A DNA stretch of 64,000 nucleotides from Candidatus Saliniplasma sp. (GCA_046497075.1 JAWOGF010000038.1:1306-65305), one strand, 5' to 3'. Positions 1-64,000 are shown, numbered from the stretch's first letter. The notes: a model not told the origin generated them from the letters alone. Translations and numbers: made by a program.

Positions 1-73
1 TCGGCAAACCAGAATTCACCCCCTAACTAAGATCTTATTTACTCTTATAAAATAAAAAATTCAAAAAAAGGTT

Positions 74-241
74 TTATCCTCTTGTCATTTTAGATCCGCA
101 TTCGGGGCAGGTCTTCTCATAACATGGAACTCCTCTCTGGTGCTCTTCCTCATGGCCGCAGTTAGGACAAACACAGTTCCCTCCTGGACCAAGACCTTTT
201 CCTCCGGGTTGTCTACCCCGACCACCTTGACCTCTAGGCAT
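74..241 (-). CDS. Small CxxC zinc-ribbon protein, 55 aa, of the Gly/Arg-rich MPRGQGG...CVCPNCG...CPECG type. It is not in the ORF track.
   Basis: Reverse-strand translation gives MPRGQGGRGRQPGGKGLGPGGNCVCPNCGHEEEHQRGVPCYEKTCPECGSKMTRG. A GGAGGTGA Shine-Dalgarno-like motif sits directly upstream of the ATG at 241..239. Both CxxC pairs are intact. Small proteins of this type commonly sit next to NifX-like / MinD-ferredoxin genes. Confidence 0.5.
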   Translation of the reverse strand: MPRGQGGRGRQPGGKGLGPGGNCVCPNCGHEEEHQRGVPCYEKTCPECGSKMTRG

Positions 242-261
242 ATCTTCTCACCTCCTTTAGA

Positions 262-954
262 TTATATCTTTACAGTGAATCCCGCACCACACTTTCTGTA
301 CGACTCAGGATACCTATCTTCAATTTTTTTAGCTAAAACAGTACAGTGGCATGGAACCAACAATGGTATATTTTTAGATCTATACAACTCTGCTATCAAT
401 TTTAAATCGTCAAACCCATGATAGCCACCGATAAGGCCTTTGACTTTACCGACTTTAGATGCTTCTTTGATTATCTTTCCTACACCAGGATGACCACATC
501 CCGTCAATACGTAAATACCGTCATCCCCCTCCACGAGAAGTGACTGCTCTTTTACAGCCCTACCTAGCTCCCCAGTAGAATACACCCCCTCAGTTATCTC
601 CGTTCTATCCTTAACAGGTATTATTTCCCCGACTAAATCGAATTTTTTATCGATCCTGTCAACTAGAGAGTCGATAACATAAATTTTGATGTCCTGGTCT
701 TCAAAAGCAGACAAACCACCAAAATGATCCCAGTGTCTATGTGATATGACTATTAGATTTATATCCTTTTTATCTATCCCCAATTGTTCCATATTCTGTG
801 TTAAGATATTTTTATCTTGTCCCACATCAAATAATATCTTTTCTTCCCCGTTTTCAATATAGATAGATAAGCCCCAATCAGGGTATAACCCCTCGTTCAA
901 TGTGCGGCTATCATATAGGATCTTGATGGTTTTTTCTACGCCTTCATTTTTCAT
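262..954 (-). CDS. MBL-fold metallo-hydrolase
   Basis: HRHWDHFGG metal-binding motif. Paralog of the 3896..4552 gene. Confidence 0.7.
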   Translation of the reverse strand: MKNEGVEKTIKILYDSRTLNEGLYPDWGLSIYIENGEEKILFDVGQDKNILTQNMEQLGIDKKDINLIVISHRHWDHFGGLSAFEDQDIKIYVIDSLVDRIDKKFDLVGEIIPVKDRTEITEGVYSTGELGRAVKEQSLLVEGDDGIYVLTGCGHPGVGKIIKEASKVGKVKGLIGGYHGFDDLKLIAELYRSKNIPLLVPCHCTVLAKKIEDRYPESYRKCGAGFTVKI

Positions 955-1146
955 CCTATGTATCTCCTACCTGTACTACTCATATGTGTAAAAGTATAAA
1001 AAGGTGTCGTTTTTCAGACCGATTATATGATAGAGATAACATCTCAAACAGTCCGATCTATCACATCCGCTGCCAATTGATCGTTAAAAAGCCAATGTTT
1101 CGGCTTACCAAAAAATTAAATACGTTCCTTTTATCTACACATATGT

Positions 1147-1995
1147 GTGAACATCATGAAGACATATCTTGACTGCATACCTTGTTTTCTAAGACAGGCA
1201 CTTGAAGCTGCTAGGATGGTAAGCGATGATGAGGATGTCCATAGAAGAGTTATGAACAAAGTATTGGATGAACTAAAAAATAGTTCGCTAGATGATAAAA
1301 AACCCCCGGATATAGCTGATAGAGTACACTATATGGTCAGAAAGGCAGCCGGAGGTGTGGATCCGTATGAAGATCTAAAAAGAGAACAAAATGACTCTGC
1401 ATTAGACATCTATCCACGTTTAAAAGATATAGTCGCCCGATCGGATAACAGATTGTACACTGCAGTCAAACTAACAATAGCCGGAAACATCATAGATATA
1501 GGTCCTGGTCATAAAATTGATATCGAGAAGACCGTTGAAGAGGTATTGGAGAAGGAATTGGTCATAGATAATTACGATAATTTTAGAAGATCAATAGAAA
1601 GCGGGAAAGATATATTCATTTTAGCCGATAATGCCGGTGAGATCGTTTTCGATAAGGTCCTCTTAGAAGAGACGACGGAAAAGAACATCACATTTTTTGT
1701 GAAGAGCGGTCCGATACTTAACGATGCCATGGAAAAGGATGCCAGGTATGTTGGTATCGATGAGTTAGCTGAGGTTGACGTGGTGAGCAACGGTATGCCA
1801 AGCTCCGCACCAAAGAGAGATTCTGAAGAGTTCATAGAAAGGATGAGCGAGGCGGATATGATAATCAGTAAAGGCCAGGGCAATTACGAGGCTCTGAGCG
1901 AAGTAGATACGAACATATTCTTTCTACTCCAGGCTAAATGTCCTGTTATCGCAGACGATATCGGTGTAGATGTAGGTGACCTGATATTGAAATGA
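1147..1995 (+). CDS. DUF89 / ARMT1-like (damage-control phosphatase family) protein
   Basis: N-terminal YLDCIPCFLRQALEAAR motif typical of DUF89; length 282 aa. Confidence 0.65.
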   Translation: MNIMKTYLDCIPCFLRQALEAARMVSDDEDVHRRVMNKVLDELKNSSLDDKKPPDIADRVHYMVRKAAGGVDPYEDLKREQNDSALDIYPRLKDIVARSDNRLYTAVKLTIAGNIIDIGPGHKIDIEKTVEEVLEKELVIDNYDNFRRSIESGKDIFILADNAGEIVFDKVLLEETTEKNITFFVKSGPILNDAMEKDARYVGIDELAEVDVVSNGMPSSAPKRDSEEFIERMSEADMIISKGQGNYEALSEVDTNIFFLLQAKCPVIADDIGVDVGDLILK

Positions 1996-2064
1996 GAACT
2001 CTCAAACAGTAGATCTTATCGTACGTGGGTAAGTACAAGTACAACAATCAACAATCCGCGACTT

Positions 2065-3894
2065 TCATCTCAAAACATCCCGCCATATATGAGACCATAT
2101 ATCTTTGATCGTCGAGGTAGTTTCATTTTGAGCATACTCGACTACCGTCTTCTTTTCCATCTGGGCTTCTGTGAAAACCGTATCATAAGGGATCTCTCCT
2201 AGAACCTCTATATCTCTCTCTTCAGCTATTTCCCGTATACGCCCTGTCATATCTTCGTTAAGGTCCGCTTTGTTTACAATTATTCCCGATTCTATACCAA
2301 AATGGTCTGCCACATCTAATACCCGCCCCATATCATGTATACCAGATACAGTAGGTTCTGTAACTACGAGTGCGTAATCGGAACCGGTTATAGAGGCTAT
2401 CACGGGACAGCCAGTACCAGGTGCGCCGTCTACCAATGAGAGTCCAGTTTTTTCTCCACCTATCTTTTCAGCGTTATCTCGAACGAGGGTGACTAATCTA
2501 CCTGTATTTTCTTCGGCTATACCGAGCTTTGCATGGGACATATCCCCGAACCTGGTCTCAGAGATGAACCATTCGCCGTTGATCGCATCTTCCAGCTCGA
2601 CTGCATCTTCAGGACATACGATATCACATACACCGCAGCCCTCACACTCAAGGGGGTCTATACTGTAAACCACGTTTTCGTCCTTTTCTTCCTTATAGAT
2701 AGCGTCGAACCTGCATTCTTCATAACACATCCCACAGGATGTACACTTCCCTTGTATTATTGTAGCTTCCGAGCCCCCGCTAAAGAGTCCACTTCCTTTG
2801 ACGTCTGGTTCCGTGAGCAGGTGAAGATCGGCAGCGTCAACATCACAATCAGATAGTACTGGGTTTTCAGCAAGGGCCGCAAAAGATGCCATCAGGGACG
2901 TTTTACCCGTTCCTCCTTTACCGCTTATTACGACTAACTCTTTACGGTTGTCTGATGTCTTAGAGGTAGGTAATTGACTCAAGTCGTTGGATTTTATCTT
3001 TTTTCCTCGCTTTTTTACGTCCTTAACAAACTTTACGTCTCGTTCTTCGGTACTAACCTCTAAAATTTTTTCAGTTAATCTTTTGAATAGGTCTCTATAT
3101 TCCTCGAGGCTGTCAACGATTATTTCACCTCTCGAATAGGCTTCAGCGATACTTCTATCGTCCGGGATCTCCCCGATCACCTCCAGATCTTCTTTTTTAC
3201 AGTACTCCTTTAAACTGTCATCCCTGTACTCTGCTCTATTGACCATCACTACGGGCTCTACTCCAATACCCCTGCACATATCTACTGCCAATTTAAGATC
3301 ATTGAGTCCGAAAGGCGTAGGATCTGTTACAAGGATGGCTAGATCGGCTCCAGCTATACTCTCTACAGCAGGACAGGCTGTACCTGGAGGAGCATCTATA
3401 ATATTAATTCCACCTTTAGCCTCGCTTTTTACCGCGTTGATCAATCTAGGAGACATACCTCCTTCACCGGTTTCAAGTGAAGCATACGTGACGTCGACCC
3501 CATCTGAATGACCTTTTTTTAACTCACCTATCTTCTTTTCCCTTTCGATTATAGCATCGGTTGGACAGACTATGGTGCAAGCACCGCATACGTGGCACAA
3601 CTGGGGGAAAAACAGTACTTCGTCATTCACTACCGCTATAGCATTATAACTGCACGCCTCGGCACATTTACCGCAAGTGATGCACTTATCTTCGTCTACA
3701 CCATCTGGAGATGTAAGTGTTATCTCCTTTTTTTGCGATATGCTGGGTTTTAAAAACAGATGTCCATCCGGTTCTTCTACATCACAGTCCAAATAGGTTA
3801 CCTCTCTATCCATCGACGCCAGTGTTCTAGCTAGGTTCGTTGCGATCAAGGTCTTTCCAGTTCCGCCTTTTCCACTTGCTATAACTATATCCAA
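2065..3894 (-). CDS. Tandem-fused MinD/ParA-family P-loop ATPase with inserted 4Fe-4S ferredoxin domains (two MinD-ferredoxin modules in one 609-aa protein)
   Basis: Two GKGGTGKT Walker A motifs (residues ~8 and ~325). Two sets of CxxCxxCxxxCP ferredoxin clusters. Confidence 0.8.
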   Translation of the reverse strand: MDIVIASGKGGTGKTLIATNLARTLASMDREVTYLDCDVEEPDGHLFLKPSISQKKEITLTSPDGVDEDKCITCGKCAEACSYNAIAVVNDEVLFFPQLCHVCGACTIVCPTDAIIEREKKIGELKKGHSDGVDVTYASLETGEGGMSPRLINAVKSEAKGGINIIDAPPGTACPAVESIAGADLAILVTDPTPFGLNDLKLAVDMCRGIGVEPVVMVNRAEYRDDSLKEYCKKEDLEVIGEIPDDRSIAEAYSRGEIIVDSLEEYRDLFKRLTEKILEVSTEERDVKFVKDVKKRGKKIKSNDLSQLPTSKTSDNRKELVVISGKGGTGKTSLMASFAALAENPVLSDCDVDAADLHLLTEPDVKGSGLFSGGSEATIIQGKCTSCGMCYEECRFDAIYKEEKDENVVYSIDPLECEGCGVCDIVCPEDAVELEDAINGEWFISETRFGDMSHAKLGIAEENTGRLVTLVRDNAEKIGGEKTGLSLVDGAPGTGCPVIASITGSDYALVVTEPTVSGIHDMGRVLDVADHFGIESGIIVNKADLNEDMTGRIREIAEERDIEVLGEIPYDTVFTEAQMEKKTVVEYAQNETTSTIKDIWSHIWRDVLR

Positions 3895-3895
3895 A

Positions 3896-4552
3896 TCATT
3901 CTCCTCCTATATCCAATTCTAATCCTGCAAAACAATCCATCGATCTACTAGGATATTTATCCTTGATCCTATCTTTGTATTCGGTGCAGTGACAGGGAAC
4001 TATGAAAGATATATTTTTCAAAGCATCTAAATCCTTGAATCCATGGAATCCCCCTATGACACCTTTTATATCACCATATCTTGAGGCTTCATCCACGATC
4101 CTTGCAAGCCCAGGATGGGCGCAACCTGTTAATAAAATATATCCATCATCCACTTCTATCATCAAGGATTGTTCTTTTATAGATTTGCCGATCTCTCCGG
4201 TAGTGAAGATCTGGTGGGATATTTTCCGCTTCCCTGATACCTCAACCAGACTTCCATATCCCCTAACCTCTTTTTTGAATTGAGTTGAAAAGGACTCCGG
4301 AACGTAGACTTCCATAGATCTATCTAAAATCGAAAATAGGCCACCTGTGTGATCGTGATGTTCGTGGGAGAGAACGATCTTTTTCACTTTACTAACATCT
4401 ACATCCATCTTCTCGATGTTCCTCTTCAATAGATCTCCGTTATCACCAGTATCGAAAAGGATATTTTCTTCTGCTTCGATAAGAGCAGAGAACCCCCAAT
4501 CCGATTCTAGGTCCCTTTTTGCCTCATTATCATACAATACCTTTATCTTCAT
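3896..4552 (-). CDS. MBL-fold metallo-hydrolase. The true start is probably the MKIKVLYDN Met rather than the track's 4600.
   Basis: HEHHDHTGG motif. Paralog of 262..954, with a shared architecture (..LYD..DWGFS..E...ILFD.G..). Confidence 0.7.
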   Translation of the reverse strand: MKIKVLYDNEAKRDLESDWGFSALIEAEENILFDTGDNGDLLKRNIEKMDVDVSKVKKIVLSHEHHDHTGGLFSILDRSMEVYVPESFSTQFKKEVRGYGSLVEVSGKRKISHQIFTTGEIGKSIKEQSLMIEVDDGYILLTGCAHPGLARIVDEASRYGDIKGVIGGFHGFKDLDALKNISFIVPCHCTEYKDRIKDKYPSRSMDCFAGLELDIGGE

Positions 4553-4562
4553 CTTCACTAAA

Positions 4563-5972
4563 TCATCCTTCGATCGGCATGAACGCCTTCTCTGATGCAT
4601 TTACAATTTGATATGCTACCGGGGAAGCAGTCACGGCGGGATGTGTTCCAAGTTGGAAAGTAGCTATATCATCAGCGGTCATCTTTTTCTGAATACAGGC
4701 ACTTATCGTGTTAACGGCCTCACCAGTACTAGGCCCACCTCTTACCTGCCCACCTAATAGCTCTCCATTCCTACTGTTGAAAACTAATTTAACTTTCATT
4801 TTGTGCATACCCGGCATACCTGCAGGATGGCGGTTTGCAGCTTCGGCCTTTCCGACTTTCACTTCAAAACCTTCTTTCCGTGCGGTCTCAGCATCCATAC
4901 CTGCCTTTCCAAATACCGTATCACCTATTATTGTAGAAAACACACCTATGGCACCTGAGTTTTCTCTTATAGTCGAAAAAAGATTAGCACCCACTATCCT
5001 TGCTTCTGTGGTTGCCACCGAAGCAAGCCATAGACCTGTCGTTTTACCGGTAAAGAACGATTTTTTCTTCGTGCAGTCCCCGCAGGCGAATATATCGGGA
5101 TCATTCGTTCTCATATTAGAATCCACAATTATTCCATTTTCTTCGACTTCAAGCCCTGCATTCTCCGCTAGGTCCGTATTCGGTGTAACACCGATCGCTA
5201 AAATCAATGCATCTGCCGGTAATTCCTCTCCATTAGAAAGTTTGATCTTCTCGACCTTTTCGTTTCCAGATATTTCGGTTAATTTCTTTTCAGTGATAAC
5301 ATCCACTCCCCTATCTCTCAGTTTCTCCTCAGCTTCCTTGCAGTATTCTTCATCGAATGCCCGCATAAGACAGTGAGGCATCATCTCTATTATCGTCACA
5401 TTGATATCTCTGTTCTTATTGCATTCATCGGCAAATTCCACTCCAATGAAACCTCCTCCTAGGATAACAAGATCATCGATATCCCCCATTGTTTCCAATA
5501 TGTCGTTCATATGATCTAAATCTTTCTTTATAGAGAATACATTTTTCTTTTCTATGCCCGCGATCGGAGGCGTCAGTGGTTGGGATCCAGTAGCGATAAC
5601 CAGCTTTTTATAAGCAAATTCGTTCTCACCGGTCATTTTTACGACTCTTTCGTTCCTATCTATATCCTCGACTCTATCTATGACCAAATCGATACCGTTA
5701 TTTTCTAAAACTGAGTCAGGTATGAGATTATTCTCCGGCTTATCTACTGTTCCAAATATATATGGTATTCCACATGGGATAAGGACTTGCTCTTCTTTTC
5801 TAATCAGCAATATGTTCTTATCTGGGTAATGTCTCCTTGCAGTTATACCTGTAGTTATTCCCGCAGCACTTCCACCTATAATTATAACATCATATTCTTT
5901 CAATTTAATTCCCCCATCTAATTTTGATAAAATCGATGGTTCAAGGATAATGCTTTCCTTGATCACAAGCAT
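4563..5972 (-). CDS. FAD-dependent pyridine nucleotide-disulfide oxidoreductase (NADH oxidase / CoA-disulfide reductase family)
   Basis: DVIIIGGSAAG FAD-binding site, LIPCGIPY redox-active Cys motif, second dinucleotide site VILGGGFIG, C-terminal dimerisation domain. Confidence 0.75.
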   Translation of the reverse strand: MLVIKESIILEPSILSKLDGGIKLKEYDVIIIGGSAAGITTGITARRHYPDKNILLIRKEEQVLIPCGIPYIFGTVDKPENNLIPDSVLENNGIDLVIDRVEDIDRNERVVKMTGENEFAYKKLVIATGSQPLTPPIAGIEKKNVFSIKKDLDHMNDILETMGDIDDLVILGGGFIGVEFADECNKNRDINVTIIEMMPHCLMRAFDEEYCKEAEEKLRDRGVDVITEKKLTEISGNEKVEKIKLSNGEELPADALILAIGVTPNTDLAENAGLEVEENGIIVDSNMRTNDPDIFACGDCTKKKSFFTGKTTGLWLASVATTEARIVGANLFSTIRENSGAIGVFSTIIGDTVFGKAGMDAETARKEGFEVKVGKAEAANRHPAGMPGMHKMKVKLVFNSRNGELLGGQVRGGPSTGEAVNTISACIQKKMTADDIATFQLGTHPAVTASPVAYQIVNASEKAFMPIEG

Positions 5973-6306
5973 CCGAGACTGAAGTTTTCTGCAACCTTTC
6001 TTTTTCCCACAACTCGATGGATTCTTCTACTGTCCCTTCAGCTCCAGTGTAGACCTCAACGCCCAATTTTTCGAATAAACTCACTGCTCTTTTTCCTAAA
6101 TTACTGCATATCATAACATCAACACCTTTATTAGCTAGCAAGTCTGGAGGATTTCCTTTTCCACCTTTATGTCTACTGTTGTTTGATATGACTTCTACAT
6201 CTTCCCTTTCTGGATCATATATCGTAAAGGTAGGACAGCGTCCAAAATGTTCACCGACCTTTTCATCAAATCCATCTTTTCCCATGGTAGGCAAGGCTAT
6301 CTTCAT
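5941..6306 (-). CDS. Dinitrogenase FeMo-cofactor biosynthesis (NifX/NifB C-terminal) domain protein
   Basis: FGRCPTFTIYD motif; 121 aa. Confidence 0.75.
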   Translation of the reverse strand: MKIALPTMGKDGFDEKVGEHFGRCPTFTIYDPEREDVEVISNNSRHKGGKGNPPDLLANKGVDVMICSNLGKRAVSLFEKLGVEVYTGAEGTVEESIELWEKERLQKTSVSDACDQGKHYP

Positions 6307-6674
6307 CTATTTCTTCCTCCACCAAAATGGCCTTTCACAGTTTTTTCATCTAACTCTTCTAACTCTCCATCCTTTAGTTTATCCACTGCGTCCGATATTT
6401 TACCAGAAGCCTTGTACACCTTTATCCCGGCAGAATTCAATGTTTGGTGTGCATTTGGGCCAACGTTCGATGTTATTACTGCATCCACACCTTTTTCCGA
6501 AAGTGACTGGACCACCTGTGGACCAACGCCATGGGACTTATCCGTATGTTCATTTTCGATGGTTTTAAAATCCATCTCGTCGGTATCAACCATTATAAAA
6601 TAAGGGCATCTACCGAATCTGTCATCTATCTTTGATCCTTCACCCTGACCGCTTGCAGATATCGCTACCTTCAT
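6303..6674 (-). CDS. Dinitrogenase FeMo-cofactor biosynthesis (NifX-like) domain protein, paralog
   Basis: FGRCPYFIMVD motif; 123 aa; overlaps the previous gene by 4 bp. Confidence 0.75.
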   Translation of the reverse strand: MKVAISASGQGEGSKIDDRFGRCPYFIMVDTDEMDFKTIENEHTDKSHGVGPQVVQSLSEKGVDAVITSNVGPNAHQTLNSAGIKVYKASGKISDAVDKLKDGELEELDEKTVKGHFGGGRNR

Positions 6675-6854
6675 ATTTTTTCACCTATTTTTATCTTTTA
6701 CTATATGTCCAAATGGAATTGATATGGTTGAACTCCTGATTGATAAAAGAAAATGCTCTGAAGAGACCTGAACAAATTCCATCTCCTTCATATATATTAC
6801 ACAAATGTGAAGATTTATAAATAGTTTTTGCCACCCAAATAAGATTCGGCATAC

Positions 6855-6872
6855 AAAATGGTTTACCATTTT
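6855..6872. promoter_or_regulatory. 8-2-8 inverted repeat AAAATGGTttACCATTTT, a candidate operator in the divergent promoter region
   Basis: Perfect 8-bp arms read directly from the sequence. It lies about 70 bp upstream of the DtxR-family gene at 6944 and about 180 bp upstream of the NifX-like operon start at 6674. Confidence 0.3.
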
Positions 6873-6943
6873 TTACTGATGGTGAGTATGAATTATCAAA
6901 AACATCCGAAAGATTTTAGACTTGCCGAAAATATGACGGGTCT

Positions 6944-7381
6944 ATGCTTAGGAAAAGAGAAGAGGAGTATATCGAAGCTATCTATGATGTGGTAAAAGAT
7001 AAAGGATACGCCAAGGTAAAAGATATCGCCGAGAGTTTAGAAGTCGGTTTATCGTCTGTCACCGAGATGTTCCAGAAATTGGACAAAAAAGGATACATCG
7101 ATTACAAGAAATACAGTGGAGTGACCTTGACAGATAAAGGCGAAGAAAAATCTATAGAACTCTCAGAAAAGCATAAAGTCCTGAAGGATTTTTTTATTAT
7201 TTTAGGATTGGATGAAGAGATCGCAGATGATGACGCGTGTAAGATCGAACATGTGGCAAGAAGAGAGACCATAGAAAGGTTGACTAAATTCGTTGATTTC
7301 ATTCAAGATCAGAAAGAACCTAAATGGCTTGAGAACTTCAAAAATTATTATGAAAAAGGCGATTTTGAAGAAGGTCAGTGA
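6944..7381 (+). CDS. DtxR/MntR-family metal-dependent transcriptional repressor (no SH3 domain)
   Basis: N-terminal HTH (YAKVKDIAESLEVGLSSVTEM), dimerisation/metal-binding region, 145 aa. Confidence 0.8.
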   Translation: MLRKREEEYIEAIYDVVKDKGYAKVKDIAESLEVGLSSVTEMFQKLDKKGYIDYKKYSGVTLTDKGEEKSIELSEKHKVLKDFFIILGLDEEIADDDACKIEHVARRETIERLTKFVDFIQDQKEPKWLENFKNYYEKGDFEEGQ

Positions 7382-7668
7382 ACTTTTAATCGATAAAAGT
7401 ATAGATTAGCTTTTCATAAAAGTAATGATGGTTAGAAAAGGAAGGGGGGATAACCTGAAAGATATTTATGAAATAACTTTGACTAAAGAGATGGTTAGAA
7501 CCCTAGACCTCGCAAAAAGGTCTGCTGTATCCGCCCTATAGTTCCTAAAATCATCTGCACCCATTTTGATTAAATTCTTCAGATCTCAACTATACTTTCT
7601 ATATATATCACTAAATACAGTTTTTAAAAGCAAAGAGTTTTTACTCTACCTATCTTATCTTCATTTAC

Positions 7669-8622
7669 ATGCAAAATAGGATCGCCTACGGACCTGTCCC
7701 TTCGAGAAGATTGGGTCAGAGTTTAGGCATAAACAACATCCCACCAAAGATCTGCACGTATTCATGCATTTACTGTCAATTGGGTAGGACCCTCAATATC
7801 CAGGTAGAGAGGGGAGAATTCTACACCGTGGATAAGGTAGTTGAAAGTGTAAAAAAGAAGGTGGATAACGCAGTGATTAATGATGAAAACATCGATTATC
7901 TTACCTTCGTACCCGACGGTGAACCTACTTTAGACATCCATCTAGGTGAAGAAATTGAAGCGGTTAAAGAACATGGATACAAGATCGCTGTTATTTCAAA
8001 TGCTTCTTTGATAGGAGACGAAAAGGTTAGAGAAGAACTCTACAAAGCGGATTGGGTATCGTTGAAGATGGATGCGATATCATCTGAGGTCTGGAAGAGG
8101 GTGAACAGACCTCACAAAAATCTAGACCTAGATAGCATAGTTGAAGGTATCTATGAATTCGTTGATGATTATTCCGGTGAATTGAACACTGAAACGATGC
8201 TGTTGAAAGGTTTAAATGATGATACTGAGGAGTTGAAAAAGATAGCTGAGAAGATATCCAAGATAGGTGCGGACAAAAGCTATATCTCCATACCCACACG
8301 ACCACCTGCTGAAAACTGGGTGGAACCTGCCAGTGAGGAAAAGATAACGGAAACGTATCACATATTCAAAGAAACAGGGATAGACGTTGAATATATCATC
8401 GGCTATGAAGGAGACACATTCGCATCATCGGGAGATGTAAAAGAGGACCTTTTGAGCATAACCTCCGTTCATCCTATGAGAAAGAGACAGGTAGAAAAAT
8501 TGCTGTCGAAGTCCGATGACAACTGGAGTTCTGTATATGAGCTGATCGATGATAAAAAATTGATAGAAACAGAATTTAAAGGAGAAAAATTCTATATGAG
8601 AAAATTGGATTGTACGAAATAA
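7669..8622 (+). CDS. Radical SAM protein
   Basis: CTYSCIYC (CxxxCxxC) at residues ~30-37, preceded by GPVPSRRLGQSLGIN. Confidence 0.8.
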   Translation: MQNRIAYGPVPSRRLGQSLGINNIPPKICTYSCIYCQLGRTLNIQVERGEFYTVDKVVESVKKKVDNAVINDENIDYLTFVPDGEPTLDIHLGEEIEAVKEHGYKIAVISNASLIGDEKVREELYKADWVSLKMDAISSEVWKRVNRPHKNLDLDSIVEGIYEFVDDYSGELNTETMLLKGLNDDTEELKKIAEKISKIGADKSYISIPTRPPAENWVEPASEEKITETYHIFKETGIDVEYIIGYEGDTFASSGDVKEDLLSITSVHPMRKRQVEKLLSKSDDNWSSVYELIDDKKLIETEFKGEKFYMRKLDCTK

Positions 8623-8634
8623 CCAGGTTAAAGG

Positions 8635-9234
8635 ATGTCGATTGAAATTGAAAGATGGGAAAGGAAAAAGGGAGCTGGATCTATTCAACGGGCGGGAATA
8701 GATCAAGGAGATACATTACTGGATTTCGGTTCTGGATACGGACATTACTCCATTCCAGGAGCCACAGTTGTAGATAAGAGCGGGACGGTTTATGCAGCTG
8801 ATATAAGGGGGGAACCACTTTCCAAAACGATAGAAAAGACGTCAAAGCACGGATTGACGAATATCAAAAATATCAATACCCCCGAGAGAGAACCTTTAAG
8901 ATTTGAATTCCCGTCCATCGATGACGTTTTTCTCTTTGACATACTCCATTATTTTGAGAAAGATAAAAGGAAAAAACGTTACAGGGAACTCTATAGAGTT
9001 CTAAAACCAGGAGGAAAACTCTTTGTTTATCCGAAACACACTGAGGATGATTTTCCTATGGGTGAACTCAAAGGTTTGAAAAAAGAGGAGGTAGTAGAAG
9101 AGGTATGTGAAGAATGGCTGTCGTTAGACGAAAAAATCTGTAGAAAGACAGCCCATGGCGAAGAGGTTTCGCTTGGAGTTATATTTAAATTTATGAAAAC
9201 AGATGATTTATCTGTGTCAGAGGGGGGGACATGA
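8635..9234 (+). CDS. Class I SAM-dependent methyltransferase
   Basis: LLDFGSGYGHYS motif I and LKPGGKLFV motif. Confidence 0.65.
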   Translation: MSIEIERWERKKGAGSIQRAGIDQGDTLLDFGSGYGHYSIPGATVVDKSGTVYAADIRGEPLSKTIEKTSKHGLTNIKNINTPEREPLRFEFPSIDDVFLFDILHYFEKDKRKKRYRELYRVLKPGGKLFVYPKHTEDDFPMGELKGLKKEEVVEEVCEEWLSLDEKICRKTAHGEEVSLGVIFKFMKTDDLSVSEGGT

Positions 9235-9863
9235 ATTCCAAAATAAGACCCTTCGATGAGAAAAGTGAGCGTTACGAAAACTGGTTCGATAGGAATCCAG
9301 CAGTGTATAAATCAGAGTTGATGGCTGTTGGAAAACTACTATCGAAAGAAGGAAAAGGAATAGAGATCGGCGTGGGAAGCGGAAGGTTCTCCGAACCACT
9401 CTCTATCTTCATAGGGATTGACCCGTCCAAAGAGATGCTGCAGATCGCTAAGAAAAGAGGTATTCGAGTGATAAGGGGCATGGGAGAATATCTCCCACTT
9501 AAATGCTCAGAGTTCGATTTCGTGCTCATAGTCACCACGATATGTTTCTTCGACGATGTCAAGCTTGCATTGAGAGAGGCCTATAGGATATTGAAGCAAG
9601 GAGGAAAAATAATCATCGGTTTTATAGATAAGGATAGCCAGGTAGGACAAGAATACCAAAGAAAAAAAGAGAAAAATGTTTTCTATAAAGATGCAAAGTT
9701 TTACTCTGTAAACGAGGGGGTAGAACTGTTAAGAGAAACTGGTTTTTCAAACTTCAAATACACGCAAACAATATTCGATAGATTAGATTCTATTGATGCA
9801 GTAGAAAAGCCTAAGGAAGGATATGGGGAAGGTTCTTTCGTTGTGATCAAAGGAAAAAAATAA
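9231..9863 (+). CDS. Class I SAM-dependent methyltransferase (Methyltransf_11-like)
   Basis: GIEIGVGSGRFS and LKQGGKIIIG motifs; overlaps the previous gene by 4 bp. Confidence 0.7.
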   Translation: MNSKIRPFDEKSERYENWFDRNPAVYKSELMAVGKLLSKEGKGIEIGVGSGRFSEPLSIFIGIDPSKEMLQIAKKRGIRVIRGMGEYLPLKCSEFDFVLIVTTICFFDDVKLALREAYRILKQGGKIIIGFIDKDSQVGQEYQRKKEKNVFYKDAKFYSVNEGVELLRETGFSNFKYTQTIFDRLDSIDAVEKPKEGYGEGSFVVIKGKK

Positions 9864-10050
9864 GCTAGAAATCCGATAGTTTAAATAGAGAACACTTAGC
9901 CGATGAGGTTAGATCGACGGTTCTCAAGCCCAACATTAACAACTAACGCTAACGATAATCTATAAATAGTATTTGTAATACTACAGTATTCAACTATAAT
10001 ATTATAACCAGGAAAAAACGGAAACGTCAAAAAACATAAGATCGGTGTGA

Positions 10051-11856
10051 TTGATGCAAAAATCTAGTATATCCAAGAGAGCAGGGAAAAATTCAAACAC
10101 CCAGATGATACCAACTTTGATGAGATTGGGGGGTTATACAAAGAGGCACTGGATCAAGATCATAGGGGTAATGGTGGCTGTTTTCATATCCACAGCACTC
10201 GGTTTGATACCTCCATGGCTGATCAGATATGGTATAGACAATTACATACTTGAAGGGAATATCGAACGTCTTTGGATCATCGCCCTAGCCATGGTGGGTA
10301 CGGCTTTACTGAAAGGCGTTTTTGATTACGTAAAAAGCTATATCTCGGAATATATCGCCCAGAACATCATACACGATATAAGAGTGAAGCTGTATGAGCA
10401 CATGAATAAACTATCTTTTTCATTCTACGATGAATCTAGAACGGGAGACTTGATGGCCCGTATAACCACAGATACAGATACACTCCACCGTTTCCTAGGC
10501 AGGGTCAGCACCTTTGTTTCTGAGAATATTTTAACGATCATAGGTATCATGATAATAATGTTGTTTTGGGACTACCGATTAGGGATCCTCTATATCTTGA
10601 TATTACCCCTCATGGTTTTCGGCATGTACATGTATTCTTCTAGAGTTAGACCTATGTTCAGGAAGGTCAGGAAGAACTTTGCAAAACTTACACATCTGGT
10701 TAAAGAAAACTTCGTAGGTATGGATGTCATCAAACTTTTCGGGAAAGAAGAGGAGGAAAAGAACAGATTCGATAAACATAACCAGGACTACGTAGATATA
10801 AACATCAAAGCTTCAAAGGTTTCTGCTCTCTGGATGCCCTACGTTCATTTTCTGATTGGGGTTAGTACCGCGTTGGTGGTTTGGTACGGTGGTCGATTGG
10901 TCGTCCAGGGTGATATCTCTCTGGGAATGCTAGCAGGTTTCCTAAGCTATATAGCTATGCTTACCCGACCAGTTAGGCAGACAGGTATGATGATTAATTT
11001 TACCAACCAGGCTACCGCTGCAGCTGAGAGAATCTTTGAGGTATTGGATAAAAAACCAGACGTTAAAGATGATCCTGACGCATATGAGATGCCTTCCGTT
11101 AAAGGAAGAGTTGAATTCAAAGATGTGGATTTTTCATATAAAAAGGGAAAACAGGTCCTGAATGATATGAATATAGATGTTGAACCAGGCCAGACCATCG
11201 CCATAGTAGGTCCCACAGGAGCTGGTAAGAGTACACTACTGCACCTGATACCCCGTTTTTATGATATCGATGATGGACAGATAATGATAGACGGTCATGA
11301 TATCCAAAAAGTGACTATCGACAGTCTGCGAAAACAGGTTGGAATCGTTCTACAGCATACATTCCTTTTTGGCGCATCTATTAAAGAGAATATATCCTAT
11401 GGTAGACCGGATGCAGATATAGAAGATATCAAGAGATGTGCTGAGATAGCACAGATACATGATTTTATAGAATCATTACCACTCGGATATGAAACGCCTA
11501 TCGGTGAAAGAGGCGTTGACATCTCAGGAGGACAGAAGCAGAGACTGGCGATGGCGAGAGTATTGCTGACCGATCCAAATCTACTCATCTTCGATGAGCC
11601 TACTTCCAGCGTGGATGCTGAAACAGAATCCAAGATGCAGAAGGCTATGGAAGAGGTGATCAAAGATAGAACCACATTCGTTATAGCCCATAGATTATGG
11701 ACCGTTCAAAATGCAGACAAGATACTGGTACTGAAAGATGGTGAGATCGTCGAGAAAGGTAAACATGCGGAACTGATAGAGAGAAAGGATGGTTTCTATA
11801 GGAGTATCTATCACCAGGTGTTGAAAGATGAGAGTGAGGGAGGTGGATCTAGATGA
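10051..11856 (+). CDS. ABC exporter, fused permease-ATPase (MsbA-like half transporter)
   Basis: Six-TM N-terminal domain; Walker A GPTGAGKST; signature ISGGQKQRLAMAR; Walker B LLIFDEPTS. Confidence 0.9.
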   Translation: MMQKSSISKRAGKNSNTQMIPTLMRLGGYTKRHWIKIIGVMVAVFISTALGLIPPWLIRYGIDNYILEGNIERLWIIALAMVGTALLKGVFDYVKSYISEYIAQNIIHDIRVKLYEHMNKLSFSFYDESRTGDLMARITTDTDTLHRFLGRVSTFVSENILTIIGIMIIMLFWDYRLGILYILILPLMVFGMYMYSSRVRPMFRKVRKNFAKLTHLVKENFVGMDVIKLFGKEEEEKNRFDKHNQDYVDINIKASKVSALWMPYVHFLIGVSTALVVWYGGRLVVQGDISLGMLAGFLSYIAMLTRPVRQTGMMINFTNQATAAAERIFEVLDKKPDVKDDPDAYEMPSVKGRVEFKDVDFSYKKGKQVLNDMNIDVEPGQTIAIVGPTGAGKSTLLHLIPRFYDIDDGQIMIDGHDIQKVTIDSLRKQVGIVLQHTFLFGASIKENISYGRPDADIEDIKRCAEIAQIHDFIESLPLGYETPIGERGVDISGGQKQRLAMARVLLTDPNLLIFDEPTSSVDAETESKMQKAMEEVIKDRTTFVIAHRLWTVQNADKILVLKDGEIVEKGKHAELIERKDGFYRSIYHQVLKDESEGGGSR

Positions 11857-13643
11857 GAGGTGGCTTCGGTAGAAGGATCCGTTCAGATAGTGAAGAAGAT
11901 TTTTCTATCAAGAAGTTGGATAAAAGAGCTTTGAAGTTTTTATTCAGATATCTAAAAGAGCACAAAAAGATGCTTTTTTTATCAATCTCAGCGATGATCC
12001 TGATGATTTTAGCTAGTCTAGCAGGACCATTTTTGATAAAGATAGCTATAGATGAATATATCATGAAAGGTGATATGGAGGGTTTAACGTTCATATCCAT
12101 CCTCATGATACTGGCATACGGTGCGTACTGGCTGTTTTCGTATTTTCAAACATATCTTTCTAACTACATAGGCCATACCATAGTCGGAGATATCCGTGAA
12201 GATCTCTATGAACACCTACAAAATCTATCTATCGACTTTTTCAGGAAACATGACACAGGAGATGTTATGGCCCGTGTCACCCACGATGTCAATGCTTTAT
12301 CCGAGCTAGTCTCTACGGGATTCGTGCATCTTTTGAGTGACCTTTTCACACTCGTAGGTATAATCATCGTAATGCTCTATCTGGATTACAGATTGGCTCT
12401 AGTAAGCATTATAACAATACCTTTCATATTCTTCGTGGTTTATTTCTTGGGTAAAAAAATGCGTTCAGCATACAGAGATGTTAGAGAAAGATTGGCTGAA
12501 CTGAACGCAGATGTAGAGCAGAATCTTTCCGGGATAAGGCTGATCCAGGCCTTGAACAGAGAGTCCAAAAACGAAGGAGAATTCAGTAAACTCAGCTGGA
12601 AGAATTTAAAAGCCAATCTTAAAGCGGCCTCATACTTCTCTCTGCTGTTCCCGATAATGACTTTGAGTAAAGTTCTTGGGGAGGCACTGGTACTTGGATA
12701 CGGTGGATGGGGGATCGTTCAGGGTACAGTGACTCTTGGAGTGTTGATAGCCTTTATGGATTACGTACGCAGATTCTTCGGACCTCTAGCCGATATGAGC
12801 CAGGTGTTTAATACTTATCAGTCTGCAGGGGCTTCTTTAGACCGCATATACGAGTACATGTCTATTGAAACGTCTATTAAAGAGTCGGATGAACCAAAAT
12901 CACCTGAAGGTGAAATAGAAGGTAAAGTAGATTTCGAAGATGTAGACTTCAGCTATGGGGAGGAAAGGATCATCGATGATCTGAACCTTCATATCGAATC
13001 AGGAGAAAACTTCGCACTTGTTGGATCCACTGGTGCAGGTAAAACAACGCTCGCGAACTTACTGACAAGACTATACGATGTGGATGAAGGGAAGATAAAG
13101 ATAGATGGTATCGATATAAGAGATTATTCGACTAAAGAACTTCGAAAGATCATATCCATCGTACCACAAAATGTGTTCCTCTTTGATACTTCGATAAAAG
13201 AAAACATTCGTTTTGGAAAACCAGAAGCTACTATAGAAGAGATAAAAAAGATCACAAAAGAGATAAATGCACACGACTTCATCGAAGGCCTTCCTCGAGG
13301 ATACGAAACCAGAGTTGGAGAAGAAGGTGTTAAACTTTCAGGAGGGCAGAAACAGCTCGTTTCTTTTGCTAGAGCGATGCTGGCAGGTCCTAAGATACTG
13401 ATACTCGATGAGGCCACATCTAGCGTTGACGCATATACCGAGGTCCTGATACAGAATGCGATGGACAAACTACTCAAAGGACGGACGGTTTTTATGATAG
13501 CACATCGGTTTGCTACTCTTAATAAAGCAGATAGAATTGGGGTTTTAGAGAATGGTAAACTGATAGATACTGGTACTCATGAAGAACTGATGGAGCGAAA
13601 CGATACTTACAGGAGATTATATGAGAAACAGAGCGGGGGATAG
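11853..13643 (+). CDS. ABC exporter, fused permease-ATPase. It is the probable heterodimer partner of the gene at 10051..11856.
   Basis: GSTGAGKTT, LSGGQKQLVSFARA, ILILDEATS; 4-bp overlap with the upstream gene. Confidence 0.9.
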   Translation: MRGGFGRRIRSDSEEDFSIKKLDKRALKFLFRYLKEHKKMLFLSISAMILMILASLAGPFLIKIAIDEYIMKGDMEGLTFISILMILAYGAYWLFSYFQTYLSNYIGHTIVGDIREDLYEHLQNLSIDFFRKHDTGDVMARVTHDVNALSELVSTGFVHLLSDLFTLVGIIIVMLYLDYRLALVSIITIPFIFFVVYFLGKKMRSAYRDVRERLAELNADVEQNLSGIRLIQALNRESKNEGEFSKLSWKNLKANLKAASYFSLLFPIMTLSKVLGEALVLGYGGWGIVQGTVTLGVLIAFMDYVRRFFGPLADMSQVFNTYQSAGASLDRIYEYMSIETSIKESDEPKSPEGEIEGKVDFEDVDFSYGEERIIDDLNLHIESGENFALVGSTGAGKTTLANLLTRLYDVDEGKIKIDGIDIRDYSTKELRKIISIVPQNVFLFDTSIKENIRFGKPEATIEEIKKITKEINAHDFIEGLPRGYETRVGEEGVKLSGGQKQLVSFARAMLAGPKILILDEATSSVDAYTEVLIQNAMDKLLKGRTVFMIAHRFATLNKADRIGVLENGKLIDTGTHEELMERNDTYRRLYEKQSGG

Positions 13644-13716
13644 ACAGTCCCAAATGAAAAACTACTAATAATAGGATATTATTAAAGTGAATCACTGAAA
13701 TATTAGAGGCGTTAAC

Positions 13717-14010
13717 ATGACTATTGAAGAAATTAAAGAGGATAAAAATAAGATAGTAGGAAAGGCGGTCGAAAAGGACAAGAAGTTCATGGAGATGACA
13801 GTCGATATAATCACTGACTATTTTGAGAAGAATCCAGAGGGTTGTTCTTCCGGTAAGATGTGCCCAGAAGCACTAGTTGCTGAATGCACAGGGATGCCCT
13901 TCATAACGGAAACAAGGATCAAGCAAGTTTTGGATATAATGTACCACGAAGGATATCTCGAAAGGGAGATACCTGAAGGCACTGGAACTCCACACTACTC
14001 ACTCAAATAA
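13717..14010 (+). CDS. Hypothetical small protein (97 aa) with a CxxGxxC pair
   Basis: ORF in an operon-like position. No family recognised. Confidence 0.35.
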   Translation: MTIEEIKEDKNKIVGKAVEKDKKFMEMTVDIITDYFEKNPEGCSSGKMCPEALVAECTGMPFITETRIKQVLDIMYHEGYLEREIPEGTGTPHYSLK

Positions 14011-14021
14011 AGAGGCTTCAC

Positions 14022-14378
14022 ATGTGTTCAGATCCCAATTGTTCAAATCAGCCTCCAACGACTGAAAAGCCTAAAACCGAATTAGGAAAACGTATACAAG
14101 AACTCCAAGGTCTCGCTAAAGCCCTACACTGCCCCACCCGGTGGGACATAATTGATATCATCGGAACTGGGACAGCCAAAACCAAAGAGATAAAGAAGGG
14201 GTTGAAAGAACGGGGATACGATATCACACAATCCGGATTATACTACCATCTTTCCGAGTTGAGAGAAGCTAGTTTAATCGAAGTAGAAGAATTTTTGGAA
14301 GAGGGGCAGGGTGCGCCCGAAAAAGTCTGGAAGTTGTCTAAAAAGAAGATAGGGATCGAACTTGTCTTTGGGGAGTAA
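14022..14378 (+). CDS. ArsR/SmtB-family HTH transcriptional regulator
   Basis: ALHCPTRWDIIDII resembles the ArsR ALadPtRlrIL motif. Confidence 0.6.
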   Translation: MCSDPNCSNQPPTTEKPKTELGKRIQELQGLAKALHCPTRWDIIDIIGTGTAKTKEIKKGLKERGYDITQSGLYYHLSELREASLIEVEEFLEEGQGAPEKVWKLSKKKIGIELVFGE

Positions 14379-15303
14379 TCCTATGACTATATCCGTAGAA
14401 GCCAGCGGTCTCAGTAAAACCTTCGGTGATGTCGAAGCGGTAAAAGATGTTAGTTTCAACGTCGAGAAGGGAGAATTCTTCGGATTCTTAGGTCCGAACG
14501 GCGCCGGTAAAACCACGACCATCAGGATGCTGACCGGGCTGATAACTCCTGATTCGGGTGAAGCTTTCATCGAGGGAGTAGATCCACATAAATATCCGAT
14601 CCATGCGAAGATGAACATGGGTGTGATCCCGGAATTCGGTAACATCTACGAGGATTTGACTGCGGAGGAGAACCTGCACCTGGCTGGAAAATTCTACGGG
14701 ATGTCAAAAAAAGAACGAGAGGAAAGGACCCGTGAGATATTGAAGATGATGAAACTAGAAGACCGGGCCAAAGACATACTTCAAAATTTTTCAAAAGGGA
14801 TGAAACAACGCGTCAATATAGGTTGTGCCATAATACATGAACCTCCTGTACTTTTCTTGGATGAACCGACCTCTGGCCTCGATGTTCAAAGTAAGAGGTT
14901 GGTCGTAGATATAATTCAAAAGATGAAGAGAAGAGGAACCACCATATTCCTGACCACCCACAACATACAGGAGGCGAACGAACTCTGTGAAAGGGTGGGT
15001 ATAATAAATAAGGGAAAACTGGTCGCTATCGACAGTCCAGAGAAGTTAAGGAATACATTCGATAAGACACAATCTATCGAGGTCTCGCTGGAAGGGGATC
15101 TTGATAAGGATGTGCTGCAGAACGATCATGTGAACAAGATAGAAAAATCCGGCGATAAGTTCACGATCTTTACGGATGATCCGGATATCACTGTGAAAAA
15201 GTTAGTAAAACTAACTGATGAAGAAGATATACAGATAATATCTCTTAGTACACGCGGACCGAGTTTAGAAGAAGCCTTCGTAAGGTTGACGGGGGATAAA
15301 TGA
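14362..15303 (+). CDS. ABC-2 type transporter ATP-binding protein
   Basis: GPNGAGKTT, FSKGMKQRVNIGCAI, LFLDEPTSGLD. Confidence 0.9.
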   Translation: MSLGSNPMTISVEASGLSKTFGDVEAVKDVSFNVEKGEFFGFLGPNGAGKTTTIRMLTGLITPDSGEAFIEGVDPHKYPIHAKMNMGVIPEFGNIYEDLTAEENLHLAGKFYGMSKKEREERTREILKMMKLEDRAKDILQNFSKGMKQRVNIGCAIIHEPPVLFLDEPTSGLDVQSKRLVVDIIQKMKRRGTTIFLTTHNIQEANELCERVGIINKGKLVAIDSPEKLRNTFDKTQSIEVSLEGDLDKDVLQNDHVNKIEKSGDKFTIFTDDPDITVKKLVKLTDEEDIQIISLSTRGPSLEEAFVRLTGDK

Positions 15304-16049
15304 TGAGATATTCAGAATTCCTAAGGGGCGTCCTGACCACAGCTGAAAAGGATATCAAGATATACTACAAGAAACCACCCGTGATAATATTCGGTCTGCT
15401 GTTCCCGTTCCTGATGTTTTTAGCGTTCTACATGGGTAGGGAGGTCGATCTAGCCCTATTCTTCCCTGGATTCCTGGCTATGACGCTGTTCTTCACTTCT
15501 TCTTCCGTGGGACCTTTGGTAACGCCGTGGGAAAGACAAGCGGGAACTTATGAAAGATTACTTTCCTATCCGGTCAACATAAAAGCGGTTTTGATGGGGG
15601 ACATACTGGCAGGGTCTTTGTTCGGGATATCCATATCAACGGTCGTACTGATAAGCAGTTCCTTTTTCATACAGATTCAGGTCGTGAGCATTCCGATGCT
15701 GATACTTTCGGTGTTGCTTGGAGCTGTGGCTTTCTCGACTCTCGGTGTCCTCATATCCGCCCCGGCAACCACTTCACCATCGTCCATAATGATGCTCTCC
15801 AGTCTGATCAGATTTCCTCTCATCTTCATCAGCGGTATATTCATACCTCTGTCACAGATGGAGGGAGCCATGAGATACATGTCCTATCTCTCACCTTTGA
15901 CTTATCTGGTGGATTCGTTCCATGCCGGTATAGGTGGGAACAATGTATTACCGATCTGGATGGGGTCGACCGCACTTATCACCATCAGCGTGATCTTCTA
16001 CCTTTTAGCTGTTAAAATACATCATCAGAACATGACCAAAGGACTGTGA
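15300..16049 (+). CDS. ABC-2 type transporter permease
   Basis: Six predicted TM segments; 4-bp overlap with the ATPase gene. Confidence 0.8.
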   Translation: MMRYSEFLRGVLTTAEKDIKIYYKKPPVIIFGLLFPFLMFLAFYMGREVDLALFFPGFLAMTLFFTSSSVGPLVTPWERQAGTYERLLSYPVNIKAVLMGDILAGSLFGISISTVVLISSSFFIQIQVVSIPMLILSVLLGAVAFSTLGVLISAPATTSPSSIMMLSSLIRFPLIFISGIFIPLSQMEGAMRYMSYLSPLTYLVDSFHAGIGGNNVLPIWMGSTALITISVIFYLLAVKIHHQNMTKGL

Positions 16050-16096
16050 ATGAGATTCATATACTATAAAATTATCAGAACTAACTCGTCTTGAAT

Positions 16097-16190
16097 AGTT
16101 AACGTATATTCGTAAAACACGTTAATCACAGTTAACGTATTTTTAGTAGTACACACTAATCATAGTTAATATATTTACAATAGTCAAAGC
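16097..16190. repeat. Three tandem imperfect ~33-bp repeats (AGTTAACGTAT..ACAC..) in an intergenic region
   Basis: AGTTAACGTATATTCGTAAAACAC, AGTTAACGTATTTTTAGTAGTACACAC and AGTTAATATATTTACAATAGTC begin at 16097, 16130 and 16164. Confidence 0.45.
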
Positions 16191-16195
16191 ACATT

Positions 16196-16324
16196 TTACT
16201 CTATTTTCTTAACGCTCACAGCTTTAAAACCACGTTCTCTCTGCTCACTATCGAATTCTACTCTATCTCCTTTATCCAGTGCCATCCTTTTCAACGGATC
16301 GAAGATTTTCACAGTTCCTTTCAT
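16196..16324 (-). CDS. Possible small ORF (42 aa) MKGTVKIFDPLKRMALDKGDRVEFDSEQRERGFKAVSVKKIE. It is not in the ORF track.
   Basis: ATG preceded by GAGGGACC (RBS-like) and an AT-rich TATA-like stretch. The start MKGTVKIF is reminiscent of cold-shock / OB-fold N-termini, but homology is unproven. Confidence 0.25.
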   Translation of the reverse strand: MKGTVKIFDPLKRMALDKGDRVEFDSEQRERGFKAVSVKKIE

Positions 16325-16437
16325 AGGTCCCTCGTCCTTTTTGTTTTGTATAACTAGAAAGCAGTATATTTTATTATCGAAGCGTTCTTTATTAATAATC
16401 CAAAAGTAATAAATAATATTATTTTATAAAAAAATGC

Positions 16438-16932
16438 ATGAAGGGAGGAGAAAATAAAGATCCTCATACTTCGGACTTTAAACACGCTGGGTTTTATTCT
16501 AGATATCTAGCTTTCAGGATCGATGCTATGGTAAGCGGAATTTTTATCACTCTACCGATACTGTTTTTATCTTTAGCTCATCTTGATGAAACTTATCAAC
16601 TGATAATCGGAGTAATAGTAGCGCTTTTCATTCCACAAATCCTATATTATACCATCCTTGAAGCAAAGTGGAACACCGCAGGTAAAAGTTTTGCAGGGAT
16701 CAAAGTAGTAGATAGGAACGGGGATCAAATCACTTTCAAACAAGCTTTTATCCGGAACTTGGAAAAACTTATCTGGGTCATACCAGTAATCGGTCAGATA
16801 TACGCCTATCTAAGTAGTCAAGCTATAAAATGGGATGATCAACGTTTTGGAGATGGTTGGGCAGATACTTATGTAATCAAAAAGAAAGAAATAAGAAGGG
16901 AACAGTACAGGCCGAGAAGAAGTAATTATTGA
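16438..16932 (+). CDS. RDD-family membrane protein
   Basis: SRYLAFRIDAMVSGIF plus two or three TM helices. Confidence 0.5.
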   Translation: MKGGENKDPHTSDFKHAGFYSRYLAFRIDAMVSGIFITLPILFLSLAHLDETYQLIIGVIVALFIPQILYYTILEAKWNTAGKSFAGIKVVDRNGDQITFKQAFIRNLEKLIWVIPVIGQIYAYLSSQAIKWDDQRFGDGWADTYVIKKKEIRREQYRPRRSNY

Positions 16933-16979
16933 CGTGCCCCACTAAAAGGATTAACTCGTGAAACTCTTCCGTAGGACCT

Positions 16980-17546
16980 TTGGTAACGCCGTGGGAAAGA
17001 CAAGCGGGAACTTATGAAAGATTACTTTCTTACCCAGTCAACATAAAAGCGGTTTTGATGAGAGATCTACTGGCGGGGTCATTGTTCGGGATATCCATCT
17101 CAACTGTCGTACTGGTGAGCAGTTCCTTTTTCATACAGCTTCAATTGTCAACCATTCCGATGCTGGTACTTTCGGTGTTGCTTGGAGCAGTGGCTTTCTC
17201 AACTCTCGGTGTCCTCATATCAGCAACAACTGCCACTTCACCTTCATCCATAATGATGCTCTCCAGTCTGATAAGGTTCCCTCTCATATTCATCAGCGGT
17301 CTATTCATACCTCTGTTAGAGATGGAGGGAGCCATGAGATACATAGCCTCTGAAACTGACGAGGAAGAAACTGACAGATTCTTGAACGGTAGGGAAGCAT
17401 ACTTCAACGATAATATAGAGGGTTACGGATCCGAAGATGATGGAGGACTGCCGTTAAGCATTTCAACAATAACAATATTAGCTGTAGCTACTGTGGTACT
17501 CATATCTTTGACCGTCCTGGTCTGGTACGGCAGAAAGAAGAGATGA
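16980..17546 (+). pseudogene. Partial duplicate of the ABC-2 permease gene (C-terminal ~125 codons) fused to a novel acidic/TM tail. Truncated paralog or pseudogene.
   Basis: DNA 16965..17345 is about 90% identical to 15495..15880 (for example ccgtgggacctttggtaacgccgtgggaaagacaagcgggaacttatgaaagattac). The protein matches VTPWERQAGTYERLLSYPVNIKAVLM...MEGAMRY and then diverges. Confidence 0.6.
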
Positions 17547-17779
17547 AAGTTGAAATCAAACAACGGTGATAAAAGGAACTCAAGTGAGCGAAGATAAGTA
17601 TATAGCTGTTGGTTATGTTAACTGTCCGAGATATAATGATATACAGGTGGTCGGATTCCATGGACTTGAGGGTGCTTGGAATCTCCTAACGAGTTCACTA
17701 CTAGTTTTAAATGAAGATAAGTAGTTTACCAGTATCTGTATCTTGGAGTGGCCAAAGAGAGGATTAAGCGGTTTTATAT

Positions 17780-18247
17780 TCAAGACTCCTCCTTTTTCTT
17801 CTTGATGGTCCTGGGACATTCCTCGATTTCACCTGTTTCATAATAATCTCTAAACCGTTCTAGCCACAGCGGTTTCTCGTGCCGATCGATAAATTCTACG
17901 AAGGATGTCAGTCTGTCCATAGTTTCATTCTTGACCACATGCTCTATCTCGCAGGCTTCTTTATCAGCTACATCTTCATCGAGTCCTAGGATCATCAGAA
18001 ATTCTTTCAATGTTTCATGTTTTTTAGACAGCTTGATAGCTATCTTCTCTCCTTTTTCAGTGAGTGTCACACCACTGTACTTTTCATAGTTGACATAACC
18101 TCGGCCATCCAATTTTTTGAACATCTCTGAGACTGTAGATAACCCTAAATCGAGTTCTTGGGAAACGTCTTTCACCCTTGCATATCCCTTCTGATTAGAT
18201 ATATCGTATATCACTTCTAGATACTCCTCATATCTTTTAGATACCAT
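17780..18247 (-). CDS. DtxR/MntR-family metal-dependent repressor, paralog of 6944..7381
   Basis: About 60% identity to the other copy (YARVKDVSQELDLGLSTVSEMFKKLDGRGYVNYEKYSGVTLTEKGE). Confidence 0.8.
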   Translation of the reverse strand: MVSKRYEEYLEVIYDISNQKGYARVKDVSQELDLGLSTVSEMFKKLDGRGYVNYEKYSGVTLTEKGEKIAIKLSKKHETLKEFLMILGLDEDVADKEACEIEHVVKNETMDRLTSFVEFIDRHEKPLWLERFRDYYETGEIEECPRTIKKKKEES

Positions 18248-18303
18248 TTTTCACACCGAGTCGGTTTTTTTGTAAATATTAATCTATGTACTTCGAACAT
18301 CAT

Positions 18304-18762
18304 TTATATCTGAATTCTAGGTATGAACATACCAGTATTTTTCTTATATCTCTCATATTTTTCTTTATAAATTTCACTCATCTGTTTCTCTTCTATCTTG
18401 CTTATTGAGTACCATATAGGTAAGAATGCGACCATTATAACAAACCACAACCATGAGAAAAAGATTAATCCCAATCCGGTTAAGAATATGTAGATTGCGG
18501 TATACATAGGATGCCTGGCGTATTTGAAAGGTCCCTCTGTCAACAATGTTTTGTCAAAGAATGCCTTTCTCATGTAGTACGCGATATAGGGCCAAAGAGT
18601 CATCCCTATTACAGTTAAAAAACCTCCAAGTATAAGTAGAAATAAGTTATCGTTAAAATCCATGAAAGTACCTGTTATCTGCCAAGAAAAAACCAGTATA
18701 CTGAACATCGTCATCCATGACGCCCTTGGTAAGATCTCTATGGATAGATTTTTCATATCCAT
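18304..18762 (-). CDS. Membrane methyltransferase of the ICMT/PEMT (isoprenylcysteine carboxyl methyltransferase-like) family
   Basis: ARHPMYTAIYIFLTGLGL motif region; four TM helices. Confidence 0.55.
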   Translation of the reverse strand: MDMKNLSIEILPRASWMTMFSILVFSWQITGTFMDFNDNLFLLILGGFLTVIGMTLWPYIAYYMRKAFFDKTLLTEGPFKYARHPMYTAIYIFLTGLGLIFFSWLWFVIMVAFLPIWYSISKIEEKQMSEIYKEKYERYKKNTGMFIPRIQI

Positions 18763-18763
18763 A

Positions 18764-19009
18764 TTACAACTCCCCCTCTTTCTCTGTCACTTTATAAACC
18801 TTGAAAGAGATGTTCGAAGAGTTACACCCTATTGGGCAGCTACTGCATTTACTGCCACAGTTTACTTCTTTAAGATATCCTTGATATTTGAGAGATTCAA
18901 CGATCGCTCTTACCGTACCTATCCCCATATCGAGTTCCTGACTTATCTCTGATAGGGATTTCCCCTCTTTGATTCTTGTAAGGATCGATCTTCTCTTACT
19001 CATCTTCAT
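18764..19009 (-). CDS. FeoC-like small regulator (wHTH plus C-terminal Cys cluster)
   Basis: LSEISQELDMGIGTVRAIVESLKYQGYL HTH followed by CGSKCSSCPIGC. Located at the 3' end of the feo operon. Confidence 0.5.
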   Translation of the reverse strand: MKMSKRRSILTRIKEGKSLSEISQELDMGIGTVRAIVESLKYQGYLKEVNCGSKCSSCPIGCNSSNISFKVYKVTEKEGEL

Positions 19010-19493
19010 CTACCTTCAATGTGTCTTTATCATTTTCTCTTGCTAGATCCCCTTTCAGTTGATGGATCCTCACATAGTAAAGTACTACCAGTGAAAATGG
19101 AAGTACAAATAATGAGGGAGGATACGGTCCAGAGTAAGAAGCTGTGAACCCGGCCCATGTTTTGAACCAACTGCCGTCACCACCAGGTATCGATCCCAGG
19201 AAAGTGCTGATAAGGTACATCCCAGCTAAAACCCAAATCATCATACTGGCCATCACCATCTTAGCCTGCTGATGGATTTCCTTGAAATTTTTCACGCTGT
19301 ATATGTAAAACCCACCTGCAAAGAACAGTATCAGTCCCTTCCAAAGCAGGAAGTCACCTGTTATTATCATCGGACCTATTTCTACAGGTATTCCCAGTAA
19401 CCCTGAGACGATCTCAACTATTCCAAGGACTAGAACTGCTGCACCGAATATCCCAAAGTAGATGCTGCCGAACCTATACTTTTCTTCTTTCAT
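18996..19493 (-). CDS. Hypothetical membrane protein (4 TM)
   Basis: Hydrophobic helices. Sits between the feoB membrane gene and the feoC-like gene. Confidence 0.4.
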   Translation of the reverse strand: MKEEKYRFGSIYFGIFGAAVLVLGIVEIVSGLLGIPVEIGPMIITGDFLLWKGLILFFAGGFYIYSVKNFKEIHQQAKMVMASMMIWVLAGMYLISTFLGSIPGGDGSWFKTWAGFTASYSGPYPPSLFVLPFSLVVLYYVRIHQLKGDLARENDKDTLKVDEDE

Positions 19494-19494
19494 A

Positions 19495-20730
19495 CTATGC
19501 GACCCCCATTATATGCCAAAGAAAGTTTAATAAACCGCCCCAGATGAATAGAACAAAGATCAGGGTGAGCAGACCGCCACCTAGATTTTCGATGATACCT
19601 CTTATCCCTCCTTCCTTCCCCTCTTTGATTATCATGGCAAAGGTGGCGATGCAGGGGAAGTAAAGGTTTATGAGGACCACAGAGCTTATCAACTGATATT
19701 TACTCATCTCTATAGCTGAAAGCTGTGCTACTGCCAAGTCCTTCCTCAGGAAACCTGCTATGAGAGGTCCAACTGTTTCCTTAGGTATACCGAACCAACC
19801 GGTCAATAGAGGACTCATGGTATTAGCTAACACATCTATCACTCCACCCAGGTATAGTATATTCACCATTCCAACACCCAGTAAAACGAACGGAATAGCT
19901 ACTGTAAAGAAGCCTTTTACCCTTATCCACAATTTTTTTGAAACATTTCTCATGGTTGGCATCCTGTAGGGTGGTATGTCGATAAGGATCTCTGGCGACT
20001 TCCCAGGTATTATTTTATGTAAGATGAATCCAAAAATGAAGAATCCAGCGAATAGATACAACAGTATATAACCGGTATACTCTGGTATAAGCGAAAGCAT
20101 GACACCTAACTGTGCACCACAGGGTATGAAGATCGCTAATAGTATCATCATCATAAAGCGCTGTTTTTTAGTTTGTAGAGATCTCGTAGCGGCGACTCCC
20201 GGTACGTTGCACCCTAATGAAAGTATCATCGGGACTATTGCAAAACCGTGGAGTCCTATCTTATGCAGGAATGTATCAATGAGCACCGCCAATCTAGGTA
20301 GGTATCCACTGTCTTCAAGAACTATCAAGTAAAGGTAGAAAGCAGTAATGGCTGGGAGGACTATCCCAACTGCCACGAAAAGACCAGAAGTGAGCATCCC
20401 GAAAGCTTCGAATGAATTGGTTGCTCCCGGTTCACCTACCAGGATGTAGTAAAACCAGCTCCCCTCACCTGGAAAAGCTTTTTGTAACCAAGGGAGCCAG
20501 TGGTTATCAAAAATTTTAATAAGAAAACCATCAGTGAAGAAACCTGCGAATGCACTGAAGAAAGCCCAGAAACCATAAAGAGCAGTTAACGCGATGGGGA
20601 TGCCCGTCAAAGGTTTTACTGTGAGTTCAGCGATTGCATCTTTTAGTGTAGTTTTCCTTTCACCATAACTGATAGTTTGGCCGGCAATCTCATCTATCAA
20701 CTCCCATCTTTCATCGATATCCAACTTCAT
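19495..20730 (-). CDS. feoB: Ferrous iron transporter FeoB, membrane (gate/nucleoside-recognition) portion. FeoB is split.
   Basis: Polytopic membrane protein that immediately follows a separate FeoB GTPase gene. Confidence 0.8.
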   Translation of the reverse strand: MKLDIDERWELIDEIAGQTISYGERKTTLKDAIAELTVKPLTGIPIALTALYGFWAFFSAFAGFFTDGFLIKIFDNHWLPWLQKAFPGEGSWFYYILVGEPGATNSFEAFGMLTSGLFVAVGIVLPAITAFYLYLIVLEDSGYLPRLAVLIDTFLHKIGLHGFAIVPMILSLGCNVPGVAATRSLQTKKQRFMMMILLAIFIPCGAQLGVMLSLIPEYTGYILLYLFAGFFIFGFILHKIIPGKSPEILIDIPPYRMPTMRNVSKKLWIRVKGFFTVAIPFVLLGVGMVNILYLGGVIDVLANTMSPLLTGWFGIPKETVGPLIAGFLRKDLAVAQLSAIEMSKYQLISSVVLINLYFPCIATFAMIIKEGKEGGIRGIIENLGGGLLTLIFVLFIWGGLLNFLWHIMGVA

Positions 20731-21257
20731 TTACCGCTCACCTTAGCTCTTCTTTTTATCCTACTAACGTCCACTGGTTTAGCTTCCTTGATCCTGGAAG
20801 CTAGTTCTTTTATCCCCGCTCCACTGATAGCTATAGTTGTGACTATCGGAACGCCGAGTAACTTCCTCAACCTTTCTAAATCTATATCTATCTCCTTATC
20901 CTCTGCAACATCCCACATATTAAGCGCGATTATAACTGGATAACCCTTTTCGATGATCTCTAAAGCAAGATAAAGACCTCTCTCCAATTTAGTTGAATCT
21001 ATTACACAGATCACGACGGAATCCTTATTCTCTTCAAGCATCCTGACTGCTACTTCCTCAGCCTTATCCTTGGGTTCCAATGAGAAAGTACCCGGAACAT
21101 CTATCAACTCCACTTCTTCATCGTCTAACTGCATATATCCCTGAGTATAATCAACCGTTGTGCCAGGGTAGTTGGATTCAGTGACATTTGCCCCAGTCAA
21201 ACGATTAAAGACAACACTCTTACCCACGTTAGGATGTCCCATAAGCAGTAATTTCAC
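20727..21257 (-). CDS. feoB: FeoB N-terminal GTPase domain protein
   Basis: MGHPNVGKSVVFNRLTG G1 motif, DVPG G3 motif, NMWD G4 motif. Confidence 0.85.
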   Translation of the reverse strand: MKLLLMGHPNVGKSVVFNRLTGANVTESNYPGTTVDYTQGYMQLDDEEVELIDVPGTFSLEPKDKAEEVAVRMLEENKDSVVICVIDSTKLERGLYLALEIIEKGYPVIIALNMWDVAEDKEIDIDLERLRKLLGVPIVTTIAISGAGIKELASRIKEAKPVDVSRIKRRAKVSGK

Positions 21258-21481
21258 TCTTCCACCTCAACTTGGATCCTGTCAGCAATACCCACCCCCA
21301 TAGAGGTAGTGGAGCCTTCTACCTTCACTACGACGGGACCCTTTATCGGCTGCCGAGTCATAAAAACTATATTTTTACCTACTCGGATCCCCATCCCAGC
21401 AACTTTATTCCTGAGTTCTTGAACTATATCTACAACCGTTCCTTTTTCACCATAATCCATAGAAGTAAGCCTTTTCTTCAT
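21254..21481 (-). CDS. feoA: FeoA family protein
   Basis: 75 aa SH3-like protein; G-TVVDIV...G-GIRVG pattern. Confidence 0.75.
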   Translation of the reverse strand: MKKRLTSMDYGEKGTVVDIVQELRNKVAGMGIRVGKNIVFMTRQPIKGPVVVKVEGSTTSMGVGIADRIQVEVEE

Positions 21482-21485
21482 CTTA

Positions 21486-21704
21486 TCATATCCTTCTAAC
21501 CCTTATCTTAGCAGCCATGCCCCTACCAATGGATACAGTGTTTCTATTCACTTCTAAAGTGATTCGGCCATGAGATGATATGATCCTTACGATACAATTT
21601 TCAGTGATCCCTTTTAGGGCGAGTTTCTGTTTAAAACCTCTCCCACCATGGATGTTAACGATCATTGCGAGCTCCCCTGGACTTAACTGGGCTAGTTTCA
21701 TCAT
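21486..21704 (-). CDS. feoA: FeoA family protein (second copy)
   Basis: 72 aa, LSPGELAMIVNI...LALKGITENCIVRI. Confidence 0.75.
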   Translation of the reverse strand: MMKLAQLSPGELAMIVNIHGGRGFKQKLALKGITENCIVRIISSHGRITLEVNRNTVSIGRGMAAKIRVRRI

Positions 21705-21984
21705 TTATCACTTCTTGACGATATCCATCTTTGGTATACCATATTAGTTACGGTAAACCGAATATTTAAGTCTTATATAAGGATTAGGGTTGTATGGGCT
21801 TCATCCCGAAATCTAGCCTTACCTTCCATACCGGCTTATTTTCTGGAAGGGAGTCATTACCCAAAAATTTTTGAAAATGATGCTTTTATTTAGAACATTA
21901 AAAGATATATTTTAATATGAACCAAAATACTTTTATTACATCTCTTTATGTACGAGCATCTTCTTTGCAGAGGATGTTGAAAAT

Positions 21985-24678
21985 ATGAGATATGGGAAGG
22001 TAATGGCGATAGGACTGATAAGTGTACTGTTAGTTAGTGGAGTTGGAATGACGTTAGGTTATTCGAGAGATGTTGAAATCGATAGTTCAACTGCTGATCT
22101 ATTTTCTGGAGGGAGTGGAACTGAAAGCGATCCATACCAAATAAGTAATGTTACGCAGCTGCAGAATATGAATAAAGATTTAGATGCTCATTATGAGTTG
22201 ATTGAAGATATAGATGCGAGTGTGACTAAGGATTGGAACAATGGAAGTGGATTTATGCCAGTGGGTAAAGACGACGATGAAAGGTTTTCTGGAAGTTTAG
22301 ATGGTAAGGGATATAATATCAGAGGATTATACATCAACCGACCAAGTAGTGATTATGTAGGCCTGTTTGGAAGCCTGGGAGGAGTCACTGTTGATTCCTC
22401 AGTAGAAAGAACATGTATCGTTGATTCGAACATAAGTGGAAACAGGAATGTCGGACTACTAGTGGGAGAAAACTTTTACGGTAATGTCAAAAATTCATGT
22501 GCCCAGGGAAACGTAAGTGGAAACGAAAAGGTAGGAGGACTTATAGGGATTAATCATGGCGAAGTCAATAATTCTTACACAATAGGACATATGAGTGGAG
22601 ATGACAATACTGGTGGGCTCGTTGGATATAATGGTGGCACGGTCAATAACTCGTATGCTATGGGAAACGTGAGCGGGGACTCTATTGTAGGCGGACTTGT
22701 TGGTTGGAACCACGGTAGTATGGTCAACAACTCATATGCTATGGGAAACGTGAGTGGTGAGAGAGAAATCGGCGGACTCGTTGGAGACGGAGGCACCGTC
22801 AAAAATTCATATGCTAGAGTAAACATGAGTGGAAACTATGAAGTCGGCGGACTCGTTGGAGACGGATGCACTGTCAAGAATTCACATTATAATATCGACG
22901 AAGTCATAATCAATGGTGGGCATCGAATCACTATAGGAAGTCTCTTTCAACAGCAGTATCAGGATTGGATGTCTAGCAACAAAAGACTAGAGATCTCAGA
23001 TTATAGCGATACATTAGTAAAATCGGGCGAATATTACGAAATAAGCGGAGTAGAGGGAATAAAAGATATATTAGGATTTGCTGGGGAAAAACAATACAAG
23101 TTCTGCCTTAAAGATGACATAGATCTTTCTAGTGAACCTGGACTGTACATACCCTACTTCGCTGCTGAGTTTGACGGGAACGGTTACACAATCAAAAATC
23201 TTCATTTGAACTGGTCTGCTGGTTCAAATCTTGGATTTTTCGGTTATTTACCTTCCTCTGCTTATTTATTTGATACTAGTCTAGCTAGGGCAAATGTAAG
23301 AGGAACTACACACATCGGGGGTCTCGTTGGATTTAACGATGAAGGCATGGTCAATAATTCATATGCCACGGGAGGAGTTGTAAAAAGCTCGATCACATGT
23401 GTCGGTGGTCTAATAGGTTTAAACCATGGTACGGTCAAGTATTCATATACAACTGGAGAAGTAAATGGAAATAGCTCTGTCGGCGGACTCGTTGGAGAGA
23501 ATTGGGGCTCGGTTAACAATTCCTATGCTGATGGAAACGTAAAGGGAAATATGTGCGTTGGCACTCTCGTAGGGATGAATGTAAACAAAATTGAAAGATC
23601 CTATGCAAGAGGAAATGTAAATGGAAATAGCTCTGTCGGCGGGTTAGCAGGACTAAATTGGGCAGGTACAGTTAGAAATTCTTATGCTACGGCAAATGTG
23701 AACGGAAACAACACTATCGGTGGGCTTTTAGGAGGGAACATCAGGGAGGGTAGGATCAAAAACTCATATGCTACAGGGAACGTGAGCGGAAACGAAAGGG
23801 TAGGAGGACTCGTTGGAGATAACAGTGCCACGGTCAATAACTCATTATGGGACATAAATACCACGAGCCAATCTTCAAGTAATGGCGGAACGGGGAAGAC
23901 TACCACAGAGATGAAGGACATCGATACATTCACTGATACATCGACTGAAGGCTTAGAACAAGCCTGGGATTTCGTCGAGGTTCCAAATGATGATGATGGC
24001 ACCAAAGACATCTGGAAAATCGATGAAGATGTCAACGATGGCTATCCATTTTTGGTCTGTGATAGAAACACAACTCCTCCAACAGCGGATGCAGGAGAAG
24101 ACAAAACAGTAGGTATAGATGAAGACTTGACTTTCGATGGCTCTTCTTCAACAGATAACGTGAATATCACAGACTATACATGGACGATAGAAGGAGATGA
24201 GTATGAAGGAGAATCTGTTACTCACTCGTTCAGTGAAGTAGGTACCTATGAAGTTGAACTAACTGTAACGTATTCATCAGGTAACTCTGATAGTGATTCG
24301 ATAACGGTGACAGTTGAAGATGATGTACCTCCAACAGTATCTGTAGATATCTACGGTGATCTAGTTGAAGGTGAAGAGATAACAGTCGATGCTTCAGAAT
24401 CAGCTGATAACGTGGGTATCGAAAGTATTGAGTGTGAATTCGGCGACGGTACGACGGCTACTGGTGCAAACGTTACACATACTTACGAAGAAGCCGGTGA
24501 TTATACAGTAAACGTAACAGTGACTGACGAAGCAGGTAACATTGATGAATATCAAGAGACTATAACTGTTGAAGAAGAAAGTGATGGTGATAACGACACT
24601 CCTGGATTTACATTGATGATACTGCTATTCAGCTTATCGTTAGTGGCGATATACAGATATAGAAAGAAGAAAAGATAA
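21985..24678 (+). CDS. Secreted surface protein with N-terminal signal peptide, about 20 GLUG-motif repeats, two PKD domains and a PGF-CTERM archaeosortase sorting tail
   Basis: Reiterated VGGLVGxNxGxVNNSYAxGNVSG units, TYEVELTVT / DYTVNVTVTD PKD signatures, and a C-terminal PGFTLMILLFSLSLVAIYRYRKKKR. Confidence 0.85.
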   Translation: MRYGKVMAIGLISVLLVSGVGMTLGYSRDVEIDSSTADLFSGGSGTESDPYQISNVTQLQNMNKDLDAHYELIEDIDASVTKDWNNGSGFMPVGKDDDERFSGSLDGKGYNIRGLYINRPSSDYVGLFGSLGGVTVDSSVERTCIVDSNISGNRNVGLLVGENFYGNVKNSCAQGNVSGNEKVGGLIGINHGEVNNSYTIGHMSGDDNTGGLVGYNGGTVNNSYAMGNVSGDSIVGGLVGWNHGSMVNNSYAMGNVSGEREIGGLVGDGGTVKNSYARVNMSGNYEVGGLVGDGCTVKNSHYNIDEVIINGGHRITIGSLFQQQYQDWMSSNKRLEISDYSDTLVKSGEYYEISGVEGIKDILGFAGEKQYKFCLKDDIDLSSEPGLYIPYFAAEFDGNGYTIKNLHLNWSAGSNLGFFGYLPSSAYLFDTSLARANVRGTTHIGGLVGFNDEGMVNNSYATGGVVKSSITCVGGLIGLNHGTVKYSYTTGEVNGNSSVGGLVGENWGSVNNSYADGNVKGNMCVGTLVGMNVNKIERSYARGNVNGNSSVGGLAGLNWAGTVRNSYATANVNGNNTIGGLLGGNIREGRIKNSYATGNVSGNERVGGLVGDNSATVNNSLWDINTTSQSSSNGGTGKTTTEMKDIDTFTDTSTEGLEQAWDFVEVPNDDDGTKDIWKIDEDVNDGYPFLVCDRNTTPPTADAGEDKTVGIDEDLTFDGSSSTDNVNITDYTWTIEGDEYEGESVTHSFSEVGTYEVELTVTYSSGNSDSDSITVTVEDDVPPTVSVDIYGDLVEGEEITVDASESADNVGIESIECEFGDGTTATGANVTHTYEEAGDYTVNVTVTDEAGNIDEYQETITVEEESDGDNDTPGFTLMILLFSLSLVAIYRYRKKKR
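22380..23850. repeat. Tandem ~72-75-bp coding repeats (GLUG units) inside the surface-protein gene
   Basis: ggactcgttgga...aattcatatgct recurs more than 15 times. The three-base periodicity is preserved, which is why antisense ORFs persist. Confidence 0.8.
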
Positions 24679-24933
24679 CCCAACAACCTTTCCTTTATTT
24701 TTACATTTTTCTTTAAATTTGGGCAAATTTATGGTATGTCTACTTAAAATAAAGATCATAGGCTTCATCCCAAAATAAAAAAGATTTAAGAAGAAGCTCG
24801 GTTAAGTAAATATTCGAAAAGTTAAATTGATATAGATCAAATTCAATTAACGTATTGCGGTTTCTACTGGAAAATCGAAGGGTTTTCCATCGATCTACAG
24901 AGTTCTGACGAATTCTGTATAATTTCGCAATAG

Positions 24934-24973
24934 GGTGAACCTGTGGTCACTCCCAAGGTATCCACAGGTTCAC
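24934..24973. other. Perfect 13-bp inverted repeat GGTGAACCTGTGG-N14-CCACAGGTTCACC (stable hairpin) in a 670-bp intergenic region
   Basis: Read directly from the sequence. A GCC-cttc-GGC tetraloop-like hairpin lies 20 nt downstream. Confidence 0.5.
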
Positions 24974-25352
24974 TCCTAACTCTTCTGCCCTTCGGCTCTA
25001 CTGGAATTTCAAAGAAATTGGTGGGTAAGGATAAGAGTTCCCTCCTACGCCACCCCCTAAACCAGTTCCAACTGTAAATAGAAGTACTTATGTTTATATG
25101 ACACCAACAAACACCGAGGAATTTAATGGAAGCATGGGTGCAATGCTTATCCTATTACTGTTATTTTTTCCCCTAGCTATATTATATTTCAAAGAATAGA
25201 ACAGTTCGTATGTGTAGAAGATGTGCAACCGAGTTGAAAGGCATGTCTATGCAATGTCATGGATGCGGAGCTATTGTAAGATAAAGAAATCATCAACCAT
25301 TAGATATCAATATCTCTAAATATAATCCTAAGATGGTACAGTGATCACCTGG

Positions 25353-26336
25353 TCATAACATCTCTGCTCTTAGTTCAGTATCTGATTTAGGCGATAGATA
25401 ACATAGAGGGATATCGAAGACCGTTTTAGCACCTGCCGCTCCTTCTTTACTCAAACGGTTCACGGCCCGTGCATAAGCTACCAAGACACTAGCAGTGAAT
25501 TCAGGATTACTTTCCAGATCTAAACCGAATTCATAGGTTTGATTCTTTTCTTTATCGAAACCTGTTCTTCCACTTCTAATCACAAAACCGCCGTGCGGCA
25601 TCTCGGAATGATCCCTGTTCAATTCTTTCTTTGTCACAAAATTTACGTTCGTTTCATAATGTTCAAAGTAATTTGGCATACTCTTGATCTCGTCTTCGAT
25701 CCTAGCTTTGTCAGCACCATCCTCCACGACCACATAACACTCTCGTCTGTGCCCATCGGATGCCGTTAGATCAGGGTTTTCACCATCTCTCACCCTATCG
25801 ATAGTCTCTTCGATAGGGATCGTGTATTGAACGGCATCTTTTACTCCTTCGATACGCCGAAGTGCATCTGAGTGGCCCTGACTGACACCAGAACCCCAGA
25901 ATGTATAGTCACGTCCTTCGGGTAAGATAGCTCCGGCTAACATCCTGTTCATCGAAAAAAGACCAGGGTCCCAACCTATTGATACTGCACTCAGCGTACC
26001 GTTTTCCTTGGCGACCCGATTCATCTCCTCATAATAGTCAGGTATCCTCTCGTGATTATCATAGCTGTCTACGGTGTTGAACATGCTGGCGAACTTTGGG
26101 CCCTGGACGGGGAGATCGGTAGCGGATCCACCGCACAGCAGCATCACATCGATCTTCGATATGTAGTCTTCGGCTTGATCGACATTCACTACATCAACGT
26201 CCTCACTCTTTACCTTAAGAGCCTTAGGATCCCTTCTAGTAAATATTCCAACGAGTTCTATGTCGGGATTTTGCCTTATCGCTGCTTTAACTCCTTTACC
26301 TAGATTTCCATATCCTACTATTCCTGCTTTCATCAT
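25353..26336 (-). CDS. ddh: meso-Diaminopimelate D-dehydrogenase
   Basis: Near-collinear similarity to Corynebacterium Ddh (GIVGYGNLG, MLLCGGSATD, VSIGWDPG, FWGSGVSQGHSDALRRIEGV, MPHGGFV, NPEFTAS). Confidence 0.9.
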   Translation of the reverse strand: MMKAGIVGYGNLGKGVKAAIRQNPDIELVGIFTRRDPKALKVKSEDVDVVNVDQAEDYISKIDVMLLCGGSATDLPVQGPKFASMFNTVDSYDNHERIPDYYEEMNRVAKENGTLSAVSIGWDPGLFSMNRMLAGAILPEGRDYTFWGSGVSQGHSDALRRIEGVKDAVQYTIPIEETIDRVRDGENPDLTASDGHRRECYVVVEDGADKARIEDEIKSMPNYFEHYETNVNFVTKKELNRDHSEMPHGGFVIRSGRTGFDKEKNQTYEFGLDLESNPEFTASVLVAYARAVNRLSKEGAAGAKTVFDIPLCYLSPKSDTELRAEML

Positions 26337-26350
26337 TTTTCACCTCTTAA

Positions 26351-27658
26351 TTAAAAACTCTGTTTCCTTTCAAGATCTTTCATACTCTCAGCCTCCCTGA
26401 TCAAGGTGTCTTCACCTCTATTCACCAAAACCTCAGGAGGTCTTAATTTAGAATTATAATTTGATGTCATAGTAAAGCCGTATGCTCCCGCATTGAGGAT
26501 CGCTAGTAGATCGCCTTCTTCGACCTTTGGTAACTTCCTTTCTTTCCCCAAAAAGTCGGACGACTCACACAACGGCCCCATCACATCATACTCCTCAAGT
26601 TCATCCTCATTTCCATACATCTTTTTGGTGTGTGCTATGGGGTGGTATGCATCATACATAGCGGGTCTGATCAAGGTATGTAGTCCCGCATCTACTCCTA
26701 TGAGACGTTTATTAACAGTATCTTTTAGCGCGTTGACTTCAGTGAGGATGATCCCTGCGTCACCCATTATGTACCTACCGGGTTCCATACAGAAGTAGGG
26801 CTTTCCGAGTTCATGTTCTGCTAATTTGTCTTTGAAAATTCCAAGGACGTCCCGGGAAAATTTTTCGAGGTCCATCTCACTTTCGTCCGGTGTGTAAGGT
26901 ATACCGATACCACCACCGATATCGATGAACTCGAATTCTATACCCAACTCTTCATGGATCCTGCCGGCTATATCCACTATCTTTTCCGCCGCCTGTCGAT
27001 GATGATCTGTTTTTAACATGCCTGAACCGATGTGTGTATGTATCCCGAATCTTTTTACACCACTTTCTAGCGCTTTCTTGTAAGCATCGATGATCTTACT
27101 TTCAAGTACACCGAACTTCGAATCCTTTCCAGCGGTTATAAGATGACGATGAGCACCTCCTCCTTTCTGCAGATTAACTCGGAAGGAGATCAGCTCGGGT
27201 ATCTTCTTTTCGAGCACCCGATCTAACATGGATAAAGAATTTACATTGATCCTCACACCAGACTCCAATAAAGAATCGAGTTCATCGTCTCTAAGATTCA
27301 TACCCGTGAACAGTATCTCGTCTGCATCGAAGCCCGCTTCCTTCGCCAAGTAGATCTCACCAACACTGACCGTATCTACTCTTGCCCCTTCATCCTTCAA
27401 TATCCGCAAGATCGAGATATTGGTGTTCGATTTAGCTGAAAAATAGAGATTCACCTTTTCATATCTATCTGTCAGGGAATCATATAATCTCCGGTAATTG
27501 TCCCTGATCCTCGATTCGCTGTATACGTATACGGGGGTCCCGTATTTTTCAACGATGTCCTCAGCAGTGATTCCTTCGATCTCAAAACGTCCATCTTTTC
27601 CAGAATATATATCTAGTATTTTCATATCCATAATTCCACCGTTCATAGGTACATTCAT
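26351..27658 (-). CDS. lysA: Diaminopimelate decarboxylase
   Basis: PLP-dependent orn/DAP/arg decarboxylase fold (FSAKSNTN, GGGIGIPY, ESSDFLG). Confidence 0.9.
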   Translation of the reverse strand: MNVPMNGGIMDMKILDIYSGKDGRFEIEGITAEDIVEKYGTPVYVYSESRIRDNYRRLYDSLTDRYEKVNLYFSAKSNTNISILRILKDEGARVDTVSVGEIYLAKEAGFDADEILFTGMNLRDDELDSLLESGVRINVNSLSMLDRVLEKKIPELISFRVNLQKGGGAHRHLITAGKDSKFGVLESKIIDAYKKALESGVKRFGIHTHIGSGMLKTDHHRQAAEKIVDIAGRIHEELGIEFEFIDIGGGIGIPYTPDESEMDLEKFSRDVLGIFKDKLAEHELGKPYFCMEPGRYIMGDAGIILTEVNALKDTVNKRLIGVDAGLHTLIRPAMYDAYHPIAHTKKMYGNEDELEEYDVMGPLCESSDFLGKERKLPKVEEGDLLAILNAGAYGFTMTSNYNSKLRPPEVLVNRGEDTLIREAESMKDLERKQSF

Positions 27659-28707
27659 ATGTATCCCCTCTCGGCTAGGAGTTCCGCATGCAGTATACCT
27701 GAGCCGGCGGCCCCCCTTATCGTGTTATGCCCTAAACAGAGATATTTCAACGAGTGGATCGGATCACTTCTAACCCGCCCTACAGTAACACTCATTCCAT
27801 CACCGGCATCTCTATCCAATCTCGGTTGAGGACGGTTTTCTTCATCCCTAACCAATATCGGATCACTTGGGGCTGAAGGAAGTTCCGATATCTGTCCCTG
27901 CCCTTTGAAACTTTTAAAGGCCTCTAACGCTTCGTCCCTGGAGATCCGTTCTCCTAAGTTCAACCAAACCGTTTCAAGATGACCGTCCTTTACATCAACC
28001 CGGTTACAACTGGCACTTATATCCGCATCTAAATATTCTATCCGTTCACCACGGATTTCTCCCAGAATTTTGAGGGGTTCAGATTCTAGTTTATCTTCCT
28101 CTCCAGCTATGTACGGCATTACATTATCGACTATATCCAGTGATGCTACACCCGGATATCCAGCCCCGCTTAGTGCCTGCATCGTAGTTACTACCACGTC
28201 CGATAGACCAAATCTCATCAGAGGTTTGAGGGTCATGGTGAGTTGGATGGTCGAACAGTTGGGATCAGTCGAGATGAAACCAGACCGTTCTTTGTCATCC
28301 CTTTGTTTATCTATCAACCTGAGATGTTCCGGATTCACTTCGGGTATTATCAACGGGACATCGGGGGCCATCCTATGTGCGCTGGCTTTACTTATCACCG
28401 GCAGTTCTTCTGCAAACTCAATTTCCACAGGGCCGGCTACACCTCCGGGAAGGGCTGAGAATATAAAATCCACATCAGCCGTCTTTTTCACATCCTTTAA
28501 AGAGGTAGAAACGACCTCTAGGTCTTTTACCACTTCGGGCATATCCGAACTCAGTTTCCAGCTGCATACGTCACTGAATCTATTTCCCGCTGATCTCTCC
28601 GAAGCCGCTAGTGCGCTTACATCGAACCACGGATGTTCTTCTAGTAATTCTATATATCGCTGGCCTACCGCTCCTGTCGCTCCTAATATCGCTGCTTCAT
28701 ATCTCAA
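27655..28707 (-). CDS. asd: Aspartate-semialdehyde dehydrogenase
   Basis: ILGATGAVGQ NAD site and the SGAGY / CNRV active-site region. Confidence 0.9.
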   Translation of the reverse strand: MRYEAAILGATGAVGQRYIELLEEHPWFDVSALAASERSAGNRFSDVCSWKLSSDMPEVVKDLEVVSTSLKDVKKTADVDFIFSALPGGVAGPVEIEFAEELPVISKASAHRMAPDVPLIIPEVNPEHLRLIDKQRDDKERSGFISTDPNCSTIQLTMTLKPLMRFGLSDVVVTTMQALSGAGYPGVASLDIVDNVMPYIAGEEDKLESEPLKILGEIRGERIEYLDADISASCNRVDVKDGHLETVWLNLGERISRDEALEAFKSFKGQGQISELPSAPSDPILVRDEENRPQPRLDRDAGDGMSVTVGRVRSDPIHSLKYLCLGHNTIRGAAGSGILHAELLAERGYI

Positions 28708-29935
28708 CTAAATCACCTTTTTCTTCTTTTTTAAAAGTCATACCTTTCGACCCTTTCACAAACATTTGTTCGATTATACTGATAGCATCTTTCATGTATA
28801 CATCATCGAGATAGATATTGATGGTCGCTTTACTCGTTGTGACCTCGATGATATTGATATCCCTTGATGAAAGCATCTTAGTGATCCTAGCCACCCATCC
28901 AGGGTGATCAACGAACCTGGGATGAGTGACCTCTAAAAGACAAACATCCTCCCTATGTGTTATAGCTTTGAAAGAATCCAAATTTCGATGCAGATATCGA
29001 ACGATATCCTCTCCGTCGAAACCGCCAAATATCGTGATCGATTTTTCACCACTGCTGATACCGCTTACTTCAACGTCCCCTCTTTGGTTTAACACGGCGA
29101 ATATGGAATTTAGATTGTAAGGGTTCAAATCACATATGACCGTCACGGCAGAAAGGTCGTTCTGTTCATTTAAAATATTACACGAAGAAAACTCACCGCA
29201 AACCTCAGTACCACCTTCACTCAGGTCATCCGAAGAAAAGGGTACGATCCTTAACACTTGACCAGGTAGTTTGTATCTCAATCCCTGGTATCTAACTATC
29301 TCAGCACCACCGTGGGCAAGTGCGAACAATTCTTCGATATGGATCTCACTCACGAACCGGCTACCCTCGATAAGATCGGGATCACCTGTTAGAAGGCCTT
29401 CGGTTTCCTTAACCAGTATAACTTCGTCAGCTCCGATGCAGTTTCCCGCTACTAGAGCAGTTGTGTCACTACCTCCTCTACCCAGGGTGGTGGTGTTTCC
29501 TTCGGTATCTTTTCCCAAGAAGCCGCAGATCACCGGTATATCTTCACTGAGAGACGGTACAACATTCTTTTCGAAGGCCCCCCTGGACTGTTCTAGATCC
29601 GGTTCAGCTGCAGTATAACGGTTATCCGTGAATATGGGCCAGTCTTCTTGACTTGGAACTAAGTACCTAGATCGTTCTCCTAGATCCTTCAAAGCAGATG
29701 AAAATACCCTAGCACTCGTCCGTTCTCCCATGGAAACGATCTCGGCATAATCTTTTTCACAAACATCCATCTGATCTGATAGTTCTACCAATTTATCAGT
29801 GGTCGTACCCATGGCCGAGACAACTACGATTATTTCATCAAAACCCGATCGTACGACTTTTTCAGCAGCCTCTTTGATCCTACGACCGTTGGCAAGATCA
29901 GCCCCGCCAAATTTAATAACGGCACGTTCAGTCAT
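28697..29935 (-). CDS. lysC: Aspartate kinase
   Basis: VIKFGGADL start, GRGGSDTT, C-terminal ACT region. Confidence 0.9.
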   Translation of the reverse strand: MTERAVIKFGGADLANGRRIKEAAEKVVRSGFDEIIVVVSAMGTTTDKLVELSDQMDVCEKDYAEIVSMGERTSARVFSSALKDLGERSRYLVPSQEDWPIFTDNRYTAAEPDLEQSRGAFEKNVVPSLSEDIPVICGFLGKDTEGNTTTLGRGGSDTTALVAGNCIGADEVILVKETEGLLTGDPDLIEGSRFVSEIHIEELFALAHGGAEIVRYQGLRYKLPGQVLRIVPFSSDDLSEGGTEVCGEFSSCNILNEQNDLSAVTVICDLNPYNLNSIFAVLNQRGDVEVSGISSGEKSITIFGGFDGEDIVRYLHRNLDSFKAITHREDVCLLEVTHPRFVDHPGWVARITKMLSSRDINIIEVTTSKATINIYLDDVYMKDAISIIEQMFVKGSKGMTFKKEEKGDLVEI

Positions 29936-30740
29936 ACCCTACACCTTTCAAACTCGTAAGAACGTCGTCCATGGAAAATATCCCTGTTTTATCCTGTCTG
30001 ATAGCCCATTCAGCGGCGTGCAGCGCTCCCTGTGCGAAAACTTCACGGGAGAATGAACAGTGTTGGATCTTGATCATCTCGTTTTGACCCGCAATTATCA
30101 GATCGTGTATCCCAGGTATCCCACCGGCCCTAACGGACAAAACCTCCGCTTCATTTTGTTCTCTAGGTGAATACCCCTCTCTACCTGTAACAGTCTCAGT
30201 ATATCCTCTTAAATCTGAAACTAATTCAACCAATCTAGCAGCCGTCCCACTTGGAGAGTCATCTTTTTCATTGTGATGCGCCTCTATTACGCTGAAATCG
30301 TAGTCCTCGGGCAAGATATCGCAAGACTTTACTAATCGATAAAGTAAATTAACTCCCAACGAAAAATTTGGGGCGATAACCGCTGTTACTTCATCGGATA
30401 TACTCTCTTCGATAAACGCCATCTGCTCTGGACTGTACCCGGTGGTACCGATCACCGCTGGAGTTCCAGTGCCTGCCACCTTCGGTAAATTAGATACTTC
30501 CGCCTGGGGCGAGGTGAAACTGATATAGATATCTGCTTCACTGCACATCTCGGATATATTAGAAGGAGGGTTTATCTCGACTTCAGAGGTACCTATCCCC
30601 TCTTCAGCCAAAGTTTTCCCTATCGATCCGTGACTTTCAGATTCGATCGCACCTACCACTTCGTGTCCTTCCGCCTCGGCCTCCTGTATCACCGCTTTTC
30701 CCATCTTACCTAAAGCACCGGCTACACATATGTTAATCAT
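29928..30740 (-). CDS. dapB: 4-Hydroxy-tetrahydrodipicolinate reductase
   Basis: MINICVAGALGKMG N-terminus; EAHHNEKDDSPSGTA catalytic region. Confidence 0.9.
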   Translation of the reverse strand: MINICVAGALGKMGKAVIQEAEAEGHEVVGAIESESHGSIGKTLAEEGIGTSEVEINPPSNISEMCSEADIYISFTSPQAEVSNLPKVAGTGTPAVIGTTGYSPEQMAFIEESISDEVTAVIAPNFSLGVNLLYRLVKSCDILPEDYDFSVIEAHHNEKDDSPSGTAARLVELVSDLRGYTETVTGREGYSPREQNEAEVLSVRAGGIPGIHDLIIAGQNEMIKIQHCSFSREVFAQGALHAAEWAIRQDKTGIFSMDDVLTSLKGVGYD

Positions 30741-31770
30741 AACAAAGACCCCGACAGTAACTATCGTCGTACAGTCTCTCGTCTAGGTCCACGGAGAAGA
30801 AATCTTCTATGGGCTCCAAAATCTCCGGGTTTTCACTGTAAACCTGCCTAACTCTCTCTAACACCTTTTCGAGCCCCTTAGCTGTCATCTTCCCGAGAGG
30901 GGGTCTGCAAGGTCCCGCAGGCATGCCCAGGATATTCATCAGGGTTTTGTAAGGAAGTGGATTTCTTGCACGACATACCACCTCGCCGTATGGTGTTTCC
31001 TCTTTTGTGGTCACCGTAACCATCCCGATAAGGGGGTCTAGTGCTTCTCTGAGTTCTGAGGCCCTATCTATATCACCGGAATGTACTGCTTCTATCATCT
31101 CCTGCACCGAACCTGGAACTACGTTTGAAGCTACAGATATAGCTCCACTAGCTGATATATCTTCAGATGCCATCATCTCAAATGTTTTGCCATCATCTCC
31201 AGATAATATATGGAAATCTTGGCCGCATAGTTCTTTCGTGAGTTCCATGTTTTTCAGATCGCCGGTTGCCTCTTTGACCGCCCGAACATTATCATATTCT
31301 GAGGCTAGGATTGCTAGGTCTTGGGGGTATAATTGGGTACCGCTCCTACCCGGTATAACGTACGGTATTATCTGTAGGTCCGAGAATCTCTCAGCGATGG
31401 GGGCGATGTACTCTTTCCTTATCTCCAAAGAACTAGGCCCGTTGTAATACGGATCCACCAAAAGAACGGCTTCCACTCCGATATCATCTGCATGAGCAGT
31501 TGCTTCAATAGCTTTCTTGGAACAGTTACTTCCCGTTCCTCCGATGGTCCCACATTTACTATCTGTATGCTCGTTGACGAACTCTATCACTTCATTGTGC
31601 TCTTTCCAATCCAGTGTTCCGCTTTCTCCTGTTGTACCCATGGCTAAGATCCCATTGACTCCGTTCTCTATTTGGAACTCGATAAGCTTACTAAGTTTAT
31701 TGTAATCGACATTACGATTATCGTCCATAGGCGTTATCAGGGCTGTACTGCATCCTTCGTATATATCCAT
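30733..31770 (-). CDS. dapA: 4-Hydroxy-tetrahydrodipicolinate synthase, with a ~50-aa C-terminal extension containing CRGLC
   Basis: ALITPM...GILAMGTTGESGTL DapA family signature; 345 aa versus the usual ~295. Confidence 0.85.
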   Translation of the reverse strand: MDIYEGCSTALITPMDDNRNVDYNKLSKLIEFQIENGVNGILAMGTTGESGTLDWKEHNEVIEFVNEHTDSKCGTIGGTGSNCSKKAIEATAHADDIGVEAVLLVDPYYNGPSSLEIRKEYIAPIAERFSDLQIIPYVIPGRSGTQLYPQDLAILASEYDNVRAVKEATGDLKNMELTKELCGQDFHILSGDDGKTFEMMASEDISASGAISVASNVVPGSVQEMIEAVHSGDIDRASELREALDPLIGMVTVTTKEETPYGEVVCRARNPLPYKTLMNILGMPAGPCRPPLGKMTAKGLEKVLERVRQVYSENPEILEPIEDFFSVDLDERLYDDSYCRGLCYD

Positions 31771-32096
31771 AATACCACTGTTTTCCGTGTATAGTAAACA
31801 TCTATAAATAATTTACTAAATAAAAGTACGTTATTCGTAATAGAAATTATAATATCGTAATTTTCGGGGCATGATTCCCTATACAGATTTATTGGCCGGA
31901 ATATGTGAAATCAGTGAGCAGACTTTGGACATATTGAAGGATCATGCTGGGGATAGTTACTATAAGGGGGTATTACGTACAAAGTTAGAGTTTGGTGTCC
32001 GTGATCCTGTTCCTGCCCCAAACCTAAAAAACCGTGGATAAGGTGTAAGGAATCTCAGAGAGGTATAAAAAGAATGAAAGAAAGGGTAATACTCTC

Positions 32097-33590
32097 TCAG
32101 CCCAAGAATCCCCTTAGATTAGCCGCCCTCTGTATTTGATCACAAGTGAAGTCGTAATTCCCTTTTTTCAATGCCTCCACTACCTGATCAGTGATCTCTT
32201 TGTGTTGTTTATCGGTGTTCACCTGGATTCCGGTATGTTCTATCGATCTCTTCAGTTCTTCTGGTATAAAGGGACAGTCTGGATTATAGAACTTCAGTGC
32301 AGTCCTCAGATCGTCGTCGAAATTGATATATATGTCTCGGAGATAATCCAAATCTCTTTCATTTAAAGCGTTCAAACCGAGGATTTCAGGAGGTAATCCG
32401 ATAGAATAAAGGGCAGCGGTAAAAGTGATAGCCCTGGGAAGTGTTATTCCCCCCATATCTCGTGAATAACCGAACAAGCCCACATGGAGTTTTCTCTTCC
32501 TTCTATTAGGAACATATTTTGCAATCCTATTGATAACGGATTCCAATGACGGTATCTGTTTTTGATATTCACGAGAATACCTATCGATGATCTCAAAACT
32601 CCTTTCTTCGTCTATGTTCTGTGGAGGACTAGTACTTCTTCTTTTTAGCTTCCTTATCCCCTCCCTAACCTCTTCAGGGGAATTATCGTATTTGAAGGCC
32701 GATTGGATCGTAAAGGTATGTACGCTTGGATAGTCTTCCACGATTTTTTCAACCGTCTGTGGTCTAAGATTTCCTCTAAAAGGTGCAGACCCTACACCTA
32801 GAATGGGGTACATATCGACCCCCGTATCTTCGGATAGTTTTTGTATCCGCCCTAGAGCTATCTTGTTTAAAAGTATCGCAGTGATATTTCCATAATTCAT
32901 AGCGGTATCCGACCTCGCTAGAAACACTCTCTGATGTTCAATATTCTTGCCTTTCAAATACTCTTTTGTGATATGATATACGTTCAGCATATTTTCCCGG
33001 TCCTCAAGCAGTGGTATAACGTTGACCAAGTCTGGTTTGAATTCACCTATCCATTCATTGATCTTCATACCACTCCCTTCAAAGGATTTTGTTTCCTTCC
33101 CTATCACAAAATCTCTGTAATATTTGTATATCCTATCCAGGCTGGCAGCGGAAGTCGTCATGGGAAGGATCACCTCGAATATCGGAGGTTTATCGTCACC
33201 ATAAAACAGTTTCGAGGTATCGAAGGACCTAGGAATACTCTCTAAAGTTTCGATGAGTATCTTTGCCTCCGCCTTTTCGATCGCCGGGTTTGGTACTCTC
33301 AAAGTGATTGAAACATCCTCTCCGATCCTATTTTCCCTAAAATAATCCTGGTATCTTGTGAGCAGCTTTTTCACTACATAACTATCAGCTTCTTTCCCTT
33401 CACAATCCCACATCTGCTCATCAGCCCCAAGATGTGAGAATGCGTAATACGCTTCTTTTATCTCATCTTCACCACCGATCTCAGAGTTCTCAGCAAAGAA
33501 GGGGATATGTACATTATCCGGGTGTTGAGTACTCATACACTTTGGTATCTTCATCTTTCCACAATCCTGTAGGTAATGATGTAAGTTCAA
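32097..33590 (-). CDS. ppcA: Archaeal-type phosphoenolpyruvate carboxylase
   Basis: N-terminal KIPKCMSTQHPDN signature of the archaeal PEPC family; ~490 aa. Confidence 0.85.
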   Translation of the reverse strand: MNLHHYLQDCGKMKIPKCMSTQHPDNVHIPFFAENSEIGGEDEIKEAYYAFSHLGADEQMWDCEGKEADSYVVKKLLTRYQDYFRENRIGEDVSITLRVPNPAIEKAEAKILIETLESIPRSFDTSKLFYGDDKPPIFEVILPMTTSAASLDRIYKYYRDFVIGKETKSFEGSGMKINEWIGEFKPDLVNVIPLLEDRENMLNVYHITKEYLKGKNIEHQRVFLARSDTAMNYGNITAILLNKIALGRIQKLSEDTGVDMYPILGVGSAPFRGNLRPQTVEKIVEDYPSVHTFTIQSAFKYDNSPEEVREGIRKLKRRSTSPPQNIDEERSFEIIDRYSREYQKQIPSLESVINRIAKYVPNRRKRKLHVGLFGYSRDMGGITLPRAITFTAALYSIGLPPEILGLNALNERDLDYLRDIYINFDDDLRTALKFYNPDCPFIPEELKRSIEHTGIQVNTDKQHKEITDQVVEALKKGNYDFTCDQIQRAANLRGFLG

Positions 33591-33842
33591 TATAAAATCT
33601 TAGTACCGTCTATCGTATCCTAGGGAGTACATATTATTTTTATAGTACTCTTCACTACGGCTTTCGTTCACATGCGTTATCAAATCCGTTTTGGATATTT
33701 TGTACATATTCATGTTGCCACCGATCATGTTGCATTTATCCGACGTATAAAAAATTTTCCCACTACTTATACGAACATCGTATGTATATTACTTATTACG
33801 TAAAATAGTAAAATTTAAACCTCTTCGACCTATTTTATCTGC

Positions 33843-34238
33843 ATGGATGAAATCGATAGGGATATCTTGGACATATTGAGGGAAAATTCTAGAGCTAATT
33901 ACATCGATATCGCAGATAAGGTCGGTCTGACCGAGGGCGCGATAAGAAAGAGGGTGAAGAAGCTGAAAGAAAGTGGGGTGATAAAGAGATTTACGATAGA
34001 GGTCAGTGCAGAGGTGGAAGGTTTGGTGATCATAAAATCTGATCCGGCCCAAACTAAAGAAGCAGCAAAAAAGGTAAAGGAGCACGCTGAAAAAGTCTAT
34101 GAATTATCAGGGGAATATGACATCATAGCTCTGATACATTCCTATGATATATCAGATCTGAATGAAAAGGTAGACAAGATAAGAGAAACACCCGGTATAT
34201 CATACACATCTACTCTCATCAAATTAAAAGAACATTGA
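33843..34238 (+). CDS. Lrp/AsnC-family transcriptional regulator
   Basis: N-terminal HTH (DRDILDILRENSRANYIDIADKVGLTEGAIRKRVKKL) plus a C-terminal RAM domain. Confidence 0.8.
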   Translation: MDEIDRDILDILRENSRANYIDIADKVGLTEGAIRKRVKKLKESGVIKRFTIEVSAEVEGLVIIKSDPAQTKEAAKKVKEHAEKVYELSGEYDIIALIHSYDISDLNEKVDKIRETPGISYTSTLIKLKEH

Positions 34239-34257
34239 TATCCAAGAGATCAGTCAT

Positions 34258-34788
34258 TTAAAGTAGATCCGCGGGGGTAACGATCTTCCAGCTATTGTCT
34301 TCGTCCTTGATCATAACGGCGTTGTACTTCTTTTCTTTTAACAATTCTACGACTACAGATTTAGGACTTTTAGCAGGTAATATCGGGAAGGAATGTTTCA
34401 TGATCTCTTCCACTTCCTTGTTCCTATCTTCATCGACTATGTCGATACTCAAAACCATCCCTACATAGTCATCACCTTCTTTGACAGGGATCTGAGAATA
34501 GTCGTTCTCTAACATCAGTTTAACAGCTTTACTCACCGGGTCTCCTACCTCAACCGATATTATATCATCCTGAGCAAAATCCTTAGCGTATTCGTTTTTC
34601 CTATTCTCCTGTAAAACATCGTATATCTTCTTGATTGATTCGTAATTGGGAACGTTCTCTTTCCTCTCTAACTTAGCTATCAAAGATTGGGAAACTCCGG
34701 CTCTATCCGCTAGTTTTTTCTGGGACCAACCTAATTCCTGTCTTCTTGATCTAATCTCTTTCACCAACTTATCGAAATCCATCAACAT
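34258..34788 (-). CDS. XRE-type HTH regulator fused to a CBS-domain pair
   Basis: LGWSQKKLADRAGVSQSLIAKLE HTH; CBS-like C-terminal region. Confidence 0.65.
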   Translation of the reverse strand: MLMDFDKLVKEIRSRRQELGWSQKKLADRAGVSQSLIAKLERKENVPNYESIKKIYDVLQENRKNEYAKDFAQDDIISVEVGDPVSKAVKLMLENDYSQIPVKEGDDYVGMVLSIDIVDEDRNKEVEEIMKHSFPILPAKSPKSVVVELLKEKKYNAVMIKDEDNSWKIVTPADLL

Positions 34789-35096
34789 CGTATCCAGCTC
34801 TTTGATCTTTTGGAGTTAAGGATTCAATGTTGTATTAACCTTTTCGTAAAATCTAGGAAAAAGCGGTGAGATCACAGATAATTAAAAATTATTCGAATAA
34901 TAATCAATTTCGTATTATTCTAATCGTACAAAATTAATAAAAATGACAATATTTATATAATAGCTTGTTTTATCACCGGATAACATGACCACTACAATCA
35001 CCATGGAAAACGAATTCGCTAGGGATACGATGAATTATAGAAGGGGGGATCGATTTATGCCCCTCCCGGGCACATGAAAATAGTTATAATATTATA

Positions 35097-36281
35097 GTGG
35101 TGAAAATTGGTGGTTCTTGTTTAAAGGATGGATATTCTTTAGGAACCTCTCTAGAGAAAGTAGAGAAATGCTTAGATGATGGGTATCATCCCATACTGGT
35201 TTTATCTGCACTAAATGGACTTACAGATGATCTGATCGATATTGTAAATTTTAATATCGATGATGATCCCAGTACTTCAGACTCGATACTTTCCGAAGGA
35301 GAAATGCTCAGTAGTAGGATCTTCAAGAAGATATTGAAGCATAAGGGCCGTGACTCCAAGATCATCGACGTGAATGAAAAACATTTTCCGATCATAACAT
35401 ACGAAAAAGACGGCAATATCGAGGTTGATCTTGAAAGAACCAGATCTGAGTTGGAAAAGAAACTAAAACCATTGATCAATAAAGGAGTTATACCTATAAT
35501 ACCTGGCTTTCTTGGAAAAACAAAAGAAGGAAAGATCACAACCCTCGGCAGAGGTGGGTCCGACACAACGTCTGTTTTGATAGGTTCACTGCTGAACGCA
35601 TCTGAAGTGGTTTTATTAAAGGATGTGCCGGGTATATTACGGTGTGATCCAAATTTCAGAACATCTGATAAGATAATAGAAAACATTAGCGTACATAGAG
35701 CCGTCGAACTGGGATTGAACGGTGGAGATGTGATAAATCCTGAGGCTCTAAAGTATAAGAGCAAAGATACTGATGTAAGGATAGTTGATTACGATAATGA
35801 TGATTTTCTGAGCTGCGGTACGAAAATAACCGGCAGTATAGATGTAATAACACAAGCGAATATATATGGTACAAAAGCATTGGTCTCTCTGGTCTCGCAT
35901 TCAGACGATAAAGATGTTGATAGATACAAAGAGATAGCTAGTAAGTGGTTAACAGAACCATGTTGTAGTTTTAGGTCTGATAACTCATATTCATTTTGTC
36001 TAGAGGAGGAGGAGCTCGACGATAATTTATGTCTACTCTATGATATCATGAGAGAGGAAGACGAAAGCTTCGCAGTAGGTTACAAAACAGATATCTCCTT
36101 GATCGAGATAAAGTCGAATTACCTGCCAAGCTTTTCAGACATCTTTTACCAGATCCTTCATGAATTGAATAAGAATTCTGTAAGGATACTGAATTCTAAA
36201 TTTGAATCAAACGAACTATATATAGTTATTAAAAATAACAATATCGAGAAAATAAAAACCATTTTAGAGGTGATAAAATGA
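35097..36281 (+). CDS. Aspartate kinase-like amino-acid kinase, second copy and divergent. Probably has an alternative (non-ATG) start codon.
   Basis: VKIGGSCL start, GRGGSDTT, same domain order as lysC, directly upstream of a second asd. Confidence 0.65.
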   Translation: MVKIGGSCLKDGYSLGTSLEKVEKCLDDGYHPILVLSALNGLTDDLIDIVNFNIDDDPSTSDSILSEGEMLSSRIFKKILKHKGRDSKIIDVNEKHFPIITYEKDGNIEVDLERTRSELEKKLKPLINKGVIPIIPGFLGKTKEGKITTLGRGGSDTTSVLIGSLLNASEVVLLKDVPGILRCDPNFRTSDKIIENISVHRAVELGLNGGDVINPEALKYKSKDTDVRIVDYDNDDFLSCGTKITGSIDVITQANIYGTKALVSLVSHSDDKDVDRYKEIASKWLTEPCCSFRSDNSYSFCLEEEELDDNLCLLYDIMREEDESFAVGYKTDISLIEIKSNYLPSFSDIFYQILHELNKNSVRILNSKFESNELYIVIKNNNIEKIKTILEVIK

Positions 36282-37330
36282 AAGTTGGAATCATAGGAGC
36301 TACTGGTTTAGTAGGACAAAGGTTCGTACAACTGCTTAACAACCATCCGTATTTCGAAATATCTGAACTGGTAGCTAGCGAAGAATCAGTAAACAAAGCT
36401 TATGAAGATGCAGTAGAGAATAAGATAAAAAGGATACCGAAAGAGGTTAAAGGAAAAAATGTAAGCGCAGTTGACGACGATCTCGATTGTCAGGTGGTCT
36501 TCTCTGCATTACCTTCTAGAGTAGCGGGAGAAGCAGAAAGATCGCTGGTCGAACGGGGGCATGTGGTTTTGACCAACGCCAGTTCGCACAGGATGGAAGA
36601 GGGTGTCCCTTTAGTCATCCCTGAGGTAAATCCAGATCATGTACAGTTAGTAGAAAGATGGGTCGAAGAGAAAGATCAGGGTTTTATCGTAGCCAATCCA
36701 AATTGTTCTACCATCCAATTGGCACTTGCCCTAAAACCCATCTACGATAGGTTCTGTATCGATAAGGTGAACGTAGTAACACTCCAGGCCCTCTCAGGTG
36801 CAGGGTACGGAGGAGTCGCAGCCTTAGAAGCTGCGGATAACGTGATACCTTATATCCCAGGAGAAGAGGAAAAGATAGAGAAAGAGATGCTTAAGATATT
36901 TGGGAAACTGGATGATGATGGAATAGAAAGGGATGATCTAACGGTCAGTGCTTCATGCAACAGGGTAAATGTGAGTGACGGGCATCTTGAAAGCGTCTCT
37001 ATCGAAACCAGTGAAAAACCCGAACTATCGGAATTGAAAGGATGTTTGAAAGACTTCAAAGGCGTTCCTCAAGAATTAAATTTACCGAGTGCTCCGAAAA
37101 GACCGGTCGTACTGTGTAAAGGAAAGGATCGACCTCAACCCCGGGTAGATTTAGAGGACAATCACTCGATGTCTGTATATGTGGGAAGGGTAAGAAAAGA
37201 TAGTATACTGGATTACAAATTTACAGTTCTAGGACATAACACTATAAGAGGAGCAGCCGGAGCCAGTGTGTTGAACGCCGAACTGCTGCATTCAAGAGGC
37301 TATCTTGGAAGAGGTGAAATAGATGAGTGA
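36278..37330 (+). CDS. asd: Aspartate-semialdehyde dehydrogenase (second copy)
   Basis: IIGATGLVGQ, SGAGYGG, CNRVNV; ~55% identity to 27655..28707. Confidence 0.9.
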   Translation: MKVGIIGATGLVGQRFVQLLNNHPYFEISELVASEESVNKAYEDAVENKIKRIPKEVKGKNVSAVDDDLDCQVVFSALPSRVAGEAERSLVERGHVVLTNASSHRMEEGVPLVIPEVNPDHVQLVERWVEEKDQGFIVANPNCSTIQLALALKPIYDRFCIDKVNVVTLQALSGAGYGGVAALEAADNVIPYIPGEEEKIEKEMLKIFGKLDDDGIERDDLTVSASCNRVNVSDGHLESVSIETSEKPELSELKGCLKDFKGVPQELNLPSAPKRPVVLCKGKDRPQPRVDLEDNHSMSVYVGRVRKDSILDYKFTVLGHNTIRGAAGASVLNAELLHSRGYLGRGEIDE

Positions 37331-38594
37331 TGATAAATACAACTTTGATACACATTCGATACACTCCGAAGATCATGACGATGATTCAGTTTCATGCACC
37401 ACACCGATACACTCTACAGCTTCATATCTTTTCAAAGATACTGAAGAAGCTGCAGACCTGTTTTCATTAGAGAAGACCGGTGATATATATTCAAGGATAT
37501 CAAACCCTACAACACGTGTATTTGAAGATAGGATAACGAACCTTGAAGGCGGTGTCGGAGCCGTCGCTACTTCTTCCGGCATGGCAGCTATCAATCTGAT
37601 AATCTCCTCTCTGGCGGATAAAGGTGACAATATTGTTTCGTCCTCTAAACTATACGGCGGAACTTTCACTCTGTTCACTCAAAGGTTGCCAGAGTACGGT
37701 ATAGAAGTCAGGATGGCTGACAAAGAAAAAGATATCGTTAATAAAATAGATGAGGATACCAAATGTATTCATTTTGAAACTATCGGTAATCCCTCGCTAG
37801 AGGTTCCCGACTTTGAAAGAATATCACAGATCGCACATGAAAATGGGTTGCCTTTAGTTGTAGATAATACTTTCGCCACCCCCTACTTATGCAAACCTAT
37901 CGAGCACGGTGCTGATATCGTTTGGCACAGCACTACAAAATGGATCAACGGTCACGGTAATGCCATCGGCGGAATAGTGATAGACTCGGGTAACTTCGAT
38001 TGGAAAAAAGCCAAATTTGAACAGTTCTACAAGGAGGATGACTCTTACCATGGTCTGTCATTTTATGAACAATTCAAAGAGAGAGCCTTCATCGAATACT
38101 GCAGATGTAAAGGTCTTAGAGATTTTGGAGCATGTCCTAGTCCTTTCAACAGTTTCCTAAATCTGATTGGTTTAGAAACCCTCTCTTTGAGGATGGATAA
38201 ACACTGCAGTAACGCAGAGAAATTGGCTAGATTTTTGAAGGGGCATGAGAAAGTAAACTGGGTAAGTTACCCCGGACTGGAGGATCATACATTTCACAGC
38301 ACAGCGAGCAGATATCTTAAAAATGGTTACGGGGCCGTCCTTACCTTCGGTCTCGATGGGGGATACAAAGCCGGTAAGAAATTGATAGAAGAAGTCGAAC
38401 TTATCAGTTTCAGTGCTAATCTAGGAGATACAAAATCATTGATAATTCATCCTTCAAGTACTATCCATCGACAATTGAATGAAGAAGAAAAAAAGAGATC
38501 GGGAGTTACTGATGATCTGATCAGATTCAGCGTGGGTATCGAAGACCCGATAGATATCAAGAAGGATCTCAAGAGAGCTTTAAATAAGATATGA
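37323..38594 (+). CDS. metY: O-acetylhomoserine sulfhydrylase (PLP-dependent Cys/Met metabolism family)
   Basis: HSTTKWINGHG PLP-lysine region. Confidence 0.8.
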   Translation: MSDDKYNFDTHSIHSEDHDDDSVSCTTPIHSTASYLFKDTEEAADLFSLEKTGDIYSRISNPTTRVFEDRITNLEGGVGAVATSSGMAAINLIISSLADKGDNIVSSSKLYGGTFTLFTQRLPEYGIEVRMADKEKDIVNKIDEDTKCIHFETIGNPSLEVPDFERISQIAHENGLPLVVDNTFATPYLCKPIEHGADIVWHSTTKWINGHGNAIGGIVIDSGNFDWKKAKFEQFYKEDDSYHGLSFYEQFKERAFIEYCRCKGLRDFGACPSPFNSFLNLIGLETLSLRMDKHCSNAEKLARFLKGHEKVNWVSYPGLEDHTFHSTASRYLKNGYGAVLTFGLDGGYKAGKKLIEEVELISFSANLGDTKSLIIHPSSTIHRQLNEEEKKRSGVTDDLIRFSVGIEDPIDIKKDLKRALNKI

Positions 38595-38678
38595 GGTGAT
38601 AATATTATTACAAAGTACATAAAAAAAATCGATGTTGACAGTTTCGAACTAGAAGGTGGTAAAAACATACCCCTGACT

Positions 38679-39719
38679 TTGGCTTACGAAACATATGGCA
38701 ATCTGAATAACGCTAGGAACAATGTAGTTTTGATCTGTCATTCTCTCACACACAGCTCACATGTAGCAAAACACTGTGAAGATGATAAAAAAGGATGGTG
38801 GGGAGATATGGTAGGTCCGGGGAAATACATTGATACAAACAAATATTTTGTAATCTGTATCAATATACCGGGGAGCTGCTATGGTTCGACCGGTCCTTCT
38901 TCTATCAACCCTGATACCGGTGAGGAGTACGGATTAGATTTTCCCAAGATATCCATCAGAGATATGGTAAGATCTCAAAAACTCGTCATCGATAAATTGC
39001 ATATAAATCAGATAAAATCTGTTATAGGTGCAAGTATAGGAGGACAGCAGACCTTAGAGTGGTCTAAGAGATATCCTTCCTTGGTAAAGAGTATCGTACC
39101 CATCGCTACGGGAGCGAGGGTTTCTCCATTGATGCTGGGTTTTGGTTGTATATCTCAGAACGCCATAAGGTCGGATCCATATTGGAATGGAGGTTCGTAT
39201 TATGGTACAAAACATACACCCAAATTCGGGTTAAAGATCGCCAGGCAAATCGGACATCTCACTTATCTTTCAAGGGACAGTATCGAAGAAAAATTTGGTA
39301 GAGAAAAGGTCGAAGAGCAAAAAAACAATGAGACCAACGACTTCAAGATAGAGAGTTATCTAGATTATCAGGGAGAAAAATTCATAGATAGGTTCGATCC
39401 GAATTCTTACCTGTATATCACGGATGCAATGCACAGATATGACCTTTCAAAGGGTTATTCAAATGATATAGAAGCGGTTGAAAATTTTAATGGACTGGCA
39501 AATATAATCTCCATCGATTCTGATTGGCATTTCACAGTTGACGAATCTGAGTACCTGTCAAATGTATTTGAAGAAGCGGGAAATTTCGTTATCCACGATG
39601 TTATAAAAAGTAAATATGGTCATGACGCCTTCCTGATAGAAACAGATAAGTTGGGTAGAAAAATAGAACTGTTTTTAAGATACATGTTCAAAGGAGAGTT
39701 TGTGACTGACATAAATTAA
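38679..39719 (+). CDS. metX: Homoserine O-acetyltransferase
   Basis: LICHSLTHSSHVA N-terminal motif, alpha/beta-hydrolase GASIGG nucleophile elbow. Confidence 0.85.
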   Translation: MAYETYGNLNNARNNVVLICHSLTHSSHVAKHCEDDKKGWWGDMVGPGKYIDTNKYFVICINIPGSCYGSTGPSSINPDTGEEYGLDFPKISIRDMVRSQKLVIDKLHINQIKSVIGASIGGQQTLEWSKRYPSLVKSIVPIATGARVSPLMLGFGCISQNAIRSDPYWNGGSYYGTKHTPKFGLKIARQIGHLTYLSRDSIEEKFGREKVEEQKNNETNDFKIESYLDYQGEKFIDRFDPNSYLYITDAMHRYDLSKGYSNDIEAVENFNGLANIISIDSDWHFTVDESEYLSNVFEEAGNFVIHDVIKSKYGHDAFLIETDKLGRKIELFLRYMFKGEFVTDIN

Positions 39720-39751
39720 AACTGATATATAATAAGTTATAGGTGTAAACA

Positions 39752-40705
39752 ATGATCCATAAGAATCTCAAAGAAGATCTAGAAAAGGAAAATAAAGTGA
39801 TCACTCTAGAGGCCCCCTCGTACAGGGGATCAGATTTAAAGAATTACTTTGAGCGCCTCTCTAGTTTAGGTATTTTTGACCGAGTTACCTACATGAATAT
39901 ATGCAATAACCCGATAGGAAAAGTTCACATCGACCCGTTACCGATCTCATATAACTTGGTCGAGAACTATTCTATTTCGCCGATAGCGCATCTCACATGT
40001 AAGAATTCAACATTGAGTTCGATCCAAAGGTGGCTTTTAGGGGCGGACAGCTTGGGGATAAATAACTTACTTGTGGTTTCAGGCGATCACGGTATCGGGG
40101 ACTACAAAGAGGAACATACACCCAAGTACATGAACTCATTAAAGATGATAGAGGGTATCAAGAAATACCTAAACCAGGGATTTTTGATGCCCGATTACTC
40201 AAAATCAGCTTCTGATGATCCGAATAGCCAGTATGAGAAATACATAGATAATCCTACAGAATTTACAGTAGGAGGGGTAGTGATCCCAGGTAGAGAAGGG
40301 GAGATCAGATATACGAAAAGAAAGATCGAGGCGGGAGTTGATTTTTTACAAACACAGATCACATATGATAAAGAGAAGATCTCAAAGTTCATAAAAAGAC
40401 TTGTTGAAGAAGTAGAGAGCTGTCCACCGATATTGGTAAGTATACGACCAGTTTCATCCTTTGAGGAGATCAGTTATATACATGAAAACATACCGGAAGT
40501 TCATGTTCCAGAGAAGGTAAGAGAAAAGGTTAGAAATGAGGGAGATGTAGATTCAGCTGCCGTGAAAATAGCTGTGGATACTTTCACTTACATCAGAGAT
40601 TCCTTAAAAGATGACTCGTCCGAGGTGAATCTAGGTATACATATCATCCCTGGAAACAACTATAAGTTAGCTAAGAAAGTCATCGACGAGTTTGAGGAAA
40701 TATGA
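39752..40705 (+). CDS. Methylenetetrahydrofolate reductase-like (MetF family) protein
   Basis: LLVVSGDHG and FLQTQITYD resemble the MTHFR LRGD / TQ motifs. It is placed in the met cluster. Confidence 0.45.
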   Translation: MIHKNLKEDLEKENKVITLEAPSYRGSDLKNYFERLSSLGIFDRVTYMNICNNPIGKVHIDPLPISYNLVENYSISPIAHLTCKNSTLSSIQRWLLGADSLGINNLLVVSGDHGIGDYKEEHTPKYMNSLKMIEGIKKYLNQGFLMPDYSKSASDDPNSQYEKYIDNPTEFTVGGVVIPGREGEIRYTKRKIEAGVDFLQTQITYDKEKISKFIKRLVEEVESCPPILVSIRPVSSFEEISYIHENIPEVHVPEKVREKVRNEGDVDSAAVKIAVDTFTYIRDSLKDDSSEVNLGIHIIPGNNYKLAKKVIDEFEEI

Positions 40706-41009
40706 AAAGATCCAATATCTGGTCTAGCAATGACTTCGCTGGAAATACAGGGTATCGTGATGTTCGTGATGTGAGCGCTGGGAAATAAAAATACCGACCT
40801 ATGTACAATGAAGCATCTTAGGTGTTAAGATCACTATCAATACACTGACCCTTCAACCTACTTCCCAGAAGTTCACAGTTTTATAAACTCCATGACTCTA
40901 CTCGTGATCTGATGTTCAACGGAAAAATTGAGTTACTATGTATTTGGCTTGATGAGGCTGTAACAAGAATACCAAAGATAATTAATATATTACATTTTTT
41001 AGAGTTACT

Positions 41010-42560
41010 ATGATGTTTGTAAAAATTAAAAACATTCTAGCAATTACCATGGTGATACTACTAGTTTCGAGTGTTCTGATCGTCAGTCTTGCCTCTTCAA
41101 CGAGTACCGAATCAGACCTAGAAGTTCAAAACGTTGACCCGGCCCGTAGACGTGTAGATTTCGGTACGTTCGAATACGGTGAGGATGAACTCGGTTTATA
41201 TATATCGATGGTTAAAGACAAGACACCGACATGGACATTCTATGGTGATGGTGAACTCTTAGAAAAGATCGAAACGGGTTATGTGGATTTTGACTGGAGC
41301 GACTATGGAGATTTCGATAAAAGAGAGTTCGTGGTGGAGATAGAAGAATACTCAGATGTTACAAAAATAGATTGGTCTTATAAAAGCCTAGTTGGGGATA
41401 TCCCCTCTGAACTGGGAAAACTCTCGAATCTAGAACGATTGTATCTTAGAGCTAATGATTTAGATGGAGGGATACCGTCAGAATTAGGTGATCTTAATAA
41501 CCTGGAATATCTAGACTTACGAGAAAACCAGTTGTCTGGAGAGATACCACCGGAGCTAGGGAGACTCTCGAACATAGAACGGTTTTATCTAACTGACAAC
41601 GGGCTATCTGGAGAGATACCACCAGAACTGGGAGATCTTTCGAACGTTAGAAGTTTCTATCTAGATTCCAACAGATTGGAGGGGAAGATACCGCCGGAAC
41701 TGGGAGATCTTTCGAATATTGAATACTTAGATCTGCGCTTTAATGAACTGTCAGGGAAGATACCACCAGAACTAGGACGGCTTTCAGACCTCCAATGGTT
41801 TAAATTATGCTCTAACCATCTCGTTGATGAGATACCACCAGAACTCGTTGGGCTCTCCAGCCTCGAATGGTTCCGTCTGAGTGATAACGAAATTTCTGGA
41901 GATATACCTAATTGGCTGGGAGAACTCTCAAAGCTTGAATGGATAGATTTGAACGGCAATGAGCTGTCGGGTGAGATCCCACATGAAATAGGTGACCTCG
42001 ATAAGCTTAAAAAGTTAGATCTAGGTTCCAACAGATTGTCTGGAGAGATACCGCCGGAACTGGGGGGCCTCTCAGATCTTAAATTGTTAAACCTAAATTC
42101 GAACGAGTTATCGGGAGAGATCCCTTCTGAACTGTCTAGTCTTACTGATCTAGAAAGGGTAGAACTGCAGGACAATAAATTTAATCATTACGGAATCGAC
42201 GCTTTTTCAACTCAACCGAACCTCGGTGATTATAAAGATGTTTTTGATGTTTTAAACATCTCAGAAAATGATCTATCATCCGAAGATATTGACAATATTT
42301 TATCCGATCTAGTCGAAAGTTTAAAACTAGAGGATAAAATTGAGGCTGAAGTATATCTAACCGGAAACTCTGTTCCTTCTTCCGATGGTATGGAAAATAA
42401 GCAGATCCTTGAAGAGGAAGGTTGGAACGTTGAGGTAGATGAAGAAGAAAAAGATGAGGTAGATGAAAAGGATGGTATACCAGGATTTACCCTACCTATC
42501 TTCCTAATCGTAGCAATCATCGTGACGGCAGTCCACCAAAAGAAGAGGGATAGACAATAG
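41010..42560 (+). CDS. Secreted leucine-rich-repeat protein (about 13 plant-type 24-aa LRRs) with a PGF-CTERM sorting tail
   Basis: LSGEIPPELGxLSNLExLxL repeats (72-bp DNA periodicity across 41400..42180); C-terminal PGFTLPIFLIVAIIVTAVHQKKRDRQ. Confidence 0.8.
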   Translation: MMFVKIKNILAITMVILLVSSVLIVSLASSTSTESDLEVQNVDPARRRVDFGTFEYGEDELGLYISMVKDKTPTWTFYGDGELLEKIETGYVDFDWSDYGDFDKREFVVEIEEYSDVTKIDWSYKSLVGDIPSELGKLSNLERLYLRANDLDGGIPSELGDLNNLEYLDLRENQLSGEIPPELGRLSNIERFYLTDNGLSGEIPPELGDLSNVRSFYLDSNRLEGKIPPELGDLSNIEYLDLRFNELSGKIPPELGRLSDLQWFKLCSNHLVDEIPPELVGLSSLEWFRLSDNEISGDIPNWLGELSKLEWIDLNGNELSGEIPHEIGDLDKLKKLDLGSNRLSGEIPPELGGLSDLKLLNLNSNELSGEIPSELSSLTDLERVELQDNKFNHYGIDAFSTQPNLGDYKDVFDVLNISENDLSSEDIDNILSDLVESLKLEDKIEAEVYLTGNSVPSSDGMENKQILEEEGWNVEVDEEEKDEVDEKDGIPGFTLPIFLIVAIIVTAVHQKKRDRQ

Positions 42561-42715
42561 TAAGGCTTTCTAGGATGGCTGCCGGCTCATAACCCCTCAT
42601 ACCGATATGTAATGATATGGTCCGTTATTTGATGGTTGATCCTATTTATACTCCCCGTTTTTTTCAATGGCAACTGGAAATATTTAAAAAGGGTTGTGGT
42701 ATTACATAAGGCTGT

Positions 42716-43498
42716 ATGAAGGCCAAAGGAAGTGGAGTGCATATAGTTACTGGTGGTTTTGAGTACGACAGGATCCTTAAACCGATGTTGAACAGATATC
42801 CCGTCGATAGATTGGTTTTACTGAGGTCAAAATCTTCACCCTACAGGGATTCTAAAGACTTAGCTAAACAATTCATCGAAAAACTACAGGAGAACCCTAT
42901 CGATATCAATATCCATCGTGTGAATATATACGATTTCGACGATGTGTATTCTAAAGTTTTGAAGATCTTGAAAAACCAATCACATCACAATAAAAAGATA
43001 TACATGAACATCTCGTCCGCACCCAAACTCACTCTGGTAGCCATGATGAGTGCCGCCTTCATGATGAAAAACGAGGCTGATATAGAGATATTTTACGTAT
43101 CCCCTGATGATTACCTAATCCCCAAGATCATCGATAGGCTGGCGGATGTCGAAAATAATGTAGAAGAGTTGAGGGAACTCAGGGAACAATTTTTAGAGAA
43201 TGGGACAGCTATGGGTTTGAAAAATTACGAAGAAATCCCCATCTTCCCGGTAAAGAATATTACCGACAGGGATCGATACATACTCGAAGTGTTGAAATCC
43301 AGTGACGGGGTAGACTCGATAAAGGAACTGGTTCTTAAGGTCAATAGATCAAGAAAAAAGCGTATCGAAAGGTCCAGCGTACAGTACAGGTTAGAAAAAT
43401 TGAAAGAGAACGGCCTGGTTTATACTGAAAGGCATAACAAGAAACTCAGGATATCCTTGACGAGGGTTGGGGATATCTACCTGAAAGGTGATGAGTAG
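42716..43498 (+). CDS. DUF6293/HFX_2341-like putative transcriptional regulator (N-terminal alpha/beta domain plus a C-terminal winged helix)
   Basis: VHIVTGGFEYDRIL...DRLVLL...NISSAPK pattern; C-terminal SSVQYRLEKLKENGLVYTER wHTH. Confidence 0.45.
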   Translation: MKAKGSGVHIVTGGFEYDRILKPMLNRYPVDRLVLLRSKSSPYRDSKDLAKQFIEKLQENPIDINIHRVNIYDFDDVYSKVLKILKNQSHHNKKIYMNISSAPKLTLVAMMSAAFMMKNEADIEIFYVSPDDYLIPKIIDRLADVENNVEELRELREQFLENGTAMGLKNYEEIPIFPVKNITDRDRYILEVLKSSDGVDSIKELVLKVNRSRKKRIERSSVQYRLEKLKENGLVYTERHNKKLRISLTRVGDIYLKGDE

Positions 43499-43624
43499 AT
43501 AGTTTATCAACATAACGACCAGCCGGGCTGTGGAAATGATCTAAGTGTGAAAAGCGAAATACTTGAGGGTTCAAAAATTCACATATAAAATAAACTTTGA
43601 AACCATTCAACAGGTTGGCTCTTT

Positions 43625-44572
43625 CTAATCCTCATCGAATTTGCCGAGGATCATATAAATTTTGGCAGTTATCAGTGTTACGGATATAGTCAGAGCAAAA
43701 AGTATCAGAGTCCATCTTAGGTCTTCCATCATAGTGTAGTCTATGAGCATGATCAGTCCCAGTATAAGCATTATTGAGCCTCCGACTAGTTTTATGATCC
43801 GTCCTTCCTTTTTACCAAAATCGAATCTCTTCATCTGCAGAGCAGCACTGAAGTATATGATCATCTCTATGGAAAGATATATGAGAATATATAATATCAA
43901 AAAAGCTATGTACACCGGAGTTTCAAGTGCTCTCTCCGCCACGATCTGAGACCATATAACTGGAAATCCCGCTGTACAAGGAAGTTCGACCAGTGCTATT
44001 CCTGCAGCCATAGCGGTAGTTGCTACTATCAGAGTTAAAGAATCCTCCTTTTTCATCAATCCTCGTACTTTCTTGTATATCCCAGGTTTGTATCTGTCGG
44101 GTATAGTGAACGATATACCTTTCTTGAACCAGAAGAAATCTTTGATACTCACGGAAGCAAAAATTATCGCTATAACAGCAACTATCATCCTTATCCAAAA
44201 GAGGTGAGCAATAAAATGAAATATAGTGAGGGCACCGGCGATAAAGAGTCCGTAAACTAAGGCTGTAACTATCAAAAAAGTAAGACCTACCATGATGACA
44301 TCCTTTTTTCCAGAGTATAGTACTATCCCAAGTAGGAAAGACAGGACCCAGATAGAACAAGGGTTGAGCCCATCTACAAAGGCTATAAGGACTGTTAAGA
44401 CTACCAGCGGATAGGCATCACCTCTTACTTCGCCGACTATAGGTAGATCATAAGTATCGTTCGGTTCGGATCCTGTAGACCCTTCGACTAATGATATCCC
44501 GGATAGTAGGATCACCGCGATAAGAAGTGCTATCAAGATCGTTTTCCTTTTTATTTGAATTTTTTTTATCAT
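43625..44572 (-). CDS. CcdA/DsbD-like thiol-disulfide transporter membrane protein
   Basis: DGLNPCS in TM1 and LPCTAGFP in a later TM helix; ~8 TM segments. Confidence 0.45.
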   Translation of the reverse strand: MIKKIQIKRKTILIALLIAVILLSGISLVEGSTGSEPNDTYDLPIVGEVRGDAYPLVVLTVLIAFVDGLNPCSIWVLSFLLGIVLYSGKKDVIMVGLTFLIVTALVYGLFIAGALTIFHFIAHLFWIRMIVAVIAIIFASVSIKDFFWFKKGISFTIPDRYKPGIYKKVRGLMKKEDSLTLIVATTAMAAGIALVELPCTAGFPVIWSQIVAERALETPVYIAFLILYILIYLSIEMIIYFSAALQMKRFDFGKKEGRIIKLVGGSIMLILGLIMLIDYTMMEDLRWTLILFALTISVTLITAKIYMILGKFDED

Positions 44573-44617
44573 GATTAATCGTTTTAAATCGAACTTGCAT
44601 ATTTAGCCCATTCAAAT

Positions 44618-45100
44618 TTAATTGTTTGACAGCTTTTCTCCCGGGCTAGAGCATTGATCAGATTCCATACAACTTTCGATAGCATCTTCCATTTCCTGCC
44701 TATACCCTTCGTCAAAACTTACCCAGTACTCATCACCGATGAAAGTAGTTGGAACACTGGCTATGGGCACATCGTAGATTTCGACCAGTTTTTGAAACAC
44801 CTTTCTGTCTTCGGTATTGCCATAGATATCAAACTTCTTCACTTCGATATCGTCATCTTCTTCCAATTCATCAATATATTGCCGTTGTTTCTCACAGATC
44901 GGGCAATCCTCGTCCCAAAACCAATATACCGTCACTTTATCTGGATCGTCTTCTATACCTGTTCCAATATCTTCATCATCCTCGGGTACACTAGACTGCA
45001 GGGTATAGATAACAGATCCGATGATAACGATCACGATTCCCAGTGCTAGGACATTTTTGATGATCTTTTTATCCATTATACTTGATTCACTTTTCTTCAT
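44618..45100 (-). CDS. Membrane-anchored thioredoxin-fold protein (CPIC active site)
   Basis: N-terminal TM anchor; WFWDEDCPICEKQ CxxC motif; acidic extracytoplasmic domain. Confidence 0.6.
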   Translation of the reverse strand: MKKSESSIMDKKIIKNVLALGIVIVIIGSVIYTLQSSVPEDDEDIGTGIEDDPDKVTVYWFWDEDCPICEKQRQYIDELEEDDDIEVKKFDIYGNTEDRKVFQKLVEIYDVPIASVPTTFIGDEYWVSFDEGYRQEMEDAIESCMESDQCSSPGEKLSNN

Positions 45101-47576
45101 CTACAGACTTCTCTCCCCTCTTAGTTTTCATCCAAGTTACAATCATGATCACGGTTAAGATAATGGCTATCAGTATCACAAACGTCGTTATATTGTTTTG
45201 CGTAGGTGAATCTTCGTCAGCGTCGGTCGCTTCGGTCAGGGGATAATCGTCTACAAACCCTTCTCCTCTATATGGGGTGACCCAGATATCTCCATCAGCG
45301 ACTTTTCCAGCATCCGGATATTCCTTATCGTAATCGGACCAGTAATTACCCCCGATGGGGTAACCATTATCCCATTGGTTATCGCCGTGATCTCTAGCCT
45401 GAACTAGATTTTTTATAAAGTTATTATGGTAAATAGTGTTGTCATTACTTCGAAGATCTAGTGATATACCTGGATTATTGTTGTAAAGGGTATTATTATT
45501 GATGAGATTTGATCGAGATGATCGGAGAGATATCCCCGCGTTGATATTAGAATTGGCTGTATTCTTTCCTAGGGCATTATTTTTGGAACTTGAAAGATGT
45601 ATTCCATGTTCTCCGTTCCTAGATGCAGTATTTTCCTTAATTATATTGTTATCTGAGTTTTTGAGTGAGATACCGCACCAATCGTTCCCTGAGACGTTGT
45701 TAGATGTTATGGTGTTTTTCGACGAAAAGCCGAGTTGTACACCGACCGATCCTTGACTAAGGTCTTGATCTTTTACTTTTATATTCTCACACCCGACCAA
45801 GATTATCTGACCCGCATCTGATGGAACACTTTGATTATGATTATCCGTCCAATAGTAGACCGGCCTGCCGTTAACTGTATTGGTTGTACTTATCGAATGT
45901 GAATCCCAGTACTCTAACAGGTCGCCCCAGATAATGATCCCGTTTTCGGTCATCTCATTTTCTTCTAAAGAGTGTTCTTTGGAGTCTGAAAATATTACCC
46001 CGCCCCAGTCGTTGTTAGATAGTGAGTTTTTTTCGACCGCATTTCCAGTTGAGTTGGAGAATGAGACCCCGTAGCCGAAGTTGTTTGTTATGGAGTTTTC
46101 TGCAAGATGATTTTTATTTGACTTTGAAAGATGTATCCCGTGGTACTCATTCTCCGTGATGATGTTATTTGAGACGGTGTTTTCATTTGACCCTTTAACG
46201 TGGATACCGTCTTCTAGGTTTTGTGAGACGGTGTTATCAATTACTGAGTTTTGGTTTGAGGACTCTAGTCGGATCCCATGACGGCTGTTCGAGTTGATAT
46301 CATTATCTAAGATATCGTTGTTTTGGGAATTGTATAGATAGATACCGTAAAGGCCGTTTGTTAATTCATTCCTTTCGATATCGTTGTTGGATGAAAACCC
46401 CATTAGGATCCCTGCAGAGCTACTACTGACTTCGAGATCTTCGACGACCATGTCTTTACAGTCGGCCAATATCACTTGTCCGGCATCAGATGGGACCGTA
46501 CCTCCTCTTTCGCTGTGGTAATAGTAAATGGGTTTTCCCTCAACAGAGTTATCCGTAGAGATCGTGTGGGTGTCCCAATGAGCTAATTTTTCACCTGTTA
46601 TGAACACTCCATTCCCTTCAAAGATATTATCTTCGATCAGCTGATTTTTAGAGTCTGATATGTAAACGCCATATTCATTATGTAAGAGTTCGTTGCTTGT
46701 AACATTATTTTCTTCTATCGAGCCCGCAAAACTGATACCATAATCGTTTTTTTCTGCAGTATTTTCTTCAACCAAATTAGAGTTCGATTCATAAAGCTGT
46801 ATACCTACAGTGTTGTTAAACCCGGTATTATATTTGATGATATTATCATAAGAATTTATTAGGCTTATACCGAAATCGTTTTTCTCTGCATAGTTATCAA
46901 CAACGTTGTTATCGCTACTGGAATCGTAAAGGTAGATGCCCCGGTAATTGTCCAAAAGTTGATTTTCTTCGATGTCGTTGTTGAAGGAGTTTTCGATACG
47001 GATCGAGTAGACACTGTTGTTCTGTAAGATATTGTTGGAAATCTCGGTGTTCTTCGAGTCTTTGAGCCAGATCCCCTTTTTTTCATGACGTTCCAGTATA
47101 TTATCAGTAATCATTCCATTCTCGACGTTGTTCAGGTATAGACCGGTGTTTGAAAAGTATGGCTTTTCCATTCCTGACGCGTTATATATATAACAATCTC
47201 TTACGACAAAGTGGTCTGACACATTGCCTATGTATATGCCATAGCCGTATCCCCCTGCATCTATATCATATCCTTCGATCATCCAGGGGTCGTCAATATA
47301 TCCACTCCCTGCCCAATCCTGTTCTACAAAATCCTGGTCGTTATCTATCCGTATAGGCCCATGTTCGATGTAATCATCAGATGTAAGTTGTTCTACATGG
47401 GTAGAAAGATGAACTTTTTCTTCGACCCCGTCATCATGATCGATAGCCATACCCGAAATAAGTAAGATAAGACATACGGTAGCCCATACTATTATCTTAT
47501 TTTTAATCTTCACCATATATTGCACACCATACCCCGATAAAAAATTTCGGTATATATAGTTTATGTATCTATACAA
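45087..47576 (-). CDS. Large secreted right-handed parallel beta-helix repeat protein (NosD/CASH-like; two repeat blocks) with a C-terminal TM anchor
   Basis: Signal peptide; more than 25 iterations of NNxIxxNxxxGIxLxxSxxN 22-aa units; C-terminal TFVILIAIILTVIMIVTW anchor. Confidence 0.8.
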   Translation of the reverse strand: MYRYINYIYRNFLSGYGVQYMVKIKNKIIVWATVCLILLISGMAIDHDDGVEEKVHLSTHVEQLTSDDYIEHGPIRIDNDQDFVEQDWAGSGYIDDPWMIEGYDIDAGGYGYGIYIGNVSDHFVVRDCYIYNASGMEKPYFSNTGLYLNNVENGMITDNILERHEKKGIWLKDSKNTEISNNILQNNSVYSIRIENSFNNDIEENQLLDNYRGIYLYDSSSDNNVVDNYAEKNDFGISLINSYDNIIKYNTGFNNTVGIQLYESNSNLVEENTAEKNDYGISFAGSIEENNVTSNELLHNEYGVYISDSKNQLIEDNIFEGNGVFITGEKLAHWDTHTISTDNSVEGKPIYYYHSERGGTVPSDAGQVILADCKDMVVEDLEVSSSSAGILMGFSSNNDIERNELTNGLYGIYLYNSQNNDILDNDINSNSRHGIRLESSNQNSVIDNTVSQNLEDGIHVKGSNENTVSNNIITENEYHGIHLSKSNKNHLAENSITNNFGYGVSFSNSTGNAVEKNSLSNNDWGGVIFSDSKEHSLEENEMTENGIIIWGDLLEYWDSHSISTTNTVNGRPVYYWTDNHNQSVPSDAGQIILVGCENIKVKDQDLSQGSVGVQLGFSSKNTITSNNVSGNDWCGISLKNSDNNIIKENTASRNGEHGIHLSSSKNNALGKNTANSNINAGISLRSSRSNLINNNTLYNNNPGISLDLRSNDNTIYHNNFIKNLVQARDHGDNQWDNGYPIGGNYWSDYDKEYPDAGKVADGDIWVTPYRGEGFVDDYPLTEATDADEDSPTQNNITTFVILIAIILTVIMIVTWMKTKRGEKSVDEEK

Positions 47577-47680
47577 CCATATATATTTAAAGAAAAGACT
47601 CTAGACACCTAAGAAATCCTAAGAAATTTTTCTAGAAAAATATATATACTATCCTTAATTTACACCGCTCGGGATTGAAC

Positions 47681-48166
47681 ATGGAAAAAGGGACAATAAA
47701 GGTGACAACCTGCATAGTGATTTCCTTGATCATGATAGCTGGATTTTCTATCATGTTTGAAAGCACTGCAGAGGGTCCGGAAGGATATGAGGCTGAAGGA
47801 GAGGACGACATCTACACTACATTCGTCGAGAAAGATGCTGTAGAGGAGGAAGAGCCCACTTCGTACAACCTTACGGAAGGAGAGTTAGAAGAGATCGAGG
47901 AACTGATGGTAGAAGCATTGGGATTAGAAGACGGTCCGAAGCTCGAGTCGGAGATCGACCTCATGGAATGGTTCGCCGAGATGGACGAGGATGACTGGAG
48001 CGATCTGACCGAGTACACGAGCGAGACAGATGATGACACGGGATGCGGATCAGCTGGGTACGATGGCAGAGACGGACCGAGAGAGCGAGGGGAAGAAGAG
48101 CTGATGAGTCCCCCGCCGATGCAACCCAACGGCGGCGGTACATACGAGCCTGGCACCACACTCTGA
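47681..48166 (+). CDS. Membrane-anchored hyper-acidic protein ending in the EELMSPPPMQPNGGG leader-like motif (founder gene of the Cys-rich-peptide cassette)
   Basis: ATG at 47681 (the track's 47675 is a TTG). One N-terminal TM helix, then a domain that is more than 35% Asp/Glu. The C-terminus carries repeat copy R1 and stops 8 codons later. Confidence 0.55.
   Translation: MEKGTIKVTTCIVISLIMIAGFSIMFESTAEGPEGYEAEGEDDIYTTFVEKDAVEEEEPTSYNLTEGELEEIEELMVEALGLEDGPKLESEIDLMEWFAEMDEDDWSDLTEYTSETDDDTGCGSAGYDGRDGPRERGEEELMSPPPMQPNGGGTYEPGTTL
48095..48139. repeat. Repeat R1 (~45 bp) encoding EELMSPPPMQPNGGG
   Basis: gaagagctgatgagtcccccgccgatgcaacccaacggcggcggt. Near-identical copies occur at 48214..48252 and 48909..48957. 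Confidence 0.85.
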
Positions 48167-48211
48167 TGCCTGGCTGCGTAATACTCGTCAAGTTCTGCAG
48201 AAGATGTCTCA

Positions 48212-48586
48212 ATGGTGAGTTCGCCGCCGATGCAACCCAACGGCGGCGGTGGCTGGAGTGACACTTGTCCATACGGAGTATATTTAACTTACGATGAATG
48301 TTTACAAAATAATGGATGGGATGAGGAATATTGTTCTTGTGTCTGTGATTACAGCGGCAGTTGTGGCGGCCTATGTGAATTAACTGATGAATATTGGGAT
48401 TGTGTAGATGAACAAACAAGCCATCCTGTTTATTATGCGAGTATAATTATAGGTTGTGGAGTTGGTTGTATAGTGACAGATCCTGGATGGCCGTTATGTG
48501 TTAAAGGATGCATAATAGGTGCTTCTGTTGCACCGGTAGCCGTGTACACAGGCTGTTTATTTGTTGAAGGTGCTTATGAATGTTAA
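48212..48586 (+). CDS. Cysteine-rich peptide A precursor. It has an MVSSPPMQPNGGGG leader-like N-terminus and a 110-aa core with 17 Cys and a hydrophobic Gly/Cys-rich C-terminal half.
   Basis: Carries repeat R2 at its 5' end. The core begins WSDTCPYG...DEC, paralogous to peptide B. It is in the same frame as the upstream gene, separated from it by two in-frame stops. Confidence 0.55.
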   Translation: MVSSPPMQPNGGGGWSDTCPYGVYLTYDECLQNNGWDEEYCSCVCDYSGSCGGLCELTDEYWDCVDEQTSHPVYYASIIIGCGVGCIVTDPGWPLCVKGCIIGASVAPVAVYTGCLFVEGAYEC

Positions 48587-48792
48587 AACTTGAACGACAT
48601 ATACAAAAACTAATAGTGTCTTTTATAATATCCATACACCATATTAGCTTGTATATTCTAGTTAGAATTGATGTATTATCTATGCCTAGAAACTGGAGAT
48701 ATACCTTTCTACCTTTATATGTTGGTTTTACTGTAATCGCCATTATTACGTTCTATCAGGGAATCTCAGGATTCAATCAAAAAGACATATAA
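48580..48792 (+). CDS. 2-TM microprotein (70 aa), putative cognate immunity/partner protein of peptide A
   Basis: Its ATG overlaps the peptide A stop (gaATGTTAAaa), indicating translational coupling. It has two hydrophobic helices. Confidence 0.5.
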   Translation: MLKLERHIQKLIVSFIISIHHISLYILVRIDVLSMPRNWRYTFLPLYVGFTVIAIITFYQGISGFNQKDI

Positions 48793-48818
48793 TGATCGGA
48801 TAACGAGGTGAGAACGAA

Positions 48819-49166
48819 GTGTCCAGTGTATTTAGTATGAGCAGATACACATACGTGCAGAAAACTCCGACGGATGACAAATGCATGCAAGATGAGTTAG
48901 ATGAGATCGAAGAGCTGATGAGTTCGCCACCGATGCAACCCAACGGCGGCGGTGGTGGTAGTGTAGGCGACACTTGCCCTGATGAATGGAGTTACGATAG
49001 CTGGGATGAGTGTAGGTGGTACCATGATGTTGATACATGTGCAGACCTTTGTTTTGGTGAGTATGAAGAAGCTGGTATGAGTTGTGAGGCCAAAGTAGGC
49101 CTTCTTTGTGCAGATGTACGTATGCGCAAAACGAAGTATGTGGATAATATAGGATGTGTGGTGTGA
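48819..49166 (+). CDS. Cysteine-rich peptide B precursor (GTG start). It has a 47-aa acidic leader ending DELDEIEELMSSPPMQPNGGGGG and a 68-aa core with 9 Cys.
   Basis: GAGGTGA RBS 7 nt upstream. Carries repeat R3. The core SVGDTCPDEWSYDSWDECRWYHDVDTC aligns with peptide A (DTCP...DEC...C). Confidence 0.55.
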   Translation: MSSVFSMSRYTYVQKTPTDDKCMQDELDEIEELMSSPPMQPNGGGGGSVGDTCPDEWSYDSWDECRWYHDVDTCADLCFGEYEEAGMSCEAKVGLLCADVRMRKTKYVDNIGCVV

Positions 49167-49167
49167 T

Positions 49168-49362
49168 ATGAAGATATCAAAAAGAACAAAGTTTCTTGCG
49201 ATATTTATATTTGGTTGGAATATAGGTATTTTTATTGCCTCATCGATATCCCACCGAGATTTACATTTTCCACTATCAATGATGATTGGTGGAACCATTG
49301 GCGCTGTGATAATGTATATATTAGGTGTAGATAAAATGATAAAAAAACATAAAAATGATTGA
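49168..49362 (+). CDS. 2-TM microprotein (64 aa), putative immunity/partner protein of peptide B
   Basis: Its ATG lies 1 nt after the peptide B TGA. Basic N-terminus plus two TM helices (FLAIFIFGWNIGIFIASSI, LSMMIGGTIGAVIMYILGV). Confidence 0.5.
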   Translation: MKISKRTKFLAIFIFGWNIGIFIASSISHRDLHFPLSMMIGGTIGAVIMYILGVDKMIKKHKND

Positions 49363-49399
49363 TATACAGATTTTAAAAACAATGATATAAAAATAATAT

Positions 49400-49960
49400 A
49401 AATGAAGCATCTGATAGAAAGTGAAGTCGTTAATACCGTGCAGAACGAATATGATGATGAGAACATGCTGTAAGGTCTGATGATAAAACTTACAGCTACG
49501 ACAAAATAAGAAGAACATGCTCACCGATCATCCTATAAGCATCGAAGTGAACGGTACAAAATATTAGTACTTATACAATTGCCAAGGCAGCGTTACTGAA
49601 CTGATCAACTCAGATGAAGAAGTAGTCAATCAATACAGATACACCCCATTCGGCAGTCCCAGATTGAAAGTAGAAAGCGTGTACAACCCATATCAGTACA
49701 CCGGAAGAAGATTGGACGAGGAATCCTGTCAGTACTACCACCGAGCTAGGATGTACTCGCCTACGGAGAACGAGTTCATCAGCAGCGATTTTTCGGGATT
49801 CTTATGGACTCCCAGTAGATCCCATGGGATTAGAAGAGGGACCGAACATGTACACTTACGCAGGGAACGATCTGGCGAATCACAGGGATCCAAGCGGGTG
49901 TATGTATGTTTCCTTGAACTTGAGCTGTTCTGTCAAATCTCCGATATCACTAAATTCTTG
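49400..49960 (+). pseudogene. Decayed RHS/YD-repeat C-terminal core fragment (frameshifted, multiple stops)
   Basis: Frame 1 gives NPYQYTGRRLDEESCQYYHRARMYSPTENEFISSD (compare YRYTGRxxDxETGLYYYRARYYDPxxGRFISxD). After a frameshift it continues SYGLPVDPMGLEEGPNMYTYAGNDLANHRDPSG, the DPxGL...NxYxYxxNxPxxxxDPxG Rhs core end. Upstream are YD-like remnants (VVNTVQNEYDDENML) interrupted by stops. There is no N-terminal Rhs body. Confidence 0.55.
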
Positions 49961-50014
49961 AAAGTTGACAGACTCCATAAAACGAAAACATAAACTATAA
50001 TTGTTATTTGTATT

Positions 50015-50734
50015 ATGGAGGTGAGCATGTCTGAAACAGACGTATCACCATCTTTGATGATATTGGAAGTGATCGGCGTTACCATCATGGCCTTGCTCCT
50101 ATCTTTGGCGATGGGTGTCGTTTTTATCGTGTCATTGGTTGTGTTGGGATATGGAGTCGATTCAACTTTCGCACTCGGCGGCGCTACAGTTTTTGGTCAA
50201 GTGGGATTCCTGATAGTAGCATATATCTACATACGTCGTCGGAAAGTGACTGTCCCATTTGAGGCACCATCTCGATCAGATCTGTTTCACATCGGAGGAG
50301 GGATAGTTATCGCGCTGGCTACTGCAATTGGATTTTCCCAGTTGCTGTTATACTTCGATCTTATGCCGGAATCCGTTCTCGAAGAGATCGCTGAGACCAG
50401 TCCGATATTTTTGATAGTTCTAGCGATACTGTCTGTAGTACTAATTGCCCCGGCTGAGGAGCTTTTATTCAGAGGGGCCATCCAAGGCAAACTCCGTGAA
50501 CATTTTACTCCAATCCCTGCGATCACAACTGCAAGCCTTTTATTTGGTTCCCTCCATTTTCTCAACTACGGTGGAGATATCCTTCCAATAATACTGTCGA
50601 CATTACTTATCGTCGTCATCGGTGGGATAATGGGTTGGTTGTATGAACGTACGAACAACATCGTGGTTCCGATCCTGGTTCACGGGATATACAATTTCGT
50701 ATTACTGGTGCCCAACTATTTTGAGATGGTATAG
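50015..50734 (+). CDS. CPBP-family intramembrane metalloprotease (CAAX protease / Abi self-immunity family)
   Basis: EELLFRG, FGSLHF and HGIYN motifs in the correct order; 6-7 TM helices. Confidence 0.8.
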   Translation: MEVSMSETDVSPSLMILEVIGVTIMALLLSLAMGVVFIVSLVVLGYGVDSTFALGGATVFGQVGFLIVAYIYIRRRKVTVPFEAPSRSDLFHIGGGIVIALATAIGFSQLLLYFDLMPESVLEEIAETSPIFLIVLAILSVVLIAPAEELLFRGAIQGKLREHFTPIPAITTASLLFGSLHFLNYGGDILPIILSTLLIVVIGGIMGWLYERTNNIVVPILVHGIYNFVLLVPNYFEMV

Positions 50735-50834
50735 GTGTAAATACAGAAAGGAATTTACAGATAAGTATTCAGGTGGTTCACAAAATCAATAAATATACGA
50801 TAATCATCTTTCGTTCTAGAGGTTAGAGAGGAAT

Positions 50835-52310
50835 ATGGATGGAAAAACCCTTGCAGATTTTGCTGTAGAGTATGGTCAATCTTTAGAGGCTGATTATGTA
50901 GAAGCTAGGTTCGTAACCTCCATGAACGAGAACTATTTTGCTAGGAATGGTAAGTTTTTAAGTATTCAGGAAAAACCCATCAGAGGGTTAGGTATAAGGG
51001 TTCTTGTGGACGGATGTGTCGGTTTCGGATCTGTGGATGTTTTGACCAAAGATGAGGTCAAAGATAGGATCGAATCGATCTCTAAGATGGCAGGACTTAG
51101 TAAAAGAGAAATACCTATCGAATTTTCAAAAGAGAAAACAGTTCAAGACAATTGGATCGCCCCGGTTGAAGTTCCTTTCGAGGATATATCTAGGGAAGAG
51201 AAACAAGATTATGTAAAACGTTTAGATAAAAGGGTCAAAGAAGCAGGTTCTAAAAAATTTTCGTTCAGGAACAGGATAAAGAACAGGATATTCTTCCTCC
51301 ACACAAACTCCATGGATAAGTACATAGTCAACTCGGAGGGTTCTAAAATAAAATCCGACGAATCGTTCATATCACTATTTACTATACTTAACGCGAAGGT
51401 CAAAGATTCTAGTGAGCAGAGGATGTTAGGTTTAGGTGGAAGTGCGGGATGGGAATGGCTCAAAGAGGAAAACGTGCATGACTTAGTAGGCAGGGAAAGT
51501 GAAAAACTTGTCAAAACCGTAGAAAATGCCCAGAATATCCCTTTCAACGAAGATATTGACGTGGTAGTGGGACCCGAAGTCTCCGGGATAATGGCACATG
51601 AGAATGTAGGACATCCCAGTGAGGGCGATAGGATAATCGGTCGAGAAGAGGCACAGGCGGGAGGATCATTTTACGATGAATTTTTTGGTATCGATAACAA
51701 AGATCCAGTAGATCTAAACCAGTCTGAGATCAAATTGGGAAGCGAAGATGTGTCAGTCATAGACGATCCTACTATCGATCAAAGTCCGGGTTTCTATATC
51801 TACGACGACGAATGCGTCGAAGCCCGAAGTAGATACCTGATCAAGAACGGGCGGTTGAACGAACTCCTTCTTAACCGTGAGTTCGCTTCTAGATTCGGTA
51901 CCCGTTCCAACGGTGCTGCTCGTTCCTCCTCATATAGTAGAGAACCCATTCCAAGGATGTCGAACACTTTCTTTGAACCCGGAGACCACACTAAAGAAGA
52001 GCTAGTAGAAGATATCGAAAAGGGTCTGCTTATCGAGAGTTTCACCGAGTGGAACATAGATGATAGACGGTACCACAGTAAATACGTAGGATTGGAAGCA
52101 TATCTAATACGGAACGGAGAGGTCACTGACCAGATGGTCAAGCGCCCCGCACTAGAACTTACAACTCCAGCACTCCTAAAAAGCATAGAGGGTGTTTCAA
52201 AAGACTACGAATCCAGGATGAACTTCTGCGGTAAGAGCGATCCCATGCAGCCGGTGAGCGTTTCCACTGGGGGACCTTATCTGAGGATCAGAAACGTGAG
52301 GGTGGGGTGA
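50835..52310 (+). CDS. tldD: TldD-family metalloprotease (peptidase U62)
   Basis: HENVGHPSEGD (HExxxH...E) zinc site; ~490 aa. Confidence 0.8.
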   Translation: MDGKTLADFAVEYGQSLEADYVEARFVTSMNENYFARNGKFLSIQEKPIRGLGIRVLVDGCVGFGSVDVLTKDEVKDRIESISKMAGLSKREIPIEFSKEKTVQDNWIAPVEVPFEDISREEKQDYVKRLDKRVKEAGSKKFSFRNRIKNRIFFLHTNSMDKYIVNSEGSKIKSDESFISLFTILNAKVKDSSEQRMLGLGGSAGWEWLKEENVHDLVGRESEKLVKTVENAQNIPFNEDIDVVVGPEVSGIMAHENVGHPSEGDRIIGREEAQAGGSFYDEFFGIDNKDPVDLNQSEIKLGSEDVSVIDDPTIDQSPGFYIYDDECVEARSRYLIKNGRLNELLLNREFASRFGTRSNGAARSSSYSREPIPRMSNTFFEPGDHTKEELVEDIEKGLLIESFTEWNIDDRRYHSKYVGLEAYLIRNGEVTDQMVKRPALELTTPALLKSIEGVSKDYESRMNFCGKSDPMQPVSVSTGGPYLRIRNVRVG

Positions 52311-53770
52311 TAGTTATGGTAGGAGAAATTTTTGATGAGGAATTGTTGCAGGTCGGAGTTGAAACCGCTTTGAAGGCGGGAGCCGATGAAGCCATAGTTA
52401 AACTGGTAGATCAGAAAAAACATCAGATCAGATTTTCAAATTCTTCTATCGATGTGAATAAAGAATGGAGCAGTTACTACATAGATGTATTATTCACTAA
52501 AAAACCACGCCTTTCTCTAACGGGAAAGATCAACACACTCACAATCCAGGACCCGGATCCAGAGAAAATAAGAAAGAACGTTCCAAAACACGTCAGTCTT
52601 CTGGATCATTTACCGAAGAACAAGCTATACTGGGGTATGGACGATCGATCTTATAGCTCTTATCGTTCTTTGAATATATATGATGATAGGGTAGAGGGTT
52701 TTCATGAAAAAGGGCCAGATCTAGTAAGGAAGACTATCGATTCAGCTCTACAGAGTGGAGCTGACGGTGTTTCAGGTGTACTGCACTCAGCAGCTACCAA
52801 GACCGGTGTTCTAACCAGTTATGGGAACGGAGGAACGTACAGGTCTTCTTTTTGTCGAGGAACTGTCAGGGCATTTCATCGAGAGGGCGGTAGTGGACAA
52901 GGTTTGATAGTAGCTAGAGATCTTTCTGGCATAGATGAAAGGTTTCGAAAAGGTGGTGGGAAAGCAGGGAGATTGGCCAAGAAGAGTGCAGGGGCTGAAG
53001 AGGGAAAACCTGGGACTTATGATGTGATAATGGCTCCGACCGTAGGTGCTAATATCTTTGGTAATCTTCTCAATGGGACCAATCCTATAATGATGATAGC
53101 CGGTATGAGCCCTCTTAAAGGTAAGATGAACGACAAGATCGGCCCTGAAAATTTGACTGTTATCGAAGACCCCATTTTAGATGAAGGACTGAACAGCAGA
53201 CCATTCGACGATGAGGGCACTCCTTCAGAAAAAACTGAACTCATCAGAGATGGAGAACTCACCGGATTGATCCATAACACTTCTACAGCTAAATTATGGA
53301 AGTTTATAAGTATGCTAAAACTCAGATTCTGGAGAAGGCCAAAGACTACATCGAACTCAAGCTTAACACAACTTGGGATGACCGGTACAGAAGAGGATCC
53401 TAGAACACTTATGCCGACTCCTTCAAACTATCGATTCACCCCTGGATCATACAGCTTGGATGAACTCATCTCGACCTCTTCCAGACCGACGATTTTACTT
53501 ACGTCCAACTGGTATACCAGGTTCACCAATATGAGCGAGGGAGAGTTCTCTACTGTTCCTAGAGACGCTGTATTTTTAGTTCAAAATGGAGAGATAAAGA
53601 AACCGATAAGGAATCTTCGGTTGAAAGGCAACCTTTTAGAGATGTTAAAAAATATAGAGGGGATAGGGAAGGGATCGAAGCAGATCCGATGGTGGGAAGT
53701 CAACACACCCACTTTCATCCCACATATCAAGATAAAGCACTGTAAGTTCACCAAGGCTAAAGCAAGATAG
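52307..53770 (+). CDS. pmbA: PmbA/TldE-family protein (TldD partner)
   Basis: U62-family fold without HExxxH; 4-bp overlap with tldD. Confidence 0.75.
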   Translation: MIVMVGEIFDEELLQVGVETALKAGADEAIVKLVDQKKHQIRFSNSSIDVNKEWSSYYIDVLFTKKPRLSLTGKINTLTIQDPDPEKIRKNVPKHVSLLDHLPKNKLYWGMDDRSYSSYRSLNIYDDRVEGFHEKGPDLVRKTIDSALQSGADGVSGVLHSAATKTGVLTSYGNGGTYRSSFCRGTVRAFHREGGSGQGLIVARDLSGIDERFRKGGGKAGRLAKKSAGAEEGKPGTYDVIMAPTVGANIFGNLLNGTNPIMMIAGMSPLKGKMNDKIGPENLTVIEDPILDEGLNSRPFDDEGTPSEKTELIRDGELTGLIHNTSTAKLWKFISMLKLRFWRRPKTTSNSSLTQLGMTGTEEDPRTLMPTPSNYRFTPGSYSLDELISTSSRPTILLTSNWYTRFTNMSEGEFSTVPRDAVFLVQNGEIKKPIRNLRLKGNLLEMLKNIEGIGKGSKQIRWWEVNTPTFIPHIKIKHCKFTKAKAR

Positions 53771-53805
53771 ATGATATTTTAGGACGAGGTGAGGCATTTA
53801 TTCTA

Positions 53806-56754
53806 TCAATCGAATCTCAACGCTTCCGCCGGTGAGACCTTACTAGCCTTATGGGCACTCGGTATAGCGGTTAGCAGCATAGCGACATATGCTATCACAC
53901 CTATCGTCAAGATCGAAATCCACGGTATGGAGAATTCCCAGCCCATAGGTTTGAACCCGTCGTACCACAGCAGCCATCCGATAGCTATACCCAAGCTAGA
54001 ACCCAACACTATACCAACAATAGTTATGAAAGAGTTCTCTATCAAGAAGGCGTACCTGATCATCTTCCTTTTGAACCCGATAGCTCTCATCATACCGATC
54101 TCCAACCGCCGTTCGTGTACCGCCCTTAAACTAATAATACCCAAACCAGCGATCCCAACAACTAGACCTAGCCCCATATAACCTGAAAACAGGTCGAAGA
54201 ACATGTAGGTAGCACTCATAGCATCTCTGATGATCGTTTCGATGACTACGGTCCTGAACCCGTACTGGATGAACTCTCTGTTAAGATCACGGCCAAGCTC
54301 ATCGGCATCTACGTTCTCTTCAACGCTGAAGAAAAATAGAGAGTTAGAAGTGATATTGAATTCATTTCTTACAGTTCCTTTGGACATGAAATACCCGCTG
54401 ATCGCATTTTGGTCCATGAAGCCAACGACTTTTTTTTCACGTACTTCATCTTCATGGTCGATGAACTTAACAGTCGATCCCAACTCGATAGTCTCGCCTC
54501 CCGGCGGTCCGTATTGATCAGAGGGGGCGTTTGTTATGACCAGCGAGGAATTCGACAAAACAGCATCCCATACTTCATCGTTGGACTCATATTCATCGAG
54601 ATAGTCAGAGAACCCAAATGTATTATTGCCAACGAAATTATCATCTATACCTATAGCGGATTTCCTACCTATCTCACCATCATTATCTCTCATACGTATA
54701 TTACCGCGGTAAGCCGAGTCGATATGGTTAAAATCCTCAATATCTAAGTTTTCATTGTTAATTATCTCGCTGTGCATGTCATCGATATATTTATCCTGAC
54801 CTGTCATACCCATGATCTCATACCCGCCGGATTCTTCTTCGATCATCCTATCTATGTTAGTATCGAAGATACCGACGATCATCCCCATGACTGTTATTGC
54901 GAAGATGATCAGAGCGAAGATGAAGATAGTCATACCGGTTCTGAACTTCTCTTTTAATGGGTGGGAAATGGCTGATAGAACTACCGCTTTGAAGCCAGTA
55001 TCCGACCTGCACAACCTTTCCATCCCACCTGTTAATAGATGACCGTTCAGCATTACTATGAGTACTCCTGCGGTTACCATGAATAGACCAGAAAGTATGA
55101 ACATCTCTAATCCAGAGGTGTATCCCTCGAAGAATTCTAATGTGTCCAGTGGAACGAGCCACCAGACCAGCAAGAACACCCCTACACCAGTATAAGCGGC
55201 TCTATCTCCCACCCATCTTCTAGCGACCGTTCCGATACCGATTATTATGAGAGAAATGCCAGTTACGGGTAACCAAAACTGATCCACACCTGTTCCCATT
55301 ATCGTTAAAAGAACTCCAAGGATCAACCCCGCGATGGCCATGTAAAAGACCTTTTTGTTTTTCTTAGATACGGGTGGTTCAGGTATATCTCTGATAGCTC
55401 TAACGATATTCAATTTAGATATCCGGGTAACTGAAAAGAATATCGTGCCCATTGTCAACAAAAATCCGGCAGCGAAGGCCAATATCATGCTTTCTGGGGT
55501 GAAAGTAAAATATCCAAGGAGCGATACATCCCCGCCGAATGTAGCGAATATATCTTCGAGTAAGAAGAATATAACATAAGTTAAACCAGCACCGACAAAA
55601 ACACCTACGAAGGAGGCCGCACCAGCATATATCATACCTTCGTAAGAGAATACCCTACGAAGGTGTCCTCTTTTCATACCTATCGCCCTGCTCATACCCA
55701 TCTCGGATTTCCTCTCCTCCCCCAGCATAACGAATATGTTAACCGCTAAGATGATACCGGCGATTATAGAGAAGGTACCAAAAATTAAGAAAATATCAGT
55801 GAACTGCGATATGTTATCTTTAAAATCCTGCAGTACCTGGTTCTTGTTCCCTTTAGCCTCTAATACGTTATACTCGGGATCTTCCTGCAGAAGATTCTCG
55901 ATATCCTCAAATATCTGATCGCTGTATTCAATACCGCTTTCTACACCACCTATAGAAGTGACTCTGATGTAGTTTACTTGATTTGGAAGGCTGAAGGCCG
56001 TTTGAGCATCAGATAAAGACATGATGATCTTATTGCTTCCACGGAAAGCCGCTCTTCCCTCGTTATCGATCACCTCTTTTACTGTATAGGTCATATCGTT
56101 TACTCCATTACCCCCCTCCTCCTGAGATTCTACTGTAAACAATAGTAACTCATCACCTTTCTCAGCCTCTAATTCTTCTGCTAATCGTGTATCTATAAAT
56201 ATCTCTTTTTCTCCAAGCTCAGGTTCGAAACTCTCACCATCTTTGTAAAAACGTCCAAAAGCCTCACCGTCATCAAGATCCATCCCGATAACACGGGTAC
56301 TCGGTTGAGACAGTCTTGCATCTGGATTTAATACCGGTAGAGAGCCGTGAACTTCACCACTCACTTCATCTACATTATCGATATCAGATATATCTGAACT
56401 GAGATTTTTATAAGTGCTGTGCTGTATAGGAACATAATTTCCCTCTACTGTTGTATTGTATACGGTTACGTCCGTCTGCTGCCACTCGCTGTAGATCTCA
56501 TCCTCAACCATATTGTCCATGGTATCTCCGACACCGAAAGAAGATGAAATGATAGCAGTGGCAATCATCAATCCTAAAATCACTATGACTGTATTGGTCT
56601 TCCTGCGGAATATGTTCCTACATCCGATCCTAAATAGAATTTTATGTCTATAAGCATCGAAAAGGACTATACCAACAACTACTGCGATGATACCCAGTAG
56701 AAGGACGATCATGCCTTCACCCCTCCTTAATCTGGTCCCGCTGGACAACTCCAC
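53806..56754 (-). CDS. ABC transporter permease with two FtsX-like modules (MacB/FtsX family, 982 aa, large extracytoplasmic domains)
   Basis: Two repeats of a TM-large loop-3TM architecture; located downstream of a MacB/LolD-type ATPase with a 38-bp overlap. Confidence 0.8.
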   Translation of the reverse strand: MELSSGTRLRRGEGMIVLLLGIIAVVVGIVLFDAYRHKILFRIGCRNIFRRKTNTVIVILGLMIATAIISSSFGVGDTMDNMVEDEIYSEWQQTDVTVYNTTVEGNYVPIQHSTYKNLSSDISDIDNVDEVSGEVHGSLPVLNPDARLSQPSTRVIGMDLDDGEAFGRFYKDGESFEPELGEKEIFIDTRLAEELEAEKGDELLLFTVESQEEGGNGVNDMTYTVKEVIDNEGRAAFRGSNKIIMSLSDAQTAFSLPNQVNYIRVTSIGGVESGIEYSDQIFEDIENLLQEDPEYNVLEAKGNKNQVLQDFKDNISQFTDIFLIFGTFSIIAGIILAVNIFVMLGEERKSEMGMSRAIGMKRGHLRRVFSYEGMIYAGAASFVGVFVGAGLTYVIFFLLEDIFATFGGDVSLLGYFTFTPESMILAFAAGFLLTMGTIFFSVTRISKLNIVRAIRDIPEPPVSKKNKKVFYMAIAGLILGVLLTIMGTGVDQFWLPVTGISLIIIGIGTVARRWVGDRAAYTGVGVFLLVWWLVPLDTLEFFEGYTSGLEMFILSGLFMVTAGVLIVMLNGHLLTGGMERLCRSDTGFKAVVLSAISHPLKEKFRTGMTIFIFALIIFAITVMGMIVGIFDTNIDRMIEEESGGYEIMGMTGQDKYIDDMHSEIINNENLDIEDFNHIDSAYRGNIRMRDNDGEIGRKSAIGIDDNFVGNNTFGFSDYLDEYESNDEVWDAVLSNSSLVITNAPSDQYGPPGGETIELGSTVKFIDHEDEVREKKVVGFMDQNAISGYFMSKGTVRNEFNITSNSLFFFSVEENVDADELGRDLNREFIQYGFRTVVIETIIRDAMSATYMFFDLFSGYMGLGLVVGIAGLGIISLRAVHERRLEIGMMRAIGFKRKMIRYAFLIENSFITIVGIVLGSSLGIAIGWLLWYDGFKPMGWEFSIPWISILTIGVIAYVAMLLTAIPSAHKASKVSPAEALRFD

Positions 56755-57421
56755 TTTCCATGTGAAGTACCCTTTCTGCCCTATCAGCTACTCTGTTCTC
56801 ATGGGTCACTAGGACCATAGTATGTCCGTTTTTATCGTTCAAGTCGCAGAGTATGTCCATGATCTTATCCGAAGTTTCAGTGTCGAGGTCACCGGTGGGT
56901 TCATCGGCCCAGATCATATCAGGCTCGTTGACTATGGCTCTAGCGATGGTTACACGCTGTCTTTCCCCTCCTGATAATGCTGAAGGTCTGTGAGTATATC
57001 TATGCCCTAAACCCACCATATCCAGGGCTTTTTCCGCTTTTTCTCTAGCACCTTTTGATTTTCCCGCTAGAAGTAAAGGCAGCTCGACATTTTCCACAGC
57101 TGAAAGTACTGGTAATAAATTATAGAATTGGAAGACAAAGCCCATGTTCATAGCCCTCATCTCGGTCTTTTCATTATCAGATAGTGAACTGAGATCCTTT
57201 CCTTTCAACCATACTTTGCCTTTGGATATATCATCAAGACCGGATAAGCAGTTCAACAATGTAGTCTTCCCACATCCAGAAGGCCCCATAATAGCGACCA
57301 TCTCACCTTTTTTGATAGAAAGGTCGACACCACGTAAAGCGTGGACCTTCACTTTTCCTTCATAGAACTTGTGTAATTTCTTTGATCTTATCATTCCGGT
57401 CTTCATAGTCTCCGCTTCCAT
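56717..57421 (-). CDS. ABC transporter ATP-binding protein (MacB/LolD-type)
   Basis: GPSGCGKTT, LSGGERQRVTIARA, IWADEPTGDLD. Confidence 0.9.
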   Translation of the reverse strand: MEAETMKTGMIRSKKLHKFYEGKVKVHALRGVDLSIKKGEMVAIMGPSGCGKTTLLNCLSGLDDISKGKVWLKGKDLSSLSDNEKTEMRAMNMGFVFQFYNLLPVLSAVENVELPLLLAGKSKGAREKAEKALDMVGLGHRYTHRPSALSGGERQRVTIARAIVNEPDMIWADEPTGDLDTETSDKIMDILCDLNDKNGHTMVLVTHENRVADRAERVLHMESGVVQRDQIKEG

Positions 57422-57444
57422 AACGCCGGTAAGATTATGACCTT

Positions 57445-57452
57445 TATAAATA
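57445..57452 (-). promoter_or_regulatory. TATA-like box TTTATAAA about 25 nt upstream of the ABC ATPase start. Just upstream is a direct repeat ATTGTTACA-N10-ATTGTTACA (57505..57532).
   Basis: Read from the sequence; the spacing fits archaeal TATA/BRE promoters. Confidence 0.35.
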
Positions 57453-57570
57453 TATTTGTTTTAAGTTTTAGTAAATAGAACAGATCTACATATATTATAT
57501 ATTAAATTGTTACAAGCCTTTTAGATTGTTACATCCATCTGCCAGATCTATCAATCTAAATTTCAGGATT

Positions 57571-60500
57571 TCAGGAGTTTTCGGCCTTTTTCAATTCTAT
57601 ATCGAACCTCGTTCCACCGAGTTTAGAATCCTTGACTGTAACCTTACCTCCATATCTATTAAGCAGAAGTTCAACTAGGTACAGACCGAGTCCGGTACCC
57701 CGTTCCATATCAGAAGTGTACCCCTTACTGAATATATCGTCTTTTTTCTCGTCGGGTATACCTATACCATCGTCTTCGATCTTACAAACCACCCGATCAT
57801 CCGATTCTTCACATGTTATCTTTATCAAACTTCCCTCAGAAAATTTGATAGAGTTCTCTATGATGTTCGAGAAGACCTCTTTTAATAGTGAACCACCTTG
57901 CACATCACTGATATCATCAGGGATGTTTACGGTGAGCTCAAAACCTTTCTCTTCAGATACGTCTTTTAGATCGTTAACAGTTTCGTTTATCATTGGTCGA
58001 ATATCCAATTTTTTAATATCCTCCTCTTTTGTCCGCCTCAACACTCTGACTTTATCGATAAGTTCTATACTCCCGATTATCCCTTTTTTTGCTCTCTGCA
58101 GGTAATCTTCGGCCTTTTCAGGTAGATCAAAATCCGCTTCTAGAAGATATATATATCCCTGGATGATCTGGATCTTGTTACCCACGTCATGTCTGAGAAG
58201 AGTGTGTAGAAACTGTTCCCTCTCGCTCATCTCTACCCTTTTAAGAGCTTCTGTAATGTGATTGATCAACAATTCAGCCAATTCGAGATCTTCTTCATCG
58301 AATTGATTTGGTTCTTTGGATACTGCCTGAAATATCCCACCTTTGCCGATCGGTACACTTATGGCCGATCTATATTCATCTTTAACTGGTTTTGAATCAC
58401 CATTTTGCTTTAAATCATCTACTATGTAGGAACTCTGTTCCCGGTAAGTCTTTTTATCCAAACCCCCATCTTCTATGGGTCTGTCCAGGGAACCATTTAC
58501 TGGCACATTTGAGGAGACGGCTTTTGTTACAAATTTGTCACCTTCTACAGCATCGAAAACACAGATATCGAAGTCCAATATATTTTCAGCAGCTTCGATA
58601 CCCAGTGAGTATACCTCATCTTTTGTTTGACACAACTCGATTCTAGCTGCCACATCGTGTAGTTTTTTTATCCTGTTTTTCTTTTCCTGTACTATTTTTT
58701 CTCTTTTGAGCCTATCTAGGGCTTCTTTAAGATGGGATATGAATAATTTAGCTATCTCTAGATCAGATTCGTCAAAATATCCCACTGTTTTAGATAGTGC
58801 CTGGAAAACGCCATAATCTCCGATTGGGATCGTTATACCAGATCTGTATTTTTTTGATTTAGGTTCAACACTCTCAAAATCCCGTATATCCTCTATCAGA
58901 AACGCTTTTTTCTCGCTGAAAGATAGACCTACGACTCCCTTGTTGATATCCACAGTATCACCGATCTCTTCTTGAATATTAGATGTGCTCGCTTTAACGA
59001 TCCCTTTTCCATCCTCCTCTATCAAAATACCAGCCACATCGAATTTGAATATTTCGTCGACAGCGGAGATAGCTATCTGAAACACATCCTCTTCAGTTTT
59101 GCAGTTCTGGAGTTTCGAAGAGAGGTCGTATAGGGCTTTTATATCTTTTTGACTTTCTTTCAACTCATCCTTGATATTTCTCCGCTGGGTGATATCTCTG
59201 ATGTTGCACTGAACAACTTTATCGCCACCTGCTTCGTATGTGTTGCTAACAAATTCTACGGGTACTTCCTCACCTCTGTTAGTTTTTAAAGGCAGATCTT
59301 CGTAACGGATATAACCTTCATCTACGAGTTCTTGGAATCTCTTCTTATTTTCAGCGATGCCTTTGAAGGTTCCGATCTCCCAGAGTTTTTTTCCCTTGAG
59401 CTCGTCTATAGAGTAACCTAAATGCTCTAGGATGTAGGGATTAGCGTCTTTGATCTTACCGGAGTTCGCATCGATTATGAGCATACCGTCCTGTGCTGTC
59501 TCGAAAAGACGCCTGTATCTTTCTTCACTTTCCTCTATCCTTTTTTCAGCCATTATCTTTTCCCTAGCGAAGGCTAGATCGCTGCTGACCTCTTTCAGTA
59601 ATTCGATCTCTTCTTCGGTAACTTCTTGCTCTCCTGGTAAACAGGCGGAAAGAATACCGTTCACTTTTCCGTTTTTGACCATAGGAACGATTATAGACTT
59701 ATGTTCTTCATCATATTCACAGTACTCACAGTTTTCACACTGACTATTTACATCATCTATCACCTTTGTCTCACGAGTTTGGATTGCTTCTCGAACACAG
59801 GTGGGATTTTCTTCATCTGCTTCTCCATAGAATGTTTCATTCCATCTATCTCTTGTGTGATCCCCGCAGTGAGCTACAGGTACTATCTTATCATCTTCTC
59901 GCTTTATAGCTATAGATACGTCGAGGTACTGCCTAATATCCAACATTGTTTCACATGTTTTCTGGAGAAGTTCTGTGAGATCATCCTCCTGAACTATCAA
60001 TTGATTGATCTGACGGATGGCGCTCCTCAATGAATACATCTCTCTAGCGAGTTCTTCGGCTTTCTTTTTCTCTGTGATATCCGACGTTATACCGAATATT
60101 TCCTGGACTTTTCCGTCATCATCTTTTAAAGAGAATATTGCATTACGGAGGACCCTTTTCTCACCACCTTTCGTTTTGATCGTGACTTTCAACCACCTAT
60201 CCTTTATATCATCGGGATCTACCCCTTTCATTTTTTTCTTACACTCTTCGGTAAGAAAATCCCTTGAATTCTTTCCTATCATTTCTTCAGGACTATATCC
60301 GTGGATATCCGCAAACGATCGGTTTACAAAAGTGAACTTTCCAGATGGTTCTCGAATATAAAAACCCTCTTCGGATTTTTCGAATATATGGGCAAGAAGT
60401 TTGTTTTTCCTTCTCAAAGAAATCCTAGTCCTATGGTGCTCCGTTTCTTGTAAGATCGCATCGGATAACACCCCGTATTGACTCCCCGGATCGCCACCTT

Positions 60501-60819
60501 TCTGGATGTACCTATTAGCGCCTAGATTCAGCGCTTTTATAGCCACTTCCTCCCTGCCCCTACCTGTGAACATTATGAACGGGATATCACTGTTTCTTTC
60601 TTTTCTAATTTCCTCTAAGAACTCTAAGCCATCGATGTCGGGCATCTGATAATCGGAAATTATCACGTCAAAATCATTCTCATCTAGTAGGTCTAATGCT
60701 TGTGAAGCAGACAGAGATGTGGTTATATCGAATCTTTTTTCCTCCCTCTCTAGAAATATCTCACCCTGGTCAAGGATATCGGATTCATCGTCTACGAACA
60801 AAATTCTGATGTTTTTCAT
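57571..60819 (-). CDS. Hybrid sensor histidine kinase (N-terminal receiver, PAS, multiple GAF domains, HisKA, HATPase_c)
   Basis: REC motif DDESDIL...DVIISDYQMPDIDGLEF, LRHDVGNKIQ H-box, and GTGLGLYLV G2 box. Confidence 0.85.
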   Translation of the reverse strand: MKNIRILFVDDESDILDQGEIFLEREEKRFDITTSLSASQALDLLDENDFDVIISDYQMPDIDGLEFLEEIRKERNSDIPFIMFTGRGREEVAIKALNLGANRYIQKGGDPGSQYGVLSDAILQETEHHRTRISLRRKNKLLAHIFEKSEEGFYIREPSGKFTFVNRSFADIHGYSPEEMIGKNSRDFLTEECKKKMKGVDPDDIKDRWLKVTIKTKGGEKRVLRNAIFSLKDDDGKVQEIFGITSDITEKKKAEELAREMYSLRSAIRQINQLIVQEDDLTELLQKTCETMLDIRQYLDVSIAIKREDDKIVPVAHCGDHTRDRWNETFYGEADEENPTCVREAIQTRETKVIDDVNSQCENCEYCEYDEEHKSIIVPMVKNGKVNGILSACLPGEQEVTEEEIELLKEVSSDLAFAREKIMAEKRIEESEERYRRLFETAQDGMLIIDANSGKIKDANPYILEHLGYSIDELKGKKLWEIGTFKGIAENKKRFQELVDEGYIRYEDLPLKTNRGEEVPVEFVSNTYEAGGDKVVQCNIRDITQRRNIKDELKESQKDIKALYDLSSKLQNCKTEEDVFQIAISAVDEIFKFDVAGILIEEDGKGIVKASTSNIQEEIGDTVDINKGVVGLSFSEKKAFLIEDIRDFESVEPKSKKYRSGITIPIGDYGVFQALSKTVGYFDESDLEIAKLFISHLKEALDRLKREKIVQEKKNRIKKLHDVAARIELCQTKDEVYSLGIEAAENILDFDICVFDAVEGDKFVTKAVSSNVPVNGSLDRPIEDGGLDKKTYREQSSYIVDDLKQNGDSKPVKDEYRSAISVPIGKGGIFQAVSKEPNQFDEEDLELAELLINHITEALKRVEMSEREQFLHTLLRHDVGNKIQIIQGYIYLLEADFDLPEKAEDYLQRAKKGIIGSIELIDKVRVLRRTKEEDIKKLDIRPMINETVNDLKDVSEEKGFELTVNIPDDISDVQGGSLLKEVFSNIIENSIKFSEGSLIKITCEESDDRVVCKIEDDGIGIPDEKKDDIFSKGYTSDMERGTGLGLYLVELLLNRYGGKVTVKDSKLGGTRFDIELKKAENS

Positions 60820-61097
60820 TCTCGAACCGCTCTAAATTCCATTTAATCTCTTCTAAGTATAACTAGTTTATGGAAATTTCTCAAATAAGTCGATGATCTG
60901 CTTTTTTCAGTCAAATAACGTATCTTTCCCCACTGATTTTGGAATCCTTCACTTCGACCTTCCCACTGTATCTTTTTTTCAGCAAAAAGCTTTCATATAT
61001 ACACCAAAGATACCCGAGTAGACCACTATTTTTCCACGTTTTTACCGTACTTTTCACGATCCTTAAAAACTATACGACCTCACACAAATTAGATTGA

Positions 61098-61530
<433 letters not shown>

Positions 61531-61563
61531 AACCACGTTATGATCATCAAGGTGATCTCCTCC

Positions 61564-61899
61564 ATGGAAGGAAAGAAGAAACATTTTGAAGGACTAGATA
61601 ACGTGTTCAAACTGCATGGACTGATAAACTATCAGGAAGGAGCGGTGGTCAGCAGGACTTTATTGGACAAGGATTCCAGTACACTAACAGTGTTCGCATT
61701 CGACGAAGGCCAGAGGTTGAGCGAGCATACCGCACCCCACGACGCACTTGTACAGGTTTTGGATGGTAAAGGGAGGATAACTATCGAAGGGGAAAAACAT
61801 GAAGTTAGGAAAGGTGAAAGTATAACCATGCCAGCTGATATACCTCATGCAGTTGAAGCACTGACAAAATTCAAGATGTTCTTGATCATGATCAAATAG
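61564..61899 (+). CDS. Cupin-domain protein. The probable start is MEGKKK; the track's 61489 start is likely 5' UTR.
   Basis: SEHTAPHDALVQVLDGKG...HEV.KGE cupin motifs. Confidence 0.6.
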   Translation: MEGKKKHFEGLDNVFKLHGLINYQEGAVVSRTLLDKDSSTLTVFAFDEGQRLSEHTAPHDALVQVLDGKGRITIEGEKHEVRKGESITMPADIPHAVEALTKFKMFLIMIK

Positions 61900-61916
61900 C
61901 TGATAGGTGAATAAGA

Positions 61917-62726
61917 TTGAAAAATAAAACGAAAAATAACATAGAAAGTCGTTGGGACGATCTATTGAACTGGTACTCAGACGAGGAAATATCCAAAGTA
62001 ACGGTGGCTTTTTCCGGAGGCAAGGACAGCACTCTAGTTTTAGATTCAGCCTCTGAGGTCCTTCAGGATGTCATCGCTGTCATAATAGATGCTGAAATAT
62101 TTCCGGATAGCGAGATCAAACTTGCAGAGAAAGCAGTGAAACAGTTCGGTGTACCTTATAAGATAATCGAAACTACTAAACTGGATGATCAAAATTTCAA
62201 AAGGAATCCAGCGGATAGATGCTATCACTGTAAAGAGATGCTGTTCTCATCAATTAAGGAAAAATTAGGAGACGATCGGACGATCTTAGAGGGAACTAAC
62301 GCCTCTGAAGTTCATGGTCATCGTCCGGGATTGAAAGCTGTCAAATCCCATGCCCGGGCCCCACTGTTAGAGGTGGGTTTGGAAGAGGAAGAGATAAGAA
62401 AATTACTGCGATGGAGGGGAAAAGAGGTATGGGATAGACCGTCCTACGCCTGTTTAGCAAGCCGTTTTCCCGAAGGAAGTGTTCTAACCGAAGAAAAATT
62501 GAAAAAAGTCGAAAAGATCGAAGATGAACTCCACGAGATGGGTATCGATCAACTCCGGGTTAGAGATTTTGAAGATACCGCTCGGATCGAGGTTTGGCCG
62601 GAAGAGATGCAGGTGATTTTAAAGAACAGGAAAATAATAATCGAGCTTCTAAAACAAGAAGGCTACGAGAACATTTTCTTAGACTTACAGGGGTACAGAA
62701 CCGGGTCTATTTCCCCGGATGAGTAG
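61917..62726 (+). CDS. PP-loop ATP pyrophosphatase of the LarE/TIGR00268 family
   Basis: AFSGGKDST PP-loop and a CYHCK motif. Confidence 0.65.
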   Translation: MKNKTKNNIESRWDDLLNWYSDEEISKVTVAFSGGKDSTLVLDSASEVLQDVIAVIIDAEIFPDSEIKLAEKAVKQFGVPYKIIETTKLDDQNFKRNPADRCYHCKEMLFSSIKEKLGDDRTILEGTNASEVHGHRPGLKAVKSHARAPLLEVGLEEEEIRKLLRWRGKEVWDRPSYACLASRFPEGSVLTEEKLKKVEKIEDELHEMGIDQLRVRDFEDTARIEVWPEEMQVILKNRKIIIELLKQEGYENIFLDLQGYRTGSISPDE

Positions 62727-62795
62727 AAAATATAACACAGAAATTTTATATCTTATGATGATACCTATTTTTAAGTAGATCAAGGTCGGGATAAT

Positions 62796-63977
62796 TTGGA
62801 TTTGAGTCATCATCGAAAAGATTTCCCACTGCTGGACGAGATAATTTATTTCGATAACGCCTGCATGACGTTGAAACCTTATCAGGTGATCGAAGCTGTG
62901 AATGAATACTATGAAAAGTATCCCGTATGCGGTGGTAGTAGGAGTCAGCATAGGCTTTCGAACATACTCGGTAGAAAAATCGAAGAAGGACGGGAAGCTC
63001 TCAAAGAACTCATCGGAGCTGAAAAGAAAGAACAGGTCGTTTTCACAAAGAACACCACCGAGGCCGTGAATCTTGTGGCTAAAGGGCTAGGACTGAGTAA
63101 AGGAGATACCGTTCTAACCACTGATAAAGAGCACAACAGCAATACCGTTCCATGGATTTTACTTAGAGATGATAAAGGAATAAAATTCGATAAGGTGAAA
63201 ACCAACGATGACGGAACCTTCAACATAGAAAATTTCAAAGAAAGTATGAACCAGTCCGTAGAACTGGTCTCCATGGTACACACATCAAATCTAGACGGTA
63301 CAACAACTCCTGCCAAAGAGATCAGTGAGATCGCACACGACTATGAAGCCCTTTTAATGCTCGATGGTGCTCAGAGCGTACCGCATAAACCTATTGATGT
63401 TCAAAAACTAGATGTTGACCTGTTAGCCTTTTCAGTTCATAAGATGCTTGGTCCAACAGGTGTAGGCGTACTTTACGGTAAAGAGGAAGTCTTAGAAAGA
63501 CTTACACCTTTATCCGCCGGTGGGGGAAGTGTCAAGGATTCAACATATGACACGATCACACTCAAACCCCATCCAGAAAAATTCGAAGGGGGTCTCCAGA
63601 ACTACTCGGCTTTATGTGGTATCAAACCTGCAGTAGATTACCTTTTGAACGTGGGGTTGAAGAATATAGAACAGCACGAGATAGAGTTGAATAGGTTAGC
63701 TACCGAACTATTAGAAGACAAAGTCGAAGTCATCGGTCCACATGATCCCAAAAAGAGGTCGGGGATATTCAACTTCAGAGTGAAAGTACTGGGCTGTCAT
63801 GAAATCACGGTTCTTTTAGAAGAAAAAGATATCCTTACACGTGGCGGTATGCACTGTGTTCACCCATGGCATAGAACCAGAGGAGAACTTGGGGGAACAA
63901 GAGCTTCTTTCTACTTTTACAATACAAAAGAGGAAGTAAAAAAATTCGCTAAAATATTTGATGACCTTCTAGGATGA
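62796..63977 (+). CDS. Cysteine desulfurase (class V aminotransferase, SufS/CsdA-like)
   Basis: SVHKMLGPTGVGVLY PLP-lysine region, a conserved Cys in MHCVH... near the C-terminus, 393 aa. Confidence 0.8.
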   Translation: MDLSHHRKDFPLLDEIIYFDNACMTLKPYQVIEAVNEYYEKYPVCGGSRSQHRLSNILGRKIEEGREALKELIGAEKKEQVVFTKNTTEAVNLVAKGLGLSKGDTVLTTDKEHNSNTVPWILLRDDKGIKFDKVKTNDDGTFNIENFKESMNQSVELVSMVHTSNLDGTTTPAKEISEIAHDYEALLMLDGAQSVPHKPIDVQKLDVDLLAFSVHKMLGPTGVGVLYGKEEVLERLTPLSAGGGSVKDSTYDTITLKPHPEKFEGGLQNYSALCGIKPAVDYLLNVGLKNIEQHEIELNRLATELLEDKVEVIGPHDPKKRSGIFNFRVKVLGCHEITVLLEEKDILTRGGMHCVHPWHRTRGELGGTRASFYFYNTKEEVKKFAKIFDDLLG

Positions 63978-64000
63978 GATCATCTCTTCCATTATCTTAC

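Follow-up and report, generated by a model that had tools for sequence, protein, structure and literature searches.

Remains of a probable orphan rhs-CT cassette in a toxin/immunity island of the archaeon Candidatus Saliniplasma

In a stretch of 64 kb of DNA from Candidatus Saliniplasma sp., which was analysed as a whole and is called the window in the following, the remains of an Rhs toxin gene were found at positions 49402-49961 of the plus strand. Most probably, they represent a pseudogenised orphan rhs-CT cassette, i.e., the 3' "homology handle" of an Rhs gene from which the toxin tip was deleted. Judged by its homologies, the handle comprises the last YD repeats, the Rhs-associated core, the autoproteolytic DPxGL...DPxG site and the start of the linker. 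The broken remnant belongs to a known kind of system, Rhs with orphan cassettes, of which it is a dead copy in a lineage not previously highlighted for Rhs. The following parts were distinguished.

49402-49961, + strand: Rhs cassette remnant as a whole, the last part of an Rhs protein, spread over three reading frames
49402-49470, + strand: 5' end of the remnant with the YD-repeat vestige MKHLIESEVVNTVQNEYDDENML in frame 0; TAA stop after a 1-nt deletion past 49469 (alignment, blastn)
49473-49505, + strand: RSDDKTYSYDK with a YD motif, frame 2 (DNA alignment); 298-nt deletion after 49503
49514-49564, + strand: NMLTDHPISIEVNGTKY, frame 1, ended by TAG at 49565-49567 (six-frame translation)
49568-49789, + strand: YLYNCQGSVTELINSDEEVVNQYRYTPFGSPRLKVESVYNPYQYTGRRLDEESCQYYHRARMYSPTENEFISSD, frame 1 (six-frame translation)
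49514-49789, + strand: Rhs-associated core segment TDHPISIEVNGTKY (stop) YLYNCQGSV...YRYTPFG...NPYQYTGRR...RMYSPTENEFISSD, frame 1 (TIGR03696, tblastn, alignment)
49782-49812, + strand: 31-nt insertion GCAGCGATTTTTCGGGATTCTTATGGACTCC, present in none of the intact relatives (alignment, column mapping), by which the frame is shifted just before the first DPxGL
49800-49898, + strand: SYGLPVDPMGLEEGPNMYTYAGNDLANHRDPSG, frame 2 (six-frame translation)
49818-49898, + strand: aspartyl-protease cleavage region DPMGL-(18 aa)-DPSG, frame 2 (TIGR03696 model positions 48-75)
49899-49922, + strand: post-cleavage linker vestige CMYVSLNL, matching the linker of Ca. Saliniplasma halalkaliphilum Rhs proteins
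49923-49961, + strand: 12-codon non-homologous tail SCSVKSPISLNS plus TGA, without counterpart in relatives and without a toxin domain

A preliminary description of this DNA had proposed a non-functional C-terminal remnant of an Rhs core and had named beforehand, as the test, a core HMM match over the frameshift junction. Such a match was obtained with the NCBIfam model TIGR03696 (Rhs_assc_core). The frame-repaired peptide of 173 aa scored 65.4 bits (E 4.9e-18; curated cut-off 32.5 bits) over model positions 1-75/76, and the match extended over the junction. The separate pieces scored 40.0 bits (frame 1) and 25.2 bits (frame 2), and all peptides quoted in that description were found in their places in a six-frame translation of 49300-50020. 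The homology was also observed at other levels. Tblastn of an intact archaeal Rhs protein of 1802 aa matched 49517-49816 with 73% identity (E 2e-39), and blastn revealed 77-82% nucleotide identity of the remnant to about 20 intact cassettes. By these comparisons the match to the Rhs core is far beyond chance. The suggested search with PF05593 yielded nothing: Pfam-A gave no match on the remnant, even at E <= 1, and the remnant is recognised by NCBIfam only. Searches of the remnant with Pfam RHS_repeat and NCBIfam YD_repeat gave no match either. The YD-repeat vestiges that had been noticed upstream of the core are indeed present and were identified, with no HMM support, by their homology to the YD-repeat sequence of intact relatives.

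The cleavage region had been described as intact. This is true of the two DPxG aspartates, which are both kept, 18 residues apart, and does not hold for the region as a whole. The boundary motif PxxxxDPxGL (as defined in PMC8636562) is degraded in the remnant to LxxxxDPSGC (NDLANHRDPSGC) by the exchanges P to L and final L to C, and the insertion with its frameshift directly precedes the first DPxGL. A C at the final motif position is also found in the intact congeners L019 and L022. Behind DPSG, 20 residues (CMYVSLNLSCSVKSPISLNS) precede the stop codon TGA at 49959-49961. The first eight of them form the linker vestige CMYVSLNL, which resembles the sequence CMSVP(P/I)NLINGGGG in the Rhs proteins of the congener S. 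halalkaliphilum (L019, L022); the remainder matches nothing. The blastn alignment of the remnant to L019 stops at 49923. Since the homology ends inside the linker (after 49922), the tip must have been removed by a deletion within the linker. The claim of about 20 residues after the motif and no toxin tip is right for this cassette. It does not apply to the island, where the upstream "peptides" turned out to be homologues of Rhs tips.

The damage to the remnant was mapped by DNA alignment and column mapping against three intact cassettes. Five lesions were observed. The loss of 1 nt after 49469 leads to the TAA stop. The loss of 298 nt after 49503 removed about 100 codons, among them a CSSCGGCG stretch; intact relatives (P0003 and the L004 cassettes) carry about 100 codons at this site. 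At 49565-49567 a nonsense TAG was mapped as a TAT to TAG change (TAT/TAC in relatives). The insertion of 31 nt at 49782-49812 causes the frameshift right before DPMGL, and after 49922 the homology is lost together with the tip. Moreover, conserved residues are altered (NGQG to NCQG, ETGQYY to ESCQYY, YYYRARMY to YYHRARMY). The single frameshift described before is real; it is not the only one, as the remnant contains in total at least three frame changes as well as the TAA and the TAG.

One of these lesions is shared with other genomes. Two independent metagenome contigs, L079 (ENA) and L081 (JGI, soda-lake sediment), are 94.9% identical to 49113-49503. In both, the cassette starts directly after a homologue of the small membrane protein gene W68 (see below), and both contain the 1-nt deletion of the window. 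They run 35 nt beyond the point of the 298-nt deletion and then continue into unrelated sequence. Because the 1-nt deletion is common to these contigs and the break point differs, the inactivation dates back to a common ancestor, and the cassette has eroded independently since then. A search of metagenomes for an intact orthologue with a 33-nt degenerate pattern detected only L081, which is broken like L079. Most likely, the remnant has no function. It is unlikely to be useful still as a recombination substrate, since 298 nt and the tip are lost and the 64 kb contain no partner gene.

The reading as an orphan cassette is based on related archaeal contigs. Contig CAYWJQ010000006.1 (loci L004/L005) encodes at 2634-8042 an Rhs protein of 1802 aa that starts with a signal peptide and contains a TIGR03696 core besides 12 stretches matching the YD-repeat HMM. 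It is followed by a 61-aa ORF with two transmembrane segments (two-TM) and then by at least eight orphan rhs-CT cassettes of 383-417 aa. These cassettes begin near "...DGxVVNTVxNEYDEENRLISSNDKTYSYDKDGNQ", 0-60 codons upstream of the VVNTVxNEYD motif. They continue with the core up to DPSGL, a "xxIDGGGG" linker and a differing Cys-rich tip, and small membrane ORFs come next. The homology of the window DNA to orphan cassettes starts at 49400-49423, at "EVVNTVQNEYD", which corresponds approximately to the 5' boundary of the cassettes; blastn of 49400/49421-49504 against the L004-L007 cassettes gave E values of 1e-13 to 5e-18. L079 and L081 have the same 5' boundary of the cassette as the window, so that the boundary argument draws on one related array (L004/L005) plus these two contigs. 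Tblastn of the 1802-aa Rhs against the whole window placed residues 1424-1678 at the remnant and tip residues 1672-1802 at the gene W124, 1.2 kb upstream. As the preliminary description had stated for the N-terminal shell, neither an Rhs shell nor a full-length rhs gene was detected by this search in the 64 kb; at the remnant, the match was confined to residues 1424-1678.

Directly upstream of the remnant lies an island of tip and putative immunity genes.

47675-48166, + strand: W163, 163 aa, heads the island and has no tip; it contains an N-terminal hydrophobic segment, an acidic carrier/handle and a ...EELMSPPPMQPNGGG linker
48212-48586, + strand: W124, 124 aa, with linker SSPPMQPNGGGG, a 4-Cys module and tip A, which is complete, Cys-rich and hydrophobic and has a homologue in the L004 Rhs tip
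48580-48792, + strand: W70, small two-TM protein, putative immunity protein for tip A, intact, homologous to the 61-aa ORF after the same tip family in L004
48819-49166, + strand: W115, with a short handle, linker, 4-Cys module and the truncated tip B; 106-nt deletion compared with the L079 orthologue
49156-49362, + strand: W68, small two-TM protein, putative immunity protein for tip B, intact, with about 95% nucleotide identity to L079 and L081

The handle of W163 is very acidic (46 D+E in 163 aa), and the protein stops eight codons past the linker. In its homologues P0014-P0016 and P0021, one ORF comprises this handle, the linker and a full tip. Since the local array is headed by W163, which is not an Rhs gene, a cassette with an Rhs handle is somewhat out of place here. 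Between W163 and W124, which share one frame, lie 111 nt that are bounded by repeats and contain two stops. W124 is 38% identical to the P0006/L004 Rhs tip over 127-134 aa (E 6e-29 and 4e-16). W70 matched the 61-aa ORF of L004 with a pairwise E of 1e-8; the pair of tip A and immunity-like ORF thus co-occurs in L004. In W115 the deletion of 106 nt takes out a halocin-C8-like hydrophobic domain and shifts the frame, whereas the 86-95% identical orthologue in L079 (L079:2-514) is intact. W70 and W68 contain two hydrophobic segments each.

A 48-nt repeat encoding ...ELMSSPPMQPNGGGG is common to the three upstream "peptide" ORFs. At the level of the motif, ELMSSPPMQPNGGGG corresponds to the (W)GPPxLINGGGG / xxIDGGGG linker found after DPxG in archaeal Rhs proteins. 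All tips, whether borne by Rhs or not, consist of a linker, a module with four invariant Cys and a variable hydrophobic region rich in Cys and Gly. Homology accordingly assigns the upstream "peptide" ORFs to the same pool of polymorphic-toxin tips that is used by the Rhs proteins. The earlier idea of a toxin-immunity graveyard downstream of peptide/immunity pairs was borne out: each toxin module of the island is disabled or disconnected, and both immunity-like two-TM ORFs survive intact. Such a pattern is expected if the toxins disappear and protection from those of neighbours is retained.

Some of the tips resemble halocin C8. The intact W115 orthologue L079:2-514 scored 24.8 bits on TIGR04449 (halocin_C8_dom, curated cut-off 24 bits) and matched NF040679 with an E of 7e-13, and the tip of the L011 Rhs scored 25.3 bits on TIGR04449. 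W115 itself, having lost 106 nt of the domain, gave no match to TIGR04449. An assignment of the W124 tip family to halocin C8 was rejected, since single-sequence HMMs gave no match and hhalign of the family profile against the halocin-like tips returned a probability of 0.2. The AlphaFold2 model of W124, calculated from a 14-sequence alignment, was too poor to classify the protein (pLDDT 54.6, pTM 0.30).

On the other side of the remnant, the next gene is the following.

50015-50734, + strand: CPBP/Rce1-like intramembrane protease (PF02517, 76 bits)

This gene is possibly of the immunity type or simply the flank of the island. No recurrent association that would mark it as the cognate immunity gene of the cassette was seen in 37 related archaeal loci, where it does not recur beside cassettes. 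The window was also scanned for Rfam families and tRNAs, and nothing was detected.

Three other explanations of the remnant concern its history and integrity. According to the first of them, a full-length rhs gene once resided at this site and lost its N-terminal and shell parts, and no cassette was ever stored there. YD-repeat sequence is indeed kept upstream of the core, and no partner rhs gene for cassette recombination is visible in the window. Nevertheless, we regard such a stump as rather unlikely: the homology begins at 49400-49423, only a few codons away from where cassettes of the L004 array start; in L079 and L081 an identical 5' boundary directly adjoins the W68 immunity ORF; and the fragment is located at the tail of a same-strand tip/immunity array, which is the usual position of orphans (PMC3150448). 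It would be extremely surprising if the frameshifts and the stop were artefacts of assembly or sequencing in an intact gene. The source is a metagenome-assembled genome, and single-base indels are frequent errors. However, a 298-nt deletion, a 31-nt insertion and the loss of a whole tip are among the lesions, the 1-nt deletion recurs in independent assemblies of other samples (L079, ENA; L081, JGI), and with all frames repaired only about 170 aa are obtained. A new role, e.g., as decoy or regulator, for an expressed 109-aa ORF at 49664-49993 is hardly conceivable. This ORF exists as P0004 and is annotated in GenBank as "RHS repeat-associated core domain-containing protein", but Rhs sequence is present only in its first ~42 codons (to ~49789) and the rest is an out-of-frame read-through of the DPxGL region. 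The whole part is lost in L079 and L081; hence, it is not conserved.

The preliminary description had further placed the remnant in an archaeal genome and had suggested horizontal acquisition from bacteria. The archaeal host was confirmed. Three ORFs of the window are identical or nearly so to proteins of a Candidatus Saliniplasma sp. MAG (metagenome-assembled genome), namely P0004 (49664-49993), P0009 (W124) and P0013 (W163). Candidatus Saliniplasma is a salt-loving archaeon of the Thermoplasmata, order Candidatus Halarchaeoplasmatales. The gene context fits an archaeal chromosome and includes an archaeal-type PEP carboxylase, an HFX_2341/Csa3-like regulator, NosD and PKD/GLUG surface proteins. 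Recent acquisition of a bacterial Rhs fragment, now decaying in the archaeon, is a different matter. It could be proposed, as Rhs systems are mostly bacterial, the archaeal ones were argued to be bacteria-derived (PMC3482391) and bacterial homologues occur in the same soda-lake/hypersaline habitats. The nearest proteins are, however, Rhs C-termini of Thermoplasmata MAGs (52-81% identity). A scan of one genome per species yielded 399 relatives, and the best 25 were all Thermoplasmatota from soda-lake/hypersaline samples with 44-100% identity to the query. Several candidate genera are represented; the sources comprise Ca. Saliniplasma halalkaliphilum, Ca. Haladaptatiplasma and Ca. Halarchaeoplasma as well as a Methanomassiliicoccales MAG. 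Among bacteria, the best locus came from Planctomycetota and showed 39% identity. The nucleotide identity of 77-82% to archaeal cassettes, the typical GC content (0.435 for the remnant versus 0.414 +/- 0.034 for the window) and the linker vestige matching the congeneric S. halalkaliphilum Rhs also argue against a recent event, which we consider highly improbable. As far as these matches go, the Rhs clade of the remnant is common in this archaeal lineage, and the data lend no support to a recent transfer from bacteria. In the distant past, archaeal Rhs systems may have arisen from bacteria, as was argued previously (PMC3482391).

The decayed orphan cassette can be placed in the following scheme, in which secretion, cleavage, toxicity, immunity and recombination are taken over from established knowledge of Rhs and Tc systems (PMC8636562, PMC3150448, PMC3482391). 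In intact relatives of the same archaeal order, an Rhs protein of about 1800 aa with a Sec signal would build a YD-repeat shell enclosing the tip. The C-terminal aspartyl protease would cleave after DPxG and thereby free the (P)PxxxNGGGG linker together with the conserved 4-Cys module and the variable Cys-rich hydrophobic tip; at least some of these tips are halocin-C8-like. The released tip would act on a neighbouring cell, and the adjacent small two-TM protein would protect the producer. Silent downstream cassettes could be swapped for the expressed tip by recombining through the shared core handle. The cassette of the window is the last member of a short array, which begins with a non-Rhs acidic carrier gene, and has accumulated its five lesions. 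The neighbouring modules are disarmed too, W163 being without a tip, W124 cut off from its carrier and W115 without the halocin-like domain.

The (P)PxxxNGGGG-linker/4-Cys/hydrophobic tips are Rhs-borne in the relatives, and in this Saliniplasma lineage they are found on a short acidic protein with a hydrophobic N-terminus. The island may perhaps record a change of the delivery scaffold for one tip pool, from the Rhs cage to a short acidic carrier, with both handles in one array, although we offer this only tentatively. If so, Rhs polymorphic toxins and halocin-type archaeocins share an exchangeable payload, and the dead Rhs handle is a fossil of the switch. Separately, a 32-nt repeat (47909-47940 / 49815-49846, 81% identical) and a resemblance at the motif level had prompted the idea that the acidic W163-type handle is a diverged end of the Rhs core. 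This idea was not supported: the scores from clade-specific HMMs, 0.4 and 4.8 bits, did not exceed those obtained with 500 shuffles (maximum 8.4).

The fragment alone does nothing, and its value is that of a marker. It reveals extensive Rhs-type polymorphic toxin systems with arrays of orphan cassettes in halophilic Thermoplasmata (Halarchaeoplasmatales), the Cys-rich payloads of which include halocin-C8-like domains. With it, one more lineage joins the few archaea known to have classical Rhs systems. The island indicates that toxin parts can erode while small putative membrane immunity genes persist, and its tip/immunity pairs are candidates for archaeon-versus-archaeon antagonism in soda-lake/hypersaline communities.

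The cleavage region can be compared with the C-terminal aspartyl autoprotease plug of Rhs/TcC proteins known from Photorhabdus Rhs1 and Tc toxins (PMC8636562). There, as here, two DPxG(L) motifs are located about 17-18 residues apart at the boundary of shell and toxin, and the remnant has both Asp residues. In contrast to the functional plug, its domain is split by the frameshift and the 31-nt insertion, the P of PxxxxDPxGL is lost, and there is neither a shell to fold into nor a toxin to release. With respect to the payload, a fusion of a halocin C8 domain with RHS/YD repeats was reported for Nitrolancea hollandica (Makarova et al. 2019, as cited in bioRxiv 10.64898/2026.07.27.741052). Like halocin C8 of Natrinema and such RHS-halocin C8 fusions, the L011 tip and the W115 orthologue in L079 carry halocin_C8_dom as a C-terminal payload. 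Unlike halocin C8, the remnant lacks any tip, and the W124 family has no detectable similarity to it. The carriers also differ, being an Rhs shell or a short acidic protein here and a HalI-containing ProC8 precursor for halocin C8.

Orphan rhs-CT/rhsI modules are known from the bacteria Dickeya, Yersinia and Salmonella (PMC3150448, PMC7043789). A main gene plus orphans is the classical layout in bacteria, with the orphans normally at the tail of the array (PMC3150448), and in-frame stops in the retained core sequence of bacterial orphans were reported as well. Like these modules, the remnant keeps a 5'-truncated rhs core handle upstream of DPxGL at the tail of a same-strand tip/immunity array. 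It differs from them in that the host is archaeal, the copy has no tip and no identifiable cognate immunity gene, and no main rhs gene lies upstream in the window, where the local head is the non-Rhs acidic carrier. For archaea, RHS toxins with cassettes were noted once before, in Methanosarcina acetivorans (Zhang et al. 2012, PMC3482391). The present case differs from it by the Halarchaeoplasmatales lineage, by the repertoire of Cys-rich tips with a GGGG linker and by the dead, fragmentary state of the copy in the window. As in M. acetivorans, the related L004/L005 array combines an RHS-repeat stalk or shell with downstream toxin/immunity cassettes.

Comparison of W115 (window 48819-49166) with positions 2-517 of L079, a closely related metagenome contig from ENA, revealed a deletion of 106 nt in W115 which takes out the halocin-C8-like domain. 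The intact W115 orthologue of L079 reached the cut-off of the corresponding model TIGR04449 (24 bits). The ORF downstream of W115, W68, has two transmembrane segments and is approximately 95% identical to its L079 counterpart. Judged from these sequences, the W115/W68 pair is one in which the putative toxin was lost and the putative immunity gene was retained.

The upstream ORFs W163 and W124 (window 47675-48586) share one reading frame and are composed as follows.

W163, 47675-48166: hydrophobic N-terminus, acidic handle and GGG linker
W124, 48212-48586: linker and complete Cys-rich tip

They are separated by a repeat-bounded segment of 111 nt which contains two stop codons. Since handle and tip form a single ORF in homologues elsewhere, W163/W124 looks like the disrupted head gene of the island.

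All tips, the variable C-terminal payloads, share a (P)PxxxNGGGG linker, whether they are Rhs-borne or not (window 48250-48350 and 48960-49060; related loci L003-L031). In the same segments and loci the linker is followed in all tips by a module of about 30 amino acids with four invariant Cys residues (CPxxxYxxxxxC...CxxxC). This four-Cys module was not recognized by any Pfam or NCBIfam model and may be an undescribed pre-toxin module.

A direct repeat of 32 nt (81% identity) was found at 47909-47940 and 49815-49846. The copies correspond to VEALGLEDGPK in W163 and to the DPMGLEEGPN motif in the Rhs remnant, respectively. A derivation of the acidic W163-type handle from an Rhs core was also considered; the profile test was negative.

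Genes for NosD/right-handed beta-helix surface proteins were observed beside or within Rhs cassette arrays on three unrelated Thermoplasmata contigs.

Window, 45087-47576, minus strand
Related locus L004, 12835-14736
Related locus L001, 1310-6322

This proximity could be a coincidence, such proteins being common, or could reflect a functional link. Directly downstream of the island the following genes are located.

Window, 50015-57421: CPBP/Rce1-like intramembrane protease, TldD/PmbA pair and MacB-type ABC exporter (minus strand)

By its predicted content this set has a flavour of peptide processing and export; the association did not recur beside the cassettes of other loci. Upstream of the island, at a distance of a few kb, this archaeal genome encodes a 516-aa leucine-rich-repeat protein (41010-42560; LRR_1 126 bits, LRR_8 110 bits), and an HFX_2341/Csa3-like regulator comes next.

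On a contig of 42,944 bp, the source MAG has another cassette locus with at least four acidic-handle/tip ORFs (P0011, P0012, P0017 and P0019; R6W73_02955-02975). The N-terminal start of P0017 is Rhs-like ("EGEVVDKVWNEY"). The acidic handle and tip architecture of W163-type proteins was also found in P0020 (GenBank R6V04_05485), whose source MAG is labelled only "bacterium". In the part common to both proteins, P0020 and W163 have 90% identity; consequently, the contig of P0020 is probably archaeal and was mis-binned. Contig CAYWJQ010000006.1 of an uncultured Thermoplasmata archaeon (L004, 1-20696; L005, 1-16316) encodes an intact Rhs protein of 1802 amino acids with a Sec signal; eight or more orphan rhs-CT cassettes, interspersed with small membrane ORFs, come after it. 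By its predicted gene content, L004/L005 is a large archaeal Rhs array.
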